Shown here piece after piece: positions 1 through 64,000 of a stretch of 64,000 nucleotides of DNA. Location of the stretch: assembly GCA_035370405.1 (NCBI GenBank), contig DAOOVT010000001.1, positions 485-64,484 on the forward strand. Reading direction: 5' to 3'. The notes under the pieces were generated by a model, which had not been told where the DNA came from, made no database searches, and was given only the letters and a program-made list of their open reading frames with translations. Positions within the stretch are counted from its first letter, which is position 1; the number at the start of each line of letters is the position of its first letter. A program made the position numbers and the translations under genes. Source of the stretch: Candidatus Dojkabacteria bacterium (lineage in GTDB: Bacteria > Patescibacteriota > Dojkabacteria > SC72).

Positions 1-482
1 ATGTCGTCTCTTGAAACAAGAACTTCTGTAGCCATAGCAATAGCCAGAGCATCAGCAGCGTCATCTGGTCTTGGAAGTTCATCTAAACCATATAATAGTT
101 TTACATTCTCTTGAATTTGCATTTTATTTGCCTTTCCATATCCTGTTATTGAATTTTTGACTTGAAGAGGAGAGAACTCTTTAATTAGAACATTTGATTC
201 TTCCAATGCTAAGAGAATAACTCCCCTAGCCTCTCCCACAACAATACCTGTTTTAGCATTGTTACAAAAAAGTAGTGTCTCTATTCCTGCATATTCTGGT
301 TCATGAGTAGAAAGTATCTCTTTGGTATCATCGTATATTTCTTTTAATCTTCTATGTACTGACAATCCTTTTTCAGTAAAGATACAACCATAATCAATTA
401 TTTCAGGTTTTGAGTCACTGTCAAAGTCAACAACCGCCCATCCAGTTGTTGCTAGACCAGGATCTATTCCGAGGATTCTCAT
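1..482 (-). CDS. ruvC: Crossover junction endodeoxyribonuclease RuvC; the C-terminal part runs off the window start.
   Basis: The minus-strand translation starts MRILGIDPGLATTGWAVVDFDSD with an ATG at 480-482. This is the classic RuvC N-terminus. It lies 4 nt downstream of yebC, the conserved yebC-ruvC order. Confidence 0.85.
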   Translation of the reverse strand, partial: MRILGIDPGLATTGWAVVDFDSDSKPEIIDYGCIFTEKGLSVHRRLKEIYDDTKEILSTHEPEYAGIETLLFCNNAKTGIVVGEARGVILLALEESNVLIKEFSPLQVKNSITGYGKANKMQIQENVKLLYGLDELPRPDDAADALAIAMATEVLVSRDD

Positions 483-486
483 ATAG

Positions 487-1266
487 TTATTCTATATCAC
501 TCCAAACATTTTGAACATCATCATGTTCTTCTATTCTGCTTAATGCTTCGTTTACTTTATTAAGTTGTTCCTCCGTAAGTTTCTTTGTTACTCTTGCTTC
601 TTTTACCAATTCGGCATCTTTTAGAACTAGACCCAATTCTATTATCTTGTCTCTCACAGCTCCAAAATTTTCATATTTTGTGTACACAATAAAACCTTTC
701 TTCCCATCTTCTTCTATATCCTCAATATCGAGTACACCATCTAAGTCCATTAATGACAACATTACACTTTCAGGATCTTCCTCTACATATACGTCAGGTT
801 CTCCATACTTGGGTGATTTTTCCATATGTCCAGAATATATTTGTATATATCCTTTTGTTTCAAAATTCCAAGAGACTGCTCCATTCTCAGCCATATTTCC
901 TCCTATCTCTTCAAATATTTTTCTAAGATCAGCAACCGTTCTATTTTTGTTATCTGTTAATGTATCAACCACTATTTGAATTCCAAAAGGTCCAAATCCT
1001 TCATATGTTGCTTCTTCATATATGACTTTTTCTTCTCCCTCTCCCGTCCCTTTTTGAATAGCCTTCTCTATTTTATCCGTTGGAAATCCAAGTTCTTTCG
1101 CTTTCGCTATATGTAGACGAAGTGTTGGATTCATTTCTGGATCCCCACCACCTTGTTTCGCAGCATGCGATATTAAAGCAGATACCTTAGAGAAGCTTTT
1201 TCCTTTTTTAGCATCATTAATCGCTTTTTTGTGTTTAATTGTGTCCCATTTTGAATGTCCTGACAT
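487..1266 (-). CDS. yebC: YebC/PmpR family DNA-binding transcriptional regulator.
   Basis: The ORF track protein starts MSGHSKWDTIKHKK...GGGDPEMNPTLR at the internal Met, the hallmark YebC N-terminus. The ATG is at 1264-1266. Confidence 0.85.
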   Translation of the reverse strand: MSGHSKWDTIKHKKAINDAKKGKSFSKVSALISHAAKQGGGDPEMNPTLRLHIAKAKELGFPTDKIEKAIQKGTGEGEEKVIYEEATYEGFGPFGIQIVVDTLTDNKNRTVADLRKIFEEIGGNMAENGAVSWNFETKGYIQIYSGHMEKSPKYGEPDVYVEEDPESVMLSLMDLDGVLDIEDIEEDGKKGFIVYTKYENFGAVRDKIIELGLVLKDAELVKEARVTKKLTEEQLNKVNEALSRIEEHDDVQNVWSDIE

Positions 1267-1297
1267 AGTTTTTCCTTCGACACATATTTTACCACAA

Positions 1298-3784
1298 TTA
1301 TTGATGAGTATCAGCAGAAACTTCTTTTGACACAACTTCTTCTACCTCTTCTTGCTTTTTTTGATTATTCAACGAAATACTTCTATTACCCTTTTCGCTA
1401 TAGCTTTGATTACTCCATTTTGAAATTTTAGCCTCTATTTCTTCTTTTGACCTTCCATACTTAGTTCTGGAGAAATTGACTATTTCATCTCTTAATCCAA
1501 ACCTTTCATATCTGATTGGAAGTGATTTTGCACTAAATGGTACAGATGTCATTCCATCTATACATAGTTTTATATACATAGAGTATGCATCTAAGGAAAC
1601 TAAATCTCCTGCCGTTACCATTGGAGCAAATTCCTTTTCTAATATTGCAGCATCCGATTGGCTTACTACAAAAGATCCTAATGTTCCAACATTTCCAAAT
1701 ATTGCCTGTCTAACTGTTAAAGGAAGTTGATCTATATATTGGTTTGTCATTGTTAAATTAAGTTTGTATTTTCTAGCTTCTGAAAGTATTTTTGCAAATG
1801 ATTCTGTCGCAAAATTTTGAAACTCATCAACATACAAGAAGAAATCCTCTCTTTCCTCCTCAGGAATATCTACTCTTTCCATAGCAGTAGCCTGCAATCT
1901 TGTGATAATCATACCACCAAGCAAAGAGGCTGTTTCTTCGCCCAATTTCCCTTGTGCCAAATTAACAAGTAGTATTTTCTTGTTATCCATTATTTCCCTT
2001 AAGTCTATCGTTGATTTAACCTGTCCAATAATATTTCTTGTTACTGCGGAGGCTATGAATCTTCCAACCTTATTTTGTATTGGAGATACAGCTTCTGATA
2101 GCAATTTTGAATTTTGTGCCATTTTTGAAAACTCATCTGTCCAGAATTTGTACAATATCGGGTCATGTACCTGTTTTAGTATAAATTTTCGGTAGTTATT
2201 GTCTGTCAGAATTCTAGTAACAGCGAGAAGGGTTGTTCCTTGCGCTTCTAGTGCAGTAGCTACAGCATTAGTTAAGATATACTGAAGTCTAGGACCCCAT
2301 GAGTCTCCAAATTGCTTTTTAAATACCTCTACCACACCATCAGCTATTAAGTCTCTTTGTGATTTATCCTTAAGCTCAAGTAGGTTAAATCCAATAGGAT
2401 ATTCAACATCTGTCGGATTAAAATATACAACATCTTCTACCCTGTTAGGAGGAATATATTGCAGTAAATCCTCAACTGTATCTCCATGAGGGTCAACAAA
2501 ACAAGCTCCATCACCCGACAATACATCTGATATGAACATATTTTTAAACAGTGTAGATTTTCCACTTCCTGTTTTACCAAGAAGATAGAAATGCCTCTGT
2601 CTATCCTTTCTTTTCAGACCAAACTGGACTTTGACATCTCTATAGTCTGTTTCTCCAAATATTGTTACCCCATCATCTGTAGCTTTAGGCAAATTCATTG
2701 GAGGTTCCAATTTTCTTGCTCTACTCCAAGCTATATTTGGTGTTTCTACCGAAATATTTGGTAAATGATATACAGATGCTAATTCCTCAATATTCAAAAT
2801 GTCCTGTCCATCTTCCATATGCCTGCGAATATATTCATCATATATTTCTTTTCCAGATTTTGTTGGAGTAGCATGAATGAAATTATTAAGATGTGCTGTT
2901 GTGAACTGCTTAAAACTTGCAACTACATCACGTAAAATTTGCTCAGATCTAAATTGATCTTGTGCCTTCGATATTACCCTTATCTTAAATTCAAAACCAA
3001 CTTTTAGTGTCTTGTTCTCAATTTCACTTAATTCTTCTTCTTGCCCTGGAGCAAGCTTAACAACTTCTTTCTGAGGTTTCCCATCATCCGTTGTTGTTAA
3101 AGCCTTCCCTACTCCTCCAATTATCTTCCCTATTACTGCCCCGAAGGAATCTCCATTTGGATTCTTTCCTTCTTTTATCGCAGTGATATATTCCTTAGAT
3201 TTGGCCTGCCAATAGTTTGATACAGGCCTTATGATTATTTGAAGCCAAATTCCCTCTCCAATGTTTAATTTGGACATAGCACCAGTTATTGCAGCCAAAG
3301 GATCAACTTCAAAATTTCTAAAGGTTTTAATTGGAAAAATAGAATCTTTTTCCATTTCAATTTCACCTGCAGTAACAAAATTACCATTATCTCCAGTACT
3401 CTCCTTCGTATAGTCAGTAACAAGTTGAATATCTGCGTTAGGATATTGTGCATACACTTGCCCCTCTATAAACTTGGCAAGATGATTAGGAGCAACTATG
3501 TAAAATTTAATTCCTCCATCACTAACTGAGGCAATTTCTAGACTCACAAGATCTGTACATTTCTTATTTCCTTCTAAAATACCATGTATAGATGCAAACA
3601 TTTGTTCTGCCGCTAAAGCTGATTTATCATTTTCTCTAGGAACTAATATCTGCATAACACATGGATTTCTCAAATCTTCATAAATTTCAGCTTTTTCGAC
3701 GGTACTTCCTGCCCAAACCTTTAGAAAGGCTACAAAGAGAAGTGACATTACAAACAATATCAATATTACAATCAACATATGCAA
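1298..3784 (-). CDS. Membrane-anchored P-loop NTPase of the TraG/TraD/VirD4 coupling-protein-like (FtsK/HerA superfamily) type.
   Basis: An N-terminal TM helix (MHMLIVILILFVMSLLFVAF). Walker A is LLGKTGSGKST, followed by VDPHGD, which matches the DPxGE motif of T4SS coupling ATPases. Walker-B-like is FFLYVDEFQNF. Length 828 aa. Confidence 0.5.
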   Translation of the reverse strand: MHMLIVILILFVMSLLFVAFLKVWAGSTVEKAEIYEDLRNPCVMQILVPRENDKSALAAEQMFASIHGILEGNKKCTDLVSLEIASVSDGGIKFYIVAPNHLAKFIEGQVYAQYPNADIQLVTDYTKESTGDNGNFVTAGEIEMEKDSIFPIKTFRNFEVDPLAAITGAMSKLNIGEGIWLQIIIRPVSNYWQAKSKEYITAIKEGKNPNGDSFGAVIGKIIGGVGKALTTTDDGKPQKEVVKLAPGQEEELSEIENKTLKVGFEFKIRVISKAQDQFRSEQILRDVVASFKQFTTAHLNNFIHATPTKSGKEIYDEYIRRHMEDGQDILNIEELASVYHLPNISVETPNIAWSRARKLEPPMNLPKATDDGVTIFGETDYRDVKVQFGLKRKDRQRHFYLLGKTGSGKSTLFKNMFISDVLSGDGACFVDPHGDTVEDLLQYIPPNRVEDVVYFNPTDVEYPIGFNLLELKDKSQRDLIADGVVEVFKKQFGDSWGPRLQYILTNAVATALEAQGTTLLAVTRILTDNNYRKFILKQVHDPILYKFWTDEFSKMAQNSKLLSEAVSPIQNKVGRFIASAVTRNIIGQVKSTIDLREIMDNKKILLVNLAQGKLGEETASLLGGMIITRLQATAMERVDIPEEEREDFFLYVDEFQNFATESFAKILSEARKYKLNLTMTNQYIDQLPLTVRQAIFGNVGTLGSFVVSQSDAAILEKEFAPMVTAGDLVSLDAYSMYIKLCIDGMTSVPFSAKSLPIRYERFGLRDEIVNFSRTKYGRSKEEIEAKISKWSNQSYSEKGNRSISLNNQKKQEEVEEVVSKEVSADTHQ

Positions 3785-3819
3785 AGATTCTAAATTAAAA
3801 CAAATATGTTAGCAACACT

Positions 3820-5055
3820 CTAGAAACTATACAAAAACTTAATATCTTTACCTAGAATAATAACGATGTCACCAGTAGTCATAAATGATGGTCTTCCTTC
3901 AATAACTTCAAATCTTCCAGACAATATTTCAGATATTAAATTAAAAGAATTTTTGTAACCATTCATATTTGGCACATATATAGTAGTTTTCTCAATAGTT
4001 GATGGACTATTTCCATACCTAACAACATCGCCACCAGAATTAACTATTTTTCGACCAAGTTGGTATGCTATCCCATCAATTTCACTTCCATTGTATACCT
4101 CAATTCTTGCTCTCTCTTTCTCCACTGATGAATCTGCTGTATTTGAATAATGCTCTCTAAAAATCTCATCGTATCTTTGTGTGTTCAGCACTTTTATTTT
4201 TCCTCCACTTATAGAATCCTCTTCATCACAATATTTGGAATTACTTAAATCGATAATAAATATATCATTACTTCTTATTGCTCCATTTATATCTTTTAGT
4301 TCATTCAAAACATTTGTTAGAGATTTATTTGAGTATATTTTTCCATCTAATTTACCTATAGAGGAAGACTTTAATATGCTATCTAAAAGATTTATCCTTG
4401 ACGACAAAGAATTAAGAACTAACAACTCATCACTGTACTCCGTATCCCCAGAAGTGTAGATATTCTTCAAAGAACCATCTATATCATACATATTCCCATA
4501 GATACCGTTTAGGATATCAACCCCTTCAGATGTTATCCATATGTATTCATTGAACTTTGTCCCAAGAAGCTGAGCTAATTGCCACAAAGCATATTCGACT
4601 CCTCTGCCCTGCTGTAGATAATCCCCTGCATATCTTAATGATGACACAGGAATTTTATTCCCAAATTCCTCCTCTAGTCCATTAAAGTACAAACCTCCTG
4701 GTATATATATAATTAGTCCGCTCTTCTTTTTGTTATTTTTGATGTACAAATACACATCAGCTATCTTCCTCTCATTTTCATAACCATTTTCTATTAGAAT
4801 TAAAGTCTTTTCTTGCTCATTACTTTGTCTTCCTAGTATATAGCCCTCTGATGAATTTATTTGTGTATAGTCAATCGTTTTTGCAGAGGAAATATTAACT
4901 AACGCATATACTGTAAATGAAATAACAAGTATACAAAAGAGAAAAAACACAATTTTAGGTAGATATTTTAAATTAATCTTTTTCGGAGATTTCTTCTCAT
5001 ATCTTTTTTTATACTTTTTTTTGTAGTTTTCTCTTTTTTTTATACCTCGATTCAT
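3820..5055 (-). CDS. Membrane-anchored LytR-CpsA-Psr (LCP)-like protein.
   Basis: A basic N-terminus and a single TM (IVFFLFCILVISFTVYALV). The central region resembles an LCP domain in layout (IYIPGG...LRYAGDY...LLGTKFNEYIWITSEGVDIL). The C-terminal region is LytR_C-like. The assignment is weak. Confidence 0.4.
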   Translation of the reverse strand: MNRGIKKRENYKKKYKKRYEKKSPKKINLKYLPKIVFFLFCILVISFTVYALVNISSAKTIDYTQINSSEGYILGRQSNEQEKTLILIENGYENERKIADVYLYIKNNKKKSGLIIYIPGGLYFNGLEEEFGNKIPVSSLRYAGDYLQQGRGVEYALWQLAQLLGTKFNEYIWITSEGVDILNGIYGNMYDIDGSLKNIYTSGDTEYSDELLVLNSLSSRINLLDSILKSSSIGKLDGKIYSNKSLTNVLNELKDINGAIRSNDIFIIDLSNSKYCDEEDSISGGKIKVLNTQRYDEIFREHYSNTADSSVEKERARIEVYNGSEIDGIAYQLGRKIVNSGGDVVRYGNSPSTIEKTTIYVPNMNGYKNSFNLISEILSGRFEVIEGRPSFMTTGDIVIILGKDIKFLYSF

Positions 5056-6030
5056 CTAAATAAGAGATATAGTTAAAATATTTCCATCTAAATTCTTTAT
5101 TGAGAGCAGAATAGAAGTCAAGCATATTTTTTCAGGAATTCCACCCTTCCCTGTTTTTGTACTATATAATGTATCACCTTTTATATTTACTCCAAAGTAT
5201 TCTAAGACCGCTCTTATTTGATGCATCCTTCCTGTCTCTATTTTAATAATAAGCTCATTTTCAGAGATAGGTTTAATATATGTTAAAGAATATTTTGCTC
5301 CATTTCTAAAATATTTTGTGAACTTCATTTTCATTCTATTAGTTTCACTTCTTTTTATGTATCCCTCTACTTTTAACCATTGATCATCACATATAAATTT
5401 GTTCTTTTTCAGTTTACCAATTTCACTTTTTAAATTAAGATTATTCTTAGGAATATATTGGAGGAGTTGAGAATTATCCCTCTGATTATATTCTATCTGT
5501 GCATAATACACCTTCTGCACTAAATGATTTTCAAATTGATTTTGGAAATATCTTTGTGCTTTTTCATTCTTTGCAAACAGGATTAATCCAGAAACACCTT
5601 TATCAAGCCTGTGAATCACTCCACCTCTTTTAACTTTTGAATCAAATTCACCTTTTGCTTCCAGATATCCTTTTACATAGTTAGCCAATGTGTTTTGCTT
5701 ATTTCCAGAACCAGGATGTACAACTATCCCACTCTCTTTATTAATTACAAGACAATTTTCATCTTCATATATTATATCTAAATCCTTTTTCTGAGCTATC
5801 AGAGATTCTTCATTTGTTAAATTACTAACCAATCTTTTTAAATTTTCATAATCTATACTATATGTATCACCCTTCTTAAATTTGTATGATGGTTTTACTT
5901 CTCTATCATTCACTTTAAAAAATTTCACAAGATTTTCTGCGATAAAAGTCCTACTAAGAGCATTTTTTTCTAATTTCTCTTTTACGAAAACATCTGCTCT
6001 TTTTCCAATATTCTCATCGGTTATTTTCAT
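5056..6030 (-). CDS. RluA-family pseudouridine synthase (RluD-like) with an N-terminal S4-like region.
   Basis: Motifs GVIHRLDKGVSGLILFAKN and HPGSGNKQNTLANY are typical of RluA/RluD catalytic cores. Confidence 0.75.
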   Translation of the reverse strand: MKITDENIGKRADVFVKEKLEKNALSRTFIAENLVKFFKVNDREVKPSYKFKKGDTYSIDYENLKRLVSNLTNEESLIAQKKDLDIIYEDENCLVINKESGIVVHPGSGNKQNTLANYVKGYLEAKGEFDSKVKRGGVIHRLDKGVSGLILFAKNEKAQRYFQNQFENHLVQKVYYAQIEYNQRDNSQLLQYIPKNNLNLKSEIGKLKKNKFICDDQWLKVEGYIKRSETNRMKMKFTKYFRNGAKYSLTYIKPISENELIIKIETGRMHQIRAVLEYFGVNIKGDTLYSTKTGKGGIPEKICLTSILLSIKNLDGNILTISLI

Positions 6031-6869
6031 TTCTCTCTGGGTAATTTTATTGGCTTTCTAATATCATCTACAGAGACGTTTCTGACTGATGATAGCTTCT
6101 CTATTGTCACAGTCGCTTTTCTAGTATCAGCTATGTGGAAGAAAAGTCCCAAAAGAGACCAAGTAACAAAGGCTCCTAATCCTATTTTTTCTACATTCAA
6201 CATTTGTGAATTCATATATACTGTAATAATCACTGCTGTTGATATAACAACAAAAATAGAATCTAAGCAGACAAGTGCTTTCATTTCACCTAAACCTATG
6301 ATTGATTTGATTAAAATTGCCTTTACAATCCAAAAGACAAGAATTAGCACTATCATTATTAATCCTTGGGCAACCCATGTGTTATTTCCAGTTATTTTCC
6401 CTATTGAAAAAAAGGAGAACGCAAGAACTGTGAACGAAGATAGGTATATCGCAGGGAACAGATGACTCCATTTCCATTTTTTAACACGCAGAACCCACCA
6501 TGTACATACTAGACAAAATCCTAGAAGTAAAAACAGTATGTCTATCCCTAAATCCCATATTCTAAAAAATCTCCAAGGAAGAAGACGGAAGAGAAAGATT
6601 TCATTTCCATATCTCTCATATGGAAGCCAATACCAAATATATTTAGAGAACTCTCCCCAATTTCCAATAATGTAGAAGGCTCTTCCGAGTATTATTCCAG
6701 ATATAACTGAGATAAAAAAGGCGTCAAATACAGAAGAATTATTTTTTCTCGTTCTAGAACATTCCTTCCAAAATACATAAAGACATATGAATACTGTTAA
6801 AACAAAAAATGCAAGAGGACTCCAATTAGGAACAAATGATGCTATTTTTTGAGATATTTGCTCAAACAC
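6027..6869 (-). CDS. Polytopic membrane protein, possibly a divergent prolipoprotein diacylglyceryl transferase (Lgt-like).
   Basis: Multiple TM helices. LGRAFYIIGNW...LFRLLPWRFFRIWDLG resembles the Lgt GGRxGYVxxY...LFRVWDGG region, but the canonical GRLGNF signature is not evident. Confidence 0.35.
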   Translation of the reverse strand: MFEQISQKIASFVPNWSPLAFFVLTVFICLYVFWKECSRTRKNNSSVFDAFFISVISGIILGRAFYIIGNWGEFSKYIWYWLPYERYGNEIFLFRLLPWRFFRIWDLGIDILFLLLGFCLVCTWWVLRVKKWKWSHLFPAIYLSSFTVLAFSFFSIGKITGNNTWVAQGLIMIVLILVFWIVKAILIKSIIGLGEMKALVCLDSIFVVISTAVIITVYMNSQMLNVEKIGLGAFVTWSLLGLFFHIADTRKATVTIEKLSSVRNVSVDDIRKPIKLPREK

Positions 6870-6926
6870 GACTGCACAAAAACATTAGTTTAGTACAGTA
6901 ATAATACCATAATAAATTGATAAACA

Positions 6927-7673
6927 TTACCTATTTTTCTTCTTTTTTCTTTTCTTACGCTTTTTCTCTTTACTTGAAGGAACATTCACCGTATTTACTT
7001 CTGTATTTACTCCTACATTTTTTTCATCTTTATTTTTACTGACAAGGAAAATCGATCCTATTTTCGATGCAAATTCATTAAACTTTTCAGCTATTCCAAC
7101 TTCAGTTGCATATCTAATTCTTTTTGACTTAACAGCCTCTTGGACCTCCTCCTTTGATGTTTCAATTTGCTCTTTCATAACTTCCATTGTTGGAACAAGA
7201 TCAGGAGCAAATTCTGCATCATCTGCAATCGTACTTCCACAATTAGGACAATATGTGTTTCCTCTATCAACATATATTCCACAATGTGAACATTTCACTT
7301 TAAGCTCATACCTACAATTTGGACAATATATATACCCAGGAGCAAGTTGTGCCCCACACTGTGGACAATCTCCAAGTTCAGCAGTCTCATATTTAAGATA
7401 TCTTCTTTCTAAATCACCCCAATATATTTCTTCTATTGTACGACTTGGCCTTATGAGTAGATATATTATCAATCCAATTATATTTAATATTCCAACCAAC
7501 AACACATAACATATTTTTACAAATGTACTAGAAGACCTTTCGGAAGCATCAAACCAAACCCAATACAGTACGACAATCCAAAAAATCACCAGAATAATAC
7601 CAAGAAATTTTATAGCCGAATCAAAATTTATCTCTCCTATCGTATCAAAGAAATCTAGTATGAAATCCTCCAT
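6927..7673 (-). CDS. Membrane protein with a C-terminal zinc-ribbon domain.
   Basis: Two TM helices, then CPQCGAQL...CPNCRYEL...CSHCG...CPNCGS (four CxxC pairs) and a lysine-rich tail. The start is trimmed to the internal Met (MEDFILDFF) because the longer ORF overlaps tRNA-Leu. Confidence 0.45.
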   Translation of the reverse strand: MEDFILDFFDTIGEINFDSAIKFLGIILVIFWIVVLYWVWFDASERSSSTFVKICYVLLVGILNIIGLIIYLLIRPSRTIEEIYWGDLERRYLKYETAELGDCPQCGAQLAPGYIYCPNCRYELKVKCSHCGIYVDRGNTYCPNCGSTIADDAEFAPDLVPTMEVMKEQIETSKEEVQEAVKSKRIRYATEVGIAEKFNEFASKIGSIFLVSKNKDEKNVGVNTEVNTVNVPSSKEKKRKKRKKKKNR

Positions 7674-7697
7674 TTTTATACTTCTCGAATTAAAATA

Positions 7698-7783
7698 TGG
7701 TCGAGGAGGGAATCGAACCCTCATGCTATTTTATTAGCACGGGATTTTGAGTCCCGCGTGTCTGCCAATTCCACCACTCGACC
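7698..7783 (-). tRNA. tRNA-Leu (anticodon CAA).
   Basis: The reverse complement folds as a cloverleaf. Acceptor GGTCGAG/CTCGACC, anticodon loop CTCAAAA, a long variable arm (TGCTAATAAAATAGCA), T-loop TTCGATT. Confidence 0.8.
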
Positions 7784-7903
7784 ATCAGCTGATTATACAT
7801 CTGATATACATATTTTCTCAACACATACAAAATATTTATATCTCCCAAATACCAAATCGTGATAGACTACTATATACGAGTTGATTTAATAATAGGAAAA
7901 AAA

Positions 7904-8434
7904 ATGACAAAATACATATTGATATTCCTTCTGTTTTCATTCTTAGGATGGATAGTCGATACTACATATTCCTCACTCTTAAAAGGACAATACAAACCTT
8001 CTGGATATTATGAAAATATTCCGATCTGCCCAATATATGGCATTGGAGGAATTATTATCTTAAGTATTTTTTCTATTTTACAATCATATCCTCCGCAAAT
8101 AACTATCATCACTACTACTTTTGCAATCATAATGCTTGAGTATTTTGGTGGGATTTTTTGTACTGTATTTTTGAAGGAAAAGCTATGGGATTATTCATCC
8201 TCCAAATTTAACATAGGAGGACACATAGATCTTCTTCATTCTTTTTTCTGGCTTGTACTCATTACAATCGTCTATATGATTATAGATCCAATACTTCCAA
8301 ACATTACAACATATTTGAATACTGTAAACAATTCATTAGGGAAATTCGATTTCTACATAACAGTGGTCTTCTTATCTACTGTTATCATAATGACTATAAA
8401 CACGAGAGAAAAAAGATCCTTATCTATTCGCTAA
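7904..8434 (+). CDS. Small polytopic membrane protein of unknown function.
   Basis: Start MTKYILIFLLFSFLGWIVDTTYSS, preceded by AGGA. Four to five predicted TM helices. Vaguely reminiscent of PF06541-type putative transporter membrane proteins. Confidence 0.4.
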   Translation: MTKYILIFLLFSFLGWIVDTTYSSLLKGQYKPSGYYENIPICPIYGIGGIIILSIFSILQSYPPQITIITTTFAIIMLEYFGGIFCTVFLKEKLWDYSSSKFNIGGHIDLLHSFFWLVLITIVYMIIDPILPNITTYLNTVNNSLGKFDFYITVVFLSTVIIMTINTREKRSLSIR

Positions 8435-9526
8435 AATAACCATATAGTCACCATCTTGTACAATGTAATCTTTGCCGACACTTTTAATAAGACCTTTCTC
8501 TTTAGCTCCATTCCACCCTCCATTTTCAATAAGGACATCAACATTTACAACCTCTGCACTAATAAATCCATGCTCAAAATCAGTATGAATAACACCTGCA
8601 GCCTCCTTCGCAGTTGCTCCACTTTCTATACTCCAAGCATTACATTCTTTTGATGAGCCTGTATAAAAAGTTATTAAATTCAGAGTCTGATACATGTTAG
8701 ATATGATATCTTCCGCAGTTGCAGAATTTCCACTTAAAAGTTCTTGATACTCCTCCTTCTCTTCCTCATTCAAATTACTCATTTCATCTAAAATCTTAGC
8801 ATCAACTACTAATACCGTATCTCCAGTCTTTTGGATTAACTCTCCCTTCCATTCTTCAATTTTCTCAATATCCGAACCATCCTTACAATTTAATATAAAG
8901 AACCTTTTCTTCCCAGTAAGTAGGTGGAGATCATACAAAATATCATTTTCTTCTGCTGTCAAGTTCATATCAACAACTGGTATCCCTTTATTTAAGTTTT
9001 CTAATACCTTACTTAGTAAATCAACCTCTTTTTGAGCATTACTCTCCCCTATTCTCGCTAATTTCTCTACAATATCAAATCTCTTGCTTACACCCTCGAT
9101 ATCCTTGAGAATTAATTCGGACTGCACTATATCAAAATCATCTAAGGGAGAAATTCTTTCATACACATGTACAATACTTTTACTCTCAAAAGCCCTTAGT
9201 ATATACATGATCACATCCACCTCTCGAATATGTGCAAGAAATTGATTCCCAAGCCCTTCACCCCTAGAAGCACCTTTTACCAGTCCTGCAATATCAACAA
9301 AAGTCATGGCTGAAGGAACTACCTTTTGTGCATTAAAAAATTCTGCCATTTTTTTCAACCTATCATCAGGAATCTCTACCACTCCTACATTTTTATCTAT
9401 AGTACAAAAAGGAAAATTTTCAGCAGGAACTGACAACTTTGTTAATGCATTAAATATTGTCGATTTTCCAACATTAGGTAAACCTACAATACCAGAAGAA
9501 AAATTGTGAGATCTTTTTACCGCCAT
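8420..9526 (-). CDS. ychF: Ribosome-binding ATPase YchF (Obg-family GTPase, TGS domain).
   Basis: GIVGLPNVGKSTIFNALT (G1), DIAGLVKGAS (G3), and a C-terminal TGS-like region. Confidence 0.9.
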   Translation of the reverse strand: MAVKRSHNFSSGIVGLPNVGKSTIFNALTKLSVPAENFPFCTIDKNVGVVEIPDDRLKKMAEFFNAQKVVPSAMTFVDIAGLVKGASRGEGLGNQFLAHIREVDVIMYILRAFESKSIVHVYERISPLDDFDIVQSELILKDIEGVSKRFDIVEKLARIGESNAQKEVDLLSKVLENLNKGIPVVDMNLTAEENDILYDLHLLTGKKRFFILNCKDGSDIEKIEEWKGELIQKTGDTVLVVDAKILDEMSNLNEEEKEEYQELLSGNSATAEDIISNMYQTLNLITFYTGSSKECNAWSIESGATAKEAAGVIHTDFEHGFISAEVVNVDVLIENGGWNGAKEKGLIKSVGKDYIVQDGDYMVILANR

Positions 9527-9596
9527 AACTCGTTGATTATATAATAAATATAAAGATTATGATAATAAGAATAAAACATGGTATTATGATTAAGCT

Positions 9597-11507
9597 ATGA
9601 AATCAGTTTACAAGACAGTCACTACAGTCCTCATACTATTTTCTCTGATGATACATCCTTCTTTAGCATCTTCTAAAAAAGGAGACTTCATCATAGATAC
9701 AGATACTGAATTTTCATACACAACTGGAAATGACTATGTAACTGTAAAAACTGAGTATATTAGAGAAGTTCTAAACGAAAACTATTATCTACCTGCTCAA
9801 GGAGAAAGAATCTTCCATCTCCCAGATGCATCAGCAACATCTCAAGAAAAAGTAAATGAAGAAAGAGAATACAAACTCTCAACCCTTAAAGTTGTAAATG
9901 AACTTGGAACACCTTTGAAATATGAAGTAGAACAACTTAATATCGGAGAAGGAATCTACATTAAGGTTGGTAATTACCGAGACACTACTGTGAGTTCTCC
10001 ATACCATGTTACAGTGACATACAACACCCATGATTATGTCCTAAAGGCAGGAAATTACATAACCATAGTAGGAACATCTCTTCCAAAAGACATTAAATTT
10101 GAAGAGGTAGATGAGAACAATGGAACAACAACATATTACAACTATTATTTTAGAATAGTAACAGACAAAAATATTCCTCCGCTCAGCAAAATATTTCCCA
10201 AGTTTTCCAAATCAGAAAATAGCTCTCATGTATATTATGAATTTGCCCAAACTGACCGAATAGAAAATGCTCCTGTGCTAGAATTCGGAACAAATGCAAC
10301 ATACAAATTTGAACTTTCTTACACTACTCCCAAGACTGATAATATGACACCAACTGTGTATTCGGACATTTTCCAATCAGTATCTACTAATATATATGAG
10401 CTATCCCTTCCTAGAGAATTCTCTGAAACAAACCAACATGTTTACTTCGAGAATGTTTCCCCTCTTCCTAAAAGAATACATGTAGACAGTGAAGGAAACC
10501 TTTTAGCAACTTTCGAAGTACCAGCAAACAAAGAGAGTAATATAACAATAACAGGATATATCACTGTGCAGCAGAATGAATATGAAAAGCAAAATAACAA
10601 TGCTCTCTCAATAGAATTAACCGATTATTATTCTAAAATACAGCAATGGAGTACTTCAAATACCTATCTCAGACCCACAAAATTTTGGCAAAGTACTGAT
10701 CAATATATTGTACAAATTGCAAATTCTCTGCTTAAGGATCAAGCCACTTTACTCGATGTCATCAAAGCAGACTACAAGTTTGTGGGAGACACCTTAGAAT
10801 ATGACGATGAGAAAGCTAATTCTGATAACACAAGAATAGGTGCAGTTGCTGCCCTATCAGGTGGAAAATCAGTTTGTATGGAATACGCAGATTCGCTGAT
10901 TGCAATCCTAAGAGCACAAGGAATTCCTGCTAGAGCAGCACTAGGATACACCAATATTGTAGATCAAAGTGTTAAACAGATAAGGCACCAATGGGTTCAG
11001 ATATGGGTACCAGATTATGGATGGCTGTCAGTAGATCCAACATTTGAAAGCGAGAATATGAAAATAGGACCAATGATAGACAGAATACTCTGGGAAACAT
11101 TCAACGGAGATTCTCTTTCTAACATTATGATTTATTCTGCTGACAAGTTGCAAAATCTTAGTAATGAAGGCTTTTCATTAACAATATACTCTGCAGAAGA
11201 AACCTTCAATCCTGCCAACCTCATGACTTATACAGATTTACTAAAAGATCAACCAATAGAAAGTGCAGAGCAATACAGAGTATCCTACTGGTTAGACACT
11301 CTTCTAAAAGCCACTGTCCTAGGACGAGCCATACTCATCACAATACCAGTCATCATTTGTGTCTTAGTAGTTGTAATCATTATCACAATAATAAAAGAAA
11401 TTCGCAGAAAGATAAAAACAAAGAACATTAAAAGACAACTAACAAACAAAGACCAAAATGCAAACCTACTTAGGTATTCAGAAACTTCAGAAACTTCTAA
11501 AAAGTAA
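9597..11507 (+). CDS. Secreted transglutaminase-like cysteine-protease-domain protein with a C-terminal TM anchor.
   Basis: Signal peptide (MKSVYKTVTTVLILFSLMIHPSLASS). A Cys-His-Asp triad context (GGKSVCMEYADSL...RHQWVQIWVPDYGWLSVDPTF). C-terminal TM (ILITIPVIICVLVVVIIITII) and a basic tail. Confidence 0.7.
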   Translation: MKSVYKTVTTVLILFSLMIHPSLASSKKGDFIIDTDTEFSYTTGNDYVTVKTEYIREVLNENYYLPAQGERIFHLPDASATSQEKVNEEREYKLSTLKVVNELGTPLKYEVEQLNIGEGIYIKVGNYRDTTVSSPYHVTVTYNTHDYVLKAGNYITIVGTSLPKDIKFEEVDENNGTTTYYNYYFRIVTDKNIPPLSKIFPKFSKSENSSHVYYEFAQTDRIENAPVLEFGTNATYKFELSYTTPKTDNMTPTVYSDIFQSVSTNIYELSLPREFSETNQHVYFENVSPLPKRIHVDSEGNLLATFEVPANKESNITITGYITVQQNEYEKQNNNALSIELTDYYSKIQQWSTSNTYLRPTKFWQSTDQYIVQIANSLLKDQATLLDVIKADYKFVGDTLEYDDEKANSDNTRIGAVAALSGGKSVCMEYADSLIAILRAQGIPARAALGYTNIVDQSVKQIRHQWVQIWVPDYGWLSVDPTFESENMKIGPMIDRILWETFNGDSLSNIMIYSADKLQNLSNEGFSLTIYSAEETFNPANLMTYTDLLKDQPIESAEQYRVSYWLDTLLKATVLGRAILITIPVIICVLVVVIIITIIKEIRRKIKTKNIKRQLTNKDQNANLLRYSETSETSKK

Positions 11508-13005
11508 ATAACCTATCTATATCTAAGAAGCCTCTTCCTGCTAAAAGACGATTTTCTGTTGTCGCACATAATGTAAGTAAGGGTTCCCCTTTCTTCACAC
11601 TCTCTCCAGGCATTTTTTCTATACGAATTCCAGCCTCCTTTATAATAGGACTCCCTAAAGCTCTAGCTATAGTAACAAGAGAAACATTGTCTATTCTCTT
11701 AATTACACCATCTCTATCTGAAAGAAGTGAATATCTTAACTTTCCACCATGAATATCTGTAGAAACAACCCTTTTAGTTGCTCCCTGAGCAAAAGCTATT
11801 TCCCAAAACTTCTCTAAAGCTCTCCCAGAATCTAGTATCTCCTCTGCCATCTCTTTCCCCTCCCCTATCCTTGCCTTCTTAGTATTCTCAAAAATTTTTC
11901 CAGCCATCTCCAATATTACTTTCTCAAGTTCAAGACTCCTATTCTCTGTCCTTTCCAAAAGCCTAAGTGCTTCCCTTATTTCAAGATTGGGCCCTATACT
12001 CCTTCCATCAGGACCTTTAATTGGTCTCTTAATAGTCTCACATTCTATTCCGAATTTCTTAAAAAGCTTTCTAAATTGTCTATCTAGCATATCCACATCA
12101 TCAGGGCTCTCAACTTTTGAACCCTTTCCATATGGAAGATCTATGAGAACATTTGTTATTCCCATACAAACCTTCTTTGCAACAATACTCACCAGAACTT
12201 TCTGAAACTCTTGTATACGCAAAGACCTTTCTACATTAATAATCACATCATCTGCAGGAGACAATTTCAAAGACCCTCCCCAAAACATGCATCCTCCAGT
12301 CTTCTTCACTACATCTAAAACCTTGTCCTTATCCAAAGCTACAGGCATAACTACCTCCAAAATATCTGTAGTCCCAGCTGGAGAAGTAATAGCTCTCGTT
12401 GAAGTATTAGGGACAATTAAGCCACCCTCCACTAGTATGGGAACTAATGTAGGAGTTATAGCCTTCCCTGCAACACCACCTATTGAATGCTTATCTGCAA
12501 CTAAATCCCCATTTCCCCTTATCCCTTTAAAAGACAAAGTATCTCCAGATTCCGCCATCCCTTTAGTCATCCAGTAAATCTCATCATCATTAAAACCCGG
12601 ATTAAAAAAAGTCGATATAAAAAAGGCAATCTCCGTCTCTCTTAACTGCCTAGTACCAATATCCTTCATTATTCCTTCCAATTCATTTTTTGTAAGTGTC
12701 TTACCCATCAACTTCTTACTAATTGCATTAAGAGATGGACTTGGTTCATGCACATCAACAAAAATACTAGTCCCCTCATCTAAATCGTATTCCTTCCAAA
12801 TCTCTTCAAACAATCCTATACACCCTTCTGGAACCTTAGAATCCGTCTCCATCACATCAGCATACAACTCTACTTCTCCAAACCCTATCATTATCGATTC
12901 CCCTTCTCTAAACCCTATCCTTTCCGCATCTTTTCTATTCAAAACAATATTAAAATCATTATCTTCTCCCAAATCTAGATTTTTACTTTTCAAGTAGCAT
13001 CCCAT
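11497..13005 (-). CDS. AMP phosphorylase (archaeal-type DeoA-like thymidine phosphorylase family with an N-terminal extension).
   Basis: KHSIGGVAGKAITPTLVPILVEGG (the KHSTGG motif of the pyrimidine-nucleoside phosphorylase family). N-terminal domain IVLNRKDAERIGFREGESIMI is as in archaeal AMP phosphorylases. Confidence 0.75.
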   Translation of the reverse strand: MGCYLKSKNLDLGEDNDFNIVLNRKDAERIGFREGESIMIGFGEVELYADVMETDSKVPEGCIGLFEEIWKEYDLDEGTSIFVDVHEPSPSLNAISKKLMGKTLTKNELEGIMKDIGTRQLRETEIAFFISTFFNPGFNDDEIYWMTKGMAESGDTLSFKGIRGNGDLVADKHSIGGVAGKAITPTLVPILVEGGLIVPNTSTRAITSPAGTTDILEVVMPVALDKDKVLDVVKKTGGCMFWGGSLKLSPADDVIINVERSLRIQEFQKVLVSIVAKKVCMGITNVLIDLPYGKGSKVESPDDVDMLDRQFRKLFKKFGIECETIKRPIKGPDGRSIGPNLEIREALRLLERTENRSLELEKVILEMAGKIFENTKKARIGEGKEMAEEILDSGRALEKFWEIAFAQGATKRVVSTDIHGGKLRYSLLSDRDGVIKRIDNVSLVTIARALGSPIIKEAGIRIEKMPGESVKKGEPLLTLCATTENRLLAGRGFLDIDRLFTF

Positions 13006-13017
13006 TTATTTTATAGA

Positions 13018-13986
13018 TTAAATTAATTTATTAGAACTATTAACACTATCAAACATCCATGGATATTTAGCAAAAGCCTCCCGCTCCAAATCTTGAGGCT
13101 TTACTATTCCAGATTCAGTAACATATCCTGTAATCAATTCACTATCAACTATCTCAAAAGCAGGATTATACATCTCCAATTCAGCTGGAGCCTCACTCCA
13201 AAGTTCTCTGCTCTCTCTCACTTCTATTTTAGCAAACTTATCTGAACTCTTATCAAATTTAAGCATCGGAGAGACTACATACACTGGCTTATCTGCATAA
13301 TGGGCAGCCATGGCTATTCCCCAGCTACCAATCTTATTTATAGCATGCCCTCCCCTTGTTATTTGATCACACCCCAAAAATACAGCCTCTATTGGAACAT
13401 TACCTCTACCAATCACAAATGATTCTGCAGCACTATCTGCTATCATTGTCGTCTTAATCCTAGATTCAACAAGGCTTTTAGCTGTTTTCCTTCCTTGAAA
13501 CATTGGTCGTGTCTCTGTACAAACCACCTCAAATTTCTGATTCCCCTTTGCTAAAGACTTTATTAGTGAAACAGCGGTTGACGAATGACAATGTGTTAAA
13601 AGCTTATCAAAATGGGATAAATGTAATGTCCCAATACCAATCAAATCTCTTTTTGCCGTTTCAACCATGTCCAAATACTCATTACAAAGACTCTCAAGCT
13701 TTTGTTTCATAGTATCAACATATGGTAAAACAGAAAATTCCTTCTCAAAAGAATACTTAACAAATGTTACACCATTTCTAGCCAGTGGCTCATTCTCTCT
13801 GGTCTTAGCAAGCATATCCCCAACTTCAAAAAATTCATCTTTAAGCTTCTGTGAATCGTTTATCTCACTATTCTTCAGATACAACTTCATACCTTCGAAA
13901 CAAGCTATACACACATTAGTAGCCCCTTGTATGTTCAAATTTTTTATATCCTTTTGTATTTCTTCTATCTCGGCATATCTTTGCAT
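13018..13986 (-). CDS. eIF-2B alpha/beta/delta-family isomerase, likely ribose-1,5-bisphosphate isomerase.
   Basis: ETRPMFQGRKTAKSL...IADSAAESFV...AVFLGCDQITRGG is the eIF2B-like fold. It sits immediately downstream of the AMP phosphorylase. Confidence 0.55.
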   Translation of the reverse strand: MQRYAEIEEIQKDIKNLNIQGATNVCIACFEGMKLYLKNSEINDSQKLKDEFFEVGDMLAKTRENEPLARNGVTFVKYSFEKEFSVLPYVDTMKQKLESLCNEYLDMVETAKRDLIGIGTLHLSHFDKLLTHCHSSTAVSLIKSLAKGNQKFEVVCTETRPMFQGRKTAKSLVESRIKTTMIADSAAESFVIGRGNVPIEAVFLGCDQITRGGHAINKIGSWGIAMAAHYADKPVYVVSPMLKFDKSSDKFAKIEVRESRELWSEAPAELEMYNPAFEIVDSELITGYVTESGIVKPQDLEREAFAKYPWMFDSVNSSNKLI

Positions 13987-13995
13987 ATAATATTT

Positions 13996-15396
13996 TTACT
14001 CTAATCTAAATTCTTCCTGATAGTTTGGAATAGATATATCTATCTTAAACTCCTGCTTAATATTACTGGCAAAACTTTCTATGACATCTTCATCTCCATG
14101 AACCAAAAATATCTGTCTTGGAGAATGCCCAAACCCCCTCAGCCAATATCTCAAATCCCTTTGATCAGCATGCCCTGAAAATCCATTTAGAGTATATAGC
14201 TTCGCATTATTCTCCACCTCTGTTCCCATTATTCTCAAAATCTTCTCTCCATCAACAATTCTTCTTCCTAAAGTTCCTTTCACTTGGTATCCTACTATAA
14301 CCATACGAGTCTTTGGATCAGAAATATTATTCTTAATATGATGAACTATCCTTCCCCCATTGCACATTCCACTCCCAGCAATAATTGCTACGCCTTTCTT
14401 AGATATTAGTCTTTTCGATTCCTCCGCGGACTCTATTTTTATCAAACCTTCAAAATCAAATGGATCATCACCTTTCTTGAGAAGTCTTCTCGCATCCTCA
14501 TCATAGAAATCGGGATACCTTCTAAAAACTTCTGTCGCTTTGGACGCCATTGGACTATCGAGATAGACAGGCATTCCTGACAACAATCTATTTTCAAAAA
14601 ACAGGTTAATTTCGTACAGAACTTCCTGTGTCCTCTCTATAGCGAAGGAAGGTATAAGGACATTACCCCCTTCCTTTTGAGCCTCTTGCATTGCAGCAAG
14701 CAATTCTAAAACAGTTTCGTTTCTATCTTTATGCAATCTATTCCCATATGTAGATTCACAAATCACATAATCAGCCTCACGAATCATGTCCGTATCATTA
14801 ACTATTCTCGCTCCAGGCTGTCCTAGATCTCCAGAAAAAACCATCTTTCTTGTTCTTTCCGCCTCATTTTCTATCCAAAATTCAAATATTGATGAACCAA
14901 GAATATGGCCAGCATCTCTCATTCTAAACTCTAATTTTGGAGTTAGATTTACAGAATTTCCATATGGATACACTTCAAAGTACCTCATACATTCTTCCAC
15001 ATCTTGCTCTGTGAATAGCACTTTCTTCGTTGCTCCCTCCTCGCCTACTCCCTTACTCCTAGTCTCCCACCTCTTCATTTCCTCCTCCTGAAGATTGGCC
15101 GAATCTAAAAGAATTATTTTCGTTAAATCTCTCGTCGGCTGTGTACAAATTATCCTTCCTCTAAAACCTTGCTTAACAAGTTGTGGAATTCTACCAGAAT
15201 GATCAAAATGAGCATGTGTTAAGAACAAGAAATCTATATCTGCAGGATTAAACGGAAATGGATCATAGTTCATTTTTTCCAATTCCTCTCCTCCTTGAAA
15301 TGCTCCACAGTCAACAAGAAACTTAACCGAATCAGTTTGAACATAGAAGCATGACCCTGTTACAGTCTTTGTTGCTCCAAGAAATTGTATAGTCAT
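13996..15396 (-). CDS. MBL-fold beta-CASP RNA-metabolising hydrolase.
   Basis: LTHAHFDHSGRIP (HxHxDH metallo-beta-lactamase motif). A C-terminal beta-CASP-like region (LNGFSGHADQRDL). Confidence 0.7.
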   Translation of the reverse strand: MTIQFLGATKTVTGSCFYVQTDSVKFLVDCGAFQGGEELEKMNYDPFPFNPADIDFLFLTHAHFDHSGRIPQLVKQGFRGRIICTQPTRDLTKIILLDSANLQEEEMKRWETRSKGVGEEGATKKVLFTEQDVEECMRYFEVYPYGNSVNLTPKLEFRMRDAGHILGSSIFEFWIENEAERTRKMVFSGDLGQPGARIVNDTDMIREADYVICESTYGNRLHKDRNETVLELLAAMQEAQKEGGNVLIPSFAIERTQEVLYEINLFFENRLLSGMPVYLDSPMASKATEVFRRYPDFYDEDARRLLKKGDDPFDFEGLIKIESAEESKRLISKKGVAIIAGSGMCNGGRIVHHIKNNISDPKTRMVIVGYQVKGTLGRRIVDGEKILRIMGTEVENNAKLYTLNGFSGHADQRDLRYWLRGFGHSPRQIFLVHGDEDVIESFASNIKQEFKIDISIPNYQEEFRLE

Positions 15397-15450
15397 CTAG
15401 GCAGTAAATAAAATCTAAACTGATATATAATAGAGGATATCTTAATGTAA

Positions 15451-16887
15451 TTACAACTCTCCTCTATTTTTCTTCAAAGACAAGGCTTTTTTCACAAGCT
15501 CCTCTTTAGTATTGAGCATAGGATTATCTATAACCATATCTAGAAGTTCTCTAAGAATTAAACCCATTTCTGGACCTGTTTTTACTCCGATATTTGCTAA
15601 ATCATTCCCTGTTATCTTTAGATCGGTAACTTTCAGTGCCATATCTTTTTTCCTAACCTCAGATATCCTGTTTTGTAATTCTGTTATCTCCTCTGGACGG
15701 AAGTTAGAGCTTGAGTTTGAAATAGCATCTGCAAGTCTTAATTTGAAAAGATCTTCAATGTTTTCCTCCCCAACACGCTGTATAAACCTTCTTACTGCTG
15801 TATCACTCCACTCTTTTTCTCTAACTTTCTCTTTCTCCTCTTCTGACATATCTCCTTCTATGTGAGGATAATAGAACATATGGTTTAGTATCAATTTCTT
15901 AACCTTATTTATTTCATTTTGAGGGAATTTCATTCTTCTCATAATTTCTTCTGCCATTTTAGCTCCCATTAAGTCATGACCATAAAAATGTCCATTGTTC
16001 ATATCAGTTCGTGGTTTAGCTATATCATGCAGCAATGCAGCAAGTTTAACAGAATCATGAGCTACATCACATGTTTTAAGTGAATGCCAATACACATCAT
16101 CTGAATGATATAGTTTCTGTTGAACATTTATTCCCTCTAACAGTTCTGGCATGAACAAACTCAAAAGGCCTGTCTGTCTCATTAGCTCTATTCCTACCGA
16201 TGGTTTTGGTGAATTCAAAAGCATCTTCATAAACTCATCTCTAATTCTTTCCATAGAAACCATCGATGCTATAGGTAGAGATTGTTTAATTGCTTCAAAT
16301 GTTTCTTTCTCAATACTAAACCCATACTGAGATGCTAAGCGACAAGCCTTAAATGCTCTCAAACCATCTTCTTTAAATCTATCTATAGGTGTACCAACCG
16401 CCCTCACAAGCTTTTTTTGAATGTCTTCTATACCATTAAACGGATCATATATTTCGACCTCATATTTTTCCTTCCCACTCCCCAAATCAAGCAAACTTAA
16501 ATCAACAGCCATTGCATTAAATGTAAAATCCCTCCTTCCTAAATCTTTATCTATATCTTTCACAAATTTCACACTAGCAGGCCATCTACCATCGACATAA
16601 TCAGACTCACTCCTAAATGTTGTAACTTCAACTTCATGGGTTTCTCCAAACTCATCTTGTGCCAAAGCTATGACTGTACCAAATCGCACTCCAGTTGAAA
16701 CAGATTTAGGAAACAACTCTATCATCTCATCAGGCAGAGCATCAGTCGCTAAATCATAATCATGAGGATTTCCACCTATGACTATGTCTCTCAATGCCCC
16801 GCCAACCAAATAGCATTGATATCCATTATCTATTAACTTTTTAGCTGTGCTTTGCACATACTTTGGTATTGTTATTTCTATTTTCAT
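15451..16887 (-). CDS. cca: CCA-adding enzyme / tRNA nucleotidyltransferase with an HD domain.
   Basis: LVGGALRDIVIGGNPHDYDLAT (polymerase beta-like head). HD region LAALLHDIAKP. Start taken at MKIEIT. Confidence 0.8.
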   Translation of the reverse strand: MKIEITIPKYVQSTAKKLIDNGYQCYLVGGALRDIVIGGNPHDYDLATDALPDEMIELFPKSVSTGVRFGTVIALAQDEFGETHEVEVTTFRSESDYVDGRWPASVKFVKDIDKDLGRRDFTFNAMAVDLSLLDLGSGKEKYEVEIYDPFNGIEDIQKKLVRAVGTPIDRFKEDGLRAFKACRLASQYGFSIEKETFEAIKQSLPIASMVSMERIRDEFMKMLLNSPKPSVGIELMRQTGLLSLFMPELLEGINVQQKLYHSDDVYWHSLKTCDVAHDSVKLAALLHDIAKPRTDMNNGHFYGHDLMGAKMAEEIMRRMKFPQNEINKVKKLILNHMFYYPHIEGDMSEEEKEKVREKEWSDTAVRRFIQRVGEENIEDLFKLRLADAISNSSSNFRPEEITELQNRISEVRKKDMALKVTDLKITGNDLANIGVKTGPEMGLILRELLDMVIDNPMLNTKEELVKKALSLKKNRGEL

Positions 16888-18127
16888 AATTTTTCCTTTT
16901 TCTGACATAAGAATACCAAAGATACATATCAACAACAAGGAATATGATTAACTTTGTATTTTGTATAAATGTTTTTGGGAGAGAGAAATCCTCGGAATAT
17001 ACTCCAGATACCACCCCTTTTTCTTGCAAATCATTTTCTACAAGAAGATCCTCAAACATATAGTTCGGATTATTTTCAGGCATATTTGTAACATTATTAA
17101 TATCCTCACCGCTAGTTAAATCGACATACTCAATTGTATTTGAAGCCATGGTATACGGGATTATTGTTATACAGTAATTTCCTGTATTTGGATTCGTAAA
17201 TGCACCTCCTACAATCCCACCATCTAATCGGTAACTGAAAACAGGTACTGTATACAAACCTAATATCCTAAAATTCTCTTCTGCACCAACAGAGCATCTA
17301 GTAATACTATTTGGATTCTCTATGAAAATGTTTCCTAAATCGATTGCTCCTCCAGCATTTCTCACTGTACTATCTACCATATATTCTAATATTTTTTCTT
17401 CACCACCACTTAAGGTGAAATTTACAGAATAGTTCAGATGTCTTAGTACTAAATTTTCTAGTATATTGCTTGTATTATTCTTTACGGTTACTGCAATCTT
17501 AAAATTCTCTTCGCTTTTATCAACATGTATGTTTTCCATTTTCAAAGGATTTTTTACATACAACGAACCAATATTCATATTTCCTAATTCTCCATCCGCA
17601 ATTTTTGACACATCATCTATCTGAAGATATTTTCCATCTCTTACAAATGTTTGACCTGTCCTCAACATGCTTACACTCGTCTCCACGATATTCTCTTGTG
17701 TCTCAATTATCTCCGCTAAACCAAGATCCCCAGATAAATTAGAAGAAAGTGGTACTAAAATGTAGGAGAGATCAATTGCATGACCAGCACTGTTTTTATA
17801 CAAGTAGACTAAGTCTATTCTTGATTCTGGAGGAACAGATACTCTATCACCAATCCCTGGGATTGTTCTAGCACCATTAAAGTCAGTTACAGTATCAATA
17901 CTGTTAGAATCACGGAATGAAGAGGTGTCAACACCTATGATATTGTTTGTATCAAACTCAACTATCCTATTTATCTCAGATGATGGCAATGACCCTATTG
18001 TGTAAGCAACAGATTGATACAATCTATTTCCCGTATTATCTCCTGTATTATTAAACTCATCAGCTTGTACGATAGAAGGAAAAACTAGAAGAGCACCAAT
18101 CACCACCAGTATTTTTAAAAAATACAT
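16841..18127 (-). CDS. Secreted protein with a C-terminal TM anchor and a basic tail.
   Basis: Signal peptide MYFLKILVVIGALLVFPSIVQA. C-terminal TM LIIFLVVDMYLWYSY, then RKRKNYENR. Confidence 0.4.
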   Translation of the reverse strand: MYFLKILVVIGALLVFPSIVQADEFNNTGDNTGNRLYQSVAYTIGSLPSSEINRIVEFDTNNIIGVDTSSFRDSNSIDTVTDFNGARTIPGIGDRVSVPPESRIDLVYLYKNSAGHAIDLSYILVPLSSNLSGDLGLAEIIETQENIVETSVSMLRTGQTFVRDGKYLQIDDVSKIADGELGNMNIGSLYVKNPLKMENIHVDKSEENFKIAVTVKNNTSNILENLVLRHLNYSVNFTLSGGEEKILEYMVDSTVRNAGGAIDLGNIFIENPNSITRCSVGAEENFRILGLYTVPVFSYRLDGGIVGGAFTNPNTGNYCITIIPYTMASNTIEYVDLTSGEDINNVTNMPENNPNYMFEDLLVENDLQEKGVVSGVYSEDFSLPKTFIQNTKLIIFLVVDMYLWYSYVRKRKNYENRNNNTKVCAKHS

Positions 18128-18192
18128 AGATATGTTCCTGATAATTTAGCAGGAACATATTAATTTACTCACATTAAACTAAGATTAACTCT

Positions 18193-19839
18193 CTATGCTT
18201 TTTCCTTTATTCTAACCTTTTCGGTAACATAGAAATTCCTCTTGTACTTACCCAATCCTAGCATCATTTCTGTTACTGCTTGTACATATGGAATAAAGGA
18301 AAATGTAATCATATTTACAACTATCAAATATGTTTCTAAAAAATCCAGAACATATCTATACCATTTCCAACCTTTTGGAACAGGAGTTATTTTTCTCTTA
18401 AAAATCACTATTGCTATATTGGAAAGCATAATAATTGTGAAGACATAGCTAAGCATCTTTGGAAGATTATATGCGAACACTGTATATTGATAATCTTTAT
18501 TTAGTATCTGCATAATATTAAGACCAAAGGTAAGAACAAACACTACTGTTAGAAACCATAAATATTCAAGCATCATTTTCATCATAACTAACTTCCTTCT
18601 TGTTGGAAATTCATCTTTTTCTATAGATAGTTCTGCTAAAGTTATGGGATAGGTAATAATTCCCCAACCCCATCTGTACTGCTGTTTGTAAAAAGATACA
18701 TGAGACTTAACAAAATCTTCATTTTCAACAGCATCATTATATGTAGGAATGTACACAACCTCACTCTTGAATGTACCTTTACTTCGTGTCATAGAGTTCC
18801 AATAGAATGCAGTGTCATCATTTGGAATTTCGGGATCCCAAAATTCAATATCTTCTAATGTTTTTAGGTTGACAATGTATGAAGAAAAAGTTTCCTTTGA
18901 ACTTACCGTCTCCTTTGTAAAAGGTATTTTAAATGTCTGATCAAAAACCCATTGATGAAGCATTACAAGAGTAAGCATATTTGATTGATTTCTAATCAAT
19001 GGTGGAACATTCCATATGTTGTTATTAAATGTATGAACCGCAGAAGCATAGAATGTCATATTAGGATTCTCTGTAGTTAGATACTTATACATAACAGCAG
19101 ATAGATACTTCTCATGAGGTCTTAAATCAGAATCACATGTTATGAGCAGATATTTTGATATATCTTTACCTTCTTTTCTTAAATCCTCAACGAAGTGCCT
19201 AGAAGCCCAATTAATATTAGCACCCTTAACTCCTGATACCTCCCCTGGTATACCGCTTGGATGGATATAATAGTGCATACTCCCAAACTTCTTGCCATAC
19301 CTCTCTTTCAACTTCTTAAAATTCTCAATCTGAATATCCTGCTTTTTTTCTTCAATAGCCATAACAACATCAATCTTTTCTGCACCTATATCACTCTTTG
19401 ACCATGCTTTAAAAGAAGGATCCAGTATCTCTAAACTTTCAGAATATACTGGACATAAATACACAAACCGCATCTCTTTAAAAATCTTTTGCTTCTCTTT
19501 ACTTAATTTCTTTATTTCTGCTATCCAATCTGTTTCTAAATCCCTTTCCATCCGCTTAATTCCTATCCAGTCACCGATAACAAACTTCACTGTTCTAAAG
19601 AACCAGTACGCTACCAAGAAGGATATGTATATAACAAGAGCAGTATTAAGCTTAAATATTGCGAATATCACTGGAAGAAGCAAAAGAGTCCAAACATATA
19701 AACCTGGAAGTATTTCAAAAAACCTCCTTTTAGCATTCGACATTTGAACTGGGAATCCGCCATCTTTATCTTTTGGCTTATAGATATTGTCAGAATTAAC
19801 AACATTATCTTTTTTCATTTCCATACAGTAGTATATCAC
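18193..19839 (-). CDS. Membrane-embedded processive family-2 glycosyltransferase (cellulose/chitin/hyaluronan-synthase-like).
   Basis: N-terminal and C-terminal TM helices. ITCDSDLRP is DxD-like. QQYRWGWG matches the Q(Q/R)xRW motif of processive GT2 synthases. Confidence 0.65.
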   Translation of the reverse strand: MIYYCMEMKKDNVVNSDNIYKPKDKDGGFPVQMSNAKRRFFEILPGLYVWTLLLLPVIFAIFKLNTALVIYISFLVAYWFFRTVKFVIGDWIGIKRMERDLETDWIAEIKKLSKEKQKIFKEMRFVYLCPVYSESLEILDPSFKAWSKSDIGAEKIDVVMAIEEKKQDIQIENFKKLKERYGKKFGSMHYYIHPSGIPGEVSGVKGANINWASRHFVEDLRKEGKDISKYLLITCDSDLRPHEKYLSAVMYKYLTTENPNMTFYASAVHTFNNNIWNVPPLIRNQSNMLTLVMLHQWVFDQTFKIPFTKETVSSKETFSSYIVNLKTLEDIEFWDPEIPNDDTAFYWNSMTRSKGTFKSEVVYIPTYNDAVENEDFVKSHVSFYKQQYRWGWGIITYPITLAELSIEKDEFPTRRKLVMMKMMLEYLWFLTVVFVLTFGLNIMQILNKDYQYTVFAYNLPKMLSYVFTIIMLSNIAIVIFKRKITPVPKGWKWYRYVLDFLETYLIVVNMITFSFIPYVQAVTEMMLGLGKYKRNFYVTEKVRIKEKA

Positions 19840-19853
19840 ACATAAATTAGCAT

Positions 19854-20762
19854 TTAGATAGCTAAATCAACAGGATACACGCCCATATCACTTAGCTTCT
19901 TCAACCTTCGTCTCACATAATCAGCATCCTCCCTATATGTTACACCAAACCACTCACCATCACTTTGCATAGCTTTAAAACTCATTTCCCCTTTGGAAAT
20001 CATTTCATTGAATATCTCAGGAAGAAGGAATTCATCCTTCAAGGGATCTTTCATACTCTTCAAAAATTCCCCAAACCTCTTTTCTAAGTGTGAGAAAACA
20101 TTGGGATACACACTAAACATATTCATAGAGACATTATCATCATCATTCAACACTACCTCTGCCCCATCTAGCTTCACTCCATGTATCCTTCCATCTTCTT
20201 TTCTCTCAATCTCAAAAACCTCTTCAACTTCTTTTAGATAGCCATTTTCAACTTTACATATACCTCTTTTTACTGTACCGTTAGCACTCAGAACATTTTT
20301 CAGCTTGTATGTCGTTATCCCATATAGCTTTTCGCTACATTCTTGAGAAAGAAACCTAGCAGAAATTTCAAAAGCTTCTCTACCATAGAAATCATCACCA
20401 TTGATTATTAGACAAGGCTCTTTTATTACGTCTTTACCCATCAGTAAGGCATGTCCTGTTCCCCATGGCTTTTCTCTTTCAACAGAACTTTTATACCAAC
20501 CTGGGACTTTGTCACAAGATTGAAATACATAAGAGATATCTATTTTCCCTCTATATTTTGACATAAACACATCATTAAAAGCCTCCTCCATATCTGGCCT
20601 TATTACAAAAACAACCTTGTTAAAACCAGCAGACAACGCATCATATATAGAATAATCAATTATTGTTCCACCTCCAGGACCAAATTTTTCCATTTGCTTG
20701 AGACCTCCATATCTGCTTCCCATACCTGCAGCAAGGACAAAGAGTGTAATATTCTTTTCCAT
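19854..20762 (-). CDS. Sugar-phosphate nucleotidyltransferase (UDP-sugar pyrophosphorylase-like).
   Basis: N-terminal LAAGMGSRYGGLKQ, the nucleotidyltransferase G-x-G-x-R motif. About 300 aa. Confidence 0.7.
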   Translation of the reverse strand: MEKNITLFVLAAGMGSRYGGLKQMEKFGPGGGTIIDYSIYDALSAGFNKVVFVIRPDMEEAFNDVFMSKYRGKIDISYVFQSCDKVPGWYKSSVEREKPWGTGHALLMGKDVIKEPCLIINGDDFYGREAFEISARFLSQECSEKLYGITTYKLKNVLSANGTVKRGICKVENGYLKEVEEVFEIERKEDGRIHGVKLDGAEVVLNDDDNVSMNMFSVYPNVFSHLEKRFGEFLKSMKDPLKDEFLLPEIFNEMISKGEMSFKAMQSDGEWFGVTYREDADYVRRRLKKLSDMGVYPVDLAI

Positions 20763-20809
20763 TCTCTCATACCATTACAATTTAGCTATCTCAGAATTTC
20801 TCATAAAAC

Positions 20810-20895
20810 GGAGAGACAGGGATTCGAACCCTGGGTACGGAAACCCGTACAACGGTTTTCAAGACCGTCCCTTTCGACCGCTCAGGCATCTCTCC
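20810..20895 (-). tRNA. tRNA-Ser (anticodon UGA).
   Basis: The reverse complement is GGAGAGA...ACGGT-CTTGAAA-ACCGT, a long variable arm, T-loop GTTCGAATC, acceptor TCTCTCC+G. Confidence 0.8.
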
Positions 20896-20913
20896 ACAAA
20901 CAGTGCAATTATA

Positions 20914-21897
20914 TCATAACTGCTTATCCTTATCGCCAAAAACCTCTTTTATGACATCTTCCAAAGATGGCTCTTCAACATCTATGTCTGCTACTTCGAA
21001 AGTATCCAAAAATTTAGATATATTTTCCGCTGGGTTATTTTTTTCTATCAAGATAACACCCTCTGTGCCATCAAATGAGACTATTTCACCAAACCTTGCG
21101 ATTTCTTTTGCCTTTACCTTGTTCTTCAAAACAAATTTAAGATATTTCTTTCGTATAAAAGAACTTGTTAAAGATTCTAACTTTCCATCATACATTATTT
21201 CCCCCTTGTCTATCATAATTATTCTCTCGCATAAATCAGAAACATCTTGCATATTATGACTTGTCAAAACTATTGTTGCATTATATTTCTCCCTATACTC
21301 CCTTAAAAAATTTCTCAAACTCTGTTGAGAAATAACATCTAATCCTAGTGTAGGTTCATCTAGGAATATAACCTGAGGAGAATGTAGAAGAGATACAACA
21401 AGTTCACACTTCATTCTTTCACCCAAAGATAGCTTTCTCACAGGAATATCTATTATTTCACCAATTTCTAAAATATCTATCATTTTTGACAATACTTTCT
21501 TGTACTCATTGTCATTAACTTCATATATTTCCTTATTCAACAAAAAAGATTCTTTTGCAGGTAGTTCCCACCAAAGTTGACTTCTATTACCCATTACAAA
21601 TGATATCTTTCTCAAAAAATCTCGTTTTCTCTTAATCGGCTCATAACCTAAAACCTCTACCTTCCCCATATCAGGTTTAAGTAGACCACAAAGACATTTC
21701 ATTGTGGTGGTTTTACCAGCCCCATTAGGACCTACAAAACCAACAAACTCACCTTTCGAGATATCAAAAGATATTGATTTTAATGCTGTAATTTCCTTAT
21801 ACCTACTCCTAAAGATATTACCTTTCAATTTCTGTCCAACATCTTTTTTTACCTTAAACTCTTTTCCTAAACTATCTACCCTTATTACATTTTTCAT
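20914..21897 (-). CDS. ABC transporter ATP-binding protein (ABC-2/DrrA-like).
   Basis: Walker A GPNGAGKTT. Signature LSLGERMK. Walker B IFLDEPTLGLD. No permease gene is adjacent. Confidence 0.8.
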   Translation of the reverse strand: MKNVIRVDSLGKEFKVKKDVGQKLKGNIFRSRYKEITALKSISFDISKGEFVGFVGPNGAGKTTTMKCLCGLLKPDMGKVEVLGYEPIKRKRDFLRKISFVMGNRSQLWWELPAKESFLLNKEIYEVNDNEYKKVLSKMIDILEIGEIIDIPVRKLSLGERMKCELVVSLLHSPQVIFLDEPTLGLDVISQQSLRNFLREYREKYNATIVLTSHNMQDVSDLCERIIMIDKGEIMYDGKLESLTSSFIRKKYLKFVLKNKVKAKEIARFGEIVSFDGTEGVILIEKNNPAENISKFLDTFEVADIDVEEPSLEDVIKEVFGDKDKQL

Positions 21898-21939
21898 ATT
21901 GGTTGACTAATCATTACTACATTACATATTATATATATC

Positions 21940-23154
21940 ATGAAATCTACCCAAGTACATAAAATAATGAGTTTGTTTGTATCTCTCGCAGTACTTCCTA
22001 CACTCTTAATACCTGTACATGCAACTGATTTAAATTCTGCAAATTACAAAATTGTCGGAATAACAACAAATTCTGGTGGAGGCATTGCCAATTCAACTAA
22101 CTACAAATTAATGACAATAACAGGAGAAATATCTGCCAATCCAAGTAGTTACTCATCATCATACAAAATGAATTTAGATCCTTCTGCCAATTTTGTGGCA
22201 GAGATTCCAACCTTACAATGCTTTGAAACAAATACAGGAACAGGAGCTACTCAATGCACATCAGCACCAGCAGAAGTATTGAGCGGAGGTATGCAGGCTG
22301 TATGCGGACAGCCTGGATGCTACGATAGAGCAAGATTTGAAATAAATCCAATGACTAATCCTTCAGATACACTATATAGTGTAGAAATATCAACTGATAG
22401 TTTTGTCAGCGATATTAAGTGTATAAATGCCTCAACATTTACTCCTAAGACTGACTCTTGTAACATCAATGACTTTAGAACTGAGAGCTATTGGGAAAAT
22501 GAGCTATTTAATATTGTAGGACTTACATCGGGAACTACATACTATATTAGAGTAACTGCCCTTCATGGGGATTTTACTCAATCCAATTATTCAAAAACTT
22601 TGCAAGCGACAACATCCCCTGCTTCAATTACTTTTGATATTGATGTCGCAGATGTTAATGGAACTTCTGCAGAATCTAATTCACCCTACTCTATCTCCTT
22701 TTCAGGTTCAGATAAATTGACTTCAGGAGCTTTTGCGGTAACAGCACATAATTTAATATGGCTTGATTTAGATACTAATGCATATGGGGGAGCATCTGTT
22801 ATACAATTTGGCAAGAATGGTGGACTATACAGTCCAACTACTACATACAAAATAATTTCTGCTAATGAAGACCTTGATGTCATGAATGCAGAAGGTTTTG
22901 GATTTCAAAGTCACTATATTAATTTTACAAATAGCTCTAGTTTAACTGGAAGTATTACTGCAGAAGCCAATTATGCTGGTAGTGGAAATATTGTAGGAAT
23001 AATTGGACAAAATGCACTCCGTATATATCTAGCTGATGGAGCTATAGCAAATGGACGAATGGGAATTTATTTGAAGGCAAGAGCAGGAATGTCTGCTCCT
23101 CCAGCTACTGACTATGGAGAGGATATTTTCTTCACAGTTGTACCGTTATATTAA
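21940..23154 (+). CDS. Secreted protein of unknown function with short SxNYK repeats.
   Basis: Signal peptide MKSTQVHKIMSLFVSLAVLPTLLIPVHA. Repeats NSANYKIVG / NSTNYKLMT / SSYKMNL. It has its own promoter. Confidence 0.4.
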   Translation: MKSTQVHKIMSLFVSLAVLPTLLIPVHATDLNSANYKIVGITTNSGGGIANSTNYKLMTITGEISANPSSYSSSYKMNLDPSANFVAEIPTLQCFETNTGTGATQCTSAPAEVLSGGMQAVCGQPGCYDRARFEINPMTNPSDTLYSVEISTDSFVSDIKCINASTFTPKTDSCNINDFRTESYWENELFNIVGLTSGTTYYIRVTALHGDFTQSNYSKTLQATTSPASITFDIDVADVNGTSAESNSPYSISFSGSDKLTSGAFAVTAHNLIWLDLDTNAYGGASVIQFGKNGGLYSPTTTYKIISANEDLDVMNAEGFGFQSHYINFTNSSSLTGSITAEANYAGSGNIVGIIGQNALRIYLADGAIANGRMGIYLKARAGMSAPPATDYGEDIFFTVVPLY

Positions 23155-23217
23155 GAAATTTTGCCTCCCCCTTAGTAATTAGTAATTTAGTAATATTGTT
23201 AATACCACTACAAAAAT

Positions 23218-23246
23218 TTGACATCATACTCACCAATAGTATATAT
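23218..23246 (+). promoter_or_regulatory. Near-consensus sigma70-type promoter upstream of the 23285 gene.
   Basis: TTGACA, a 16-17 nt spacer, then TATATA/ATATAT, about 40 nt upstream of the ATG. A TTAGTAA x3 tandem mini-repeat precedes it. Confidence 0.5.
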
Positions 23247-23284
23247 TTTTAATATTAAATAAAATGTCTGCCTAAAATACGCAT

Positions 23285-24421
23285 ATGAAAAAGAAGAAGC
23301 TCCTCGGTAACTTCAAAGGGTTTCTAACTTTAGCCTTAGTGGCTATCCTTTTGACCAGTTCGTTTGTATTCAAATCAAATGCAAACGCTTTAACATCAGC
23401 CTATCTGTATCTAAGCCGAATGAAGGTAAATATTACGGGAGCAGGAGCAGATACGCTTGAATACGTATTGGCATTCTCTACTTCTCAGACTATTCCAACT
23501 GGCGGAACGGTTACTTTGACTTTTCCTGACGACGATGATGGATTTTGGTGTAAGACGGCTGGAGCATTAACCGTTACAGGAGTAACTTCATCTTCTTCTG
23601 ATCTAGCTGGTACAAATTGGGCTATTGATGCTGCTCTACCAGCTGCAACAACCTTAACCGCATCATGTACTAAAGGATCAGGTGCAGGATCCGCAGACAA
23701 GATCACTATATCAAGTGTTGGAGCAATTTCTACTAGTACCACATATGGAGTAAAGCTCGCTAATGGAACAACAGCTGGGGTACTTGGTACTGATGACACT
23801 GCAGGGAATCACAATGTAACAATAGAGGTTAGAAATGGTACAGTTTCTGATTCTTCTACATTTGGTATTCGACTTATTGCAGATGATAGGGTTGTCATAT
23901 CAGCTACAGTTTCTGCAACTCCGTCTGTAACTTGCTCACTGAGTACAAATACAGTGAATCTTGGTTCACTTTACCCAGGGGGAGCCTTCACAACAGGACA
24001 ACATACAATTTCAACAACTACATCCGATACTGCTGGTGGATATTACTGGGCTGTATATGGTACAGGAAATGGTACAGATGCTGGACTTTACAAGAGTTCT
24101 GCAACAACATATTTAATACCATCAACTGGTTCTACAACTGTAGACCTAAGAGGAGTTGGAACTGAAGGTTTTGGAATGACTGCGTCTGATCCTGATGCAG
24201 CTTCGTCTGCAACAGTTTCTGCTAACTTTAGTGATGGGACATTGGGAGTTTTTGGAGCTTTAGACCCCGGAGTTTCAGGAGCTAAGCTTCTTCTGTCTCA
24301 ACAAGGAGCGCAAACATCAGCTGAGTCGTCTACAATTACATATGGTGCCAAAGCAGGAGCTTCAGCACAAACTGGGTCATATCAAGAAACAGTGACATTT
24401 ATATGTGGTGGTTACTATTAG
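23285..24421 (+). CDS. Secreted Thr/Ser/Gly/Ala-rich surface protein.
   Basis: Sec-type signal peptide with an ANA cleavage site. Extremely T/S/G-rich mature region. No LPxTG, and no pilin-type Glu at +5. Confidence 0.4.
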   Translation: MKKKKLLGNFKGFLTLALVAILLTSSFVFKSNANALTSAYLYLSRMKVNITGAGADTLEYVLAFSTSQTIPTGGTVTLTFPDDDDGFWCKTAGALTVTGVTSSSSDLAGTNWAIDAALPAATTLTASCTKGSGAGSADKITISSVGAISTSTTYGVKLANGTTAGVLGTDDTAGNHNVTIEVRNGTVSDSSTFGIRLIADDRVVISATVSATPSVTCSLSTNTVNLGSLYPGGAFTTGQHTISTTTSDTAGGYYWAVYGTGNGTDAGLYKSSATTYLIPSTGSTTVDLRGVGTEGFGMTASDPDAASSATVSANFSDGTLGVFGALDPGVSGAKLLLSQQGAQTSAESSTITYGAKAGASAQTGSYQETVTFICGGYY

Positions 24422-24440
24422 ACTAATATGAGGCAAATAC

Positions 24441-25421
24441 ATGCAAATATTTTACATTAGAAAACTTCCAATTGTTGTACTGCCTCTATTCCTGATAACC
24501 TTTTTTGGTATACTTTCACCACTTAAGGTATTTGCACAAGAAGATGTATCAATAGGCATGTCACCAACATACCAGAATCTAAAACTACAGCCTGGTTCTA
24601 AATATACAGGGGAATTAGTAACTTGGAATCTCTCACAAGAGTCTGCAAAATACAAAATTCTTGTAAAAGGATTTAAACAAATAGAAAACACTCCTGGGAC
24701 TGCCGTTTTGCTATCTGATGAAGAGGAACAAAAAGCACTCTACTCTGCTGCCTCCTGGATAACTGTAAATAGAGATACCATAGAATTAGTTCCTAACAAA
24801 AATGAAAAGATACTTTATGAAATAAATGTTCCTCAAAATGCCACAAAGGGAGAATATCACGCAATGATATCTCTAATTTCGGAAAATTATGCAAAATCCC
24901 CCGACTCTGCAACATTTACAAATGTCTCCTCCGGTATGCCAATACTCATAAAAATTGGTGATAATTTTGTTGAAAGTGCTGAACTCATATCATTCAAAAC
25001 TACCAAAAACATATATGAAAAACCCTCAGTATCATTTACAACAATCATAAATAACACAGGAGACACACACATCTCTCCTACTGGAGAAATCGTCCTTACG
25101 AATATATTTAATAAAGAAATTGCACGAATTAAATTCAATGCAAATTCTCAAAGTCTCCTAAGAGACAATACAGGGAACTATACAACTCAATGGACAGACA
25201 AGCTCATCACAGAAAACAAACAGCTTGCAATTGGTCCAATCAAAGCAGAACTAATAGTTACATACAGAGAATTACAACCTGGCTTCGCTCCGCTAATTGC
25301 ACAAACCTCTTTCTATATAATTCCATGGAAATGGATCCTGCTATTTGCAATCGTAATAGTTTTAATAGTAGTATTAGTAAGAGTAAAAAAACATAAAAAA
25401 AGACTAAATTCACATAAATAG
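24441..25421 (+). CDS. Cell-surface protein with a signal peptide and a C-terminal TM anchor.
   Basis: Signal peptide ending VFAQED. C-terminal TM WILLFAIVIVLIVVLV followed by RVKKHKKR. The architecture resembles DUF916/DUF3324-type surface-complex proteins. Confidence 0.4.
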   Translation: MQIFYIRKLPIVVLPLFLITFFGILSPLKVFAQEDVSIGMSPTYQNLKLQPGSKYTGELVTWNLSQESAKYKILVKGFKQIENTPGTAVLLSDEEEQKALYSAASWITVNRDTIELVPNKNEKILYEINVPQNATKGEYHAMISLISENYAKSPDSATFTNVSSGMPILIKIGDNFVESAELISFKTTKNIYEKPSVSFTTIINNTGDTHISPTGEIVLTNIFNKEIARIKFNANSQSLLRDNTGNYTTQWTDKLITENKQLAIGPIKAELIVTYRELQPGFAPLIAQTSFYIIPWKWILLFAIVIVLIVVLVRVKKHKKRLNSHK

Positions 25422-26336
25422 TTGGAAATGTCCAAGAGAAAACTGCCATTGGCAATGCTAGTCCTTGCCTTCATCTTTGTATCAATCACAAAGGAGTCTT
25501 TTGCATCTATGCAACTCTCTCCATTCACAAATGAGGTAATCGTAACAAATCAGCAATCAATCAATGGACAATTAACACTCCATAATGATGAAAACAAAGA
25601 CATCACAATAACTCCAGTAGTCTTTCTCTACGACCCTCAAAATCAAAGAATGATTGATACCATAACTAACATCTTCGTACAAACAAAACAAAAAACATAT
25701 ACCGTTCCCTCTGGAGAAACAACACAAATAGACTACACAATAACGCCATCTAAAGACCTCCCTGATGGTACATACTTTAATTTAATCGTGCTAAAAACCA
25801 CTTTAGACGACAACTCATCATCTACTGAATCAAAAGTTGGCTTAACTGCAAATATGTCGCACCTTGTGGTAATGCATAAAATTACAGATGAACAAAAATC
25901 AGTACAGTACAATACACAAGTAGAAATCCCAAACCATGGAATTCCATTCCTAAAACCAATAAAGGTAACCTACACAATTCAAAACACCTCAGGATATGTA
26001 CTAAAACCTTCTGGTGAAATACAAATATTCAACAACAAATCACACCAGCAACCAATCTACCTTAAAATAAATGAACAAGAAGAAAAAGTATATCCAGGAG
26101 GAAAACTACAACAAGAGTTCACAGTAAGTCAATGGTCTATACAAGACATCTTTTTCCCAAGACAGATAAATGCATACTTCTACAATGGCATAGATCAAAA
26201 CTATAATCTTGTATCAATACAAGAAAAAGTAAACCCAGTAATACAAATCATTTTAATACTAATTCCAGTATTCATAATCTCCTTTATCATCATTCTCATC
26301 AAAGACCTGCAAAAAGGAAAGAAACAAAAAAGTTAA
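25422..26336 (+). CDS. Cell-surface protein with a signal peptide and a C-terminal TM anchor.
   Basis: Signal peptide MEMSKRKLPLAMLVLAFIFVSITKESFA. C-terminal TM VIQIILILIPVFIISFIIILI, then KDLQKGKKQKS. Same architecture as the upstream neighbour, and the two genes abut (25421/25422). Confidence 0.4.
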   Translation: MEMSKRKLPLAMLVLAFIFVSITKESFASMQLSPFTNEVIVTNQQSINGQLTLHNDENKDITITPVVFLYDPQNQRMIDTITNIFVQTKQKTYTVPSGETTQIDYTITPSKDLPDGTYFNLIVLKTTLDDNSSSTESKVGLTANMSHLVVMHKITDEQKSVQYNTQVEIPNHGIPFLKPIKVTYTIQNTSGYVLKPSGEIQIFNNKSHQQPIYLKINEQEEKVYPGGKLQQEFTVSQWSIQDIFFPRQINAYFYNGIDQNYNLVSIQEKVNPVIQIILILIPVFIISFIIILIKDLQKGKKQKS

Positions 26337-27220
26337 TCTACAGAAAGAACTCTCTTGGTAGTTTTAAATGTCACCTTTGCAACCTTACTCAATTCCTTTT
26401 CCCCATACCTCACCACAAAATTCTTGGCAAAATCAATAACATCAGATGCACCTTTTGGAAACTCTAACCCATATTTTTCATTCATTTTCTTCATTTCACT
26501 AAGAAAAATTCCCCTAGCTAATACAGAAGCACCTGCAACAGCAATATCTGATTCTCCCCTGTGAAATTGATACACTTTAATACTTTTTCCCAATACACCA
26601 AGCTCACTGGACACCCTGCTTTTTGTGTTGGAAAATTGGTCTATTACTACATAGTCACACTTCACTCCTTTAGCTTTCAAATCCTTTAATGCAATCTCAA
26701 TAACCTTAGAATGCTGTCTTGCTAACACAATTGCCACATTCCCAATATCCCTAACCAACTCATTATATTCTTGCGGATACACAATAGATGAATAGTAATA
26801 TGGATACTCCTTAAGTTCTAAAAACATCCTTAATATTTTTTCATCAGATAACCTCTTTGAATCCATAATTCCTAAAGAACAAAACCTATCCATAAAATCA
26901 GAATTCACAAAACACCCAACCACAACAAGAGGACCAAAATAATCACCCTTCCCTACCTCATCTACACCTAAATGAGGACTAATCTTCTTTACATCACTCT
27001 CTTTAATTAAGCTCACTATCCCTTCAAAACTTTCTCTCCCTTGAAAAACAATCTTCCCTGTCGAATATACAGTACATACTGACCCCATCCTGTTTTTCAT
27101 AAACAAAACAACATATCTATTGGGAGAATCATGCTTAACCCAGCCATTACCAGCTAACACGCTCTCAACCTTCTTTACCTCTTCATCACTTAATTGTAAA
27201 CTCAATACATTCTGTTCCAT
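26333..27220 (-). CDS. rnhC: Ribonuclease HIII.
   Basis: An N-terminal approximately 80 aa TBP-like domain, then GVDEVGKGDYFGPLVVVGCFV (the RNase HII/HIII catalytic DE motif). Confidence 0.7.
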   Translation of the reverse strand: MEQNVLSLQLSDEEVKKVESVLAGNGWVKHDSPNRYVVLFMKNRMGSVCTVYSTGKIVFQGRESFEGIVSLIKESDVKKISPHLGVDEVGKGDYFGPLVVVGCFVNSDFMDRFCSLGIMDSKRLSDEKILRMFLELKEYPYYYSSIVYPQEYNELVRDIGNVAIVLARQHSKVIEIALKDLKAKGVKCDYVVIDQFSNTKSRVSSELGVLGKSIKVYQFHRGESDIAVAGASVLARGIFLSEMKKMNEKYGLEFPKGASDVIDFAKNFVVRYGEKELSKVAKVTFKTTKRVLSVD

Positions 27221-27222
27221 CT

Positions 27223-28683
27223 TTAAATTCTTTTAACACTCTGACCAGAAGGTGAATCTATCACCATATACCCAAACCCTTCTATTTTTTTACGAATAGC
27301 ATCCGCTTTGTCATAATCCTTACTTAATTTAGCCTCCTGCCTCTCTTTCAACAAAGTATCCAATTCCATATTCTGTCCTTCTTTGTACTCTTCTGATCCA
27401 TTCTCAATTAAACTCCCTTTGATATTAAGCCCTAAAACCCTATCAAAATCTAATATCGTTGCCAATTTATCCTTATTTTCCTCATTGGAATGTAGCATCT
27501 CATTAACAACTGCAAGAACTCCAGACATATTTAAATTATTCTCCAATTCCTTTTTAAACAAATCAACATATACTGGAATAACACTCCCTATATCATCTCC
27601 TAAATCTTTTACCTTACTAAAAAGTGAAAGCCTAGAATTCCTTGCTCCCTCTAAAGCACTGAGTGAAAAATTAATCCTACTATGGTAATTAACAGCCATA
27701 AAAAAGTACCTAATATCCATAGGATTATATCCTTTCTTCAAAATTTCATTCAATGTATCAGCTCCTCTACTCTTTGAAAGCTTTTCATTATCCTTATTCA
27801 CAAGCCATTCATTATGAATCCAATACTTAACAACAGGATGTCCAAAAGCAGCAATATTCTGAGCTCTTTCATTAGTATGATGAACTGGAATATGATCAAC
27901 ACCACCAGTATGAATATCAATATGCTCTCCAAGAACAGATGTACCCATAGCTGAACACTCAATATGCCAACCAGGAAAACCATTCCCCCACGGAGAATCC
28001 CAATTCATAATATGATTCTTGTATCTCCCCACCCTCTTCATCCACAACACAAAATCTGCTGAATTCCTCTTCTTTGGATCAACATTTACACCCTCTCTAA
28101 TCCCTTCAGCTTTCTCAGCAAGTTCCTGCCCAGTAAATATCGTATAGTCAGGAATTTTAGAAACATCGAAATACAAAGCTTGATCAGTCTCATATGTATA
28201 TCCATTCCTTTCTATTTTTTCTATCATAGAAATCATCTCTCCGATATACTCAGTAGCTCTAGTCCATCCATACTTCCCGATATTTGTATGATTCATACTC
28301 TCAGAAATTTCCTCTCCACTTGGAGTAAGAATGTTCAACAATCTAAAATCATTTAGCACCGAATCTATGTACTTATTTGCAATATCTAGTGGTGCAAGCC
28401 CCTCCTTAAGAGCTTCTTTATCCATTTTCTCTTCTCCAAAATCACTACCATAATCGTTACTAGATGTCATATGCCCCACATCAGTAATATTCATAATACG
28501 CTTAACATTATACCCACAATATACAAACGCTCTATGCAATATATCCCAATCAACATATGCCCTAATATTACCCAAATGCATATCATAATACACTGTTGGT
28601 CCACAACTATATATCTTCACCTCATGAGGATTATCCGTAATTATATCAACAACTTTTCCTTCCAAAGAAGAATACAACTTCAT
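27223..28683 (-). CDS. cysS: Cysteine--tRNA ligase.
   Basis: YSCGPTVYYDMHLGN (the HIGH region of CysRS) and KLSKSRG (KMSKS). Confidence 0.9.
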   Translation of the reverse strand: MKLYSSLEGKVVDIITDNPHEVKIYSCGPTVYYDMHLGNIRAYVDWDILHRAFVYCGYNVKRIMNITDVGHMTSSNDYGSDFGEEKMDKEALKEGLAPLDIANKYIDSVLNDFRLLNILTPSGEEISESMNHTNIGKYGWTRATEYIGEMISMIEKIERNGYTYETDQALYFDVSKIPDYTIFTGQELAEKAEGIREGVNVDPKKRNSADFVLWMKRVGRYKNHIMNWDSPWGNGFPGWHIECSAMGTSVLGEHIDIHTGGVDHIPVHHTNERAQNIAAFGHPVVKYWIHNEWLVNKDNEKLSKSRGADTLNEILKKGYNPMDIRYFFMAVNYHSRINFSLSALEGARNSRLSLFSKVKDLGDDIGSVIPVYVDLFKKELENNLNMSGVLAVVNEMLHSNEENKDKLATILDFDRVLGLNIKGSLIENGSEEYKEGQNMELDTLLKERQEAKLSKDYDKADAIRKKIEGFGYMVIDSPSGQSVKRI

Positions 28684-29306
28684 TAAATATTCCTCCTTCC
28701 TTCTAAAGCCCTTTTTAATGTTAATCTATCAGCATATTCAAGATCAGCTCCAGTAGGTAATCCCATTGCTAACCTTGTTACTCTAACTTTATTACTCTTA
28801 ACCAAATCTCCAAGCAAATCCATCACATATCCAGCAGTTGCTTCTCCTTCCAAGCTAGGATTTGTGGCAATTATCACTTCAATCTCATCCTCCTTCTCCA
28901 ACAATTCCATAACCCTCCTCTTCAATTGTGGAAAACGAAGCTCCTCTGCCCCTATACCTTCTGCAGGAGAAATCACCCCTCCTAACACAAAATAAACACC
29001 ATCATATATTCCAGAATTCTCAAAAGCTACAACATCTAGAGGTTCCTCTACAACACACACTTTATTACTCTTTCTCAAAGGACTAGAACAAATATCACAC
29101 ACCTCCTTATCAGTCACATTAAAACACTTAGGACAAGTTCTTACACTATTCTCCATCTCTATCAATGCATTTGCCAATTTAGAAGCATCCTTATTTGAAG
29201 ATCTTAAATAGTGATACACCATTCTCGATGCAGACTTAGGGCCAACGCCTGGAAGACGTCCAAACTCCTCTATTACTTTTTCAACACTAGAAGGTAATAC
29301 TGACAT
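28683..29306 (-). CDS. recR: Recombination protein RecR.
   Basis: LPGVGPKSASRM (HhH), a C4 zinc finger (CPKCFNVTDKEVCDIC), and a Toprim region. Confidence 0.9.
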   Translation of the reverse strand: MSVLPSSVEKVIEEFGRLPGVGPKSASRMVYHYLRSSNKDASKLANALIEMENSVRTCPKCFNVTDKEVCDICSSPLRKSNKVCVVEEPLDVVAFENSGIYDGVYFVLGGVISPAEGIGAEELRFPQLKRRVMELLEKEDEIEVIIATNPSLEGEATAGYVMDLLGDLVKSNKVRVTRLAMGLPTGADLEYADRLTLKRALEGRRNI

Positions 29307-29313
29307 ATCTTCC

Positions 29314-29604
29314 TTACTTAAACATATTTTTCAATTGATCTATATCCATATCTTGCACCATCTCCTTTTGAAGCCTCTTCTGATAATCCTTAAACGCCTC
29401 CTTAAAACCTTTCCTTATCTCATCTTCCATTCCAACTTCCAAATATTGCTCATCTATATGAATATCCTCCAATTCCTGAGCTCCATTCATATAGATACAA
29501 ATCAAACCATTCTTCGACTCACCCTTAATCTTCTTCTCTCTCATTTTACTTTGAAGTTTCTTAGCTTCATTTTGCATCTTTATTATCTCAACAGGATTCA
29601 ACAT
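29314..29604 (-). CDS. ybaB: YbaB/EbfC nucleoid-associated protein.
   Basis: 96 aa, MQNEAKKLQSKM... It sits between dnaX and recR, the conserved operon position. Confidence 0.8.
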   Translation of the reverse strand: MLNPVEIIKMQNEAKKLQSKMREKKIKGESKNGLICIYMNGAQELEDIHIDEQYLEVGMEDEIRKGFKEAFKDYQKRLQKEMVQDMDIDQLKNMFK

Positions 29605-29665
29605 ATCATTGAAAATATTAATTTATATTACTCTCCATACATTATATCAGGAAAAACAACAAAAC

Positions 29666-31225
29666 TTACACACCATCAAATATTGCTTCTATCTTCTTAT
29701 TAAAATTTCTTGGACTAGGTTTAACATCTTTTTTCACATCGCTTTTTTCTGAACTTGGTAAATTCCTCAAAACAAACTCTGCATCCGATTTATCAACTGG
29801 CTTAATAGACGCATTCACTTTACAACTAACACTACATGTTGTTCCATAGACCCTATTGAACACCTCTGATATTATATTCCTACTCTTTGGAATCTCTATC
29901 CTTTCCTTATGAAATTCAAAAGGAACCTCTAAATTAATGACACCCTTTTCAAAAGAAATTATATTTGCTCCACCAAGAAATGCGTACAAATGCCCATTAT
30001 ATGGTTTTATCTCCGCAATGAAAGTATCCCACTTCGCCCTAACTTCATTGACTGAAATACTACAATTATCAGAAGGCTCATGCTTCTCACTACTCTCTTT
30101 CACCTCCGTTCTTTTAATCTTATTCTTCACATCTTTATTAATCATTGCTATATCAGTATTTACTACTGGCTTCATCATCTCTGGAATAATCATCTCCAAT
30201 ACCAACATTTGATTCCCCGCATACTTAATTCTATTCTCAGCCTCCAAAAACAAATTTATCAACTTGTGTACTGTATGAATATCACACTCCTCCATAAACC
30301 TATATTCCTTCCTCATGCTCCCCCTTATCTTCTCGGAAAGAATCTCTTGAAGTATATCCAAAACATACTCTGTAAATTGTTGCAAATTTGTTCCCGACTC
30401 CTCCAAAGAATTCAAAATATCTAGACATTTGGAACCATTTCCCTCAATCAAATATTTTAGCAAAAGCATTACCTTTTCAGACTCAGGTAATCCCAAAACT
30501 TTCCTAACCTCCTCGATTGTTATTTCATTATCTTTAACATCCTGCCCACTATATACAACATCCAAAATAGACAAAGCATCTCTATAACTGCCTTCAGCTT
30601 TTCTAACTATTATATCCACAGCTTCATCAGGCATCAAAATTTTTTCACTTTTCAAAACCTTTTTTATTAAATTCCTAACCTCTTCATCAGTACCAAGTCT
30701 AAAATCATACCTCTGACACCTCGACAATATTGTTGGAGGAAGCTTATATACATCTGTAGTAGCCAATATGAAAACTACATGAGCAGGTGGCTCCTCTAAA
30801 GTCTTAAGAAGAGCATTAAAAGCCTCTGTTGTAAGCATATGGACTTCATCTATTATATATACCTTATACTTTCCTTCAGATGGTGAAAATTCTATCTTCT
30901 CTTTTAACTCTCGTATCTGATCAATCCCTCTATTTGAAGCTGCATCTATTTCAATTAAATCCAAAAACCTTCCATCTGTTATACTCCTACAATTCTCGCA
31001 TTCATTACATGGATTACCATCTCTCTGAGGATTAAGACAATTTATTGCTTTCGCTAAAATTCTTGCTGTAGAAGTTTTCCCAGTCCCTCTAGAACCAACA
31101 AATAGATAAGCTTGAGCTATCTTATTCTTTCTTACAGCATTCTTAAGAAGCCTTACAACATTCTCTTGCCCATACAATTCATCAAAATTTTGAGCTCTGT
31201 ATTTTTGGTATAAAACAGAAGACAT
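29666..31225 (-). CDS. dnaX: DNA polymerase III subunit gamma/tau.
   Basis: AYLFVGSRGTGKTSTARILAKAINC (AAA+ Walker A plus the zinc module CNECENC). Clamp-loader box VYIIDEVHMLT. Confidence 0.9.
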   Translation of the reverse strand: MSSVLYQKYRAQNFDELYGQENVVRLLKNAVRKNKIAQAYLFVGSRGTGKTSTARILAKAINCLNPQRDGNPCNECENCRSITDGRFLDLIEIDAASNRGIDQIRELKEKIEFSPSEGKYKVYIIDEVHMLTTEAFNALLKTLEEPPAHVVFILATTDVYKLPPTILSRCQRYDFRLGTDEEVRNLIKKVLKSEKILMPDEAVDIIVRKAEGSYRDALSILDVVYSGQDVKDNEITIEEVRKVLGLPESEKVMLLLKYLIEGNGSKCLDILNSLEESGTNLQQFTEYVLDILQEILSEKIRGSMRKEYRFMEECDIHTVHKLINLFLEAENRIKYAGNQMLVLEMIIPEMMKPVVNTDIAMINKDVKNKIKRTEVKESSEKHEPSDNCSISVNEVRAKWDTFIAEIKPYNGHLYAFLGGANIISFEKGVINLEVPFEFHKERIEIPKSRNIISEVFNRVYGTTCSVSCKVNASIKPVDKSDAEFVLRNLPSSEKSDVKKDVKPSPRNFNKKIEAIFDGV

Positions 31226-31270
31226 GATGTGTATATACTAAACGAACCGAAACCATTTGCCAAGTGAACT

Positions 31271-33694
31271 TTATTTACTCACAGGCTTTAGCCTTGATAC
31301 TGCCTCATTAAGCATCTCTGTATACAGACCATAACCAACCGAATTAATAGCCCCTGACTGATTCCTCCCTAAAATATCACCCGCTCCTCTGATTTCTAAA
31401 TCTTTATTTGAAAGCAAGAAACCAGATCCAAGCTCCTGCGAATTTCTTATCGCATCAAGCCTCAACCTTGCATTCCCCTTTAATTTCTCATAGTAGAAAT
31501 AAGCATATGCTTGAACTTTAGATCTTCCTATCCTTCCTCTTATCTGATATGCCTGAGAAAGCCCTAACATTGTCATATCGTCTACTATTAAAGTATTAAC
31601 ATTTGGAATATCTAACCCATTCTCTATTATCGTAGTACAAAGCAAAATATCTATATCTCCATCAATAAACTGGGTCATTACATCAGATAAATTTTGTACA
31701 CTCATTTGCCCATGAGCAATAGCCACCTTATGATGAGGGAACATTTTAATCAATTCGTTATACACATACTCTATAGTTCCAATCCTATTATGCAAAAAAT
31801 ACACTTGCCCACCTCTTTTCAATTCAAATTCAATTGCATTTTTAACACTTTCCCAATTGAATTTTTCGAACCTGTTAATTATTTCCAACCTACCAAGAGG
31901 AGGTGTTGCCAATACAGAAATATCCCGAATTCCAAGAAGTGCCATATTCAAAGTCCTTGGAATTGGTGTAGCAGTTAATGATAATACATTACACATAATC
32001 CTCTTTGACTTAATTTTTTCTTTCTGCTTAACTCCAAATTTCTGCTCTTCATCAACAATTAATAATCCTAAATTTTTGAAATCTACAGAATCATCTAAAA
32101 GACTATGCGTCCCTACCACAATATCAATCACCCCATCTTTCAAATCATTCAAAACTTTAGACCTCTCCTTTGATCGTACAAATCTAGACAAACAAGCTAT
32201 TTTAAATGGATAATTTTTAAATCTATCCTGCAAAGTTCGATAATGCTGTTGCGTCAATATCGTAGTAGGGGCCAAAAAAACAACCTGATATCCAGCATTT
32301 ACAGCTGCAAATATGGCACGCATTGCAATTTCTGTCTTCCCATAGCCTACATCTCCTACAAGAAGTCTATCCATAGGCTTACTTCTTTGAAAATCAGAAA
32401 CTATGTGCATAGTTGCTAAAATCTGATCATCGGTATCTTCAAATCTAAACTGCTTTACAAACAAATTCAACTCCTCTATATCACTTTTATCCTTAATAAC
32501 TGGTTCAACTTTTTGTGTCTCCCTGAGAGAATATAGCTGAAGCAATTCTCTAGCAACTTCTTCTGCTCTCTCCTTTGCCTTTTTAGAAATTCTTCGCCAT
32601 AACCCACTATTCAAACCTGTAAGAATTGGCTTTCCTCTACCTGCTCCAATATATTTGGTAATTTTCCCAGATGCACTTGGAGGAACAAAAAGTCTATCTT
32701 CACCAGCATAAGCTATTTCTAAATAATATCTAGAATCCCTTTCTTTTATTCCAACATATTTACCAATTCCATGATCCTTATGTACAACATAATCACCTGG
32801 AACTATTTTCTTTAAAATTTCAGCCGTAGATAAATCCGTCGTATTTTTGAAATCTTCAAAATCAGATAAATCTATCTCTCCTGCGACCTCTCTATCCGTT
32901 AAAACTACAATTTTGGATATTCCAGAAACAAAGCCTTCACTAATGTTATGTTGCTCTGAATCTTTTCTTAAAATCACTTCATCTATGCATGACTCTTCAT
33001 ATTCATAATTATCTGTGTTGCTTGTAAAATAAACAATCTTGTACCCACGTGTTTTGTAATTTTGAATGATTTTCCAAATATTTTTAGGAGAATAATAGCT
33101 TTGAGCACCAGGTATTTTGTCTATTTTTAAATTGATACTTTTTGATTGGTCTTCTTCATCTTTTGCGATGTATATACGGATATAATCATTGTGTTCATCA
33201 TTTCCTATGACTACAGAAGAGCAATTATCTAGGAATAGTTTTCTTTTCAATTCCCCGATTTTTTTCCTGCTAAGGACCTCTATGATGTCCATGGTTTCAA
33301 TATTTTTGCCCAAGAGTGAGAATCTGATTAAATTATCAGAATTGAATGGCCAGATTACTATAACATCTCCTAGTATGGATATTTCGCCTTCATTCCATAC
33401 TCTTTCTACTCTTTGATATCCTAGCTTTATGAAGTCATCGAGAATGAATTTATCCCCTACACTTAAAAGCAATTGAGAGGTTTGTGGATTTTCCAAGTTA
33501 TTACTGCTTGATTCCAAAATCCACACATTTTTGTTTAAGATTTCACCAAGAAGTTCGGAGGCAAGTTGATAGAAGTCGGGATCAATCCCCGAAATTTTCT
33601 TAAGCGAGAGAATGTCCTCCGCTAAATGTTGGTATCCCTCGGCAAGCGACTTCAATAGCAATTTATATCCTGTATTAATACTTTCCACAGGCAT
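31271..33694 (-). CDS. mfd: Transcription-repair coupling factor Mfd, short form (807 aa).
   Basis: CarD/TRCF domain (GDYVVHKDHGIGKYVGI). SF2 helicase motifs (LLVGDVGYGKTEIAMRA; LLIVDEEQKFG). C-terminal TRCF region. It lacks most of the UvrB-homology N-terminal domains. Confidence 0.7.
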   Translation of the reverse strand: MPVESINTGYKLLLKSLAEGYQHLAEDILSLKKISGIDPDFYQLASELLGEILNKNVWILESSSNNLENPQTSQLLLSVGDKFILDDFIKLGYQRVERVWNEGEISILGDVIVIWPFNSDNLIRFSLLGKNIETMDIIEVLSRKKIGELKRKLFLDNCSSVVIGNDEHNDYIRIYIAKDEEDQSKSINLKIDKIPGAQSYYSPKNIWKIIQNYKTRGYKIVYFTSNTDNYEYEESCIDEVILRKDSEQHNISEGFVSGISKIVVLTDREVAGEIDLSDFEDFKNTTDLSTAEILKKIVPGDYVVHKDHGIGKYVGIKERDSRYYLEIAYAGEDRLFVPPSASGKITKYIGAGRGKPILTGLNSGLWRRISKKAKERAEEVARELLQLYSLRETQKVEPVIKDKSDIEELNLFVKQFRFEDTDDQILATMHIVSDFQRSKPMDRLLVGDVGYGKTEIAMRAIFAAVNAGYQVVFLAPTTILTQQHYRTLQDRFKNYPFKIACLSRFVRSKERSKVLNDLKDGVIDIVVGTHSLLDDSVDFKNLGLLIVDEEQKFGVKQKEKIKSKRIMCNVLSLTATPIPRTLNMALLGIRDISVLATPPLGRLEIINRFEKFNWESVKNAIEFELKRGGQVYFLHNRIGTIEYVYNELIKMFPHHKVAIAHGQMSVQNLSDVMTQFIDGDIDILLCTTIIENGLDIPNVNTLIVDDMTMLGLSQAYQIRGRIGRSKVQAYAYFYYEKLKGNARLRLDAIRNSQELGSGFLLSNKDLEIRGAGDILGRNQSGAINSVGYGLYTEMLNEAVSRLKPVSK

Positions 33695-33710
33695 ATTTTA
33701 TCACACTCAA

Positions 33711-34023
33711 GGTTCTACCTGGGTATAACAAGAGTTTAGTTATTGCGAATGTAAAGAGGTTTTCGCAATATTCGAACTCCAAAATGTTCGAGGTGAAAAA
33801 TGAATAATCCATATCTTTTTCCTTTTAGAACGGCTTTATTTCCTCTTTTAGGGTGAGCCTAGGTTCACCCTTTACATTAAGTTTTTCCTATTCCCACACA
33901 ATTTTTTCTAAAAATTACTTTGATTTTTTCCTGTTTTTGTGCACCTCCTACTAGCATCAATAATACTTATATGTAGGCATATTTACACATATTATTAGCT
34001 TTAGGTTGGACCTAGGTAGAACC
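33711..34023. repeat. A 13-bp inverted repeat pair bracketing an approximately 300 bp intergenic segment, with an internal CCTAGG-centred palindrome.
   Basis: GGTTCTACCTGGG at 33711-33723 against CCTAGGTAGAACC at 34011-34023, with one mismatch. GGGTGAgCCTAGGtTCACCC at 33851-33870. ATTGCGAA-N13-TTCGCAAT at about 33742-33770. Confidence 0.4.
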
Positions 34024-34088
34024 TGGCCTAAATTGTAGCGAACTGTAGTATAATGATCTATTAATTTAAAACCATTCAGTCTTCATCA

Positions 34089-35288
34089 ATGATTATCGCA
34101 CACGCGCCGATAGCTTACATATCAAACCAAATCATCCAGAAAAAAAGGATACGATCCTTAAAAACTCAGGAGCAATATATTATCTCTCTTCTCTCTTTAT
34201 TTTTTGGGATATTACCTGATTTCGATTTTTTTCTAGCGTTACTTCTAAATATTCCAACTTATCAGCACCACCAAATGCTCACTCATTTCCCTATTCTCTA
34301 TATATCATTATGGATTCTTCTCAAACTTTTTACGAAGCCAATATTTAACATAATCAACAAAAAGAATCAGAATGCCATTTCTCTCAATTTTTTGAATATA
34401 ATTGCAGATACATTTCTAATTTCTACCATGTCACATTTACTTACAGATACTAGCATAGCATTTCTATATCCTTTCTTAGACATTAAATTTGGCATACTTG
34501 ACTTAGTCAACATAGAAAATCTCTTCATCCCATACATTCTTTCTCCCCTATTCGCACTAGAAATCCTTGCAATTTTTGTATTCATTACAATGATTTACAA
34601 AAAAATCCTGAAAACTAATCGTTTTGTGAATGTAGTTTTAAAGGTATTCACTTGCATTTCCATCGTTTTCTTCATATTTATGATGATAGTATCTCAGTAC
34701 ACATACAATAATACACAGATGAAAGATGCTAACAACGATATAGATTATGATAAATTAATAGATTCGGAGGATATGGATATCGGGAATGATGGAAAAAACA
34801 ACCTGTTAAAAGCCGATCCTGTCAATATATCTGATTGTGCACTAAATATTGTAAATTCGCATAAATGGACAAATAATCCAAAAACTCATTATTTCTTTGG
34901 AGGATTTGATGCATATAGATTGATATCTCAAACATATTTTGATGCTCATCTTCCTATGGAGCCAGTACTTAATGACTATATTGTAAAAAGTAGTGATAAC
35001 AAAGGATATCCTCCGAAGAATACTAATTATGTAACTACACTATTCAATTATTTCCAGAGTCAGGATAATTTAATTGAATTGAATACTGAGCAATCAGTTG
35101 GACTTCCTTATGGCAAATTAATATTTATCCAAGAAAATTCAGGAACTATTATTAATGTAGGAATTACACTTGAAGGTAATAATATAGCTATTGTCCTTCC
35201 TGATGACAAGGTATTACAAATGCACGGATACAACATACTTCTTGAAATGTACGCTAAAGAGGACAACAAAATCTATATTCAAAAATAA
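34089..35288 (+). CDS. Membrane protein with an N-terminal DUF457/YdjM-like (membrane-bound metal-dependent hydrolase-like) domain and a C-terminal soluble domain.
   Basis: LPDFDFF and HHQMLTHFP resemble the YdjM family LPDIDH...H..THS motifs, though partly degenerate. Five TM helices. A TATAAT box at 34049-34054. Confidence 0.35.
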   Translation: MIIAHAPIAYISNQIIQKKRIRSLKTQEQYIISLLSLFFGILPDFDFFLALLLNIPTYQHHQMLTHFPILYISLWILLKLFTKPIFNIINKKNQNAISLNFLNIIADTFLISTMSHLLTDTSIAFLYPFLDIKFGILDLVNIENLFIPYILSPLFALEILAIFVFITMIYKKILKTNRFVNVVLKVFTCISIVFFIFMMIVSQYTYNNTQMKDANNDIDYDKLIDSEDMDIGNDGKNNLLKADPVNISDCALNIVNSHKWTNNPKTHYFFGGFDAYRLISQTYFDAHLPMEPVLNDYIVKSSDNKGYPPKNTNYVTTLFNYFQSQDNLIELNTEQSVGLPYGKLIFIQENSGTIINVGITLEGNNIAIVLPDDKVLQMHGYNILLEMYAKEDNKIYIQK

Positions 35289-35852
35289 TTAGCTTAGTAT
35301 TAAAGGTATTATACTCTCGATTGTTTTTTCAATTACATTATCTAGGATTTTTCTCTCTTCCTCTGTAAAATTCATTAGCACAAAATCTTCTCCATTAATT
35401 TCATCATCAATCCTACTTTCAATTCCAATCCTAATGCTAGTAAATTCATCCGTTTTAAGCCTGTTAATTATATCATTAACACCATTATGCCCATGAGGAC
35501 CTTTTCCTACTTGGATCTTAGATTTTCCAAGCTCTATATCTAAATCATCATGTATCAGCATAAAATTATTCTTCAAATCTAGGACTTTATGAATTTTAAT
35601 TAACTTCAAAACTGCACTACCAGAATTGTTCATATATGTTTGAGGCTTTTGCAATATCGCTTTCACTTCACTTCCCAACTTTAAAAAAGAAGTTTCAGAA
35701 TTAGAAAATTTATCCTGCTTCCATTCTGTCATGTAAAATTCATTTAGACTATTTAGCCTTTCATACAAAGAGTCTATGCAGATAAATCCTGCATTATGTC
35801 TTGTGTTTTTGTATTTTTCTCCCGGATTTCCCAACCCCGTTATTAATTTCAT
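35289..35852 (-). CDS. pth: Peptidyl-tRNA hydrolase.
   Basis: MKLITGLGNPGEKYKNTRHNAGF, the canonical Pth N-terminus. Confidence 0.9.
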   Translation of the reverse strand: MKLITGLGNPGEKYKNTRHNAGFICIDSLYERLNSLNEFYMTEWKQDKFSNSETSFLKLGSEVKAILQKPQTYMNNSGSAVLKLIKIHKVLDLKNNFMLIHDDLDIELGKSKIQVGKGPHGHNGVNDIINRLKTDEFTSIRIGIESRIDDEINGEDFVLMNFTEEERKILDNVIEKTIESIIPLILS

Positions 35853-36282
35853 TTTGTATATTTTGTAATATATTTTCTTGCATTACAAACATTTCTTCTA
35901 ATTCCACACTTCTTTCATCGAACCCATCATTATGATTATATCCTGAAATATGGAGAATTCCATGAATAATATTGCGTAGAATTTCATCTTCAAAATTTTT
36001 CTCTCCAATATTTGCATACACAAATTCAGGGCATACATATACTTCCGCAGGAAGTCCCTGTCCATAAGGGTCAAAAGATAACACATCTGTAACACAATCT
36101 TGTTTCCTAAACTGTTTGTTAAGCCCCTTTATATACTCAGAACTAACAAATATGATATTCACACAGGAAATATTTTGTACATCAAAATTCTTCTCTAACA
36201 AAAGGCTTAAATTATCCTTTGAAAATCCAACAATATTTGATACTCTTAGCAATTCTTGCCAATTGAAAATCTTTACTTCCAT
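35794..36282 (-). CDS. ybeY: rRNA maturation endoribonuclease YbeY.
   Basis: HGILHISGYNH (the H3xH5xH zinc motif). The 3' end overlaps the pth start by 59 nt. Confidence 0.8.
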   Translation of the reverse strand: MEVKIFNWQELLRVSNIVGFSKDNLSLLLEKNFDVQNISCVNIIFVSSEYIKGLNKQFRKQDCVTDVLSFDPYGQGLPAEVYVCPEFVYANIGEKNFEDEILRNIIHGILHISGYNHNDGFDERSVELEEMFVMQENILQNIQNEINNGVGKSGRKIQKHKT

Positions 36283-36290
36283 ACTATTCG

Positions 36291-36725
36291 TTATTTTAGT
36301 AGTGATTCCACAATACTTTTTACCATACTACCATCTGCTCTTCCTTTCACTTCTTTCATAACCGCTCCTATAATCTTCCCAATATTATCATCACCCATTT
36401 CTTTAATTTTTTCTAATGCCAAATCTTTAATCGCATCCTCACTCATAGGCTCAGGAAGATATTTTTTCAAAAGATCTAATTGTTCCTTTTCTACTTCCAA
36501 CAAATCCTTTCTCCCCATTTTCTCAAATTGTTCTATCGAATCAACTATTTTTTTCGTTTCTCTTTTAATCTCCTCTATTATTTCTTCTTCATTCAGAGTA
36601 TGACCAATTTCAACCTCTTTATTTTTAATCTCAGATAAAACAATCCTAAGAATATTAGCCTTATTTTCTTGGCCATTCTTTGCAAAATCAAACATATTTT
36701 TTCGCAGACTTTCCACTGACAACAT
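36291..36725 (-). CDS. GatB/YqeY domain protein.
   Basis: 144 aa, typical YqeY length and composition. It sits immediately downstream of rpsU, a conserved pairing. Confidence 0.7.
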   Translation of the reverse strand: MLSVESLRKNMFDFAKNGQENKANILRIVLSEIKNKEVEIGHTLNEEEIIEEIKRETKKIVDSIEQFEKMGRKDLLEVEKEQLDLLKKYLPEPMSEDAIKDLALEKIKEMGDDNIGKIIGAVMKEVKGRADGSMVKSIVESLLK

Positions 36726-36744
36726 AGCTAGAGATAACTACAAC

Positions 36745-36945
36745 TTATCTTGCCCTTCTAGATGCAGCCCTTCTTCTTCTCTTCATTTTCGCCCATTCTC
36801 TTCTCTTTGCAATTTTCAAATCTGCTTTTTTGATTCTGTAAGCCTTGTTTTTATAGGTCTCAAGAATCTTTTCTCTTAGAACTTCCCTATGGAGCCTTTT
36901 AAGCGCACTATCTATATTTTCATTAGAGTGTACTATTACTGACAT
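36745..36945 (-). CDS. rpsU: 30S ribosomal protein S21.
   Basis: 66 aa. A basic C-terminus KRREWAKMKRRRRAASRRAR. N-terminus MSVIVHSNENIDSALKRL. Confidence 0.85.
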   Translation of the reverse strand: MSVIVHSNENIDSALKRLHREVLREKILETYKNKAYRIKKADLKIAKRREWAKMKRRRRAASRRAR

Positions 36946-37010
36946 ATAACCTCCTTTTAATTAATATCTTCCGTGGATTATATCATACAAGAATCAAGTT
37001 CACTACATAT

Positions 37011-38171
37011 TTAACCAAACATGCTTTTAATTTCATCTATGTTTAAGATATCCTTTACCATAACTGCAACAGTCAAAAGCATCAAAAATATGAAGCTGAG
37101 ATTGATAATTATAGCTTCAATATTCTTGTTCAAATCTTTTCTAAACAGGCCCTCCAGAAACAAAATAAATACTCTTCCCCCATCTAATGCTGGTATAGGA
37201 AGAATATTCATAATGGCTAATGACAAAGAAAGATCAGCAACTACCCCTAAGAATGCAATAATTCCATCTTTTTTGAAACTACTAAGTACATAATACATAC
37301 CAATTGGACCAGAGACTGAATTGGATAAATCAGAATAATCACCAGTGCTTTTCGCCTCTGTAAACATATCAGATAGCAATATCCCCATTAATCGAACATT
37401 ATTAATTAGATGAGAAAATCCTGCACTCCCCTTATGCTCCGAATAGGAAACAAAGTACACATAATTTGGAACAGTGATAATTCCTATAAATCCTTCAGAT
37501 GATACTTGAACATTATAATCTTGGCATATTTTCTCCGCATCAACTGTACACACATTCATACTAATAACTTCATCTTTATTCTCTTTGATGATCTTCGAAA
37601 TATCATCACTGTATTCAACACTAATGCCATCTATTGAAACAATACTCCCTTTCGCTGGCATTCCTGCTTTCTCTGCATTACCACCCTCCTTTAGTTCAAT
37701 ATACTCTGCATCACCTACCTTCTCTCTCCCTATACTTGCTCCTACTGCACTAAAATTTGATAAATCAATACTAACATACAATTTCCACCCAGAATTTCCT
37801 AAAACAATATAATACACAGATACCGCTAACAACAAATTCATTGCTACACCAGCCAGCATCACATAAATTTGCTGTATCTTACTCCTTGTTGCTAAATTTG
37901 CATTTTTTAAAAGCTCTTTGCTCACTTTCTCTTCTTCTCCAGGATCACCATCTCCCAAAATCTTCACATAACCACCAATTGGAAAAGCACGAATACAATA
38001 AAGAGTCCCTTTATGCCTTTTCCCAACAATTTTAGGACCAAAACCCAATGAAAATTCAAACACTTTCACACCTATTGATCTAGCAGCTAAAAAATGGCCG
38101 AACTCGTGTATAAAAACAAGAAGCCCAAGAACAACAACAACCAAAAGTATATTAATTATGAAATCAAACAT
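37011..38171 (-). CDS. rseP: RIP metalloprotease RseP (site-2 protease, M50 family) with a PDZ domain.
   Basis: HEFGHFLAAR (HExxH in TM1), a PDZ-like middle region, and a C-terminal LDGG motif. Confidence 0.85.
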   Translation of the reverse strand: MFDFIINILLVVVVLGLLVFIHEFGHFLAARSIGVKVFEFSLGFGPKIVGKRHKGTLYCIRAFPIGGYVKILGDGDPGEEEKVSKELLKNANLATRSKIQQIYVMLAGVAMNLLLAVSVYYIVLGNSGWKLYVSIDLSNFSAVGASIGREKVGDAEYIELKEGGNAEKAGMPAKGSIVSIDGISVEYSDDISKIIKENKDEVISMNVCTVDAEKICQDYNVQVSSEGFIGIITVPNYVYFVSYSEHKGSAGFSHLINNVRLMGILLSDMFTEAKSTGDYSDLSNSVSGPIGMYYVLSSFKKDGIIAFLGVVADLSLSLAIMNILPIPALDGGRVFILFLEGLFRKDLNKNIEAIIINLSFIFLMLLTVAVMVKDILNIDEIKSMFG

Positions 38172-38187
38172 ATTTGTACATCACATA

Positions 38188-38733
38188 TTATATCGTCAAT
38201 AAGTCCTTCTCCTTATCTTCCCTCATTTCCTCTATCAAAGCATTTGTATCCTTTACAATCTTCTCTATCTCATTGCGCAGTCTATCAGCTTCATCTTCTG
38301 ACAATCCACTCTTCTCCTCCTCATCAACTTCCTTCATATATTTCTGCCTAACTTGGCGAACTGCTATTCGCCCATCTTCTATCCTATCCTTCATAATTTT
38401 TACATACTCCCTTCTTCTCTCTTCTGTCAAATCAGGTATTTTTACTAGCACTCTGTCACCCTCTATTATTGTCGAAAATCCTAGATTAGCAGAAGTAATA
38501 CCTTTCCCTATATTCTCAACTATTCCCTTATCCCAAGGCTGTATACATATCGTCTTAGAATCAATTATACTTATACTAGCAAGATTCTTGACAGGGGACT
38601 CAGTCTCATAGGCTTTAACTAGAATATCTTCTACTAATTCATTCGTAGCCCTCCCCGTTCGTATTTGTGAGAGGTCCTCTTTAATGTGGGAAACACACCT
38701 ATCTATATCTCTTTGAAAGGCTGTTAAATCCAT
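38188..38733 (-). CDS. frr: Ribosome recycling factor.
   Basis: 181 aa. RTGRATNELVEDILV...ISIIDSKTICIQPWD. Conserved position after tsf. Confidence 0.9.
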   Translation of the reverse strand: MDLTAFQRDIDRCVSHIKEDLSQIRTGRATNELVEDILVKAYETESPVKNLASISIIDSKTICIQPWDKGIVENIGKGITSANLGFSTIIEGDRVLVKIPDLTEERRREYVKIMKDRIEDGRIAVRQVRQKYMKEVDEEEKSGLSEDEADRLRNEIEKIVKDTNALIEEMREDKEKDLLTI

Positions 38734-38798
38734 ATATTTATATGTAAAATATTATGGATTCATTGTATACTAAATAGCACAATTCAACAAGCGGAATA

Positions 38799-39506
38799 CT
38801 ATTTCCCAAGCTCCCAGACAAGAATTCTAGAAATTTTTATAGGTTCTCCAAATTTTTGAATATTCTCATCCAAAAGAGACTGAATTGTTTTAGATTCATC
38901 CTTAAACCACTTTTGATCTAACAAACACTTTTCTGAATAGTACTTATTCAATTTTCCTTCAACAATTTTAGCAATCATTTCCTTTGGTTTATTCTCCTCT
39001 TCCGCTTCTCTTTGAAAAATTCCTTTAAGCTCCTCTATCTTTTCATTTGGGATATCATCCCTCTTAACGAATTCGGGCTTCATTGCTGCAACCTGAAGTG
39101 CGATCTCATGAGCAAATGCTCTAAAACCATCATTCTTTGAAACAAAATCTGTCTTACAATCAACCTCAGCAAGAGATACCAATCTTCCATCTTTCCCATG
39201 CACATAACACTCTATAACTCCCTCTACTTTCTCATCCTCTTCTACAGGAGAATCCCATCCTCTCTCTTTTATAATTTCCACTGCCTTCTCAAAATCCTTC
39301 CCAGCATCATCATAGGCTATCTTACACAACCCAATTTTTGCACCAGTCAAATTCCTTAACCTACTGATAACATCACTCCTTGCATTTACATACTCAACAG
39401 CTTTATTAAAATCACCGCCACTTTGCTCTAATGCTTCCTTACATAAACTAATACCAGCAGACGTTTTATCCCTCAAAGCTTTAATATCTTCTAATGATAC
39501 ACCCAT
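38799..39506 (-). CDS. tsf: Elongation factor Ts with a duplicated N-terminal UBA-like domain.
   Basis: Two tandem copies of the EF-Tu-binding N-terminal motif (IKALRDKTSAGISLCKEALEQSGGDFNKAVEY, then ISRLRNLTGAKIGLCKIAYDDAGKDFEKAVEI), followed by the EF-Ts core. Confidence 0.8.
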   Translation of the reverse strand: MGVSLEDIKALRDKTSAGISLCKEALEQSGGDFNKAVEYVNARSDVISRLRNLTGAKIGLCKIAYDDAGKDFEKAVEIIKERGWDSPVEEDEKVEGVIECYVHGKDGRLVSLAEVDCKTDFVSKNDGFRAFAHEIALQVAAMKPEFVKRDDIPNEKIEELKGIFQREAEEENKPKEMIAKIVEGKLNKYYSEKCLLDQKWFKDESKTIQSLLDENIQKFGEPIKISRILVWELGK

Positions 39507-39523
39507 AAAACTTGTATAATAAT

Positions 39524-40660
39524 TTATTTTATAGCTTTCTCTATTTCTTCCAACGCTTTATCACCAATCCCCTTGATATTCTTTAATTCTTCCTTCTTCA
39601 TATTTTTCAACAAGCCAACACTCGAAACTCCTGCTTCCATCAAAGACTTTACTACACGCGGTGACAAATTAAGCTCTTCAACCGATTTCTCATCTTCCGC
39701 TGCCTTCACCTTCTCTGCAGCCTCTATTTCGGCATCTATATTCTTCTCTTTTTTCACTATTCTGACAACGGAAAACTCCTTATCAACCTTAACCTTACCT
39801 TCTCTCAAAGCCTTCATTCTCTCTCTGTCATCCTCCTCCATCTTCTGTCTCCTCTCCTTCTCTTCCAAATACTCTTTATGAAGTTTAGCTAATCTTGCTT
39901 CATGATCTCTTCTTAATGAAGTCACCGATTCGGCCTTCTTTGTCTTTCCACAAATACTTCCGAAAATATTTACAAATAGATTAATACTCTTAATGGAATC
40001 ATCATTAGCAGGTATAGGATAATCAATTAAATCAGGATTACAATTAGTATCTATCAACCCTATTATAGGAATATTCATATTTCTGGCTTCTTTTATAGCA
40101 TTCTCTTCAACTTTGCTATCTATAACAATCATTGCGGAAGGAAGTTCATCCATAAATTTAATTCCACTATATATTCTATTAAGTCTATCAACCTCTTTCT
40201 GCATAACAAGCATCTCCTTCTTAACTCGTCCTTCACCTCCTTTTGCCAAATCCTCCTCCATTTTCAAAAGATTTTCTACACTTCTCTTAATCGCATCAAA
40301 GTTGGTAAAAAGACCTCCCGGCCATCTTCTATTTATGTAAAACATACCATTTTGAAGTGCTATATTCTGAACTATTGTTGCAGCTTGACCTTTAGTTCCA
40401 ACAATAAGTATATTTCCTCTCTCACTAAATTTTGACAATGCATTCAATGCTTTCTCTAACTCCTCATTTGTCTTAACCAAATCAATTATATGAATCCCAT
40501 TTCTTTCTTCATATATATACTTTTCCATTCTTGGATCCCAAGCACTCTTCTTATGTCCGAAATGACATCCTGCCTTTAGTAAATCTATTAACTCTGGTAA
40601 TTGAAAACTCTTATTTTTAGTCTCAGTCTTCTCGGAGACTTCTTTTTTGGTTTCTACCAT
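39524..40660 (-). CDS. rpsB: 30S ribosomal protein S2 with an approximately 170 aa C-terminal extension ending in an HhH-like module.
   Basis: S2 core (LLKAGCHFGHKKSAWDPRM...GLIDTNCNPD). Start at 40660 is preceded by AGGAAAGGA. The C-terminus SPRVVKSLMEAGVSSVGLL...GIGDKALEEI is helix-hairpin-helix-like. Confidence 0.85.
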   Translation of the reverse strand: MVETKKEVSEKTETKNKSFQLPELIDLLKAGCHFGHKKSAWDPRMEKYIYEERNGIHIIDLVKTNEELEKALNALSKFSERGNILIVGTKGQAATIVQNIALQNGMFYINRRWPGGLFTNFDAIKRSVENLLKMEEDLAKGGEGRVKKEMLVMQKEVDRLNRIYSGIKFMDELPSAMIVIDSKVEENAIKEARNMNIPIIGLIDTNCNPDLIDYPIPANDDSIKSINLFVNIFGSICGKTKKAESVTSLRRDHEARLAKLHKEYLEEKERRQKMEEDDRERMKALREGKVKVDKEFSVVRIVKKEKNIDAEIEAAEKVKAAEDEKSVEELNLSPRVVKSLMEAGVSSVGLLKNMKKEELKNIKGIGDKALEEIEKAIK

Positions 40661-40794
40661 ATTTTTTTCCTTTCCTTTTAAAAAATATTTCTGAAGGGGA
40701 ATATACTTTCCATATATCACCCAGGATCGGTCAGAAATATATGAGATATTAAACAGCACGATTATACATATCAAAGGCCGTTAATGCAAATAAA

Positions 40795-41430
40795 TTAAAC
40801 CTCTATCCGTTTCCATTCATTTCTCCCTATAACTATATGATCTAACAAAGTAATACCAACTAAATCCATTCCCATCTTCAACTTCTTTGTAATAGCCTCA
40901 TCCTCCCTGCTTGGCATAGGATCTCCAGAAGGATGATTATGCGCGATAATAACACTATTGGCATTTAATTCTAATGCTGGAATTAAAATATCCCTAGGGG
41001 TAATTGACACCCCATCTATACTACCTATACATATAGTTCTTCTCTTTATCAATTCAAATCTAGAATTCAAAAAAAGGCCAACAACATACTCCTGCTTTTT
41101 TCTCCCAATATCTTTAAGAACCTCATATGCATCTGAAGAATCGCGTACAAAACGCTTACTAGAATCCTGAGGCTCATACAATCTCCTACCCAACTCTATA
41201 CCGCACAAAATCCTCATAGCTACAACTGGCCCTATTCCACAAATAGACTCCATATCTAATATTGAAATTTTCTGTCCATCTTCAAGCTTCTTTCTCACCA
41301 AATACAATGTACTCTTCGCAACAGACATAAAATCCTTTCCTTTAACCCCCTTGCCTACAACAATGGCTATCAATTCCATATCAGACAAATTATCAATACC
41401 AAATTTCAAACATTTTTCCCTTGGAAACAT
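40795..41430 (-). CDS. radC: RadC-family JAB-domain protein.
   Basis: HNHPSGDPMPSREDEAITKKL (JAMM motif). An N-terminal HhH. Confidence 0.8.
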   Translation of the reverse strand: MFPREKCLKFGIDNLSDMELIAIVVGKGVKGKDFMSVAKSTLYLVRKKLEDGQKISILDMESICGIGPVVAMRILCGIELGRRLYEPQDSSKRFVRDSSDAYEVLKDIGRKKQEYVVGLFLNSRFELIKRRTICIGSIDGVSITPRDILIPALELNANSVIIAHNHPSGDPMPSREDEAITKKLKMGMDLVGITLLDHIVIGRNEWKRIEV

Positions 41431-41466
41431 ATATCTACACCATACAAACCAACTATGAAAAAATTC

Positions 41467-43656
41467 TTAACTTGCCCTTTTCCTTCGCTTACGTTCCTTT
41501 TTAATATACTTACACTCTGGATAATTACTACATCCAATAAACATACGTCCCCATTTACTTCTTTTCTCTACTAAATTACTTCCACATTTAGGACATTTTT
41601 CATTAAGCAAAAGAGGAACTATACCTTTACACTTTGGATAATTCTCACAAGCCCAAAACTTACCATACTTACCACTCTTAAGAACAAGATTTGACTTACA
41701 CAAAGGACACTCTGTCGGATGAGCATACTTTTCAAAATCTAAACTCTCAACTGCCCCAGAGATATCTTTCATACCTTTACACTCAGGGAACTTTGCACAA
41801 CTCAAAAATTTCCCGTACCTTCCAACCCTTACAACCATTTTTCCTCCACATACAGGACATTTCTCCTCCGAATCTCCAAGTATCACCACATCCTCTTTGT
41901 TTACACCATTCAACGCTTTCGATATATTCTCCATCAAAGGCTTGTATTGTGCATCTATCACAGGAATATATTTTTTCTTACCTAAAGCAATACCATCTAG
42001 CTCATCTTCTACTTCAGCTGTATATTTGTAATCCACTAACTTCTTAAAATTATTCCTTAGAAAATTAGTAACAACCCTCCCAACATCTGTTGGATACATA
42101 GACTTTCCATCTTTTGCTACATACCCTCTTGCAGAAATTGTTGAAATTATAGTGGCGTATGTAGATGGTCTTCCAATCCCAAGTTCTTCTAACTTTTTAA
42201 TTAAAGAAGCCTCTGTATACCTTGCTGGAGGAACCGTGAATTTTTGCTCACTTGCAAAACTAAGTAACTCCAATTCATCTCCTTTTTCAATTCTAGATAT
42301 TTTCTGCATATTATCATCACTACTTCTTCCCCCTCCGAGAACTTTTCTAAATCCATCAAAAATTATTCTTTCTCCACTCATCACAAATATGTATTCAGGA
42401 GATTTAACATCAACAGGTGTTGTATATACAGTAAGTTGCTCAACTTCTTTATTTCTCATTTGACTCGAAACAGCCCTTTTCCAAATTAGAGAATACAATC
42501 TCGCAGCTTGAGTCCCAAGTTCTTTAGCAATCTTTTCCTCTGATACATTGAAATCAGTAGCCCTAATTGCCTCGTGAGCTTCCTGCGCATTTTTTGACTT
42601 AGTTTTGTAATAGTTTGGCTTCTCTGGAAGATATTCTTTTCCATATCTTTTTTCAACTAATTTTCGAATGCTATCTACCGCTTTACTGCTCAAAAAAAAT
42701 GAATCTGTTCTCATATATGTTATATATCCAGCCTGATACAGGATCTGAGCTAAATCCATAGTCCTCTTTGCACTAAAACCAAGTACATTGTATGCCGATT
42801 GCTGAAGTGTTGAGGTTGTAAATGGTGGATATGCATGCTTACTTACATTTCTCCTTTTTACATCCTTTGCGACAAACTTACTCTCTCCAATAGTTCTTTC
42901 TATCTCATCTACCTCTTCTTTGCTCTTTGGTACATATTTTTTCCCATCTTTCCTACTTAACTGTGCTACCATTATTTTCTTTGATGAATCTTTGAGTTTT
43001 ACCGAAACTTCCCAATACTCCTCAGATTTGAACAATTCTCTTTCCTCCTCCTTCTCTACGACAAGTCTTAAAGCCACCGATTGAACCCTTCCAGCCGAAA
43101 GACCATACCATATTTTTTTCCAAATCAACTCTGATAGCTTGTAACCTACAAGTCTATCTAAAACTCTTCTAGCCTTTTGAGCATTAACCAAATCTACATT
43201 TATTTCTCCGGTATTTTTAATTGCCTCTTTTATTGCATCTTCTGTAATTTCATGAAAGGTTACTCTCTTAGGGTTCTCTAACTTTAATACATTCGCTACA
43301 TGCCAGGCTATGGCTTCTCCTTCTCTATCAGGGTCCATTGCTAGATATACATTACCATCTTCGGGAATAGCTTTCTTCAAATCCTTTATAATCTTTCCCT
43401 TGCCATATATATTCTCATACATTGGCTCATATCCGTTATCTATATCTACGCCGAGTTTACTCTTTGGAAGATCAATAACATGACCAACCGTCGCCATAAC
43501 TTTATAATCAGATCCCAGATATTTGTTTATTGTCTTAGCCTTTGAAGGTGATTCAACAATCAGCAGATTTTTGTACGAATGCTTACTTTGTCGTTTAGAT
43601 AATGTCTTTTTCTTTGTTTTTTTGCTCTTTTCCATATTTGTAATGGTTGCAATCAT
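41467..43656 (-). CDS. topA: DNA topoisomerase I with C-terminal zinc ribbons.
   Basis: Toprim (LLIVESPSKAKTINKYLG). An active-site Tyr region. Three C4 zinc-ribbon repeats (CPVCGGKM...CAKFPEC). Confidence 0.9.
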   Translation of the reverse strand: MIATITNMEKSKKTKKKTLSKRQSKHSYKNLLIVESPSKAKTINKYLGSDYKVMATVGHVIDLPKSKLGVDIDNGYEPMYENIYGKGKIIKDLKKAIPEDGNVYLAMDPDREGEAIAWHVANVLKLENPKRVTFHEITEDAIKEAIKNTGEINVDLVNAQKARRVLDRLVGYKLSELIWKKIWYGLSAGRVQSVALRLVVEKEEERELFKSEEYWEVSVKLKDSSKKIMVAQLSRKDGKKYVPKSKEEVDEIERTIGESKFVAKDVKRRNVSKHAYPPFTTSTLQQSAYNVLGFSAKRTMDLAQILYQAGYITYMRTDSFFLSSKAVDSIRKLVEKRYGKEYLPEKPNYYKTKSKNAQEAHEAIRATDFNVSEEKIAKELGTQAARLYSLIWKRAVSSQMRNKEVEQLTVYTTPVDVKSPEYIFVMSGERIIFDGFRKVLGGGRSSDDNMQKISRIEKGDELELLSFASEQKFTVPPARYTEASLIKKLEELGIGRPSTYATIISTISARGYVAKDGKSMYPTDVGRVVTNFLRNNFKKLVDYKYTAEVEDELDGIALGKKKYIPVIDAQYKPLMENISKALNGVNKEDVVILGDSEEKCPVCGGKMVVRVGRYGKFLSCAKFPECKGMKDISGAVESLDFEKYAHPTECPLCKSNLVLKSGKYGKFWACENYPKCKGIVPLLLNEKCPKCGSNLVEKRSKWGRMFIGCSNYPECKYIKKERKRRKRAS

Positions 43657-43720
43657 ATATCACAGTTTACTTGAAAGCAAACCAATGACTATTCTGTTCA
43701 ACTCGTTTTATCATTATATA

Positions 43721-44389
43721 CTAGAATTTAATTGGAATTTTGTACTGTCCCTTGCTAAGCCCCATTAATTCATAGAAATCATCAGCCCTGCATAAAATAT
43801 TTGCTCCTTGTTTAGCTAACTCATTGCATCCTGCAGATACATTACTAAATATACTACCTGGGACTATGTGTACATTACGATTATTCTCTAGTGCATACTT
43901 CGCAGTGATTAGAGAACCGCTTTGCAGACCTGCCTCTATGACGACACAGTGCATCGATAATCCTGCAATTATCCTATTTCTTAAAACAAACATATATTTT
44001 TGCACAATTGTCTTGCTAGGAAACTCAGAAAGTACAAGCCCATCATTCTTTATAATCTCTCTTAGTGTCTCATTCCTGAAATTTAATACCCCCGTGGGTA
44101 TAACCGCAATTGTTTTAATCTTCTTTCTCAAGCAAGTACTATGAGTAAATTCATCAACACCCCTCGCTAAACCACTAACAACGGCTATATTAATATCACA
44201 AAAATCTGTAATTAAGAAATTCTCAATCACATTTCTTCCATAACTTGTCATATTTCGTGTTCCAACGACAGAGATATGATTGTAATTCAAAAGATCAACA
44301 TTTCCCCAACAATACAGCCTCTTGGGAGGATCATATATTTGCTTAAGCAGATATGGATACCTGCTATCACTATATCCCACTATTGTCAT
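43721..44389 (-). CDS. dprA: DNA processing protein DprA (Rossmann-fold core only).
   Basis: VVSGLARGVDEFTH...AGLQSGSLITAKYALE. Upstream of topA, the conserved order. Confidence 0.8.
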   Translation of the reverse strand: MTIVGYSDSRYPYLLKQIYDPPKRLYCWGNVDLLNYNHISVVGTRNMTSYGRNVIENFLITDFCDINIAVVSGLARGVDEFTHSTCLRKKIKTIAVIPTGVLNFRNETLREIIKNDGLVLSEFPSKTIVQKYMFVLRNRIIAGLSMHCVVIEAGLQSGSLITAKYALENNRNVHIVPGSIFSNVSAGCNELAKQGANILCRADDFYELMGLSKGQYKIPIKF

Positions 44390-44423
44390 AGCTTTACGGT
44401 ACTCTGTCTTTATGAAAATTTCG

Positions 44424-46427
44424 TTAAATCAAACCATTTGATATCATCCAATCAATCATCGCTCTAGCAATAGCTACTGCATTGTAACTCTGCCCACCAT
44501 CTTCCAAAAATATGGTAAGAACATATTTGGGGTTTTCATATGGGAAAAATGTTGTAACCCAAGCATGTGTATGCTCATACTCTCCATCTTTGTTCAATTT
44601 CCCGAACTCTGCTGTCCCAGTTTTTGCAGCAACTTTAATCCTCATTCCTGCAACACCAGTTATAGTTGCCCTTCCTCCATTAACAGCATTAAACATTCCC
44701 TCTCTTACAACTTGCAAAGCATCAGCACTCACGATATTCTCATCTATATCCTCAAATGACACAAACTCCTCCTCTTTATTTTCATTAACAAAATATTTTG
44801 CCAAATGAGGCCTATGCAATGTTCCACCATTTGCAATAGCTGAAGTCCAATTTGCCATCTGCAATGGTGTTACCAATGTAATACCTTGTCCTATTACAGA
44901 ATTACAAGAGTCTCCTTCTGGATACCATACAGGTTCTAACCAAGGACTCGTTGTATTTGCCAACGCAATTTTATTTGCTGGGGACGGAAGTCTTCCAGGA
45001 GCTTCTCCTGGAAGATCTATACCTGTATATTTCCCTATCCCAAACCTTTCAAGGTACGGAACAAGAGCATTCATATCCCAATGACGAATCAACTCACAAA
45101 AATAAATATTTGAAGAAACAGATAGAGCATCAATCATATTTAAAGCTCCATACGCATGATTCCCATATTCCTGAAATGGTGCCCCACTTGAAAATGTATA
45201 CCCTGCACTACTAACATACACAGTATTTTTTGTTACAACTCCTGCATCCAAAGCTCCTGCTGCAACTATGGTCTTAAACGTAGAACCAGGAGGAACTTGT
45301 GCTGCTATTGCCCTATTAAGAAGAGGATTCTTGGGATCGTTTAACAATGCATCATATTCGCTTTTTGAAATACCTCCTACAAATGGATTGTTATCATATC
45401 CTGGAAACGAAACTAAAGACAAAATTTCTCCATTTGTAACATCTTCGAGTATTCCAGCTCCTCCAATTGCTTTGTAATCACTAATCCCCTCCTCTAAAAG
45501 AGAGTACAACTCTTTCTGTGCATTAATATCTATTGTTAAATACAAATTCTCTCCTGCTACAGGTTCTCTGAGAGTATATGGCTCATCTGACACTGTCTTC
45601 CCTACAGCATTCACCTCCCACGCAACTTGTCCATGTTCACCCAAAAGTTTTTCATCATACTCCCTCTCTATCCCAGTTATACCTATTGTATCAGTTATAT
45701 CTACATAATCCTTCTTCTCAAGATCTTCTGCTGTAACATCTCCCGTGTATCCCAAAACATGAGAGATTACATTCCCCGCAGGATAGTATCTTTTACTCCC
45801 ATCATCTATATACACACCTACTAGTTTATCTAAATTTGCCTTCACTTTTATCGCAGTATCATTATCTATATCTGTAGCTATTAGTATCTCTTGGAAATAT
45901 GGACTTTCTTTATGCACAGAAAGTATCTTTTCCATTATGGAAGAATACTCTGATTTTCCATCACCCTTGTTCTTCTTCCAATTATCTCCAAGTATTTCGG
46001 AAAGGGAATCAACCGTCTTCTGTAATTTTTCAGCCTCTATATATCCATCAGAATCTAAATAGTTTTCAATTAGAATATATACATTCATAGATGACACATT
46101 TTGTGCCAAAGCTATACCATTCCTATCTAAGATTGCACCTCTCAAAGCAGGTTCCGTTTTAATTTTCACCTTATTGGTCAGTGATTTATCAAGCATCTCT
46201 TCTCCTAATGCTACTTGTAGTGTAACTAAATCCTTTATTAAGATACCGAAGATACCTATGAATAGTAGGAACAAGGCAATGTAATTCCATGCTGGATTGA
46301 TATTATCCTCATGATTTTTTTTAACCGAATTGCGTAAATTTACTGCAAAGTATTTCCTACTTATGCGTATTCGAAATTTTTCTTTTTTCTTTTTCGGTTC
46401 AATTTTTTTAGAAATCTTTAAGTCCAT
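44424..46427 (-). CDS. mrdA: Penicillin-binding protein 2 (peptidoglycan D,D-transpeptidase).
   Basis: An N-terminal TM. STFKTI (SxxK), SVSSN (SxN), KTGTAE (KTG). Confidence 0.85.
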   Translation of the reverse strand: MDLKISKKIEPKKKKEKFRIRISRKYFAVNLRNSVKKNHEDNINPAWNYIALFLLFIGIFGILIKDLVTLQVALGEEMLDKSLTNKVKIKTEPALRGAILDRNGIALAQNVSSMNVYILIENYLDSDGYIEAEKLQKTVDSLSEILGDNWKKNKGDGKSEYSSIMEKILSVHKESPYFQEILIATDIDNDTAIKVKANLDKLVGVYIDDGSKRYYPAGNVISHVLGYTGDVTAEDLEKKDYVDITDTIGITGIEREYDEKLLGEHGQVAWEVNAVGKTVSDEPYTLREPVAGENLYLTIDINAQKELYSLLEEGISDYKAIGGAGILEDVTNGEILSLVSFPGYDNNPFVGGISKSEYDALLNDPKNPLLNRAIAAQVPPGSTFKTIVAAGALDAGVVTKNTVYVSSAGYTFSSGAPFQEYGNHAYGALNMIDALSVSSNIYFCELIRHWDMNALVPYLERFGIGKYTGIDLPGEAPGRLPSPANKIALANTTSPWLEPVWYPEGDSCNSVIGQGITLVTPLQMANWTSAIANGGTLHRPHLAKYFVNENKEEEFVSFEDIDENIVSADALQVVREGMFNAVNGGRATITGVAGMRIKVAAKTGTAEFGKLNKDGEYEHTHAWVTTFFPYENPKYVLTIFLEDGGQSYNAVAIARAMIDWMISNGLI

Positions 46428-46430
46428 AGT

Positions 46431-46934
46431 TTATGACAGTTTTATGTTTGATCTATTACCCTCTTTTCTAAATCTACTAGTAAATATTTCACATAGTATA
46501 ATTATTATCAAAGAAATAGCTGAGTACAAGACACAATTTTTTAATTCTGCTGAAGTTACGAGAGTAAACGCTCTATTCAAAAATAACGATGGAAGCATGG
46601 AAAAAAGAATGTAATATACCAGTAGGGTGAAGAATTTGACACCCCAAGAAAGTATTCCCACCTCTGTAGAAAAAAATATCGATACCAAAGAGAAGAATAT
46701 CAAGGCTAATAAGGCTGTTAAAAAATTAGTTCCTAACATGTAATGAGATGTAACATCAATAATGAGACATATTATGAACATCAAAGGAAAAAGAATTTTC
46801 CAATCAACTTTCCTATACAAAAACAAGAAGAAAACAAATGCGATATTTATACCAAGCAAATTAGAAAAAAAACTTTCCAAAAATATGAAGAGAAAAATCC
46901 CAACTATTGTGTATATTAGTTTTAATACAATCAT
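46431..46934 (-). CDS. mreD: Rod shape-determining protein MreD.
   Basis: A 167 aa polytopic membrane protein between mreC and mrdA. Confidence 0.6.
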   Translation of the reverse strand: MIVLKLIYTIVGIFLFIFLESFFSNLLGINIAFVFFLFLYRKVDWKILFPLMFIICLIIDVTSHYMLGTNFLTALLALIFFSLVSIFFSTEVGILSWGVKFFTLLVYYILFSMLPSLFLNRAFTLVTSAELKNCVLYSAISLIIIILCEIFTSRFRKEGNRSNIKLS

Positions 46935-46940
46935 ATTGTT

Positions 46941-47780
46941 CTATATTTCAACAAATACAGTAATTAAATTATCATAATTGATTAATGGATTTACATAACC
47001 AGTTTTTGATGTATTCGCTGGATTGTCAGATAGCCCTACTAGATATCCAAGTACTAGGTAATTTCCAATTTTTTCATCGTTAAGCACAACAACATCTCCC
47101 TCTTTAACATTTGCATCAGCAGACATATTTTCCACTTTGATACCATTGCCTGTCCCTATGACAACTGCTTTGCTTAGAATCGGTGGTTCAGAGGAAATGA
47201 CTGCATTCTCAACACCTGGTTGAGTGATTATTGCTTCAAAATTATTTCCTTTAGACAAGGGTAATTTTACTAGAGATCCAGTTTTATCCGATTTTATAAC
47301 TTGCCCAACATATACATTACCAATACTTACAACATTGTCCTGCTTCACTCCATCATCACTTCCAGCATTTATTTTTATATATTCGGAGTCATTTCTACCA
47401 AGCACTTTACAAGTAACATATTTTTTTGATATATCAGAAAGGTTTAATTGTTTTTTCAAAGAGTCATTCTCTTCCTTTAAGATTAAGTAGTAGGAATTGT
47501 TAATATCTTTTTCATACATATCAATTTTTAAGTTATTGTAATCTTCCATAAATTCACCCATCTTCACAAAATTTTGGAAATACCTCCTTACTCCCGTACC
47601 AATTTCCGCTCCATTATATGCCAAAGGCTCAAATACATATGATATTCCATTTCTAAGAGAGGTTACTAATCCAATACTATCTAGTAGTACAAAAATTATT
47701 CCTGCAAGTATACTCACAGATATATATACATATGTATTGTCAAAAACAGATTGAGTCTTTCTCATTTTCAAACAAAACAC
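46941..47780 (-). CDS. mreC: Rod shape-determining protein MreC.
   Basis: An N-terminal TM, a coiled-coil (LKKQLNLSD), and a beta-rich C-terminus. Position after mreB. Confidence 0.7.
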   Translation of the reverse strand: MFCLKMRKTQSVFDNTYVYISVSILAGIIFVLLDSIGLVTSLRNGISYVFEPLAYNGAEIGTGVRRYFQNFVKMGEFMEDYNNLKIDMYEKDINNSYYLILKEENDSLKKQLNLSDISKKYVTCKVLGRNDSEYIKINAGSDDGVKQDNVVSIGNVYVGQVIKSDKTGSLVKLPLSKGNNFEAIITQPGVENAVISSEPPILSKAVVIGTGNGIKVENMSADANVKEGDVVVLNDEKIGNYLVLGYLVGLSDNPANTSKTGYVNPLINYDNLITVFVEI

Positions 47781-47786
47781 ATTTAA

Positions 47787-48842
47787 TTAAACCAGCTCAT
47801 CCCATGATTTTTGTATTCTTTGGAGTAGATCTATGTGATCGAGCATTAGTGCTGTACCTTTAGCTGTTACAGACATAGGTTCATCAACTATTTTAACTGG
47901 CATATTAAGTTCTTCACTAAGGTATACATCCATTCCTCTTATCAATGCGCCCCCACCAGTAAGATATACACCTGAAGTAAGTAAATCCTTCAGAAGTTCT
48001 GGCGGAGTATCTTCTATGGCATCTTTTACAGATTCTGTTATTATTCCAATGGTATTCATGATTGCTTCTCTTATCTCTATGCTGTTAATTTCAACAGTTT
48101 TGGGTAATCCGGTAAGCAAATCACGTCCTTGCACACCCTGTTTCTTTTCCTTTTTTAGAGGAATAGCTGAACCCATGAGTATTTTAATATCTTCTGAACT
48201 TCTCTCACCTATCAGAACATTGTATTTATTCCTTATGTAATTAACGATATCCTCATCCATTTCATCTCCAGCCACTTTCATTGTTTTGTCAACAACAATA
48301 TCTCCGAGTGAAAATACTGCTATATCCGTAGTCCCTCCCCCTATATCAACAATCATGCTCCCTGAAGCATCTTCAACAGGAAGACCAGCCCCTACTGCAG
48401 CAGCCATAGATTCTTCAACTATGAAAACTTCCCTAGCTCCAGCAGTTTTTACTGCATCTATAACTGCTTGTCTTTCAACTTCGGTAACAGATGATGTTAC
48501 TCCAACAATAACTCTTGGCCTTGGTATCTTAAACCCCTTACTAAAGTATGTGTGAGCTTTCTTTATGAAGTGAGAAATCATTGCCTGTGTTGTATCAAAA
48601 TCTGAGATAACTCCATCTCTAAGAGGTCTTACTGCAACTATATTAGCTGGAGTTCTCCCTATCATCTGACGAGCTTCCTTCCCTACAGCAAGTACCATTT
48701 TTGTCCGCTTATCAACAGCTACAACTGAGGGTTCAGAGACAACAACACCATGATTTCTCATGTACACCATAGTATTGGCAGTACCTAAATCTATTCCAAA
48801 ATCATATGTAACTAATTCCCATAGGGAATCAAGCATACCCAT
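47787..48842 (-). CDS. mreB: Rod shape-determining protein MreB (actin-like ATPase).
   Basis: FGIDLGTANTMVY (phosphate 1), IVDIGGGTTDIAV (phosphate 2). Confidence 0.9.
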   Translation of the reverse strand: MGMLDSLWELVTYDFGIDLGTANTMVYMRNHGVVVSEPSVVAVDKRTKMVLAVGKEARQMIGRTPANIVAVRPLRDGVISDFDTTQAMISHFIKKAHTYFSKGFKIPRPRVIVGVTSSVTEVERQAVIDAVKTAGAREVFIVEESMAAAVGAGLPVEDASGSMIVDIGGGTTDIAVFSLGDIVVDKTMKVAGDEMDEDIVNYIRNKYNVLIGERSSEDIKILMGSAIPLKKEKKQGVQGRDLLTGLPKTVEINSIEIREAIMNTIGIITESVKDAIEDTPPELLKDLLTSGVYLTGGGALIRGMDVYLSEELNMPVKIVDEPMSVTAKGTALMLDHIDLLQRIQKSWDELV

Positions 48843-48942
48843 CGTTTAATCATTTAATCGTTTAAATAATATACGACATTATACAACAAAAACTGTTCAT
48901 TTAAGAACCAAAAGAGTAAAAATTTCTTTGAAAAATGTAAAA

Positions 48943-49158
48943 CTACTTTAATACTTCCTTTTGAAGCTTCTTGTAGCACTTCATACAAACAGTAAGTTTC
49001 GTAGGGATACCATCAACCTCCACTTCAACTGTACGAAGATTAGGCTTAAAGGCCCTCTTTGTTTTTGGAGCTTTGTATCTCCACCCAACAGAGTGCTTGT
49101 GCTGTATCCTATTACCAGACACTGTAGATTTTAAACATAAATCGCATCCTTTTGACAT
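48943..49158 (-). CDS. rpmB: 50S ribosomal protein L28.
   Basis: MSKGCDLCLKSTVSGNRIQHKHSVGWRYKAPKTKRAFKPNL, the L28 signature. Start trimmed to the internal Met. Confidence 0.8.
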   Translation of the reverse strand: MSKGCDLCLKSTVSGNRIQHKHSVGWRYKAPKTKRAFKPNLRTVEVEVDGIPTKLTVCMKCYKKLQKEVLK

Positions 49159-49224
49159 AGTCCGTGCATTATATATTAAAACAAGCGACGACGCAACCAT
49201 TTCATTCACATATCTGTATCACAG

Positions 49225-49246
49225 AATATACCCCACGGGGTATATT
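49225..49246. promoter_or_regulatory. A 22-bp near-perfect palindrome in the divergent rpmB / M50-protease promoter region; candidate operator.
   Basis: AATATACCCC-AC-GGGGTATATT, with 10-bp arms. Confidence 0.35.
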
Positions 49247-49279
49247 ATCTCTTCTTTTCTCTAATCAGCATAGTGTATA

Positions 49280-49903
49280 ATGACGACAACTATGTTTGAT
49301 ATCACATGGATGGTCTTTGCGTTACCATCAATAATTCTAGCGTCAGCAGTACACGAATATGCTCATGCTGCGACTGCATACAAGCTCGGAGATCCAACAG
49401 CAAAAGCAGAAGGAAGAATGACATTAAACCCCCTTGCTCATATCGACCCCATGGGTATTTTGTGTATGGTTCTTTTTCGATTCGGATGGAGCAAACCAGT
49501 TCCAATAAATGAAAATAATTTCACAAATAAAAAGCTTGGAATGGCACTCTCCGCTCTATCTGGACCAGTGTCAAATTTCATTCTCTTACTACTCACAGCC
49601 TTACTCAATTATTTACTAAAACCTAGTATCTCCTCTCCCATTTATCTTTTCCTATTTGTCTTCGCCATAGTAAATTGTTCTCTCTCCATATTCAATTTAA
49701 TTCCAATACCACCACTTGACGGGCATAAAATTGTCGGAGGATTACTGCCAAATCGCCTATCATACTATTGGGATGATCTTGAGAAATACTCTCTTCTACT
49801 AATCATAGTTCTTGTCCTTCCAATTTTTCCTTTTGGATCTTTAGCCTCATACATCATCTCATCGGCTATTGGAAATATAATGGTGCTACTAGGCTTTTAC
49901 TAA
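49280..49903 (+). CDS. Site-2-protease-family (M50B) zinc metalloprotease. The true start may be the Met at 49292 (leaderless).
   Basis: AVHEYAHAATAYKLGD (HExxH) ...GRMTLNPLAHIDPMG. Four TM helices. A TGTATAAT box at 49274-49281 overlaps the first ATG. Confidence 0.75.
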   Translation: MTTTMFDITWMVFALPSIILASAVHEYAHAATAYKLGDPTAKAEGRMTLNPLAHIDPMGILCMVLFRFGWSKPVPINENNFTNKKLGMALSALSGPVSNFILLLLTALLNYLLKPSISSPIYLFLFVFAIVNCSLSIFNLIPIPPLDGHKIVGGLLPNRLSYYWDDLEKYSLLLIIVLVLPIFPFGSLASYIISSAIGNIMVLLGFY

Positions 49904-50044
49904 AAGAATTACTAACGGCTCAAATATATTTGTTTTATCTTTCCCATCAATATATAATGAAGTTGCTCTGATTGGATATAGGCGGTTTCATAGCTCCATA
50001 TTGTAGAGCTTGGGATCCCAAACAGTGTAAATCGCTCAGTCCTG

Positions 50045-50079
50045 TGGGATTGAGTTGAGGGAACCCACTTGTTCTTTTT
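50045..50079 (+). terminator. GC-rich hairpin followed by a T-tract; possible intrinsic terminator or structured element upstream of the tRNA promoter.
   Basis: GTGGG-N15-CCCAC, then TTGTTCTTTTT. A TGGGATCCCA palindrome lies at about 50000. Confidence 0.3.
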
Positions 50080-50126
50080 GAGCTCTATGACTCTGCCTCC
50101 TTTCAGGGCATTCATTCCCTACTCTT

Positions 50127-50155
50127 TTGCATTGACTATTTCTCCATTGTATAAT
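50127..50155 (+). promoter_or_regulatory. Sigma70-type promoter for the tRNA-Thr/Tyr transcript.
   Basis: TTGCAT, a 17 nt spacer, then TATAAT (50150-50155), ending 16 nt upstream of the tRNA 5' end. Confidence 0.6.
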
Positions 50156-50171
50156 AGACTTCTTTCAGGAT

Positions 50172-50248
50172 GCCGAAGTAGCTCAGTTGGTCAGAGCAGC
50201 TGTTTTGTAAACAGCAGGTCAAGAGTCCGAGTCTCTTCTTCGGCTCCA
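50172..50248 (+). tRNA. tRNA-Thr (anticodon UGU), with an unusual C at T-loop position 55.
   Basis: Acceptor GCCGAAG/CTTCGGC. Anticodon stem GCTGT/ACAGC with loop TTTGTAA. CCA encoded. T-loop TCCGAGT instead of TTCGAxT. Confidence 0.7.
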
Positions 50249-50252
50249 TTGT

Positions 50253-50338
50253 GCAGAGATGGCGGAGCGGTCAAACGCGGTGGACTGTAAATCCACTCCC
50301 TTCGGGGTTCATTGGTTCGAATCCAATTCTCTGCACCA
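50253..50338 (+). tRNA. tRNA-Tyr (anticodon GUA).
   Basis: Acceptor GCAGAGA/TCTCTGC. Anticodon stem GTGGA/TCCAC with loop CTGTAAA. Long variable arm. T-loop TTCGAAT. CCA encoded. Confidence 0.8.
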
Positions 50339-50369
50339 TCTATTATATATGTAACTTTATCTTCATCCC

Positions 50370-50378
50370 TGATATAAT
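50370..50378 (+). promoter_or_regulatory. Extended -10 promoter (TGaTATAAT) immediately upstream of tRNA-Thr(GGU).
   Basis: TGATATAAT ends 9 nt before the tRNA 5' end. Confidence 0.5.
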
Positions 50379-50387
50379 CGATTCACT

Positions 50388-50461
50388 GCTGGATTAGCTC
50401 AGTTGGTTAGAGCACATTCATGGTAAGAATGAGGTCCTGAGTTCGACTCTCAGATCCAGCT
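50388..50461 (+). tRNA. tRNA-Thr (anticodon GGU).
   Basis: Acceptor GCTGGAT/ATCCAGC. Anticodon stem CATTC/GAATG with loop ATGGTAA. T-loop TTCGACT. CCA not encoded. Confidence 0.8.
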
Positions 50462-50578
50462 CTCTCTTTAAGAAAAGAATATCGTACGAAATTATTTGAC
50501 CTGTGGAAATATTTCCAATATAATACGGCGATATTTCCCAATATACATAAATAAATCGTAATTTGCACAACTGTAAAA

Positions 50579-50743
50579 ATGGCTAAAGTAAAAAGGGACA
50601 TAATAGCTTTTAAGTGCTCAGAGTGTGGAGAAAGGAATTACACTCAGTTTAAAACTAAGAATGTCAAAGAAAAAATAGAAAAAAGAAAGTACTGTCCAGT
50701 ATGTAAAAAACATACAGTACACAAGGAGACCAAAATAAAATAA
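50579..50743 (+). CDS. rpmG: 50S ribosomal protein L33 (54 aa; below the ORF-track length cut-off).
   Basis: Translation MAKVKRDIIAFKCSECGERNYTQFKTKNVKEKIEKRKYCPVCKKHTVHKETKIK. The CxxC...CxxC zinc ribbon is typical of L33. Confidence 0.8.
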   Translation: MAKVKRDIIAFKCSECGERNYTQFKTKNVKEKIEKRKYCPVCKKHTVHKETKIK

Positions 50744-50766
50744 ATGGCTTGGCTCTTTACCAAGAT

Positions 50767-50842
50767 GGGCTCATAGTTTCAATTGGTAAAACAGCGGTCT
50801 CCAAAACCGTAGTTCACCGTTCGAGTCGGTGTGGGCCTGCCA
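50767..50842 (+). tRNA. tRNA-Trp (anticodon CCA).
   Basis: Acceptor GGGCTCA/TGGGCCT with two G-U pairs. Anticodon stem GCGGT/ACCGT with loop CTCCAAA. T-loop TTCGAGT. CCA encoded. Confidence 0.75.
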
Positions 50843-50858
50843 AAAAGAATATAGAGTG

Positions 50859-51032
50859 ATGAAAATAATAAAAAATATAATAAATGAAGCGAAGAACACC
50901 AAATGGCCTTCAATGAGAGATGTAGCCACTATGACAATATATACACTAATCGTCTGTGGTATAATTTCCCTAATTATGGCAGGGCTAGACTTAGTCTTAG
51001 CAAAATTAAGAGACCTATTCCTTAACATGTAA
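50859..51032 (+). CDS. secE: Preprotein translocase subunit SecE.
   Basis: A 57 aa single-TM protein (KWPSMRDVATMTIYTLIVCGIISLIMAGLDL), immediately upstream of nusG. The start is placed after tRNA-Trp. Confidence 0.75.
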   Translation: MKIIKNIINEAKNTKWPSMRDVATMTIYTLIVCGIISLIMAGLDLVLAKLRDLFLNM

Positions 51033-51042
51033 ATTAAAAAAA

Positions 51043-51606
51043 ATGAGCAAAAAGATTGAGAAAAAAGAAAAGAAAGAGAACCCAAATGCAAAATGGTATG
51101 TACTAAACATAAGAACAGGATACGAGAACAGTGTTCAAAAAGAAATAATGCAAAGAGCAACAGCAACTGGAATGCAAGATAAAATAGTAGACATGCTAGT
51201 TCCCATACAAAAGAAGATCGTTGTAAAGAAAGGGAAACAAGATGTAAAAGAAGAAAAAATATTTCCAGGCTATGTTCTCATTAAAATGGAGCTTGATAAC
51301 GCAACATGGGACTTAGTTCAAAACACAGAAGGAGTCAGAGGATTTGTAAAAACAGACAGATATCCCAAGCCATTAGCAGAATCAGAAGTAAAAGCAATAA
51401 CAAAATTCATGGAAATTGAACAACCTTCATATCAAAGCTCATTTAGTATTGGAGAAGCAGTTAAAATTACTGATGGTGCATTTGCTGACTTCATAGGAAG
51501 CGTACAGGAAATTGACACTACCAAGGGTAAGATAAAAGTCCTCATCTCATTCTTAGGTAGAGAAGCTCCTGTAGAATTAGAGCTTTCTCAAGTTTCTAAA
51601 CTTTAG
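51043..51606 (+). CDS. nusG: Transcription termination/antitermination factor NusG.
   Basis: NGN domain (WYVLNIRTGYENSV). KOW motif (IGEAVKITDGAFADFIGSVQEID). Confidence 0.9.
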   Translation: MSKKIEKKEKKENPNAKWYVLNIRTGYENSVQKEIMQRATATGMQDKIVDMLVPIQKKIVVKKGKQDVKEEKIFPGYVLIKMELDNATWDLVQNTEGVRGFVKTDRYPKPLAESEVKAITKFMEIEQPSYQSSFSIGEAVKITDGAFADFIGSVQEIDTTKGKIKVLISFLGREAPVELELSQVSKL

Positions 51607-51627
51607 TAAAATTAAAAATATTCAGAT

Positions 51628-52056
51628 ATGGCAAAAGAAATTAAAAAAATAATAAAGATAACTATCCCTGCAGGAATGGCTACAATGGCACCCCCCATAG
51701 GCCCTACCCTAGCCCCATATGGGATAAACACACAAGATTTTTGTGCTCAATTCAATGAAAAAACAAAAGAAAATGGTGGAATATTAACACCAGTCGTTTT
51801 AACTATCTATGAAGACAGAAGTTTTGATTTCATACTCAAAACTCCACCAACTTCTGAATTAATTAGAAGAGAATTAAAAATTAAGAAAGGATCAGGAAAA
51901 CCAAATCTTGAAAAGGTAGGGAAAATTTCAAAAGAACAAATTGCAAAGATTGCAGAGATAAAGATGCCAGACTTAAACACATCAGACCCTAAACAGGCAG
52001 CAAAAATAATTGCTGGTACTGCTAAACAGATGGGCGTTGAGACTGATATTAAATAA
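51628..52056 (+). CDS. rplK: 50S ribosomal protein L11.
   Basis: IKITIPAGMATMAPPIGPTLAPYGIN, the L11 signature. Confidence 0.9.
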   Translation: MAKEIKKIIKITIPAGMATMAPPIGPTLAPYGINTQDFCAQFNEKTKENGGILTPVVLTIYEDRSFDFILKTPPTSELIRRELKIKKGSGKPNLEKVGKISKEQIAKIAEIKMPDLNTSDPKQAAKIIAGTAKQMGVETDIK

Positions 52057-52076
52057 TAATTGTTACCAAAATAACT

Positions 52077-52760
52077 ATGAAAAGAGGAAAAAAATATAAA
52101 AAGATAACACAAGATTTGGATAGAAGTGCTTCATACACACTACAACAAGGAATAAAAAAGATTAAGACCCTCTCCTACTCCAAATTTCCAGGAACACTTG
52201 AATTACACATTGATTTGAAAATACCAAAAGATAAAGATCCAAAATCCTTAAAAGGAGCGGTTTCACTTCCCAATGCTACAAATACTAAAAACATTAAAGT
52301 CGCAGTATTTTGTACTCCTGATAAAGAAGAAGAAGCAAAAAGTGCAGGAGCAGATTTTGTTGGATTAGATAGCTTAATAAAAGAGATAAAAGAAAATGGC
52401 CCTCACTTTGATGTTGCAATTGCAACACCATCTGTTATGCCTAAAATAGCTGTCTTAGGAAAAGAATTAGGTCCAAAAGGCTTAATGCCAAATCCTAAAA
52501 ATGGAACAGTAACAGAAAATATTTCCAAAGCTGTTTCCGAATACAAAAAAGGAAAACAAACATTCGCATGTGATCCATCTGGAGTAGTACATATGGCAGT
52601 AGGATCATTAGACATGGAAGATCAAAAATTAGAAGAAAATATCCATACAGCAATATCAGCAATTTCTGAAGTTGTTGGGAAATCTTATGATCAAATTATA
52701 CAGAGAATGTACATCTGTCCTACAATGGGACCAAGTATAAAGATCAATTATTCCAGATAG
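52077..52760 (+). CDS. rplA: 50S ribosomal protein L1.
   Basis: 227 aa. FPGTLELHIDLKIPKDKD...AVFCTPDKEEEAKSAGADFVG. Confidence 0.9.
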   Translation: MKRGKKYKKITQDLDRSASYTLQQGIKKIKTLSYSKFPGTLELHIDLKIPKDKDPKSLKGAVSLPNATNTKNIKVAVFCTPDKEEEAKSAGADFVGLDSLIKEIKENGPHFDVAIATPSVMPKIAVLGKELGPKGLMPNPKNGTVTENISKAVSEYKKGKQTFACDPSGVVHMAVGSLDMEDQKLEENIHTAISAISEVVGKSYDQIIQRMYICPTMGPSIKINYSR

Positions 52761-52874
52761 CCTTACAACCCTCTTCTACAGCAAACATATCATAGGGAGT
52801 TTACAAGTTTGGCAATACAAACTACAATTATTCTGTCTGCTCTTACAAAACAGAAAAAATGAAAGGAGGCTCAA

Positions 52875-53087
52875 TTGTTAGCTAAAGGAAAGTGGATACT
52901 CATTTATGATAATGGATATAGATATCTAGTATCAATCGCTGGAGATCATTATGAAAGACTAGAAATCATATCAGTAATATCGGAAAACAGTGGTATTGCA
53001 AGAGATGTTAATACTGGAAAGTATTATGAGTACAATAATGAATCTGGTTCTCTCTTTCTCAAAGAATCATTTATCCCATCGGATTAA
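52875..53087 (+). CDS. Small 70-aa hypothetical protein (TTG start) inserted between rplA and rplJ.
   Basis: A perfect Shine-Dalgarno AAAGGAGG at 52862-52869, 5 nt before a TTG start. An ORF of 70 codons. No recognisable family. Confidence 0.4.
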   Translation: MLAKGKWILIYDNGYRYLVSIAGDHYERLEIISVISENSGIARDVNTGKYYEYNNESGSLFLKESFIPSD

Positions 53088-53106
53088 ACTGTTTTGTAGA
53101 GCACTC

Positions 53107-53166
53107 TTAGTGAGTCTAATAAGAAATGTAAATTCATTTTTACTTCTGCCCTATTAGACTCACTAA
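53107..53166 (+). terminator. A 15-bp perfect-stem hairpin (attenuator, terminator, or rplJ-leader structure).
   Basis: TTAGTGAGTCTAATA (53107-53121) pairs with TATTAGACTCACTAA (53152-53166), with a 30-nt loop. A T-rich tract follows. Confidence 0.4.
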
Positions 53167-53204
53167 TAATATTCTGTGTATTTGTTGATTGATATTAAAT
53201 CATC

Positions 53205-53213
53205 TGATATAAT
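53205..53213 (+). promoter_or_regulatory. Extended -10 promoter (TGaTATAAT) upstream of rplJ.
   Basis: TGATATAAT lies 88 nt upstream of the rplJ ATG. An internal L10 promoter at this position is known from E. coli. Confidence 0.45.
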
Positions 53214-53301
53214 GCACGAGACTTACCGAAGAAATAAGGTACAAAAATAAATCCTTACGAGGCAAGTGTATGTTCAACTATAATTATTAACTATAACAAA
53301 T

Positions 53302-53823
53302 ATGGCGAAAAGTCACTTACAAAAGGTTGATTTACTAGATAAATATAAACATATCATTCAGAATAAAAAAGGCTACCTACTAGTCAATTCTGACAAAGTC
53401 AATGCTTCTGATGTTGCAAAATTAAAAATACAACTAAAGGAGGCTAATGCTGACTATGCAGTTTTGAAAAACACAGTCTTTAAAATAGCTCTTCAAGAGA
53501 CTAACCAACCACTGCAAACACAGGAAGTAGATGGACCTACAGCAATCATATATTTTGATGAAGATCCTACTTCTCCAGCGAAATTAATAAAGCAGATTCA
53601 AAAAGAAAAAGGCCTTCTCTCAGCAAAATTTGGTGTATTTGAAAATGAATTCCTTTCAAGTGAAAGAGTTATGGAATTAGCAGATATTCCATCGAGAGAT
53701 GTTCTACTTTCAAGGCTTGCAGGATCTATGAATGCATCATTAACAGGATTTATGAACACAATCACAGGAAATATCAAAGGTCTAACTTTGGTTCTTAAAG
53801 GCATTTCTGAAAAAAGTGCTTAA
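53302..53823 (+). CDS. rplJ: 50S ribosomal protein L10.
   Basis: 173 aa, MAKSHLQKVDLLDKYK...YLLVNSDKVNASDVAKLK. Precedes rplL. Confidence 0.9.
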   Translation: MAKSHLQKVDLLDKYKHIIQNKKGYLLVNSDKVNASDVAKLKIQLKEANADYAVLKNTVFKIALQETNQPLQTQEVDGPTAIIYFDEDPTSPAKLIKQIQKEKGLLSAKFGVFENEFLSSERVMELADIPSRDVLLSRLAGSMNASLTGFMNTITGNIKGLTLVLKGISEKSA

Positions 53824-53859
53824 TTTAGAAACAATTAATTAACTTAATTCTTTAAAAAT

Positions 53860-54261
53860 ATGGCAGACGAAGCAAAAACACTACCCGAATTGTCAGAAAA
53901 TGGCAAAAAGGTTCTCGAAATAGTCGAAAAAATGACTGTTTTAGAACTCTCTGATTTGGTAAAAGTCATGGAAGACAAATTCGGAGTATCAGCCTCTGCA
54001 CCTGTTGCTATTGCAGCACCAGTTGAGGCTGCACCTGCTGAAGAGGAGAAAACAATGTTCAACATTCTCCTTAAAGATGCAGGAGCAAACAAGATTGGAG
54101 TCATAAAAGCAGTAAGAGAAGTAACAGAACTCGGCTTAAAAGAGGCAAAAGATCTTGTTGATGCTGCACCTCAAGTAGTTAAGGAAAATGTCAAGAAAGA
54201 GGATGCTGAAGCTATAAAAGCAAAATTTGAAGAAGCAGGAGCAACTGTTGAATTACAGTAA
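53860..54261 (+). CDS. rplL: 50S ribosomal protein L7/L12.
   Basis: An Ala/Glu-rich hinge ([17 protein letters not shown]). C-terminal domain [27 protein letters not shown]. Confidence 0.95.
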
Positions 54262-54287
54262 GCTACACTACTCTACTTTAAAGAATG

Positions 54288-54320
54288 AAGGGACTGTTTT
54301 TGGACAGTCCTTTTCTTTAT
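54288..54320 (+). terminator. Rho-independent terminator after rplL.
   Basis: AAGGGACTGT-TTTTGG-ACAGTCCTTT stem-loop (10 bp including one G-U pair), followed by TTTTCTTTATT. Confidence 0.7.
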
Positions 54321-54336
54321 TAAATACTAATAAACC

Positions 54337-54366
54337 TTGCTTCTTTCATATTCATTGGAATATAAT
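54337..54366 (+). promoter_or_regulatory. Sigma70-type promoter for the 7TM/ATP-grasp operon.
   Basis: TTGCTT, an 18 nt spacer, then TATAAT (54361-54366), 47 nt upstream of the ATG at 54413. A second TGATATAGC box lies at 54401-54409. Confidence 0.5.
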
Positions 54367-54412
54367 TACCTGTGTGATTTTGATATCTAAAATTATCATC
54401 TGATATAGCGAG

Positions 54413-55081
54413 ATGACATATTCCCCATTTACTTCATGGATTCTAGATAATGGTGTCTCTCAACAGACATTAGAACTTCTAGTATCTATAACTGTTGTTG
54501 CAACAATCGTAAGCATATTCAGATACATTTTTGGAGGAAAATCATATGGTATATATTCCCCAATTATTTTAGCAATAGCATACTCATATACTGGTCTTAA
54601 ATATGGACTAGCCATAACTGCCGTTGTCATAATAACAACCCTTGTCTCCTACTCGGTACTGAAAAAGATAAGAATGCATTACATTACAAGAATTGCAATA
54701 AATTACTGCCTTCTAGTAATTGCAATTCTCATGCTCATAATAGCTACCTACAAATATGATTTGGGCTTAAAAAATACATCTATGATATCCCCTCTAGCAC
54801 TTGTATCCATTGCAACTCTTTCTGATTTCTTTGTAAAACAATTTACCCAAAAATCCTTAAAAACTTCATTCTCTCCTCTCATAGGAACAATCGTAATAGC
54901 ATCAATCGGTTGGTACATAATAACTTCTGAGCAAATATCACAGTACATGATTAACAACCTCTGGATAATACCTCTACTCATATTCATAAATATACTCATA
55001 GGACAATTCAAAGAACTTAGAATTAAGGAAATCCTCAGATTTAATTCCATAGTTGGGAACAAGGACAATGCTCAAAAGTAA
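54413..55081 (+). CDS. Seven-transmembrane membrane protein, the membrane partner of an alpha-L-glutamate-ligase-like system.
   Basis: Seven predicted TM helices in 222 aa. The 3' end overlaps the start of the downstream ATP-grasp gene by 29 nt. No transglutaminase-like domain is present. Confidence 0.55.
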   Translation: MTYSPFTSWILDNGVSQQTLELLVSITVVATIVSIFRYIFGGKSYGIYSPIILAIAYSYTGLKYGLAITAVVIITTLVSYSVLKKIRMHYITRIAINYCLLVIAILMLIIATYKYDLGLKNTSMISPLALVSIATLSDFFVKQFTQKSLKTSFSPLIGTIVIASIGWYIITSEQISQYMINNLWIIPLLIFINILIGQFKELRIKEILRFNSIVGNKDNAQK

Positions 55082-56525
55082 AGGTTACAAAGAAATATTA
55101 GGTATCAACAGAAGGAATCAGGAATACATCCGTCCGTATAACTCTGCTAGAGCTAAAAATATTGCAGACAACAAAATTCTTACAAAAAAAATACTAACTG
55201 AAAATGGAATCTTAACACCTAAAATTTACAAAGTTGTAAAAGACAGAAAACAATTAGAATTTTTGAATTGGGATTCACTTCCTAAAAGTTTTGTAATTAA
55301 ACCTAACAAAGGCACAGGAGGCAATGGCATCATTATATTCTACGGGAAGAAAAAAGGACAAACAGCTTGGATAAGACCAAACGGAACTGTAATGTCTAAA
55401 TATGACATCTCCTTACATATTGCAAATATTCTTGATGGAAGATACTCCATGGGAAATAAAAAAGATACAGCAATCATAGAAGAAAGAGTCAAAACAGACC
55501 CTTTTCTTAAGCAATATTCATACAAAGGAGTTCCTGATATAAGGGTAATATGCTTCAAAGGAGTACCCATAATGGCCATGATACGAATTCCAACTAAAAG
55601 ATCAAATGGAACTGCAAATCTACATTCTGGAGCAATATGCACTGGTATAGATATAGCTACAGGAATTACCACATATTCTATGCAAATGGATACAAAAAGT
55701 ATATTTAGTGATGTATATGAAGATATAGAATATACTACAGACCTAGAAGATAATAAAAAGCTCAGTGGTATAACTATTCCTGATTGGAACAAAATACTCG
55801 AAATAGCTCTAAAGTGCCAAAAGGTTACAAAACTTGGATACATTGGAGTAGACATATCAATAGATGCAGAAAAAGGTCCTGTTGTTTTTGAATTAAACGC
55901 TAGACCAGGATTAGGAATACAAGTCGCCAATAAAGCAGGATTAAGATCTAGACTAGAACTAATAAAAGAGGTTGATGTAAAAAGTATCAGACACGGTATA
56001 AAGATTGCAAAAGATCTTTTTGGTGGAGAAATTGAGGAGAGTATAGAATCAATAAGTGGAAGAAAAGTAGTTAATATTATTGAAAAGGTAACATTATTTG
56101 ATAGACAAGCACTTTCTGTCAAAAAGAAAAATAAGAATAATAAACAACCCTCTAAGGTTTTTATGGATACAAGTATTCTCACATCTAGAATTACAGAAGC
56201 AACAGCAAATAGAATTGGTTTCCTTTCAACCACAAAATATTTTAATTCCTTAAACGTTCCTGAAAAATTCAATACACTTAAAGATGCTCAGAAGTATATT
56301 GATGAAAATATTCAAGCACTGACATTAGAAGAAGGAATAAAGAGGATTGCCAAAATTGCAGATGGCAATGATGTGAAGATACGCCCTGTAATAGAAATAT
56401 CTATGGAAATAGCTGAACAGGTTAGATCTCTCGATGTTATAATCGTCCCAGATTTAGAGTATCCTATATCTATGGGAAGAAATGAATTGAAAGGATATTT
56501 AATTGATACCACACATACTTTTTAA
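55053..56525 (+). CDS. Alpha-L-glutamate-ligase-like (RimK-related, TIGR02291-like) ATP-grasp enzyme fused to a C-terminal retropepsin-like (RimB/DUF785-like) domain.
   Basis: The N-terminal half has ILGINRRNQEYIRPYN...FVIKPNKGTGGNGIIIF...YKGVPDIRVICFKGVPIMAMIRIPTKRSNGTANLHSGAICTGID...ELNARPGLGIQVANKAGLRSRLELIKE. This matches my memory of Pseudomonas/Vibrio alpha-L-glutamate ligase-like proteins. The C-terminal approximately 170 aa has VFMDTSILTSRITEA and IRPVIEISMEIAEQVRSLDVIIVPDLEYPISMGRNELKGYLID, matching the retropepsin-like putative zinc protease family. Confidence 0.65.
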   Translation: MGTRTMLKSKGYKEILGINRRNQEYIRPYNSARAKNIADNKILTKKILTENGILTPKIYKVVKDRKQLEFLNWDSLPKSFVIKPNKGTGGNGIIIFYGKKKGQTAWIRPNGTVMSKYDISLHIANILDGRYSMGNKKDTAIIEERVKTDPFLKQYSYKGVPDIRVICFKGVPIMAMIRIPTKRSNGTANLHSGAICTGIDIATGITTYSMQMDTKSIFSDVYEDIEYTTDLEDNKKLSGITIPDWNKILEIALKCQKVTKLGYIGVDISIDAEKGPVVFELNARPGLGIQVANKAGLRSRLELIKEVDVKSIRHGIKIAKDLFGGEIEESIESISGRKVVNIIEKVTLFDRQALSVKKKNKNNKQPSKVFMDTSILTSRITEATANRIGFLSTTKYFNSLNVPEKFNTLKDAQKYIDENIQALTLEEGIKRIAKIADGNDVKIRPVIEISMEIAEQVRSLDVIIVPDLEYPISMGRNELKGYLIDTTHTF

Positions 56526-56527
56526 AT

Positions 56528-57520
56528 ATGAAGAAATATGAGGAATATTTGAAAGAGTGTGGAAATGTACATTTAGCATATTACATTTGGGCTGCTAATA
56601 AACTTGGAATTCACTATGAAGTTTTAGTAAAAGGACTCCTTGCACAATTTAGTGATGGAAATGCAATATGGCATATAATAAATACAGCTACTCCATTAAC
56701 AACAACTACGTCAACAACAATATGTAAGAGGAAGAATTTAACTCATATGGTTCTCGAGAGGAATTGTATCGCTGTCCCAAGACAAAAGACCCTACTCTCT
56801 TCCTCCGATGCTGTGAATTTTTTTAATGAATATAAAGATATAGTTATTAAGCCAACACAACAACTTGGAGGAAAGGGAGTATCTATCCTCCCACAGAGCG
56901 AACAAGAAGCATCTGAGGCTTTCGAAAGAGCATCATTAGCCTCTCATTCAAAAACATCTTCCAAAGTTATTGCAGAGCAATTTGTGCATGGACAAAATTA
57001 CAGATTTCTAGTTCTAGGGGATAGTGTTATAGCAGTAGCAAGAAGAAAATCAGCCCATGTTATAGGTGATGGAAAAAGTAATATCAAACAGCTCATAGAA
57101 CAAACAAACATAATTCGTAAAAATTCTTTGTTAAAGCCTATCATCATAGATGATGAGGTTAATCTAAAGCTAAAAAGAGATTTCCTATCATTGGACACTG
57201 TACCAAAAGCTGGACAAGAAATAATATTAAGATATAACTGCAATTTGACTACAGGAGGAACTACAGAAGAATGCATGAGTGAAGTTGACAATTACTATAA
57301 GGAAGTTGCTATAAACGCAGTTAAAATAGTAGGTGCAGAATTTGGAGGAGTAGACATTATTGCAAAAGACATATCCTCCATCGGAGAATTTGCTGTAAAT
57401 GAAATCAACTACAACCCTGGATTAAGACTCCATTACAAAGTTGATAAAGGTAATATTACTGATGTTGCTGTCCCAATAATGCAGTACATTAGAGATAAAT
57501 ATATAAACTTACCAAAATAG
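56528..57520 (+). CDS. Cyanophycin-synthetase-like ATP-grasp ligase (CphA G-domain homolog; no Mur-ligase domain).
   Basis: IVIKPTQQLGGKGVSI...NYRFLVLGDSVIAVARRKSAHVIGDGKSNIKQLIEQTN...YNCNLTTGGTTEE...GVDIIAKDIS...AVNEINYNPGLRLH. This parallels the CphA ATP-grasp motifs (VVVKP..GNHGRG; YRLLVVG..VAAARR.PA.V.GDG..T...LIE..N; NLSTGG; VEVNAGPGLRMH). Confidence 0.6.
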   Translation: MKKYEEYLKECGNVHLAYYIWAANKLGIHYEVLVKGLLAQFSDGNAIWHIINTATPLTTTTSTTICKRKNLTHMVLERNCIAVPRQKTLLSSSDAVNFFNEYKDIVIKPTQQLGGKGVSILPQSEQEASEAFERASLASHSKTSSKVIAEQFVHGQNYRFLVLGDSVIAVARRKSAHVIGDGKSNIKQLIEQTNIIRKNSLLKPIIIDDEVNLKLKRDFLSLDTVPKAGQEIILRYNCNLTTGGTTEECMSEVDNYYKEVAINAVKIVGAEFGGVDIIAKDISSIGEFAVNEINYNPGLRLHYKVDKGNITDVAVPIMQYIRDKYINLPK

Positions 57521-57527
57521 TACAAAA

Positions 57528-59234
57528 ATGCAAAAAAACACACAAGTACTGCAAGGGTTAAACCTCCTTTCGACAACTTCTCTAGTCACAATAAAAATTC
57601 AAAACAAAGAAAATGTAGAAAAACTACTAAAACAAATAACCTCCTACCACCCAATATTCATAGATAAATACCACTTTGAACAAAATAATCTCTTAATAGA
57701 AACCGCTATCCCATTCGTATGGAGAGAAGCATCAACATATATTCAAAAGCTATCGCAGGGAGAGCTATCATACAAAGATTGTAAGAAGAAAATAGTAGAA
57801 GACATAATAACCCGAAGACTAGCATCTATGTCTACTATTCCTGTTCTCCATTCAGCACACAAACAACAAAAAGAGATAACTCCAACAATAATCTCCGATT
57901 ACAACTCCTCGAAGAATAAGGCTACAGAATCTAAAGGATTTAATAGATATTACACATTAGGCTGTGGTAAGGAATCCCAAGTAATATATTCAATATCCTC
58001 TAGCAAAGATTCAAAAACTGCAAAACAAATACAAAGAGACAAATGGAGCACCAATATGCTAATGGAAAGACTTGGTCTTCCAATACCGAAATGGCAACTA
58101 GTAGGAAGCAAGGCTGATATAGACAAAATCTGGGATAGTTACACAAAACCAGTAGTCATAAAACCTACAGGCCTTGCAGGAGGTAATGGAGTAGTTCTAG
58201 GAATCAAAACAAAAGAACAATGCAAAAAAGCATTTGACTTTGCTCAAAAGGCAACAAATACATTTCCAAGAAGTGCATGGCAGAAAAAAATTATGATACA
58301 AGAACAAGTTCAAGGAGAAGATTACAGACTACTAATAGTCGATGGCAAATTTGAAGTAGGTACAAAAAGAATTCCAGCATTCGTAACTGGTGATGGAAAA
58401 AACAGCATAAAGAAATTAATAGAAGAAGCAAATAAAGATCCAAAAAGAGACCTATCTAACCCATCTCACACACTAAAACCAATAATCATTGACGATCCTC
58501 TACTAGATTATCTAAAACAACAAAAGCTATCTCTCGAAGAAATCCCTCAAAAGGGACAAAAAATACAACTTAGAAAAGTTGCAAGCATGAGTCAAGGAGG
58601 TATCACTGAAGATGTCACAGACCTTGTTGGAGCAGAAATTAGATACATCGCAGAAAGCATAGCTCAATCAATACATGCATTCACTCTGGGTGTAGATGTA
58701 CTTTGCAAAGACATCACTAAACCACTCACAAAGGAAAATGGAGCAATACTCGAGGTAAACACTATGCCAGAAGTATATCTCAACATATTCCCAGTAATAG
58801 GAGAAGAAAAAACAAATGTAATAGACACATATGTAGACAAACTTCTTTCTGGAAATAACACTAAAAGAATTGTAGTTGTAGGGAATCCATCAATAGATAT
58901 CTCTACAATGTTAAAAAGAAAAACATTCATCTGCTCATACTTAAAACAAGATGACGTCGTCGGAGAATATAGAGACAAAGAATTAAGAATAAATGGCCTT
59001 ACAATAAACAAAGAGCTAAAAAAAGAAAAAGCTCTTGAGGCACTAAAAATAAATGCTGCATTAGATGCAATAATACTACATCATAGAAATTGGGAAGAAG
59101 TAGAAGAAACAGGTTTAGGTTTTGAAAAAATAGACCTATTAATAATTACAAAAGATATGAGAAAAGACAAAAGATTTAATCAAATTTTGAGATACAGACT
59201 AAGAGGACTAATTACAAAGATTAAAATTATTTAA
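57528..59234 (+). CDS. Cyanophycin-synthetase-like ATP-grasp ligase with a unique approximately 160 aa N-terminal domain (CphA N+G-domain-like; no Mur-ligase domain).
   Basis: VVIKPTGLAGGNGVVLGI...DYRLLIVDGKFEVGTKRIPAFVTGDGKNSIKKLIEEANKDPKR...ASMSQGGITEDVTDLVGAEIRYIAESIA...GVDVLCKDITKPLTKENGAILEVNTMPEV. This is a strong resemblance to the CphA G-domain, including the DPRRG-like NKDPKRD loop. Confidence 0.65.
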   Translation: MQKNTQVLQGLNLLSTTSLVTIKIQNKENVEKLLKQITSYHPIFIDKYHFEQNNLLIETAIPFVWREASTYIQKLSQGELSYKDCKKKIVEDIITRRLASMSTIPVLHSAHKQQKEITPTIISDYNSSKNKATESKGFNRYYTLGCGKESQVIYSISSSKDSKTAKQIQRDKWSTNMLMERLGLPIPKWQLVGSKADIDKIWDSYTKPVVIKPTGLAGGNGVVLGIKTKEQCKKAFDFAQKATNTFPRSAWQKKIMIQEQVQGEDYRLLIVDGKFEVGTKRIPAFVTGDGKNSIKKLIEEANKDPKRDLSNPSHTLKPIIIDDPLLDYLKQQKLSLEEIPQKGQKIQLRKVASMSQGGITEDVTDLVGAEIRYIAESIAQSIHAFTLGVDVLCKDITKPLTKENGAILEVNTMPEVYLNIFPVIGEEKTNVIDTYVDKLLSGNNTKRIVVVGNPSIDISTMLKRKTFICSYLKQDDVVGEYRDKELRINGLTINKELKKEKALEALKINAALDAIILHHRNWEEVEETGLGFEKIDLLIITKDMRKDKRFNQILRYRLRGLITKIKII

Positions 59235-59269
59235 ACAAACATAATTAATTTATTAGGAAATATAAATCT

Positions 59270-60238
59270 ATGCGATTCTTAATTATTGAAAAAAGACAAA
59301 GGATCAATAATAACAGATTCAAAACAGATATACCAACAGGCTCTGAGAGACTAATAGAGGAACTGAAAAAAAGAAATATAGAATATGATTTCATATACAA
59401 TGATCAGCTAGAATTCATCTTTAAACCATATACTATGAATATCCTTGCAAATGGGAAAGATATTCTGGAATACTCCCATATACTATTCAGAGGACACGCC
59501 CTTCACAATGACAAAGAATACCATTTCAAACGATATATCATAGATTATGTTGACAATTACAATAAAAAAAATACAAATAACAAAATTCTTGTACAAAATG
59601 CAGATGCAATAAAAAAACTCCCATACTATAACAAGATAGCAATGGCACAACTATGCTATGAAAATAATCTCCCCTACTTCACCACATATTATAGACCAGA
59701 TGGAAATTACTCCAATTCACAAAGAAGCATTCTAAATGAATATCCTTTAGTTATAAAGGAATACACAGGAGAGAATAGAATAGAATTAATTGATGGAGTT
59801 GAAAAAATCAAAAAGAATGTCTTCAAGCTTAACAATTTAGATGATTATTCACAACAAGGACTTAAAGATCAAAACCTAGCTAATTTCTTCATTCAAGAAT
59901 TTTCCAATGCAGGAGAAGACTACAGGATATTTGTAAAACTTGGAAAAGTTGTCGCTGGATGGAAAAGAAAAAGCACCAAGAATTTTATAACTGTAAATCA
60001 AGGAGAATATGAAATATACAATGAACCCAATGAAGAAATAAAGACTATTGCAGAAAGAATGAGCAATGTCTTAAACGCTGATTTTGTAGCAGTCGACTTT
60101 ATGTATATAGGAGACAAACCATATATACAAGAGCTTTCCCTACACCCTGGATACAAAGCTTACGAAACAAAAGCAAAGGGAACTCCCATAAATATTGCAG
60201 AACAAATAATATCGGCTTTTAAAGTCCCACCTTTCTAA
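59270..60238 (+). CDS. RimK/LysX/GshB-type ATP-grasp ligase.
   Basis: GEDYRIFVKLGKVVAGWKRKS...VNQGEYEIYN...DFVAVDFMYIGDKPYIQELSLHPGYKAY, the ATP-grasp C-terminal core with an RimK-like DxRxxV...NxxxG layout. Confidence 0.55.
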   Translation: MRFLIIEKRQRINNNRFKTDIPTGSERLIEELKKRNIEYDFIYNDQLEFIFKPYTMNILANGKDILEYSHILFRGHALHNDKEYHFKRYIIDYVDNYNKKNTNNKILVQNADAIKKLPYYNKIAMAQLCYENNLPYFTTYYRPDGNYSNSQRSILNEYPLVIKEYTGENRIELIDGVEKIKKNVFKLNNLDDYSQQGLKDQNLANFFIQEFSNAGEDYRIFVKLGKVVAGWKRKSTKNFITVNQGEYEIYNEPNEEIKTIAERMSNVLNADFVAVDFMYIGDKPYIQELSLHPGYKAYETKAKGTPINIAEQIISAFKVPPF

Positions 60239-61379
60239 ACATACTAAGCCACTGATCTTTTGTAGGAACATTAGATGCTCTTGGAATTAAACCATCTTCT
60301 ACCCATTCACACTGTTTAATAGAAATTTTCCCAGAATAAAGACTATTGTACAATGATGGATTCTTTGCAATACTAGAAGATACTTTTCTAAAACCTCTAA
60401 AATACACTATATCTTTTACATATATTCCAGCTTTTGATGTATCAGAAAGCCCTCTTTTCACCCTATACGCAACATTAAACGCTGACTGCTTCGGAAATAT
60501 TCCATGTAAACAGTTATACAATTCTCTAAACGAAAGATTCCCTCCTACATATATCGCATATGTTAAAGCAACCTTCCTTTTTAAACTACTTTCAGTCAAA
60601 ACATTTACATTACTTTCATTCCACGTAGCAAGTCCCTCTTCTGCATCTAAATAGGCTGGTAAATTTGAGTTACCTAGAGCAGGAAACCCAGTATTTAGAC
60701 CATTAACAGTTCTCAAAACATGTGTTCCGACCTCATGAATTAATGTTTTCTTTAACATAAGAGCATCTCTCTTTATTCCTTCATCAACAAAAATCTCTTT
60801 GCTCTTTATCCCTACTCTAACAGAATTCTTTCGAATATTTGATGATTTTTCTACTTTCCAACCATTCAAATTCAACATCGTAAATATATTTTGAAAAATT
60901 CCCAATATCTCATCATACTCATACAATCTTCTATCCTTTGATTTATCTACCTTTACAAGATTGTAACTTTTGGTATTACCTCTAAGTACTCTACATGAAT
61001 TTCTAAATAGCTTCCCGCTTGGAAATCCGAATCTTTCAATGGAGATATCTGTAATAGCTTCATTATTCCCAACTGAGTTAATAAGATCATTAGCTTGTTT
61101 CTTAGATGATATTAATGATATGTAAAAATCAGAAATTCTTGGATCTACATCTATTATTTCCTCTACAGACAGAAGTTTTCTGAAAATTTCATCATTCCTG
61201 TTTCGAACGGTTTTGTATTTAAAAACAGGATTATATGTATCAGATTCAAAAAATTTCTCTTCCTCCTCTTCCAAATTAATAGGAGTAAGTACAAATGAAG
61301 TAGGAATTCTCAATTGACCAAGAAGTACAGATACTTCATCTAGTTTCATTTGTTTTATACTTTTATTCAATATTTTCAT
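60219..61379 (-). CDS. DUF1704/QEGLA-motif gluzincin metallopeptidase (MATCAP-like carboxypeptidase family).
   Basis: HEVGTH (HExxH), then about 27 residues later AEEGLATW (the QEGLA-type third zinc ligand). 386 aa. Convergent with, and overlapping by 20 nt, the 3' end of the ATP-grasp operon. Confidence 0.6.
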   Translation of the reverse strand: MKILNKSIKQMKLDEVSVLLGQLRIPTSFVLTPINLEEEEEKFFESDTYNPVFKYKTVRNRNDEIFRKLLSVEEIIDVDPRISDFYISLISSKKQANDLINSVGNNEAITDISIERFGFPSGKLFRNSCRVLRGNTKSYNLVKVDKSKDRRLYEYDEILGIFQNIFTMLNLNGWKVEKSSNIRKNSVRVGIKSKEIFVDEGIKRDALMLKKTLIHEVGTHVLRTVNGLNTGFPALGNSNLPAYLDAEEGLATWNESNVNVLTESSLKRKVALTYAIYVGGNLSFRELYNCLHGIFPKQSAFNVAYRVKRGLSDTSKAGIYVKDIVYFRGFRKVSSSIAKNPSLYNSLYSGKISIKQCEWVEDGLIPRASNVPTKDQWLSMFRKVGL

Positions 61380-61395
61380 ATACTATAACTAAACA

Positions 61396-62415
61396 TTATT
61401 TCCTAAAATCACGATTAAAAGTAAATGTTCTTTCTCCTCTGGCTATTAATTCTAAAGCTATCCCTGTTCCCTTTACAACGCAATATATAGGCTCATCAGC
61501 TACATGTGAAGGAACACCTGTTGCTCTGGAAAATAACTTATCTAAATTTCTCAACTCTGATGTTCCGCCACTCATAACCATTCCCCTATCTATTATATCG
61601 GCTGAAAGTTCTGGAGGAGTTTTTTCCAATACATTTCTAATACTTCTAATAATTGATTTAAGTGGAAAATCTATTGCTTTTGCAACATCATTTGAATCAA
61701 CAATTATCGATTTTGGCATACCGGCCCCAACATCTCTTCCTCTCACCTCCATCTGTGCAGGATCTCTAACTTCAACAGCAGACCCTATTTTTATTTTAAT
61801 ATTCTCAGCTGTCTGCTCACCGATCATAATCCCTTTCTTCTTCCTCATATATGAAATTATTGCTTCGTTCAAAGAATCCCCTGCAACACGCAATGACTCA
61901 TACTCAACTATTCCATCAAGTGACATAACTGCAATTTCTGTAGTTCCTCCACCCATATTCACAATCATATTTCCAGAAGATGTATGTATCGGAAGTTGAG
62001 CTCCTAATGCAGCAAGAAGTGGTTCGGGTAGTAATGTTATACTTTTCGCTCCAACAGAGTTTGCCGCTTTTAATACAGCTCTCTCCTCAACAGAAGTAAT
62101 TCCTGCAGGTACACTTATAACCACATCAGGCTTAAAAAATCTAGACTTTCCTAGTGCTTTATCAAAAAAATATCTCAACAAAGCCTCTGTAACCCTAGAA
62201 TCTGCTATTACTCCACTTCTTAGTGGCCTTTTAGCAATAATATTCTCAGGGGTCTTTCCAATCATTTCTTTTGCCTCCTTTCCAACTGCTATTACTGTGT
62301 ATGTATTTACATCAATAGCTACAACAGTAGGTTCAGAGAGCACAATCCCCTCTCCCTGTACAAAAACCACAGAGTTCGCAGTTCCTAAATCTAACCCTAA
62401 CTTCTTTCCAAGCAT
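61396..62415 (-). CDS. Second MreB-like actin-family ATPase paralog.
   Basis: LGLDLGTANSVVFV and IVNMGGGTTEIAV (actin-fold phosphate motifs). 339 aa. Its stop lies 16 nt upstream of the DUF1704 peptidase start. Confidence 0.8.
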   Translation of the reverse strand: MLGKKLGLDLGTANSVVFVQGEGIVLSEPTVVAIDVNTYTVIAVGKEAKEMIGKTPENIIAKRPLRSGVIADSRVTEALLRYFFDKALGKSRFFKPDVVISVPAGITSVEERAVLKAANSVGAKSITLLPEPLLAALGAQLPIHTSSGNMIVNMGGGTTEIAVMSLDGIVEYESLRVAGDSLNEAIISYMRKKKGIMIGEQTAENIKIKIGSAVEVRDPAQMEVRGRDVGAGMPKSIIVDSNDVAKAIDFPLKSIIRSIRNVLEKTPPELSADIIDRGMVMSGGTSELRNLDKLFSRATGVPSHVADEPIYCVVKGTGIALELIARGERTFTFNRDFRK

Positions 62416-62445
62416 TTCAGAAAAAACTACAAGTTATTTATTATC

Positions 62446-63477
62446 CTATTCAAAATTCAAAAGCATTGCTTCCTTCATTGCATCAGCAGTCTCTCTAGCA
62501 ATCTTGGAAACTTTAAGACTACTTTCTAAAGCACTATCCAGCAATTCTTGCTTTTTCTTCTCAGCTTCAATTCTTCTCTCCCTTATGGGACTTAATTTTT
62601 GATTCATTACTTCAAACAATCTTTGCTTAACCTCTATGTCTTTAATATTTCCCTCTCTATACCTCCTTTTCATCTCTTCCACTTCATCTTTATCATCATT
62701 AAAAAAGTCATGATACATGAATGCTACATTACCTTCTACTCTACCTGGATCACTTGCATGCACTCTATTTGGGTCCGTGTACACCTTAAAAACCTTTTCC
62801 TTAAGTTCCTCTTCACTATCAGACAAATAGATGCAATTACCAAGACTTTTTCCCATCTTTTCTGCACCATCAATTCCGGGAACATTCACAGATGTCCCTA
62901 GCAATGCTTCTGGGAGATTCAAAACATCTTTCCCATAGGCTGAATTAAACTTCCTAGCTATCTCCCTTGCATCCTCTATCATTGGAAGTTGGTCTTTTCC
63001 AACAGGAACTAAATCAGCATTTACACTTAATATATCAGCAGCTTGATGAACAGGATACAGAAAGAAACCAAGTGGAGTTGAATCAGAAAACCCCTTTTGT
63101 AAAAGTTCTGTTTTAATCGTTGGATTATGTTTAACCTTCTGTACCGTGGTAAAATTTGACAAATATATGAATATCTCATCTATTTGCGGTACTTCACTCT
63201 GAATAAAGACAGAAGTCTTCTCAAAATCTATACCACACGCATAATAATCACACAAAAGTTCATATACGCTCTCCCTTATCTTTTCTGGATTATTTGCATT
63301 GTCTGTAAAAGCTTGAATATTAGCAATTTCTACAAATGTCTCATACTCATCTTGCAACTTAACTCTGTTCTGTATAGAACCAATAAAATGACCAATGTGC
63401 AATTTACCAGTTGGTCTATCTCCTGTCAATATTCTTTTCCTCTTCTGAATTTCTTTCATAGCTAAGTATTTTAACAA
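62446..63477 (-). CDS. trpS: Tryptophan--tRNA ligase.
   Basis: TGDRPTGKLHIGHFIGS (HIGH) and KMGKSLGN (KMSKS). 343 aa. Confidence 0.9.
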   Translation of the reverse strand: MLKYLAMKEIQKRKRILTGDRPTGKLHIGHFIGSIQNRVKLQDEYETFVEIANIQAFTDNANNPEKIRESVYELLCDYYACGIDFEKTSVFIQSEVPQIDEIFIYLSNFTTVQKVKHNPTIKTELLQKGFSDSTPLGFFLYPVHQAADILSVNADLVPVGKDQLPMIEDAREIARKFNSAYGKDVLNLPEALLGTSVNVPGIDGAEKMGKSLGNCIYLSDSEEELKEKVFKVYTDPNRVHASDPGRVEGNVAFMYHDFFNDDKDEVEEMKRRYREGNIKDIEVKQRLFEVMNQKLSPIRERRIEAEKKKQELLDSALESSLKVSKIARETADAMKEAMLLNFE

Positions 63478-63508
63478 CTAATCGATGATTATGCTATACT
63501 TTCCACAA

Positions 63509-64000
63509 ATGAAGGAAGTCATCAGAAAAAATCTAGCTATAGTCATGAGAATCTCTATGATAGTTTGTGTTGTACTACTTACCGTGTTTATCTACTACTA
63601 CTCGAAGGGCTATAGGATAAATATACACAATCAGGAAATTACAAAGACAGGGATATTAAACGTAAAGGCAGATCCATTCTGGTCTGACATATATGTTGAT
63701 GGAGAAAATATAGGAAAATCACCTAAGAGCAAGACATTAAGTATAGGCGTACACAATGTTGAGATAAAGAAGGAAGGATACAAAACATGGACCAAACAAG
63801 TAGAGATATTTGATGAAAGATCAACAATAATAGTCCCATGGCTCCTTCTTCAGAAGCCAGAAAAAACAATAAGCTGGGATTCCCAAGGTATTTTTCAAAA
63901 ATCATGGATAGATAAATCTTCTCAAGTTGCCCTTGTTTTGATAAAAGATTCTAATACTACATCTTCACTATGGGCATATAGGACTACGGTTCCATTTTTA
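63509..64000 (+). CDS. Membrane-anchored PEGA-domain protein (partial; runs off the window end).
   Basis: Translation MKEVIRKNLAIVMRISMIVCVVLLTVFIYY (TM), then VKADPFWSDIYVDGENIGKSPKSKTLSIGVHNVEIKKEGYKTW (a PEGA-like beta-sandwich). No stop before 64000. An alternative ATG at 63485. Confidence 0.55.
   Translation, partial: MKEVIRKNLAIVMRISMIVCVVLLTVFIYYYSKGYRINIHNQEITKTGILNVKADPFWSDIYVDGENIGKSPKSKTLSIGVHNVEIKKEGYKTWTKQVEIFDERSTIIVPWLLLQKPEKTISWDSQGIFQKSWIDKSSQVALVLIKDSNTTSSLWAYRTTVPFL

Follow-up and report, generated by a model that had tools for sequence, protein, structure and literature searches.

A predicted archaeal-type AMP pathway gene pair and its form III-like RuBisCO partner in a Dojkabacteria genome

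The studied genome of an uncultivated Dojkabacteria bacterium (WS6, CPR/Patescibacteria) carries two adjacent genes, an eIF2B-family gene (e2b2) and a deoA-like gene, which very probably encode the first two enzymes of an archaeal-type AMP (pentose-bisphosphate) pathway feeding RuBisCO. The same reading of the pair as the first two steps of AMP salvage had been put forward in a preliminary description of this DNA, and it is supported here by conserved residues, trees, matches to solved structures, and the presence of RuBisCO in the genome. The catalytic activities and substrates of the pathway enzymes are predicted; directly observed are the protein families, the conservation of active sites, the order of the genes, a RuBisCO in the same genome, and adjacency or fusion of RuBisCO in homologues. 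In the proposed pathway, the phosphorylase would cleave nucleoside 5'-monophosphates (NMPs) with phosphate, releasing the free base and forming ribose-1,5-bisphosphate (R15P), the isomerase would convert the latter to ribulose-1,5-bisphosphate (RuBP) via Cys133 and Asp207, and the form III-like RuBisCO would add CO2 and water to yield two 3-phosphoglycerate molecules that would enter lower glycolysis.

The occurrence of the pathway in some CPR bacteria, also mentioned in the preliminary description, has been published for Dojkabacteria. Wrighton 2016 (PMC5113843) and Jaffe 2019 (PMC6389311) describe it in the same phylum, with the same deoA, e2b2 and form III-related RuBisCO genes, deoA and e2b2 being adjacent and RuBisCO being located elsewhere in the genome; thus, the finding is correct but ordinary. 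For instance, WS6_GWE2_33_157 (locus L039), listed with a III-like RuBisCO in PMC5113843, has the same gene order, and its isomerase and phosphorylase are 55% and 58% identical to those described here. Homologues bear the name Candidatus Dojkabacteria, and the present genome belongs to a species-level lineage different from the published ones, with the best match among GTDB representatives showing 68% isomerase identity.

Gene organization and the RuBisCO of the same genome

Coordinates of the candidate pathway genes and their upstream neighbour (positions in the window, i.e., the whole 64-kb stretch of DNA that was analysed)
Feature	Coordinates	Strand	Length	Remarks
Beta-CASP metallo-beta-lactamase ribonuclease	13996..15396	-	466 aa	Lactamase_B, Beta-Casp and RMMBL domains
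Isomerase ORF, eIF2B-family (e2b2)	13018..13986	-	322 aa	Ribose-1,5-bisphosphate isomerase candidate; transcribed first
Phosphorylase ORF, deoA-like, archaeal type	11497..13005	-	502 aa	AMP/NMP phosphorylase candidate

The region 11497-13986 is filled by two minus-strand ORFs at the positions originally claimed for them; both have strong family matches and are not chance ORFs, and the gap between them is 12 nt. The phosphorylase had been described as directly followed by the isomerase, which holds in plus-strand coordinates only, since the order is reversed in the direction of transcription. No terminator-like site was found within 11000-18500, and co-transcription of the pair with the upstream beta-CASP gene is probable.

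An active-site motif search, tblastn with a CPR RuBisCO, and Pfam scans of RuBisCO-sized ORFs detected no RuBisCO within the window, bearing out the earlier statement to that effect. A 466-aa RuBisCO gene is located 5.8 kb past the right end of the window on three independent public contigs, two of which are 100% identical to window positions 51396-64000 (12,605 nt) and the third of which differs by one base. Thus located on the same chromosome stretch, the RuBisCO gene is ~56 kb away from the isomerase/phosphorylase pair and is not in their operon.

The catalytic motifs of this RuBisCO are all intact. The form III model gives the protein 384 bits, which is below the form III equivalog cut-off of 497, and the form II model gives 188 bits. 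Its closest solved structures are archaeal form III enzymes. Form II/III RuBisCOs are in overall similarity nearest to form II (Wrighton 2016), and by these scores and structures a form II/III assignment was rejected. The protein is at most 43% identical to the collected III-c-type and other form III-related sequences and has two 11-residue insertions relative to them. Form III-like RuBisCOs are described as divergent from archaeal form III and as having ~11-residue insertions (Wrighton 2016, PMC5113843; Jaffe 2019, PMC6389311). The RuBisCO is related to form III, and form III-like is the type that fits best, as judged by the published description rather than by tree placement. The preliminary description had expected the pair to feed a form II/III RuBisCO encoded in the genome; a RuBisCO is indeed encoded there, and the partner found instead fits the form III-like type.

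Elsewhere among CPR bacteria, and in Bathyarchaeia, homologues of the isomerase are found beside RuBisCO or fused with it. The e2b2, RuBisCO and deoA genes are adjacent in CPR loci L047, L049 and L053 and in ~30 Bathyarchaeia loci, and proteins with fused IF-2B and RuBisCO domains exist (e.g., P0201, 35% identity). In relatives from the Dojkabacteria whose isomerase is 55% or more identical, RuBisCO never lies within 10 kb of the pair, and Jaffe et al. [quoted passage not shown] Both observations would suit an alternative scenario, in which the same two enzymes act without carboxylation of RuBP, the latter being directed by a haloarchaeal-type RuBP phosphatase to a ribulose-1-phosphate aldolase, or in which the enzymes serve mainly for base recycling; a pentose-bisphosphate pathway of this type is known in haloarchaea (PMC9700705). 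We consider this scenario very unlikely, as a RuBisCO with the full set of catalytic motifs is encoded just outside the window, and neither a HAD phosphatase nor a class II aldolase was seen among the annotated ORFs of the window.

Assignment of the phosphorylase and the isomerase

The phosphorylase contains the three-domain core of the thymidine phosphorylase (TP) family (Pfam domains Glycos_trans_3N, Glycos_transf_3 and PYNP_C, all above their gathering scores). Its match to the NCBIfam AMP_phos model (442.7 bits, E = 1.5e-132) compares with 121-185 bits for the bacterial TP/PyNP models, and its match to the AMP phosphorylase of Thermococcus kodakarensis (4GA5, 287.6 bits) with 111 bits for bacterial PyNP. 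The former score is below the curated equivalog cut-off of AMP_phos (TIGR03327, 535 bits); the broader subfamily model NF003338 is passed with 441.8 bits at a cut-off of 434. Residues 16-487 of the phosphorylase align with residues 13-477 of 4GA5, and thus the extra N-terminal domain of the latter protein is covered too; this domain comprises about 84 residues in archaeal-type AMP phosphorylases and about 90 in the present protein. This extension had been considered typical of archaeal AMP phosphorylases; the alignment confirms that it is real, but it is also present in long TP-family proteins encoded on proteobacterial plasmids. The phosphorylase is 38% identical to the T. kodakarensis enzyme and 23% to Escherichia coli DeoA. 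On the NJ tree, it falls into a clade with the AMP phosphorylases from T. kodakarensis, Natrialba, Bathyarchaeia and Odinarchaeota, which excludes both the DeoA of E. coli and the long TP-family proteins of proteobacteria and has 73% bootstrap support, a moderate value in a distance-based tree. Grouping with bacterial thymidine phosphorylases, named in the preliminary description as the contrary outcome, was thus not observed.

The long TP-family proteins are encoded in a proteobacterial gene triad (e.g., on Caulobacter and Sphingobium plasmids) together with a preceding beta-CASP hydrolase, which is homologous to the beta-CASP protein in the window (34% identity, E = 4e-88), and a ribose-phosphate pyrophosphokinase. 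Their match to the phosphorylase (32-36% identity) spans the whole protein, the N-terminal domain among the rest, and the Caulobacter protein reaches 471 bits on the AMP_phos model. One could therefore suppose that the phosphorylase is a functional equivalent of these uncharacterised proteins and that its substrate may not be an NMP. This appears very unlikely, given that the phosphorylase clusters with the archaeal AMP phosphorylases instead and has e2b2 as its genomic partner, joined in relatives by RuBisCO, whereas in the triad a Prs-like kinase takes the place of e2b2, the phosphorylases form a separate clade, and no RuBisCO was seen nearby. Moreover, the proteobacterial proteins may be NMP phosphorylases themselves, in which case the two readings would not truly compete.

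The isomerase matches the IF-2B family (PF01008, E = 7.5e-57), and among solved structures it matches the R15P isomerases 5YFJ and 3A11 best (107-110 bits), compared with 82-88 bits for methylthioribose-1-phosphate isomerases (MtnA). The catalytic residues C133 and D207 (Cys133 and Asp202 in T. kodakarensis numbering) are present and are invariant across 23 homologues. In the R15P isomerase from Pyrococcus horikoshii, Ser137 and Lys240 bind the 5-phosphate, and Arg22, Arg65, Gln166 and Lys215 bind the 1-phosphate (PMC5789824). Eight of the nine distinct ligand-contacting side chains of that enzyme are kept. These include the 5-phosphate binders S135 and K243, at whose positions all nine MtnA references have Ala/Thr and Thr/Ser, respectively, and the 1-phosphate binders R63, Q164 and K218. 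The exception is Arg22, replaced by Gln20; since Gln at this position is universal across the clade of CPR and Bathyarchaeia proteins, including the RuBisCO-fused P0201, we regard it as a clade trait and not as a sign of decay. In P. horikoshii, seven residues at the interface of the trimer form an AMP/GMP activation site (R124, R190, K194, N209, R229, W231, D290); none of them is kept in the isomerase, which by sequence alignment has H122, E188, I192, G212, D232, P234 and T286 at these positions.

MtnA proteins (Bacillus subtilis 2YVK and others) share with the isomerase the PF01008 fold, the catalytic Cys and Asp, and the equivalents of Arg65, Gln166 and Lys215. However, the isomerase has the R15P-isomerase signature C-H-S with Lys243: QGAT replaces the RGAP of MtnA, C-H-S-S replaces C-N-[AT]-G, and the 5-phosphate-binding Lys replaces Thr/Ser. 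It also lacks the N-terminal extension of MtnA, as the alignments start at residue 6-8 of the isomerase and at residue 31-60 of the MtnA chains. On the NJ tree, MtnA is monophyletic to the exclusion of the isomerase in 100% of 1000 bootstraps, and the MtnA grouping that the preliminary description had offered as a contrary result is thus absent. A sister relationship between the isomerase clade and the characterised R15P isomerases of Thermococcales appears in only 2.7% of bootstraps, and the NJ tree does not resolve the deep branching among the CPR/Bathyarchaeia clade, Thermococcales R15P isomerases, MtnA, and the single outgroup. It is extremely improbable that the isomerase is an MtnA of methionine salvage placed by chance next to an ordinary pyrimidine-nucleoside/thymidine phosphorylase: the top NCBIfam model of the isomerase, with 173.1 bits, is the broad subfamily TIGR00524, which mentions MtnA in its description, the MtnA models (137-144 bits, cut-offs 271-279) score little under ribulose_e2b2 (TIGR00511, 159.3 bits, itself below the curated equivalog cut-off of 314.1), and many homologues bear the PGAP-type names 'translation initiation factor eIF-2B' or 'thymidine phosphorylase', but the tree, the motifs and the low identity of the phosphorylase to DeoA speak against it, as does the adjacency of the pair, which is conserved, along with RuBisCO, in both CPR bacteria and archaea.

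[quoted passage not shown] The identity is low for both the phosphorylase (see above) and the isomerase (27-29%), and the present system differs in the Arg22 to Gln replacement, the activation site, the RuBisCO insertions (two of 11 residues), and in belonging to a bacterium.

A beta-CASP ribonuclease as a putative operon partner

The gene 9 nt upstream of the isomerase gene encodes a beta-CASP protein, whose closest solved structure is the Thermus thermophilus ribonuclease TTHA0252 (292 bits). In almost every Dojkabacteria locus with an available upstream flank, a beta-CASP gene directly precedes e2b2, and it does so in loci L058, L084, L095 and L098 too; Dojkabacteria share this conserved gene order with a further lineage of Patescibacteria. 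The beta-CASP ribonuclease gene is therefore a probable operon partner of the pair, and its product might supply the pathway with nucleoside 5'-monophosphates from RNA. No mention of a link between beta-CASP proteins and the AMP pathway was found in the available portions of PMC5113843 and PMC6389311 or in a wider literature search, and this link is possibly the only point of the present analysis that could be new. We tentatively put forward, as a doubtful but conceivable arrangement, a three-gene module of beta-CASP ribonuclease, R15P isomerase and NMP phosphorylase, in which the output of the TTHA0252-like RNase would pass straight to the phosphorylase. In that case, what really supplies the RuBisCO route with carbon and energy would be RNA, possibly scavenged from a host. 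Beta-CASP and long TP-family genes are also paired in the further Patescibacteria lineage and, with a Prs-like kinase replacing the isomerase, on proteobacterial plasmids, which hints that a broader unit of nucleotide catabolism, as yet undescribed, may exist; in Bradyrhizobium, one beta-CASP/TP-family/Prs triad, bll3115-3117, is induced under microoxia (PMC6515984).

The isomerase and phosphorylase gene pair

The window is AT-rich (~35% G+C), has a strong strand bias and, apart from the pair, encodes otherwise housekeeping functions. The preliminary description reported a pair of genes at 11497-13986, and this observation was confirmed by two long minus-strand ORFs, a PF01008 match in one product and thymidine phosphorylase (TP) family domains in the other (see the table below). 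The genes are separated by a 12-nt spacer, and the isomerase gene e2b2 precedes the phosphorylase gene deoA in the direction of transcription. A promoter scan of the window gave 27 sites, no excess over the 26.3 expected from shuffled sequence, and was left unused; no terminator-like site was found within 11000-18500. A convergent gene for a transglutaminase-core protein overlaps the 3' end of deoA by 11 nt and is kept in those loci of relatives that have gene tables.

Coordinates of the features discussed in the text (window positions, unless a contig or locus is named)
Feature	Coordinates	Strand	Remarks
ORF	487-1335		used for leftward extension
Transglutaminase-core protein, 636 aa	9597-11507	+	
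TP-family protein (deoA), 502 aa	11497..13005	-	all three family domains
IF-2B/eIF2B-family protein (e2b2), 322 aa	13018..13986	-	PF01008, E = 7.5e-57
TTHA0252-like beta-CASP metallo-beta-lactamase	13996-15396	-	directly upstream of e2b2
Four consecutive ORFs	21940-26336	+	404, 378, 326 and 304 aa; no or weak Pfam match
Ribosomal protein S2, 416 aa	39524-40774	-	
Membrane protein, ligase and peptidase cluster	54413-61379		
MreB-like protein	61396-62415		
RuBisCO large subunit, 466 aa	L107:1206-2606 (window-equivalent ~69810-71210)	-	between ProRS and ArgRS genes
e2b2-RuBisCO fusion genes	L109:4989-8392; L111:6001-9407		
e2b2 homologue, 769 aa	L051:8765-11074		

The closest named homologues of the isomerase belong to Candidatus Dojkabacteria (WS6), a candidate phyla radiation (CPR) phylum. 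The source samples are from digesters. Proteins identical to those of the window are carried by metagenome contigs JGI 3300010348, JGI 3300009710 and ENA ERZ724020, and locus L001 matches the window at 99.99% identity across 21.5 kb. Among GTDB species representatives, a set from which the genome of the window is absent, the best isomerase match is 68%. A look-up of ORF 487-1335, aimed at extending the window leftward, returned no exact match on record.

The profile scores of the isomerase are by themselves ambiguous as to family: eIF-2B_rel gave 173 bits, ribulose_e2b2 159 bits and the models of methylthioribose-1-phosphate isomerase (MtnA) 137-144 bits, every one below its cut-off. The alternative that the protein is an MtnA was rejected by structure scores, phylogeny and ligand-contact residues. 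Among solved structures, the ribose-1,5-bisphosphate (R15P) isomerases 5YFJ and 3A11 score 107-110 bits versus 82-88 bits for MtnA; the alignment begins at residue 6-8 of the former and only at residue 31-60 of the MtnA chains, thus the MtnA N-terminal extension is absent. In a neighbour-joining tree of 52 sequences (bootstrapped in a numpy implementation, as was the phosphorylase tree; references taken from PDB alignments and PGAP-annotated mtnA genes), the nine MtnA references are monophyletic without the window isomerase in 100% of 1000 bootstraps. The latter clusters with sequences from CPR, Bathyarchaeia, Odinarchaeota and Woesearchaeota in a clade that is specifically sister to the Thermococcales enzymes in only 2.7% of bootstraps, the deep branches not being resolved.

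The ligand contacts known from the Pyrococcus horikoshii structures (PMC5789824) were carried over to the window isomerase via sequence alignment. The catalytic Cys135 and Asp204 (C133 and D207 in the window isomerase) and the 1-phosphate contacts Arg65, Gln166 and Lys215 (R63, Q164 and K218) are kept here and in the MtnA references, whereas the 5-phosphate contacts Ser137 and Lys240, conserved as S135 and K243, are replaced in MtnA by Ala or Thr and by Thr or Ser, respectively. At the position of the 1-phosphate contact Arg22, the MtnA references have Arg and the window isomerase has Gln20. The RGAP and C-N-[AT]-G motifs of MtnA read QGAT and C-H-S-S in the window isomerase. As judged from the alignment, the Gln at the Arg22 position is a clade trait, being universal throughout the isomerase's clade, RuBisCO-fused members included. 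None of the seven side chains of the activator AMP site of the Pyrococcus enzyme is kept (H122, E188, I192, G212, D232, P234 and T286 occupy these positions), thus the CPR enzymes probably lack AMP activation or have it in another form, and the regulation of the isomerase probably differs from that in Pyrococcus. A non-enzymatic eIF2B-like regulator is excluded, as the catalytic Cys and Asp are present, unlike in the Halarchaeum eIF2B-like protein. The JGI annotation of homologues already reads ribose 1,5-bisphosphate isomerase. Two e2b2 homologues carry long N-terminal extensions: ~390 residues, Asn/Gln/Ser-rich and without Pfam match, in the 734-aa protein P0123 (42% identical), and ~450 residues in the 769-aa ORF of locus L051 (38% identical).

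The phosphorylase scores 442.7 bits with the NCBIfam model AMP_phos, short of the equivalog cut-off of 535, and passes the cut-off of the subfamily model NF003338 (441.8 bits versus 434); models of bacterial thymidine and pyrimidine-nucleoside phosphorylases (PyNPs) gave only 121-185 bits. Its best solved structure is the AMP phosphorylase of Thermococcus kodakarensis (287.6 bits, versus 111 bits for bacterial PyNPs), and it is 38% identical to this enzyme versus 23% to DeoA. In a neighbour-joining tree with 500 bootstraps it belongs to a CPR clade (98%) that groups with the archaeal AMP phosphorylases of T. kodakarensis, Natrialba, Bathyarchaeia and Odinarchaeota (73%); Escherichia coli DeoA and three long TP-family proteins from proteobacterial plasmids remain outside. 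An ordinary thymidine phosphorylase was rejected on the basis of this grouping. The alignment with the T. kodakarensis structure starts at residue 16 and takes in the extra N-terminal domain. This domain had been described as typical of archaeal AMP phosphorylases; it is not exclusive to them, being shared by the proteobacterial plasmid proteins, which are annotated as 'thymidine phosphorylase family protein' and match the phosphorylase across 93-98% of its length. Since the T. kodakarensis enzyme accepts all natural NMPs (PMC8376864), the substrate here is best viewed as NMPs in general.

RuBisCO and the probable nucleotide salvage pathway

The window itself has no RuBisCO, as previously stated: none was detected with an active-site regular expression, with a CPR RuBisCO domain as tblastn query or by scanning candidate ORFs against Pfam. 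A look-up of the MreB-like protein led to three independent contigs (L105, L106 and L107), two of which, L105 and L107, match window positions 51396-64000 at 100.000% (12,605 nt, zero mismatch), L106 being one base off. All three run on identically for 8,415 nt more and encode TrpRS, a PEGA-domain protein, UvrA, ProRS, the RuBisCO large subunit and ArgRS. The genome search proposed in the preliminary description has located the RuBisCO gene, 5.8 kb beyond the right end of the window, at ~56 kb from e2b2.

The RuBisCO carries catalytic-residue motifs as in archaeal form III (AAESSTGTWT, TVPKPKVG, IKDDENLTS, the His/Arg active-site motif AIHAHRAMH, SGGLHPG and GGGVLGHP). The form II/III type expected as the partner of the pair does not fit, since the form III model scores 384 bits (cut-off 497) versus 188 bits for form II. 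The protein shares at most 43% identity with the sequences collected for comparison, which are of III-c type or otherwise form III-related, and has two 11-residue insertions relative to them. Insertions of mostly 11 residues are described for the 'form III-like' group of WS6 and other CPR in two earlier studies (PMC5113843, PMC6389311), and the RuBisCO fits this group by its match to the published description. The published genome WS6_GWE2_33_157, which has the same gene order as the window and a 55% identical isomerase, is listed with a III-like RuBisCO in PMC5113843.

Linkage with RuBisCO was also observed in homologues. A representative search retrieved P0201, a 726-aa protein 35% identical to the window isomerase that combines IF-2B, RuBisCO_large_N and RuBisCO_large domains, and dozens of e2b2-RuBisCO fusions of this kind were found; such fusions were reported by Jaffe et al. 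(PMC6389311). Among 80 loci taken from representative genomes, RuBisCO directly adjoins e2b2 and deoA in three bacterial loci, recorded as Saccharibacteria (L047), Dojkabacteria (L049) and 'bacterium' only (L053), and likewise in about 30 Bathyarchaeia loci. This constitutes strong association evidence that the isomerase family acts on the RuBisCO substrate. Loci whose isomerase is at least 55% identical all lack a RuBisCO within 10 kb of the pair. Searches with form III-c RuBisCO proteins found no match on the long contigs bearing close e2b2 relatives, which is uninformative because the window's lineage has another RuBisCO type. In a Gottesmanbacteria genome and a related one (L109 and L111), the gene after the fusion is a short deoA (423 and 389 aa, respectively) without the N-terminal domain, an arrangement already described by Jaffe et al., 2019 (PMC6389311).

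[quoted passage not shown] In the original interpretation, the pair and the pathway stand; the RuBisCO form needs correcting, and the N-terminal domain is not exclusive. The AMP pathway of this phylum is correctly found and already known. Wrighton et al., 2016 (PMC5113843) named Dojkabacteria, proposed for them a route from AMP phosphorylase via R15P isomerase and RuBisCO to 3-PGA and on to acetate and ATP, and checked the CPR isomerase as R15P-specific; they also complemented a Rhodobacter strain deficient in RuBisCO with the enzyme of Peregrinibacteria. Jaffe et al., 2019 (PMC6389311) extended the pathway across CPR and DPANN, and a 2023 study again reported the three genes in Dojkabacteria MAGs. 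The surprise for specialists is low, since one more lineage joins a published pattern. In PMC5113843, Dojkabacteria are described as devoid of upper glycolysis and the pentose phosphate pathway, the flow of nucleotide ribose to RuBisCO being thought a main energy route. As predicted from its genes, the small-genome and probably symbiotic bacterium of the window would be able to convert nucleotide ribose to 3-phosphoglycerate via RuBisCO.

The upstream beta-CASP ribonuclease gene

The gene located 9 nt upstream of e2b2 encodes a beta-CASP protein whose best solved relative is the Thermus thermophilus ribonuclease TTHA0252 (292 bits). A homologue directly precedes e2b2 in almost all Dojkabacteria loci that extend far enough upstream, including L047 and L053, where RuBisCO adjoins the pair; its distance upstream is 0.7-1.5 kb in L042 and L049. 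The arrangement recurs in L058, L084, L095 and L098, which belong to a different lineage of Patescibacteria. No beta-CASP gene is found next to the Gottesmanbacteria fusions (L109 and L111) or in the Bathyarchaeia loci. In Caulobacter and Sphingobium plasmids (L101 and L102), the gene of a beta-CASP hydrolase runs into the 5' end of a long TP-family gene, and a Prs-like kinase gene comes next; the hydrolase from Caulobacter and the window protein share 34% identity (E = 4e-88). The corresponding trio of Bradyrhizobium is co-induced under microoxia (PMC6515984).

A beta-CASP ribonuclease freeing 5'-NMPs would be well suited to feed the AMP pathway, and gene order suggests that the upstream enzyme may provide its nucleotides. 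The conservation inside Dojkabacteria could be plain inherited synteny. In the literature searched, no paper connects AMP phosphorylase to a beta-CASP enzyme or to a ribonuclease, and of all leads only the ribonuclease link has some novelty. If true, it would tie RNA degradation directly to the AMP pathway and could suggest what the uncharacterised proteobacterial triad (beta-CASP hydrolase, TP-family protein and Prs) does.

Other features of the window

Ribosomal protein S2 ends in a domain that matches the C-terminal domain of the RNA polymerase alpha subunit (PF03118) and has a helix-hairpin-helix motif, an unusual fusion that is recorded with the same architecture on a JGI contig. The cluster preceding the MreB-like gene encodes a 7TM transglutaminase-like membrane protein, four consecutive ATP-grasp (RimK/GARS_A-like) ligases and a convergent MATCAP-family peptidase, which suggests a system for peptide or protein-tail ligation and trimming. 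At the four consecutive ORFs the GC skew differs from that elsewhere in the window, and one of their products has a faint WxL-interacting peptidoglycan-binding match.

Follow-up and report, generated by a model that had tools for sequence, protein, structure and literature searches.

A conserved four-gene cell-surface cluster of Candidatus Dojkabacteria predicted to encode distant relatives of Gram-positive WxL-interacting proteins

The DNA analysed here, a window of 64,000 nucleotides, comes from Candidatus Dojkabacteria (WS6, CPR). Between positions 21940 and 26336, ORF calling gives four back-to-back plus-strand genes (g1 to g4; Table 1), as an earlier note on this DNA had stated. The cluster was found in all Dojkabacteria loci sampled, and the order g1-g2-g3-g4 is kept in 46 of 46 species-level genomes wherever the contig permits. 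Housekeeping genes on the opposite strand flank it. The cluster is without annotation in all database records examined, and NCBIfam and PHROGs scans of its proteins returned nothing useful.

Table 1. Features of the cluster (positions in the window).
Feature	Positions	Strand	Description
g1 promoter-like site	21903..21932	+	TTGACT-N18-TATTAT; 7 nt lie between the -10 box and the g1 ATG
g1	21940..23154	+	404 aa, predicted secreted; mature ~40 kDa, pI 4.4
g1 N-terminal repeat module (aa 29-80)	22024..22179	+	Three S-x-(N/S)-Y-K repeats, spacing ~20 aa
g2 promoter	23218..23247	+	TTGACA-N16-TATATA (= N18-TATATT, 11/12); within the g1-g2 spacer
g2	23285..24421	+	378 aa, predicted secreted; mature ~34 kDa, pI 4.3
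g2 shared C-domain (aa 205-378)	23897..24418	+	Cys217, Cys374; end motif Y-x-(D/E)-T-(L/I/V)-T-(F/Y)-x-C-G-G-Y-(Y/F)
g3	24441..25421	+	326 aa; predicted WxLIP-like type I membrane protein
g3 low-confidence loop (aa 148-163) and last strand of domain 1 (aa 164-172, SGMPILIKI)	24882..24956	+	Strand conserved; candidate strand-donating element
g4	25428..26336	+	302 aa from ATG 25428; TTG at 25422 also possible (304 aa)

Each of the four proteins begins with a K/R-containing N-terminus followed by a hydrophobic h-region and an AxA-like site. These elements, read by eye, agree with the Sec signal peptides claimed in the earlier note. The putative cleavage sites, also assigned by eye from the sequence, are VHA/T, ANA/L, VFA/Q and SFA/S for g1 to g4, and the same n/h/c layout is seen in all orthologues.

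The genes had also been credited with individual strong promoters, among them a near-consensus TTGACA promoter before the second gene. The latter is present and conserved across species: it scores at least 10/12 in 21 of 28 species, with the end of the -10 box mostly 36 to 47 nt before the ATG. The g1 site (TTGACT-N17/18-TATxAT) scores at least 10/12 in 33 of 35 species, and in most of them its -10 box ends 5 to 8 nt before the ATG, which implies that the g1 mRNA is leaderless or near-leaderless. Promoter-like sites across the whole region are not above shuffled sequence (14 observed, 19.8 shuffled); it is conservation across species that shows both intergenic promoters to be real. Individual promoters thus hold for g1 and g2 but are not supported for g3 and g4, whose upstream gaps of only 19 nt and 0 to 6 nt leave no space for one (the g1-g2 spacer is 130 nt).

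The g1 protein consists of a putative signal peptide (aa 1-28), a repeat region (aa 33-76), a Cys-rich/fn3-like middle and a C-terminal domain (aa ~225-404) that ends in YGEDIFFTVVPLY. The SxNYK repeats noted earlier are SANYK (residue 33), STNYK (52) and SSSYK (72), and in alignment A4 their positions vary little or not at all. All 316 homologues are from Dojkabacteria, and some, ~630 aa long, carry a Laminin_G_3 insert; g1 is a candidate for the variable adhesin subunit of the cluster. The lectin-like insert would also suit capture of polysaccharide or another substrate instead of a host cell, the role first proposed for the Csc clusters of L. plantarum, where carbohydrate utilisation was suggested in the account cited (PMC1534035). 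The sample sources, which point to fermenters living in digesters, agree with such a role. Lectin-like domains, however, suit cell adhesion equally, and no glycoside hydrolase or transporter linked to the cluster was found in the flanks, whose genes are of the housekeeping kind and on the opposite strand. We regard substrate capture as highly improbable.

The g2 protein, described before as extremely Thr/Ser/Gly-rich, is composed to 52% of Thr, Gly, Ser and Ala (15.9, 12.4, 11.9 and 11.6%). It is built of an N (aa ~36-204) and a C (aa ~205-378) Ig-like domain, both all-beta and neither with an evident incomplete Ig fold, and ends in YQETVTFICGGYY. As the best conserved of the four proteins, g2 is the candidate major surface subunit. 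Its acidic, Thr/Ser/Gly/Ala-rich composition, its very high conservation, its conserved strong promoter and the presence of the cluster in every Dojkabacteria locus sampled would also agree with an S-layer or envelope lattice, in which g2 would be an abundant self-assembling coat held by g3/g4, with g1 as an accessory. This arrangement is very unlikely, however, given that g1 to g4 match no SLH or other S-layer family in Pfam or NCBIfam and that g2, at 34 kDa, is small for an S-layer protein.

Profile comparison indicates that g1 and g2 have in common a new C-terminal domain of ~170 aa (hhalign 82%, E 1e-5, 133 columns), which ends in Y-x-(D/E)-T-(L/I/V)-T-(F/Y). Its two Cys residues covary, both being present in 54 relatives and neither in 16, with 3 discordant cases, and the domain is probably closed by a disulfide. 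It lies at the protein C-terminus in 55 of 70 relatives, and both small (212-240 aa) and large (814-1185 aa) proteins with this domain adjoin g3-like genes. Moreover, relatives fuse domains of the cluster to adhesin-type modules (fn3, Big_1, SpaA, CarboxypepD_reg and HINT), which fits modular adhesins better than an S-layer.

The remaining two genes, g3 and g4, encode proteins with a hydrophobic helix (KD 2.8-3.2) and a K/R-rich tail after it, in line with the C-terminal TM anchor and basic tail attributed to them earlier. In g3, the putative signal peptide is followed by a DUF916-like domain (aa ~33-175), a DUF3324-like domain (aa ~176-294), the TM helix (aa 296-318) and the basic tail; g4 likewise has a signal peptide, two beta domains, a TM helix and a basic tail, and its orthologues begin MSKRKL or MPKRKL. 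BLASTP aligns g4 with g3 at 24% over 225 aa (E 4e-4) and hhalign of A1 against A3 gives 86% (E 5e-6), which mark g4 as a second, more divergent WxLIP-like paralogue.

The resemblance to DUF916/DUF3324-type proteins that the earlier note had proposed stood in part. PF06030 (WxLIP_PGBD) matches g3 at 23.4 bits, below its gathering threshold (GA) of 27.3, and does not match g4, while PF11797 (WxLIP_HBD) matches 0 of 62 members. The PGBD motif NQIDKxxxYFDLK is recognisable in g3 in its second half (TYQNLKLQPG vs YFDLKMAPG), the NQIDK half being absent. Plain HMMER against 9i1y does not detect the WxLIP link, and profiles built from the g3 and g2 families found no match among PDB sequences. When the g4 family was compared with WxLIP over its full length, hhalign scored 96.5%, a value inflated by the signal peptide and the TM helix that fell to 14-28% after trimming and was rejected. 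A robust link between the ectodomains was regained only after intermediate sequences were added (97.4%, E 1.5e-11, against the g4 ectodomain). These comparisons identify g3 and g4, at the level of sequence, as distant relatives of Gram-positive WxL-interacting proteins, with scores below the Pfam gathering thresholds.

In the accounts cited here (PMC10599100, PMC9772566, PMC1534035), WxL clusters are described as consisting of a small and a large WxL protein, together with a WxLIP of the DUF916-DUF3324-TM type. The WxL domain, of 160-190 aa with dual Trp-x-Leu motifs, occurs in two such proteins per cluster and is always C-terminal in them; an LPXTG protein and/or a sortase is frequent, not essential; and Firmicutes hold >91% of the WxL proteins known (same sources). 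The Dojkabacteria cluster is like the WxL/Csc clusters of Bacilli in that the WxLIP-type protein (~300-360 aa) has a signal peptide, two Ig domains, a C-terminal TM helix and a basic tail. In addition, its secreted partners are encoded just upstream, occur in small (domain-only) and large (multidomain) versions and carry the shared domain at the extreme C-terminus, where Y-x-x-T-(L/I/V)-T-aromatic lines up with the distal WxL motif. The shared C-domain holds the position that the WxL domain has in canonical clusters. The differences are that the partners lack dual Trp-x-Leu motifs and PF13731, that their domain has a covarying Cys pair absent from the 15 WxL proteins sampled, that two WxLIP paralogues are present instead of one, and that these do not reach Pfam thresholds and miss the NQIDK part of the conserved N-terminal motif. 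Likewise, g1 to g4 are without an LPXTG motif and the flanks without a sortase, and the host is a CPR bacterium.

By any test applied, neither g1 nor g2 is a WxL protein. The HMM check suggested in the earlier note left them without a recognisable WxL domain (no match to PF13731); W-x-L is wholly absent from g1, and g2 shows just WAI and WAV. Comparison of their C-domains by hhalign with 15 LAB and Bacillales WxL proteins gave E values of 0.2-0.3, the same as controls. Dojkabacteria-only profiles, a profile broadened to 70 relatives, LAB-type WxL and, last, Bacillales-type WxL only were tried, and none reached significance. The last 25 columns of the C-domain are the only ones in register with WxL (score 19.7 vs 8.9-12.7 for shuffles; probability 1.7%), and 9i25_A was not among the structural matches listed. 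Motifs aligned by eye (a first hairpin with Trp, G-x-G and the terminal Y...T-x-T-aromatic) are collinear with WxL, which is only suggestive because no attempt at WxL homology reached significance.

On balance, though by no means firmly, we favour a reading in which the cluster encodes a non-covalent cell-surface complex, related to the Gram-positive WxL/Csc clusters as a divergent sister and likely for adhesion. Strand complementation is known from the WxLIP-WxL complex and from PapD-like chaperones. In the proposed complex, g3 and g4 would be exported by Sec and then held in the cell's own membrane by the C-terminal TM helix, their basic tails facing inward, while g1 and g2 would be secreted acidic proteins whose C-terminal beta-sandwich stands in for the WxL domain. 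Each WxLIP-like protein may capture a partner C-domain by beta-strand complementation, with the flexible loop and the last strand of the first WxLIP-like domain as the donated element; the loop and strand of g3 are a candidate for this role toward g1/g2. The complex would display g2 (major, highly conserved, with its own promoter) and g1 (variable, with the SxNYK module and sometimes a lectin-like insert), and from this arrangement we infer adhesion to a host cell or substrate as its likely role.

The resemblance to PapD could also be taken further, to a donor-strand pilus with a g2 shaft built by strand exchange, a g1 tip adhesin and PapD-like g3/g4 as tethered chaperones and base anchors, which in a monoderm would need no usher. 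Chaperone-usher systems (PapD/FimC/CsuC) have an outer-membrane usher, a soluble PapD-like chaperone, and pilins whose Ig fold is incomplete and which bring an N-terminal donor strand. No usher-like gene was found in the cluster or flanks. Unlike in those systems, there is no outer membrane, and the chaperone-like g3/g4 are membrane-tethered, not soluble, and resemble these chaperones in fold without sequence similarity. TasA-type and archaeal TasA-like donor-strand fibres, built on a TasA/camelysin-family subunit with its dedicated SipW signal peptidase, differ too, since the cluster has no SipW-type signal peptidase, scores are low and g1 to g4 have no Peptidase_M73/TasA match in Pfam or NCBIfam. 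We consider such a pilus unlikely.

To our knowledge, little is known about host attachment in CPR/Patescibacteria beyond the type IV pili of Saccharibacteria. The favoured reading would tie an unannotated Dojkabacteria cluster to a Gram-positive surface system that is open to experiment and has a newly deposited entry for a complex (9i25). Adhesion studies gain candidates from it (g2 for the major surface antigen, g1 for the variable adhesin, g3/g4 for the anchors), and it would extend the WxLIP fold far outside Bacilli. Moreover, it suggests that a WxLIP can have a partner other than a WxL domain, with consequences for the workings of WxL clusters themselves.

A bolder and quite unlikely extension is that WxLIP-type proteins are membrane-tethered PapD-like chaperone-anchors, and that the cluster and its relatives in other uncultured lineages make up a hitherto unrecognised monoderm, usher-free strand-complementation system, with a surface fibre or array of g2 tipped by the variable g1 adhesin as the host-attachment organelle of Dojkabacteria. 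Distant loci of the family include L051, L054-L056 and L066; the GC content of four of these is 39-57%, and these four are therefore not from Dojkabacteria. At the 57% GC locus (L056), a 240-aa protein carries the same triple repeat as g1.

Four consecutive plus-strand ORFs, g1 to g4, are borne out in the window and form an island among housekeeping genes that all lie on the minus strand, with an ABC ATPase gene and tRNA-Ser upstream and the RNase HII, CysRS, RecR, YbaB and DnaX genes downstream. The tRNA-Ser(TGA) gene, ~1 kb upstream of the cluster, is flanked by the genes for the NTP-transferase and the ABC ATPase; in the fetched locus L046, a comparable spurious ORF derived from a tRNA directly precedes g1. 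A second plus-strand gene block (window ~49000-60300) has a GC skew near zero and a strongly positive AT skew, unlike the remaining window. Sec signal peptides are predicted in all four proteins from sequence reading and conservation in orthologues (n-region with K/R, hydrophobic h-region and AxA-like cleavage site), and g3 and g4 are predicted to end in a strongly hydrophobic TM helix followed by a K/R tail, both as the earlier note had stated. The SxNYK repeats that it described in g1 are present as SANYK, STNYK and SSSYK at residues 33, 52 and 72, and its Thr/Ser/Gly-rich second protein is g2, 52% of which is Thr+Gly+Ser+Ala. A 240-aa protein of the distant metagenomic locus L056 has the triple S-x-(N/S)-Y-x-(I/L/M) module of g1 as well; the module is therefore genuinely conserved rather than low-complexity noise. 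In their mature form, g1 and g2 are acidic (pI 4.3-4.4), while g3 is basic (pI 9.0).

Exact and near matches of g1 to g4 come from Candidatus Dojkabacteria (WS6, CPR) in digester and other metagenomes, labelled "hypothetical proteins", and all database records found for the four proteins are "hypothetical" and lack a Pfam domain. A scan of species-representative genomes yielded 46 loci with the cluster, and wherever the contig permits, the genes lie on one strand in the order g1-g2-g3-g4. In one Dojkabacteria genome g2 is tandem-duplicated. Moreover, in several species g1 is lengthened to ~630-650 aa by a ~230-aa segment, annotated as PF13385 (Laminin_G_3, lectin-like), that is inserted after the N-terminal part and ahead of the remaining protein.

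Coordinates of the cluster genes and related features in the window and in fetched loci (L handles)
Feature	Source	Position	Strand	Description	Identity to window protein across the 46 loci
g1	window	21940-23154	+	ORF, 404 aa	
g2	window	23285-24421	+	ORF, 378 aa	42-92%, mostly 45-73%
g3	window	24441-25421	+	ORF, 326 aa	
g4	window	25422/25428-26336	+	ORF, 304 or 302 aa; ATG at 25428 favoured by orthologues	29-81%, mostly 29-51%
g1 promoter	window	21903-21942 (with the g1 ATG)			
tRNA-Ser(TGA)	window	20808-20896	-		
g2 tandem copies	L020	4577-5704; 5833-6960			
Long g1	L017	111-1994		with Laminin_G_3	
Long g1	L027	3842-5740		with Laminin_G_3	
Long g1	L034	3710-5653		with Laminin_G_3	
Long g1	L035	3736-5640		with Laminin_G_3	
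Long g1	L048	3758-5674		with Laminin_G_3	
g3-like gene	L055	5179-6201			
WxLIP-like gene	L051	1299-2370		two overlapping ORFs, 153 and 216 aa	

The proposal of individual promoters for all four genes is wrong, since the g2-g3 (19 nt) and g3-g4 (0-6 nt) gaps are too short to hold one. Promoter-like sites are not enriched across the whole region (14 versus 19.8 in shuffles); two intergenic sites, before g1 and before g2, are kept across species. The g2 promoter noted earlier was recovered in the g1-g2 spacer as TTGACA-N16-18-TAxxxT, scoring at least 10/12 in 21 of 28 species, with the end of its -10 box mostly 36-47 nt 5′ of the g2 ATG. The g1 promoter (TTGACT-N17/18-TAT(C/T/G)AT) reaches at least 10/12 in 33 of 35 species, and its -10 box ends just 5-8 nt from the ATG in most species (window and loci L006-L048). 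With this spacing the g1 mRNA should be leaderless or nearly so, which points to conservation of such an mRNA for a putative secreted protein in Dojkabacteria. Transcription likely yields one unit with g1 alone and another with g2-g3-g4, and read-through between them is possible.

In line with the earlier note, sequence and structure together support assigning g3 and g4 to the DUF916/WxL-interacting protein (WxLIP) type. In Pfam, g3 matches PF06030 (WxLIP_PGBD, formerly DUF916) with E 6.5e-5, which at 23.4 bits is below the gathering score of 27.3, and the same sub-threshold match occurs in 61 of 62 family members. For DUF3324, PF11797 gave no match in the g3/g4 families. The two proteins are distant paralogues (BLASTP 24% over 225 aa; hhalign 86%). 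Profiles were compared with WxL clusters on plasmids of Enterococcus, Bacillus, Listeria, Lactiplantibacillus, Lactococcus, Pediococcus and Pontibacillus. Full-length matches to the WxLIP profile are strong (96.5% for g4) but fall to 14-50% once signal peptide and TM helix are trimmed, and are thus largely an artefact. A robust link was obtained only after adding intermediates, the g3-like proteins of the distant metagenomic loci L054, L055, L056 and L066, which match the g3 and g4 ectodomains at 99.7% and 97.4%, respectively, and reach 95.6% (E 1e-8, 213 columns) against the ectodomains of genuine WxLIPs. Together, g3 and the intermediates match WxLIP at 93.6% (E 2e-7, 217 columns, both domains covered), against 0.1% for the reversed control. 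The strongest bridge to canonical WxLIPs is the L055 protein (27.7 bits versus a WxLIP ectodomain HMM), whose C-terminus is hydrophilic, without a clear TM helix and basic tail, unlike other family members. The split gene of L051 may be a pseudogene or the product of a frameshift or misassembly.

The last ~170 residues of g1 and g2 are mutually homologous (hhalign 82%, E 1e-5, 133 columns) and form a C-domain that occupies the WxL position. A g2 profile search of 1.84 billion representative proteins returned only 161 relatives, and the C-domain is the extreme C-terminus in 55 of the 70 that have it. It carries a conserved terminal motif, (E/P)AG-x-Y-x-(D/E)-T-(L/I/V)-T-(Y/F)-x-(C/A)-x-G-x-(Y/F), and Cys217 and Cys374 of g2 covary in the family (both in 54, neither in 16, discordant in 3), which indicates a predicted disulfide joining the first and last C-domain strands. 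Neither g1 nor g2 matches PF13731, and the C-domain profile scores against real WxL proteins at the level of controls (E 0.2-0.3); hence they are not WxL proteins, though they stand in the WxL position. When the profile is broadened, the strongest local alignment to WxL covers the final two strands, which fall in register with the distal WxL motif Y-x3-(L/I/V)-T-W-x-L; its score is 19.7 versus 8.9-12.7 in 20 column shuffles, yet its HH-suite probability is only 1.7%. The C-domain may be a distant homologue of WxL, but this is unproven. The partner domain of g3 and g4 is either different from WxL or diverged past recognition.

Relatives carry the g2 domains in fusion with fn3, Big_1, CarboxypepD_reg, SpaA-like and HINT modules, as is typical of modular surface proteins. 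Three g2-related proteins, P0364 (689 aa), P0382 (2159 aa) and P0373 (732 aa), start with a complete g2-like two-domain module and continue into long extensions, so that the C-domain is not terminal; the extension holds a pretoxin-HINT/intein-like domain in P0364, and fn3 and FGE-sulfatase-like domains in P0373. Structural matches on the g1/g2 side, with modest scores, belong to pilins and adhesins: CsuA/B, CupE, Fim/Pap/CFA subunits, MSCRAMMs, integrin leg domains and BslA. An S-layer-like coat would suit the composition, conservation and promoter, but is unlikely given that family signal is absent and the modular relatives resemble adhesins.

In five distant loci (L051, L054, L055, L056 and L066), a C-domain protein gene is followed directly by a g3-like gene, and GC in the first four ranges from 39 to 57%; this recurrence supports a putative functional pair. 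L066 encodes a 987-aa protein with the C-domain at its end and, nearby, a 212-aa C-domain-only protein directly 5′ of the WxLIP-like gene, the same layout as in canonical clusters, where genes for a large and a small WxL protein lie upstream of WxLIP. [quoted passage not shown] We class the g1-g4 cluster as a WxL-cluster-like system that has become fixed in a CPR lineage and whose WxLIPs are duplicated and highly divergent. The lectin-like inserts would also agree with a substrate-binding complex, as originally proposed for Csc clusters; linked enzymes or transporters are absent, however, making this quite improbable.

How might such a WxL-cluster-like system work? Confident AlphaFold models show a disordered DUF916 hairpin forming a strand and so completing the WxL sandwich (PMC10599100), and PDB entry 9i25 contains a WxL chain and EfmWxLIP1. 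In g3, which is structurally similar to PapD-like chaperones, the only low-confidence ectodomain segment (aa 154-161) lies just before the conserved last strand of domain 1 (aa 164-172, SGMPILIKI; G165, P167, L169 and G173 invariant), and aa 154-172 correspond in position to the F1-G1 loop and G1 donor strand of these chaperones. On these grounds we propose that g3 and g4 are tethered to the membrane of their own cell, the basic tail facing inwards, and would hold the C-domains of g2 and g1 by strand complementation and display both proteins on the surface. We infer this pairing of g3/g4 with g1/g2, the strand complementation and an adhesive role. The apparent major subunit would be g2, because of its highest conservation, own promoter and duplication in one genome, and g1 would be the apparent variable adhesin, some variants having the lectin-like insert.

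Small WxL and WxLIP genes are also present on pXO1-like plasmids of the Bacillus cereus group (~100-8000 in L064, B. anthracis pXO1, L068 and L070), with a CpaF/VirB11 ATPase gene and several genes for ~67-aa proteins directly upstream. The large WxL gene lies right behind WxLIP in L068 and likewise in L069, a conjugative B. thuringiensis plasmid. This layout suggests that WxL clusters may be linked to conjugation or mating adhesion.

Follow-up and report, generated by a model that had tools for sequence, protein, structure and literature searches.

In the window, a 64,000-nucleotide stretch of DNA from a tiny-genome candidate-phylum bacterium of the Dojkabacteria (WS6, CPR), six genes constitute a new combination of known parts. 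Genes g1–g5 lie in tandem and encode a 7TM membrane protein and four proteins related to ATP-grasp ligases, one of them fused to a retropepsin-like domain, whereas g6 is convergent and encodes a zinc peptidase. Judging from homology and gene linkage, there is about an even chance that the six products form a membrane-associated, ribosome-independent machine making and trimming a peptide or a poly-amino-acid, probably an acidic one. The first-pass annotation had deduced a non-ribosomal peptide or tag from the presence of several ligases, two kinds of peptidase, and a membrane partner, and this logic still gives the best reading. The features of the locus are as follows.

54287–54314, plus strand: intrinsic-terminator-like hairpin that ends the rplJ-rplL unit (12-bp stem, then a T run)
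54337–54366, plus strand: promoter-like element TTGCTT-18 nt-TATAAT, read directly from the sequence
54413–55081, plus strand: g1, 7TM membrane protein
55053–56525, plus strand: g2, TTG start, with an in-frame ATG at 55068
55053–56039, plus strand: N-terminal part of g2, RloC-type (alpha-L-glutamate-ligase-like) ATP-grasp (PF14397, TIGR02291)
56040–56525, plus strand: C-terminal part of g2, aspartic-protease domain of retropepsin-like (RloA/RimB/DUF785) type that contains a helical-hairpin insertion
56528–57520, plus strand: g3, CphA-related ligase
57528–59234, plus strand: g4, CphA-related ligase
59270–60238, plus strand: g5, divergent RimK-like ATP-grasp
60219–61379, minus strand: g6, MATCAP/DUF1704 zinc peptidase
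61396–62415, minus strand: MreB paralog, MreB2 (PF06723, 429 bits)
62446–63477, minus strand: trpS

The end of g1 overlaps the start of g2 by 29 nt if g2 begins at TTG and by 14 nt if it begins at ATG, and the two genes also overlap in two other loci (L001 and L003). The identical JGI gene call P0001 starts g2 at the ATG at 55068, which is likely the true start. The next intergenic gaps are 2 nt (g2–g3), 7 nt (g3–g4), and 35 nt (g4–g5); thus, the spacing reported in the first-pass annotation holds for the 29-nt overlap and the gaps of 7 and 35 nt, but not for the first gap, given there as 3 nt. The 20-nt convergent overlap that it described between the operon and the peptidase gene agrees with the coordinates of g5 and g6. 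On the minus strand, g6 is separated from MreB2 by 16 nt, and MreB2 from trpS by 30 nt. HMM searches place the ORFs in the ATP-grasp and DUF1704/MATCAP gluzincin families, and each of the four claimed ligases (g2, g3, g4, and g5) matches ATP-grasp profiles.

Taken alone, the TTGCTT-18-TATAAT element upstream of g1 is no better than chance in AT-rich DNA. A promoter consensus scan yielded 41 sites vs 46 expected, and the element at 54337–54366 is missing from the list because its −35 box is weak and fails the −35 criterion. A GC-rich hairpin followed by a T run is likewise found 3′ of rplL in related loci, and in each of the 42 related loci inspected, the interval from rplL to g1 holds a terminator hairpin and then a TATAAT box. 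This conservation upholds the proposal that the five packed genes have their own promoter.

The gene order is conserved across approximately 80 species-level genomes, which exceeds chance, and g1–g5 are collinear wherever a locus is long enough to include them. In 71 species-level Dojkabacteria genomes, the sequence continues for 1.5 kb or more downstream of the MATCAP gene, and g5 faces this gene in 69 of them. Some loci contain inserts of 0.1–3.8 kb between g5 and g6, and in one locus (L014) no g5 lies within 8 kb of the MATCAP gene. The rplL gene is located upstream of g1 in 38 of 43 loci and is missing in the other five. A rearranged case is provided by a single low-GC contig, L088, from a far more divergent organism, whose rplJ is only 29% identical. 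Here, all six genes are clustered in a changed order, with the MATCAP gene still inside the cluster, and the cluster is again adjacent to rplJ-rplL; MreB and trpS were not found in it. The first-pass annotation had suggested synteny as a check on the system, and the neighborhood is indeed conserved, being convergent in Dojkabacteria and intact in L088.

The MreB2 gene, whose product is 41% identical to the canonical MreB encoded at 47787–48842, adjoins the MATCAP gene upstream of g6 in all Dojkabacteria loci. Nevertheless, MreB2 and trpS are probably not part of the six-gene system, because they are conserved only as Dojkabacteria neighbors and are absent from the L088 cluster.

The conserved order could partly reflect inheritance, as all supporting genomes but one belong to a single class. 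In the extreme case, the six genes would be functionally unrelated and remain together simply because a small genome rearranges slowly. The synteny of the whole nusG-to-uvrA region in several Dojkabacteria agrees with this explanation. However, the set remains intact while flanks and inserts vary, and the reordered L088 cluster retains the six genes and drops their neighbors. Neighboring genes overlap or are almost contiguous, Pseudomonas provides an independent link among three of the parts, and two are physically joined by the fusion in g2. Hence, mere inherited order seems highly improbable.

The g1 product is a polytopic membrane protein of 222 aa with approximately seven hydrophobic segments. 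It matches PF14402 (7TM_transglut) with 67 bits over profile positions 52–247 of 248, and the NCBIfam RloB profile NF052267 over positions 310–506 of 508 only, with 54 bits vs the cut-off of 900. The transglutaminase domain is absent from g1: both profiles cover the 7TM part only, and 222 aa leave no room for it. These profile matches identify g1 as RloB's 7TM module without the transglutaminase domain, so the earlier identification of a 7TM protein was right as to the membrane part, while the second domain of the RloB partner is missing.

The N-terminal part of g2 matches PF14397 with 239.6 bits (cut-off 31.4) and TIGR02291 with 298.7 bits, slightly under the cut-off of 314.2. Its Mg/ATP motifs KPNKGTGGNG and VFELNARPG are intact, and orthologs across Dojkabacteria are 63–75% identical. 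The protein comprises 485–490 aa, and its N-terminus (MLKSKGYKEILGINRR...) is not hydrophobic and contains no signal peptide. Pfam did not find the retropepsin-like domain in the isolated C-terminus, even at E ≤ 10. Evidence for this domain comes from its AF2 model (pLDDT 84), for which the top Foldseek matches are RloA2 and RloA (E = 4e-5), and from a profile search matching 9g59 (E = 2.7e-5), in which the DTG motif is in register. Thus, structure and profile searches support the ligase–retropepsin fusion proposed previously. The motif reads DTG in 110 of 120 homologs, with Asp and Thr invariant. It is DTS in the window and DTN in L088, and protease activity is therefore uncertain in these two proteins. 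The fusion of the RloC-type ligase to the retropepsin in itself links their activities.

CphA2 is a processive polymerase that phosphorylates the C-terminal carboxylate of the growing chain and then adds the next unit. Two of the ligases are related to such enzymes. The g3 product (330 aa) is a stand-alone ATP-grasp from the cyanophycin-synthetase G-domain clade. It matches NF010623 with 219 bits at profile positions 167–470 of 871, and its motifs KPTQQLGGKG, NYR, and NEINYNPG are conserved (63 orthologs). The g4 product (568 aa) is CphA2-like: its N and G domains are followed by an M domain that is truncated and inactive. The top Foldseek match of its AF2 model (pLDDT 88) is cyanophycin synthetase 2 (7ta5; 598 aligned columns, TM 0.69/0.68), and a profile search matches CphA2 8fxh (E = 3.5e-53). 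The relationship of both ligases to CphA, claimed in the first-pass annotation, is therefore correct, but only g4 has the CphA2-like architecture, g3 being a G domain alone. The cyanophycin-synthetase profile matches of both proteins correspond to the G-domain part, and the TIGR02068/NF010623 scores (242–245 bits for g4 and 212–219 for g3) do not reach the cut-offs of 850–877.

One candidate for the product is cyanophycin (Asp-Arg): g4 and g3 would polymerize beta-Asp-Arg or Asp as a nitrogen store, or recycle it, and the peptidases would mobilize it. By both sequence and structure, g4 is most similar to CphA2 and CphA1, and homologs are labeled cyanophycin synthetase in the sources. In StCphA2, the incoming substrate is bound by D362, R389, N393, and S395, D212 contacts the side chain of Arg through a salt bridge, and H208 also binds Arg side chains (PMC10273328). 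These residues were mapped to the g4 family by HMM alignment (about 23% identity, 35 sequences). Several putative incoming-substrate residues are kept, as the equivalents of D362 and S395 are invariant and that of R389 is Arg in 34 of 35 sequences; together with the R308 equivalent, these catalytic or backbone-contact positions are invariant or nearly so. In contrast, the position of D212 is variable (E in 14, T in 7, Q in 6, N in 3, K in 3, D in 1, R in 1), that of H208 is Lys in 28 of 35 sequences, and that of N393 is an invariant Ser. The active Mur-ligase-type M domain, which could add Arg, is also absent: the C-terminal part of g4 spans approximately 120 aa and has no GxxGK[ST] P-loop. 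Truncation of this domain is itself a CphA2 feature, the active one occurring in CphA1 only (PMC10273328). Moreover, the NCBIfam score of g4 (245 bits) is far below the cut-off of 877, no cyanophycinase or isoaspartyl dipeptidase gene is present in the cluster, and the partner genes are of the Rlo/RimK type, tied to poly-Glu. We thus consider cyanophycin very unlikely; because the Arg-binding residue is not conserved, the product is probably different, and the residues and domains described here make an acidic polymer more likely than cyanophycin.

In another scenario, the locus yields no polymer but a defined small peptide or part of the cell envelope, with each ligase adding one specific residue. 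The product could be an osmolyte-like di- or tripeptide, similar to N-acetylglutaminylglutamine amide (NAGGN) made by Ngg; alternatively, it could form a peptide side chain of a wall or membrane precursor that the 7TM protein handles. The ATP-grasp halves of GshAB and of Ngg/NAGGN synthetase are also matched by g3 and g4 with 138–171 bits, and four different ligases suggest four different bonds. Beyond its own family, the g4 G domain is closest to proteins in which two or three such ligase domains follow one another in tandem, resembling assembly lines; one of them carries a fused PGA_cap domain. The name of PF14397 refers to a sugar-transfer association. In Photobacterium, low salinity induces a GshB-like gene and its QEGLA neighbor approximately 30-fold each, and Rlo mutants show osmotic, cell-shape, and beta-lactam phenotypes (bioRxiv 10.1101/2025.03.18.643919). 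On the other hand, the N-G-M architecture of g4 is known solely from polymerases (PMC10273328), the RloA-type retropepsin requires long acidic runs, and a glycosyltransferase, flippase, or Mur-type gene is never a constant neighbor. On balance, such a product seems unlikely.

The remaining ATP-grasp, g5 (322 aa), matches PF08443 (RimK) with 36.8 bits (cut-off 21) and TIGR00768 with 50.7 bits, under the cut-off of 143.4. In the alignment to RimK 7qyr, the Mg-ligand motif E-x-N is replaced by E-x-S and the arginine of HRGG by Q or K, and both changes are conserved in 66 orthologs. The assignment of g5 as RimK-like, made previously, is correct at the level of the Pfam domain, but the family cut-off is missed and catalytic residues are changed. 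With both a Mg ligand and the catalytic-loop arginine of RimK substituted, g5 may not be a ligase; it is a divergent RimK-family ATP-grasp, possibly atypical or non-catalytic. Three of the ATP-grasp ligases (g2, g3, and g4) have intact motifs.

The operon converges on a DUF1704 gluzincin gene, as had been proposed: g6 (386 aa) matches PF08014 (MATCAP/DUF1704) with 95.3 bits (cut-off 27), and its 3′ end faces g5. The TIGR02421 QEGLA profile gives 108.1 bits, under the cut-off of 338.65. A profile search with the g6 family identifies human MATCAP (7z5g, E = 6e-19), with HE(V/I)GTH and EEGLA aligned. These motifs had been given as HExxH and QEGLA; g6 reads HExxxH (HEVGTH) and EEGLA, and both are invariant in 32 orthologs. 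By this alignment, the residues that serve zinc binding and catalysis in MATCAP carboxypeptidases are retained in g6.

Similar parts could serve RimK-type C-terminal protein tagging, in which the ligases would add residues such as Glu and the retropepsin and the MATCAP-like enzyme would erase them, in parallel with TTL/TTLL and MATCAP acting on tubulin. The target would be a ribosomal protein, for example L7/L12 or S6, or else g1 or the neighboring MreB paralog. Indeed, g2 and g5 are related to RimK, MATCAP is a protein-tail carboxypeptidase whose catalytic motifs are kept in g6, and RimK and RimB act in this way on ribosomal protein S6 (bioRxiv 10.1101/2025.03.18.643919). The location beside rplJ-rplL in most Dojkabacteria loci and in L088, and the constant adjacency of MreB2 to the MATCAP gene, also fit. 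However, no conserved acidic or aromatic C-terminal tail is observed on L7/L12, MreB2, g1, or the enzymes, MreB2 and trpS are missing from the L088 cluster, and the conserved terminator and promoter separate rplL from g1. In addition, CphA2-type enzymes have an N domain that binds polymer, which suits a free polymer better than a protein tag, and protein tagging is therefore rather unlikely.

If the locus encodes a machine for making and trimming a peptide or poly-amino-acid, the g2–g5 ligases would work in series on a single chain. The CphA2-like g4, perhaps paired with the G-only g3, would lengthen the backbone at the C-terminus, and the RimK-like g2, possibly with g5, would attach acidic residues, either Glu or Asp. 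Acidic runs would be cleaved internally by the retropepsin domain of g2, as RloA and RimB cleave poly-Glu, and the MATCAP-like g6 would take off C-terminal residues; jointly, the two peptidases could fix the chain length or recycle the product. The g1 protein would serve as the membrane anchor of the complex and may present the product or pass it outward. The view of the six genes as one module draws on their persistent linkage, the g2 fusion, the Pseudomonas rlo genetics, and the proximity of MATCAP-family and ATP-grasp genes in Mesorhizobium and Photobacterium; the tandem-ligase relatives of g4 provide further context.

Among the closest known systems is the Rlo trio, formed by the retropepsin RloA, by RloB, in which an inactive transglutaminase is joined to 7TM, and by the ATP-grasp RloC, with 96% of the reported RloB matches coming from Proteobacteria (bioRxiv 10.1101/2025.03.18.643919). 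The first-pass annotation correctly named a proteobacterial trio with a 7TM protein, an ATP-grasp, and a retropepsin, but counted QEGLA/DUF1704 as a member, which it is not. It also called the trio functionally uncharacterized, which is no longer entirely so given the Pseudomonas genetics and biochemistry: the effect of losing the RloA proteases is suppressed when rloB or rloC is deleted, and RloA cuts stretches of at least eight Glu (bioRxiv 10.1101/2025.03.18.643919). As in RloABC of Pseudomonas and Vibrio, the genes are adjacent and overlapping, g1 corresponds to the RloB 7TM part, g2 matches the RloC family profiles (TIGR02291, PF14397), and its C-terminus has the RloA fold with the DTG..TS motif. 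In contrast, the transglutaminase domain of RloB is lacking, the protease is fused to a cytoplasmic ligase without a signal peptide, whereas RloA is separate and secreted, and the locus, in a CPR host, adds three more ATP-grasp genes and a MATCAP-type peptidase.

The RimK-RimB pair likewise combines a cytoplasmic RimK-family ligase with a cytoplasmic retropepsin trimming Glu tails, two activities that are fused in g2, and g5 is RimK-like. Unlike that pair, g2 and g5 score under the RimK family cut-offs, catalytic-site residues of g5 are changed, a membrane partner is present, and an S6-like target was not identified. Compared with CphA2 and CphA1, g4 shares the N-G-truncated M layout (TM 0.69 over about 600 columns) and the residues R308, D362, R389, and S395. 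It differs in its low identity (about 23%), scores far under the equivalog cut-offs, the variable D212 and Ser-substituted N393 positions, and the lack of cyanophycinase genes, and g3 has neither the N nor the M domain.

For g6, the relevant comparisons are the human tubulin carboxypeptidase MATCAP (KIAA0895L), although there is no tubulin in the Dojkabacteria system, and the proteobacterial QEGLA proteins, which are longer (about 620 aa; 617–663 aa in Mesorhizobium and Vibrio). The single operon inspected from Proteobacteria, that of Mesorhizobium, is tight and combines QEGLA with an N-formylglutamate amidohydrolase and a GshB-like ATP-grasp; phmmer of g2–g5 against this GshB-like protein gave no match, the partner ligases belonging to other ATP-grasp families. 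With human MATCAP, g6 shares membership in PF08014 and the aligned HExxxH and EEGLA motifs, and in the tubulin cycle and the Mesorhizobium operon, as in the Dojkabacteria locus, the peptidase is paired with ATP-grasp ligases.

The block downstream of rplJ and rplL contains five genes on the forward strand (g1–g5) that converge on a sixth (g6), which is followed by genes for an MreB paralog (MreB2) and TrpS, both clear matches to their families. The ORF coordinates and strands bear out the gene map proposed by the first-pass annotation.

54287-54314: hairpin terminator between rplL and g1
54337-54366: promoter-like element TTGCTT-18-TATAAT, 5' of g1, with a weak -35 box
54413-55081, + strand: g1, 7TM protein, 222 aa
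55053-56525, + strand: g2, RloC-type ATP-grasp with a retropepsin-like domain, 490 aa from TTG
56528-57520, + strand: g3, G-only ligase, 330 aa
57528-59234, + strand: g4, CphA2-like ligase, 568 aa
59270-60238, + strand: g5, RimK-like protein, 322 aa
60219-61379, - strand: g6, MATCAP/DUF1704 peptidase, 386 aa
61396-62415, - strand: MreB paralog (MreB2), 339 aa
62446-63477, - strand: trpS, 343 aa

The overlap of g1 and g2 is 29 nt, or 14 nt if counted from the ATG at 55068, where an identical public gene call starts g2 (485 aa; the TTG-start ORF is 5 residues longer). The gaps g2-g3, g3-g4, and g4-g5 are 2, 7, and 35 nt, respectively, and the convergent g5 and g6 overlap by 20 nt. The g1 gene is preceded by rplJ and rplL, then by the hairpin terminator and the promoter-like element. 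Because of its weak -35 box, this element proves nothing alone, and promoter-like hexamers are not enriched in the window (41 found vs. 46 expected from shuffled sequence). However, a TATAAT box lies between rplL and g1 in 42 of the 42 related loci where rplL precedes g1, and in those of the 42 whose sequences were inspected it follows a GC-rich hairpin with a T run. Thus, g1–g5 most likely constitute a transcription unit separate from rplJL.

The window has a G+C content of ~33%. Rfam identified tRNAs and no regulatory RNA in it, and PADLOC yielded no match to anti-phage defence systems. A tRNA cluster (Thr-TGT, Tyr-GTA, Thr-GGT, Trp-CCA; 50172-50842, + strand) is located just upstream of the nusG-rplK-rplA-rplJ-rplL block, which is seen in a contig of the same organism; its Thr-GGT tRNA falls below the Rfam gathering threshold and was called by ARAGORN. 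Several other loci deserve mention. A 416-aa ORF at 39524-40774 (- strand) combines ribosomal protein S2 (PF00318, residues 65-272) with an RNA polymerase alpha-CTD-like domain (PF03118, residues 355-415), a fusion unusual for S2. Pfam gave no match at E<=1e-5 for four successive ORFs at 21940-26336 (+ strand; 404, 378, 326, and 304 aa), which lie in a stretch along which the GC skew climbs to about zero between strongly negative flanks. The 399-aa ORF at 34089-35288 also lacks a Pfam match.

The 7TM/inactive transglutaminase family is said to have been linked with a RimK-like ATP-grasp and an aspartyl protease in the 2009 amidoligase survey of Iyer and colleagues. The proteobacterial trio cited by the first-pass annotation is the rlo operon (retropepsin, 7TM protein, ATP-grasp); the QEGLA/DUF1704 peptidase counted in it stands outside. 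RloA is a secreted retropepsin-like peptidase, RloB an inactive transglutaminase with seven TM helices, and RloC a cytoplasmic ATP-grasp protein (Lormand et al., bioRxiv 10.1101/2025.03.18.643919). The g1 protein matches the 7TM part only of PF14402 (7TM_transglut; 67 bits), aligns with positions 310-506 of the 508 in the NCBIfam RloB model (54 bits vs. a cut-off of 900), and has about seven hydrophobic segments in a hydropathy scan. Residues ~11-305 of g2 match PF14397 (240 bits) and TIGR02291 "alpha-L-glutamate ligase-like" (298.7 bits, cut-off 314.2), with the usual ATP-grasp motifs (Lys, Arg, Asp, E-x-N) present.

Pfam searches at E<=10 gave noise only for the last ~185 residues of g2, for the N- and C-termini of g4, and for the N-terminus of g5; PF05618 and PF14401 (RLAN), suggested initially, were not found in these unassigned stretches. 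Homologue alignment reveals a conserved FMDTGxLTSRI motif in the C-terminus of g2. In Foldseek, the AlphaFold model of this part (pLDDT 84) has as its top matches the Pseudomonas periplasmic aspartic peptidases RloA2 and RloA, the DUF785 protein 2pma, retroviral-protease-like domains of Ddi1, and HIV protease (E 4e-5 to 1e-3 for the list). The C-terminal profile alone retrieves RloA2 (E 2.7e-5) and RloA (E 1.2e-4), aligning DTG on the catalytic DTG. The "retropepsin-like domain" assigned to g2 from the sequence was therefore correct. It contains an inserted helix pair, and in its protease motif the Asp and Thr are invariant, while the third position holds Gly in 110 of 120 homologues and Ser in the window.

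On cyanophycin-synthetase models, g3 and g4 score 219 and 245 bits, respectively, in the G-domain region only (cut-offs 850-877); both also match the ATP-grasp halves of GshAB and N-acetylglutaminylglutamine synthetase and retain the usual Lys, Arg, Asp, and E-x-N motifs. The g3 protein consists of just a G domain. The AlphaFold model of g4 (pLDDT 88) aligns end-to-end with cyanophycin synthetase 2 from Gloeothece (7ta5; 598 columns, TM 0.69/0.68, 23% identity), followed by CphA1 and Stanieria CphA2, and a profile search matches Stanieria CphA2 with E 3.5e-53, reaching profile position 536. The predicted layout of g4 is thus that of CphA2, in which an N domain and a catalytic G domain precede a truncated M domain; no P-loop is present in the C-terminal part of g4. 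This layout belongs to a polymerase, in which the G domain phosphorylates the C-terminal carboxylate of the growing chain and adds the next unit (PMC10273328). The weak RimK-family match g5 may be atypical or non-catalytic: its E-x-N reads E-x-S and the HRGG-loop arginine of RimK is Q or K, both features being conserved in 66 orthologues.

Outside its own family, the g4 G domain is most closely related to large proteins in which two or three such domains follow one another in tandem; combining several ligases of this kind in one pathway is thus a recurring design. Many of the proteins P0373-P0401, found by a cluster-representative search with g4, are 770-2400 aa long and carry two or three tandem CphA-G-like ATP-grasp domains fused to acylphosphatase, AMP-binding (adenylation), LPG_synthase_C, MmgE/PrpD, or PGA_cap domains. 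These proteins look like uncharacterised assembly lines with several ligases each.

The assignment of g6 to DUF1704, now MATCAP, held (PF08014, 95 bits; TIGR02421 QEGLA, 108 bits, cut-off 339), with the correction that its motif is HExxxH rather than HExxH. The family profile matches human MATCAP (7z5g) with E 6e-19, and the HE(V/I)GTH and EEGLA motifs, invariant in 32 orthologues, align to the human ones. A Mesorhizobium plasmid carries a tight three-gene operon (locus L006, 3959-7656, NZ_CP080529.1), in which the gene for a 617-aa QEGLA/MATCAP-family protein lies between those for N-formylglutamate amidohydrolase and a glutathione-synthetase-like ATP-grasp. In Photobacterium damselae, low salinity induces the neighbouring GshB and QEGLA genes 38- and 28-fold, respectively, and RimK 52-fold (PMC10308900). 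Pairing of a MATCAP-family peptidase with ATP-grasp ligases thus occurs in two or more unrelated settings. The QEGLA gene of a Vibrio plasmid stands alone, and phmmer detected no match between g2–g5 and the QEGLA-linked proteobacterial GshB-like ligase. Our literature search found no paper on bacterial MATCAP homologues together with ATP-grasp ligases; for MATCAP in prokaryotes it returned eukaryotic reviews only.

The gene neighbourhood is conserved. The orthologues of g2, g4, and g6 keep 52-75% identity throughout Dojkabacteria, and the best 120 matches of each of three protein homologue searches include Dojkabacteria-type proteins only. The source names of these homologues place the organism in Candidatus Dojkabacteria (WS6), which belongs to the CPR. 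A scan with the g6 alignment, one genome per species, yielded 97 relatives; the best 80 of these 97 loci have the same gene order throughout and come only from Dojkabacteria-type genomes, deposited as Dojkabacteria, WS6, Patescibacteria, Saccharibacteria, or Microgenomates. By phmmer, in every long-enough locus the g5-g4-g3-g2-g1 series points towards MreB2 and MATCAP, which share the other strand. In 69 of 71 evaluable genomes g5 and MATCAP face each other, mostly at a distance of <=10 nt; in some genomes g5 and g6 are separated by inserts of 0.1-3.8 kb, containing among others an HD-domain gene or a methyltransferase-like gene with a histidine kinase, and locus L014 has at least 8 kb without g5 next to MATCAP. 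Of 43 loci, 5 lack rplL ahead of g1. Directly after MATCAP, L014 (11215-19452) and L013 (11177-14987) contain a methyltransferase-like gene and a polytopic histidine kinase. Four more L014 ORFs resemble, by eye, a YcaO-type cyclodehydratase, a nitroreductase/dehydrogenase, a C39-like peptidase, and an ABC-F ATPase; if so, they would amount to a modified-peptide gene set.

Because all this conservation is within one class, we searched for a distant case, and the reach beyond Dojkabacteria comes solely from a representative search and a metagenome scan seeded with distant relatives. An exhaustive comparison of g4 with 1.84 billion cluster representatives yielded about nine full-length family clusters and a more distant subfamily (515-543 aa, 33-45% identity). 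A metagenome scan seeded with this subfamily led to contig L088 from activated sludge (33% G+C), which belongs to a far more divergent organism (rplJ 29% and rplL 59% identical). Here all six genes are clustered at 31-47% identity in a new order: rplL and rplJ (opposite strand), g1, g2, g3, a 264-aa gene (other strand), g5, MATCAP (other strand), a 161-aa gene, and g4, followed by a pseudouridine synthase gene. The protease motif of its g2 is DTN. MreB2 and trpS are absent from the cluster. This single contig is the strongest evidence for g1–g6 as one functional unit and for MreB2 and trpS as neighbours only; mere inherited synteny is an extremely improbable explanation. The two ORFs embedded in the rearranged cluster (6106-6900 and 9201-9686, both on the - strand) have no Pfam match and could be lineage-specific extra components.

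The window also contains a canonical mreB-mreC-PBP2 cluster (44424-48842, - strand; mreB 351 aa), so the MreB beside g6, 41% identical to the canonical one, is a second, divergent copy. The cluster includes a PBP2-type transpeptidase and a 167-aa ORF without Pfam match, possibly mreD. MreB2 was considered as a system member and set aside, since L088 lacks it. Its loss there also argues against a RimK-like protein tag with erasers, which we regard as unlikely: comparison of the C-termini of L7/L12, MreB2, g1, and the enzymes over ~80 loci revealed no conserved acidic or aromatic tail that could be the candidate target.

The nature of the product can be approached through the cyanophycin-contacting residues of Stanieria CphA2 (StCphA2; PMC10273328), which we mapped on g4 by HMM alignment at low identity.

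Residues of StCphA2 and their equivalents in 35 sequences of the g4 family
R308, contacts cyanophycin: g4 R267, invariant
D362, putative incoming-substrate site: g4 D322, invariant
R389, putative incoming-substrate site: g4 R349, Arg in 34/35
S395, putative incoming-substrate site: g4 S355, invariant
N393, putative incoming-substrate site: g4 S353, invariant Ser
D212, salt-bridged to the side chain of Arg: variable (E 14, T 7, Q 6, N 3, K 3, D 1, R 1)
H208, in contact with two guanidinium groups: Lys in 28/35

Thus, R308 and most of the putative incoming-substrate positions are retained, but the equivalent of D212 is variable and that of H208 mostly Lys. The M domain is dead, cyanophycinase genes are missing, and the partners are of the poly-Glu type; combined with these features, the mapping argues against cyanophycin synthesis, which we consider very unlikely, and weakly favours an acidic chain.

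We propose, with moderate confidence, that g1–g6 encode a machine, associated with the membrane, that makes a peptide or poly-amino-acid and trims it. What the analysis shows is the identity of the domains, their fusion in g2, and the conservation of the cluster; each chemical step is inferred. In such a machine, g4, perhaps with g3, would extend a chain at its C-terminus, and g2, perhaps with g5, would add acidic residues. The fused retropepsin of g2 as endo-peptidase and the MATCAP-like g6 as carboxypeptidase would jointly set the length of the product or recycle it, and g1 could serve as membrane anchor or conduit. That the product is instead a small defined peptide or an envelope decoration seems to us quite doubtful. 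A more specific version of the proposed machine, which we offer tentatively and consider improbable as it stands, is a pathway for a novel biopolymer: a cyanophycin-like, arginine-free, probably acidic, possibly branched poly-amino-acid made entirely by ATP-grasp ligases. The CphA2-like polymerase and its G-only partner would build the backbone, the RimK/RloC-like ligases would add or extend side chains or tails, assembly would take place at the membrane on the RloB-type 7TM protein, and the fused retropepsin (endo) and bacterial MATCAP (exo) would size the polymer. If true, bacterial MATCAP homologues would gain their first biochemical role, and the RloB/RloC product would become easier to trace. 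The module takes up ~7 kb and is kept in nearly every sampled genome, on related Dojkabacteria contigs of only ~0.7-0.76 Mb; hence, its product is probably important for the cell.

A Pseudomonas mutant without any of its three RloA paralogs fails to grow at low osmolarity and has antibiotic-resistance, biofilm, and cell-shape defects; deletion of rloB or rloC fully restores low-osmolarity growth and partly rescues the other defects (bioRxiv 10.1101/2025.03.18.643919). RloA cleaves runs of at least eight Glu, as cytoplasmic RimB does on RimK products (same preprint). The g2 fusion of RloC with a retropepsin is a natural "Rosetta stone" that backs the genetic inference from Pseudomonas that RloC and RloA-type proteases act on one common molecule. 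If the product of the cluster were defined, bacterial biochemistry would gain a new non-ribosomal polymer or tag, and the Rlo phenotypes in pathogens, namely osmotic tolerance, antibiotic sensitivity, and cell shape, could find an explanation. The cluster joins poly-glutamylation enzymes of the Rlo/RimK type, polymerases of the cyanophycin-synthetase type, and bacterial relatives of the tubulin carboxypeptidase MATCAP in a compact, soluble-enzyme-rich system whose chemistry could be reconstituted.

In summary, the Rlo core was already known, and every part of the six-gene set comes from a known family. The RloC-retropepsin fusion of g2 and the 7TM-only RloB of g1 are new. So is the constant addition, in a CPR class, of two ligases (one CphA2-like, one G-only), a divergent RimK-like protein, and a short peptidase of the MATCAP type.
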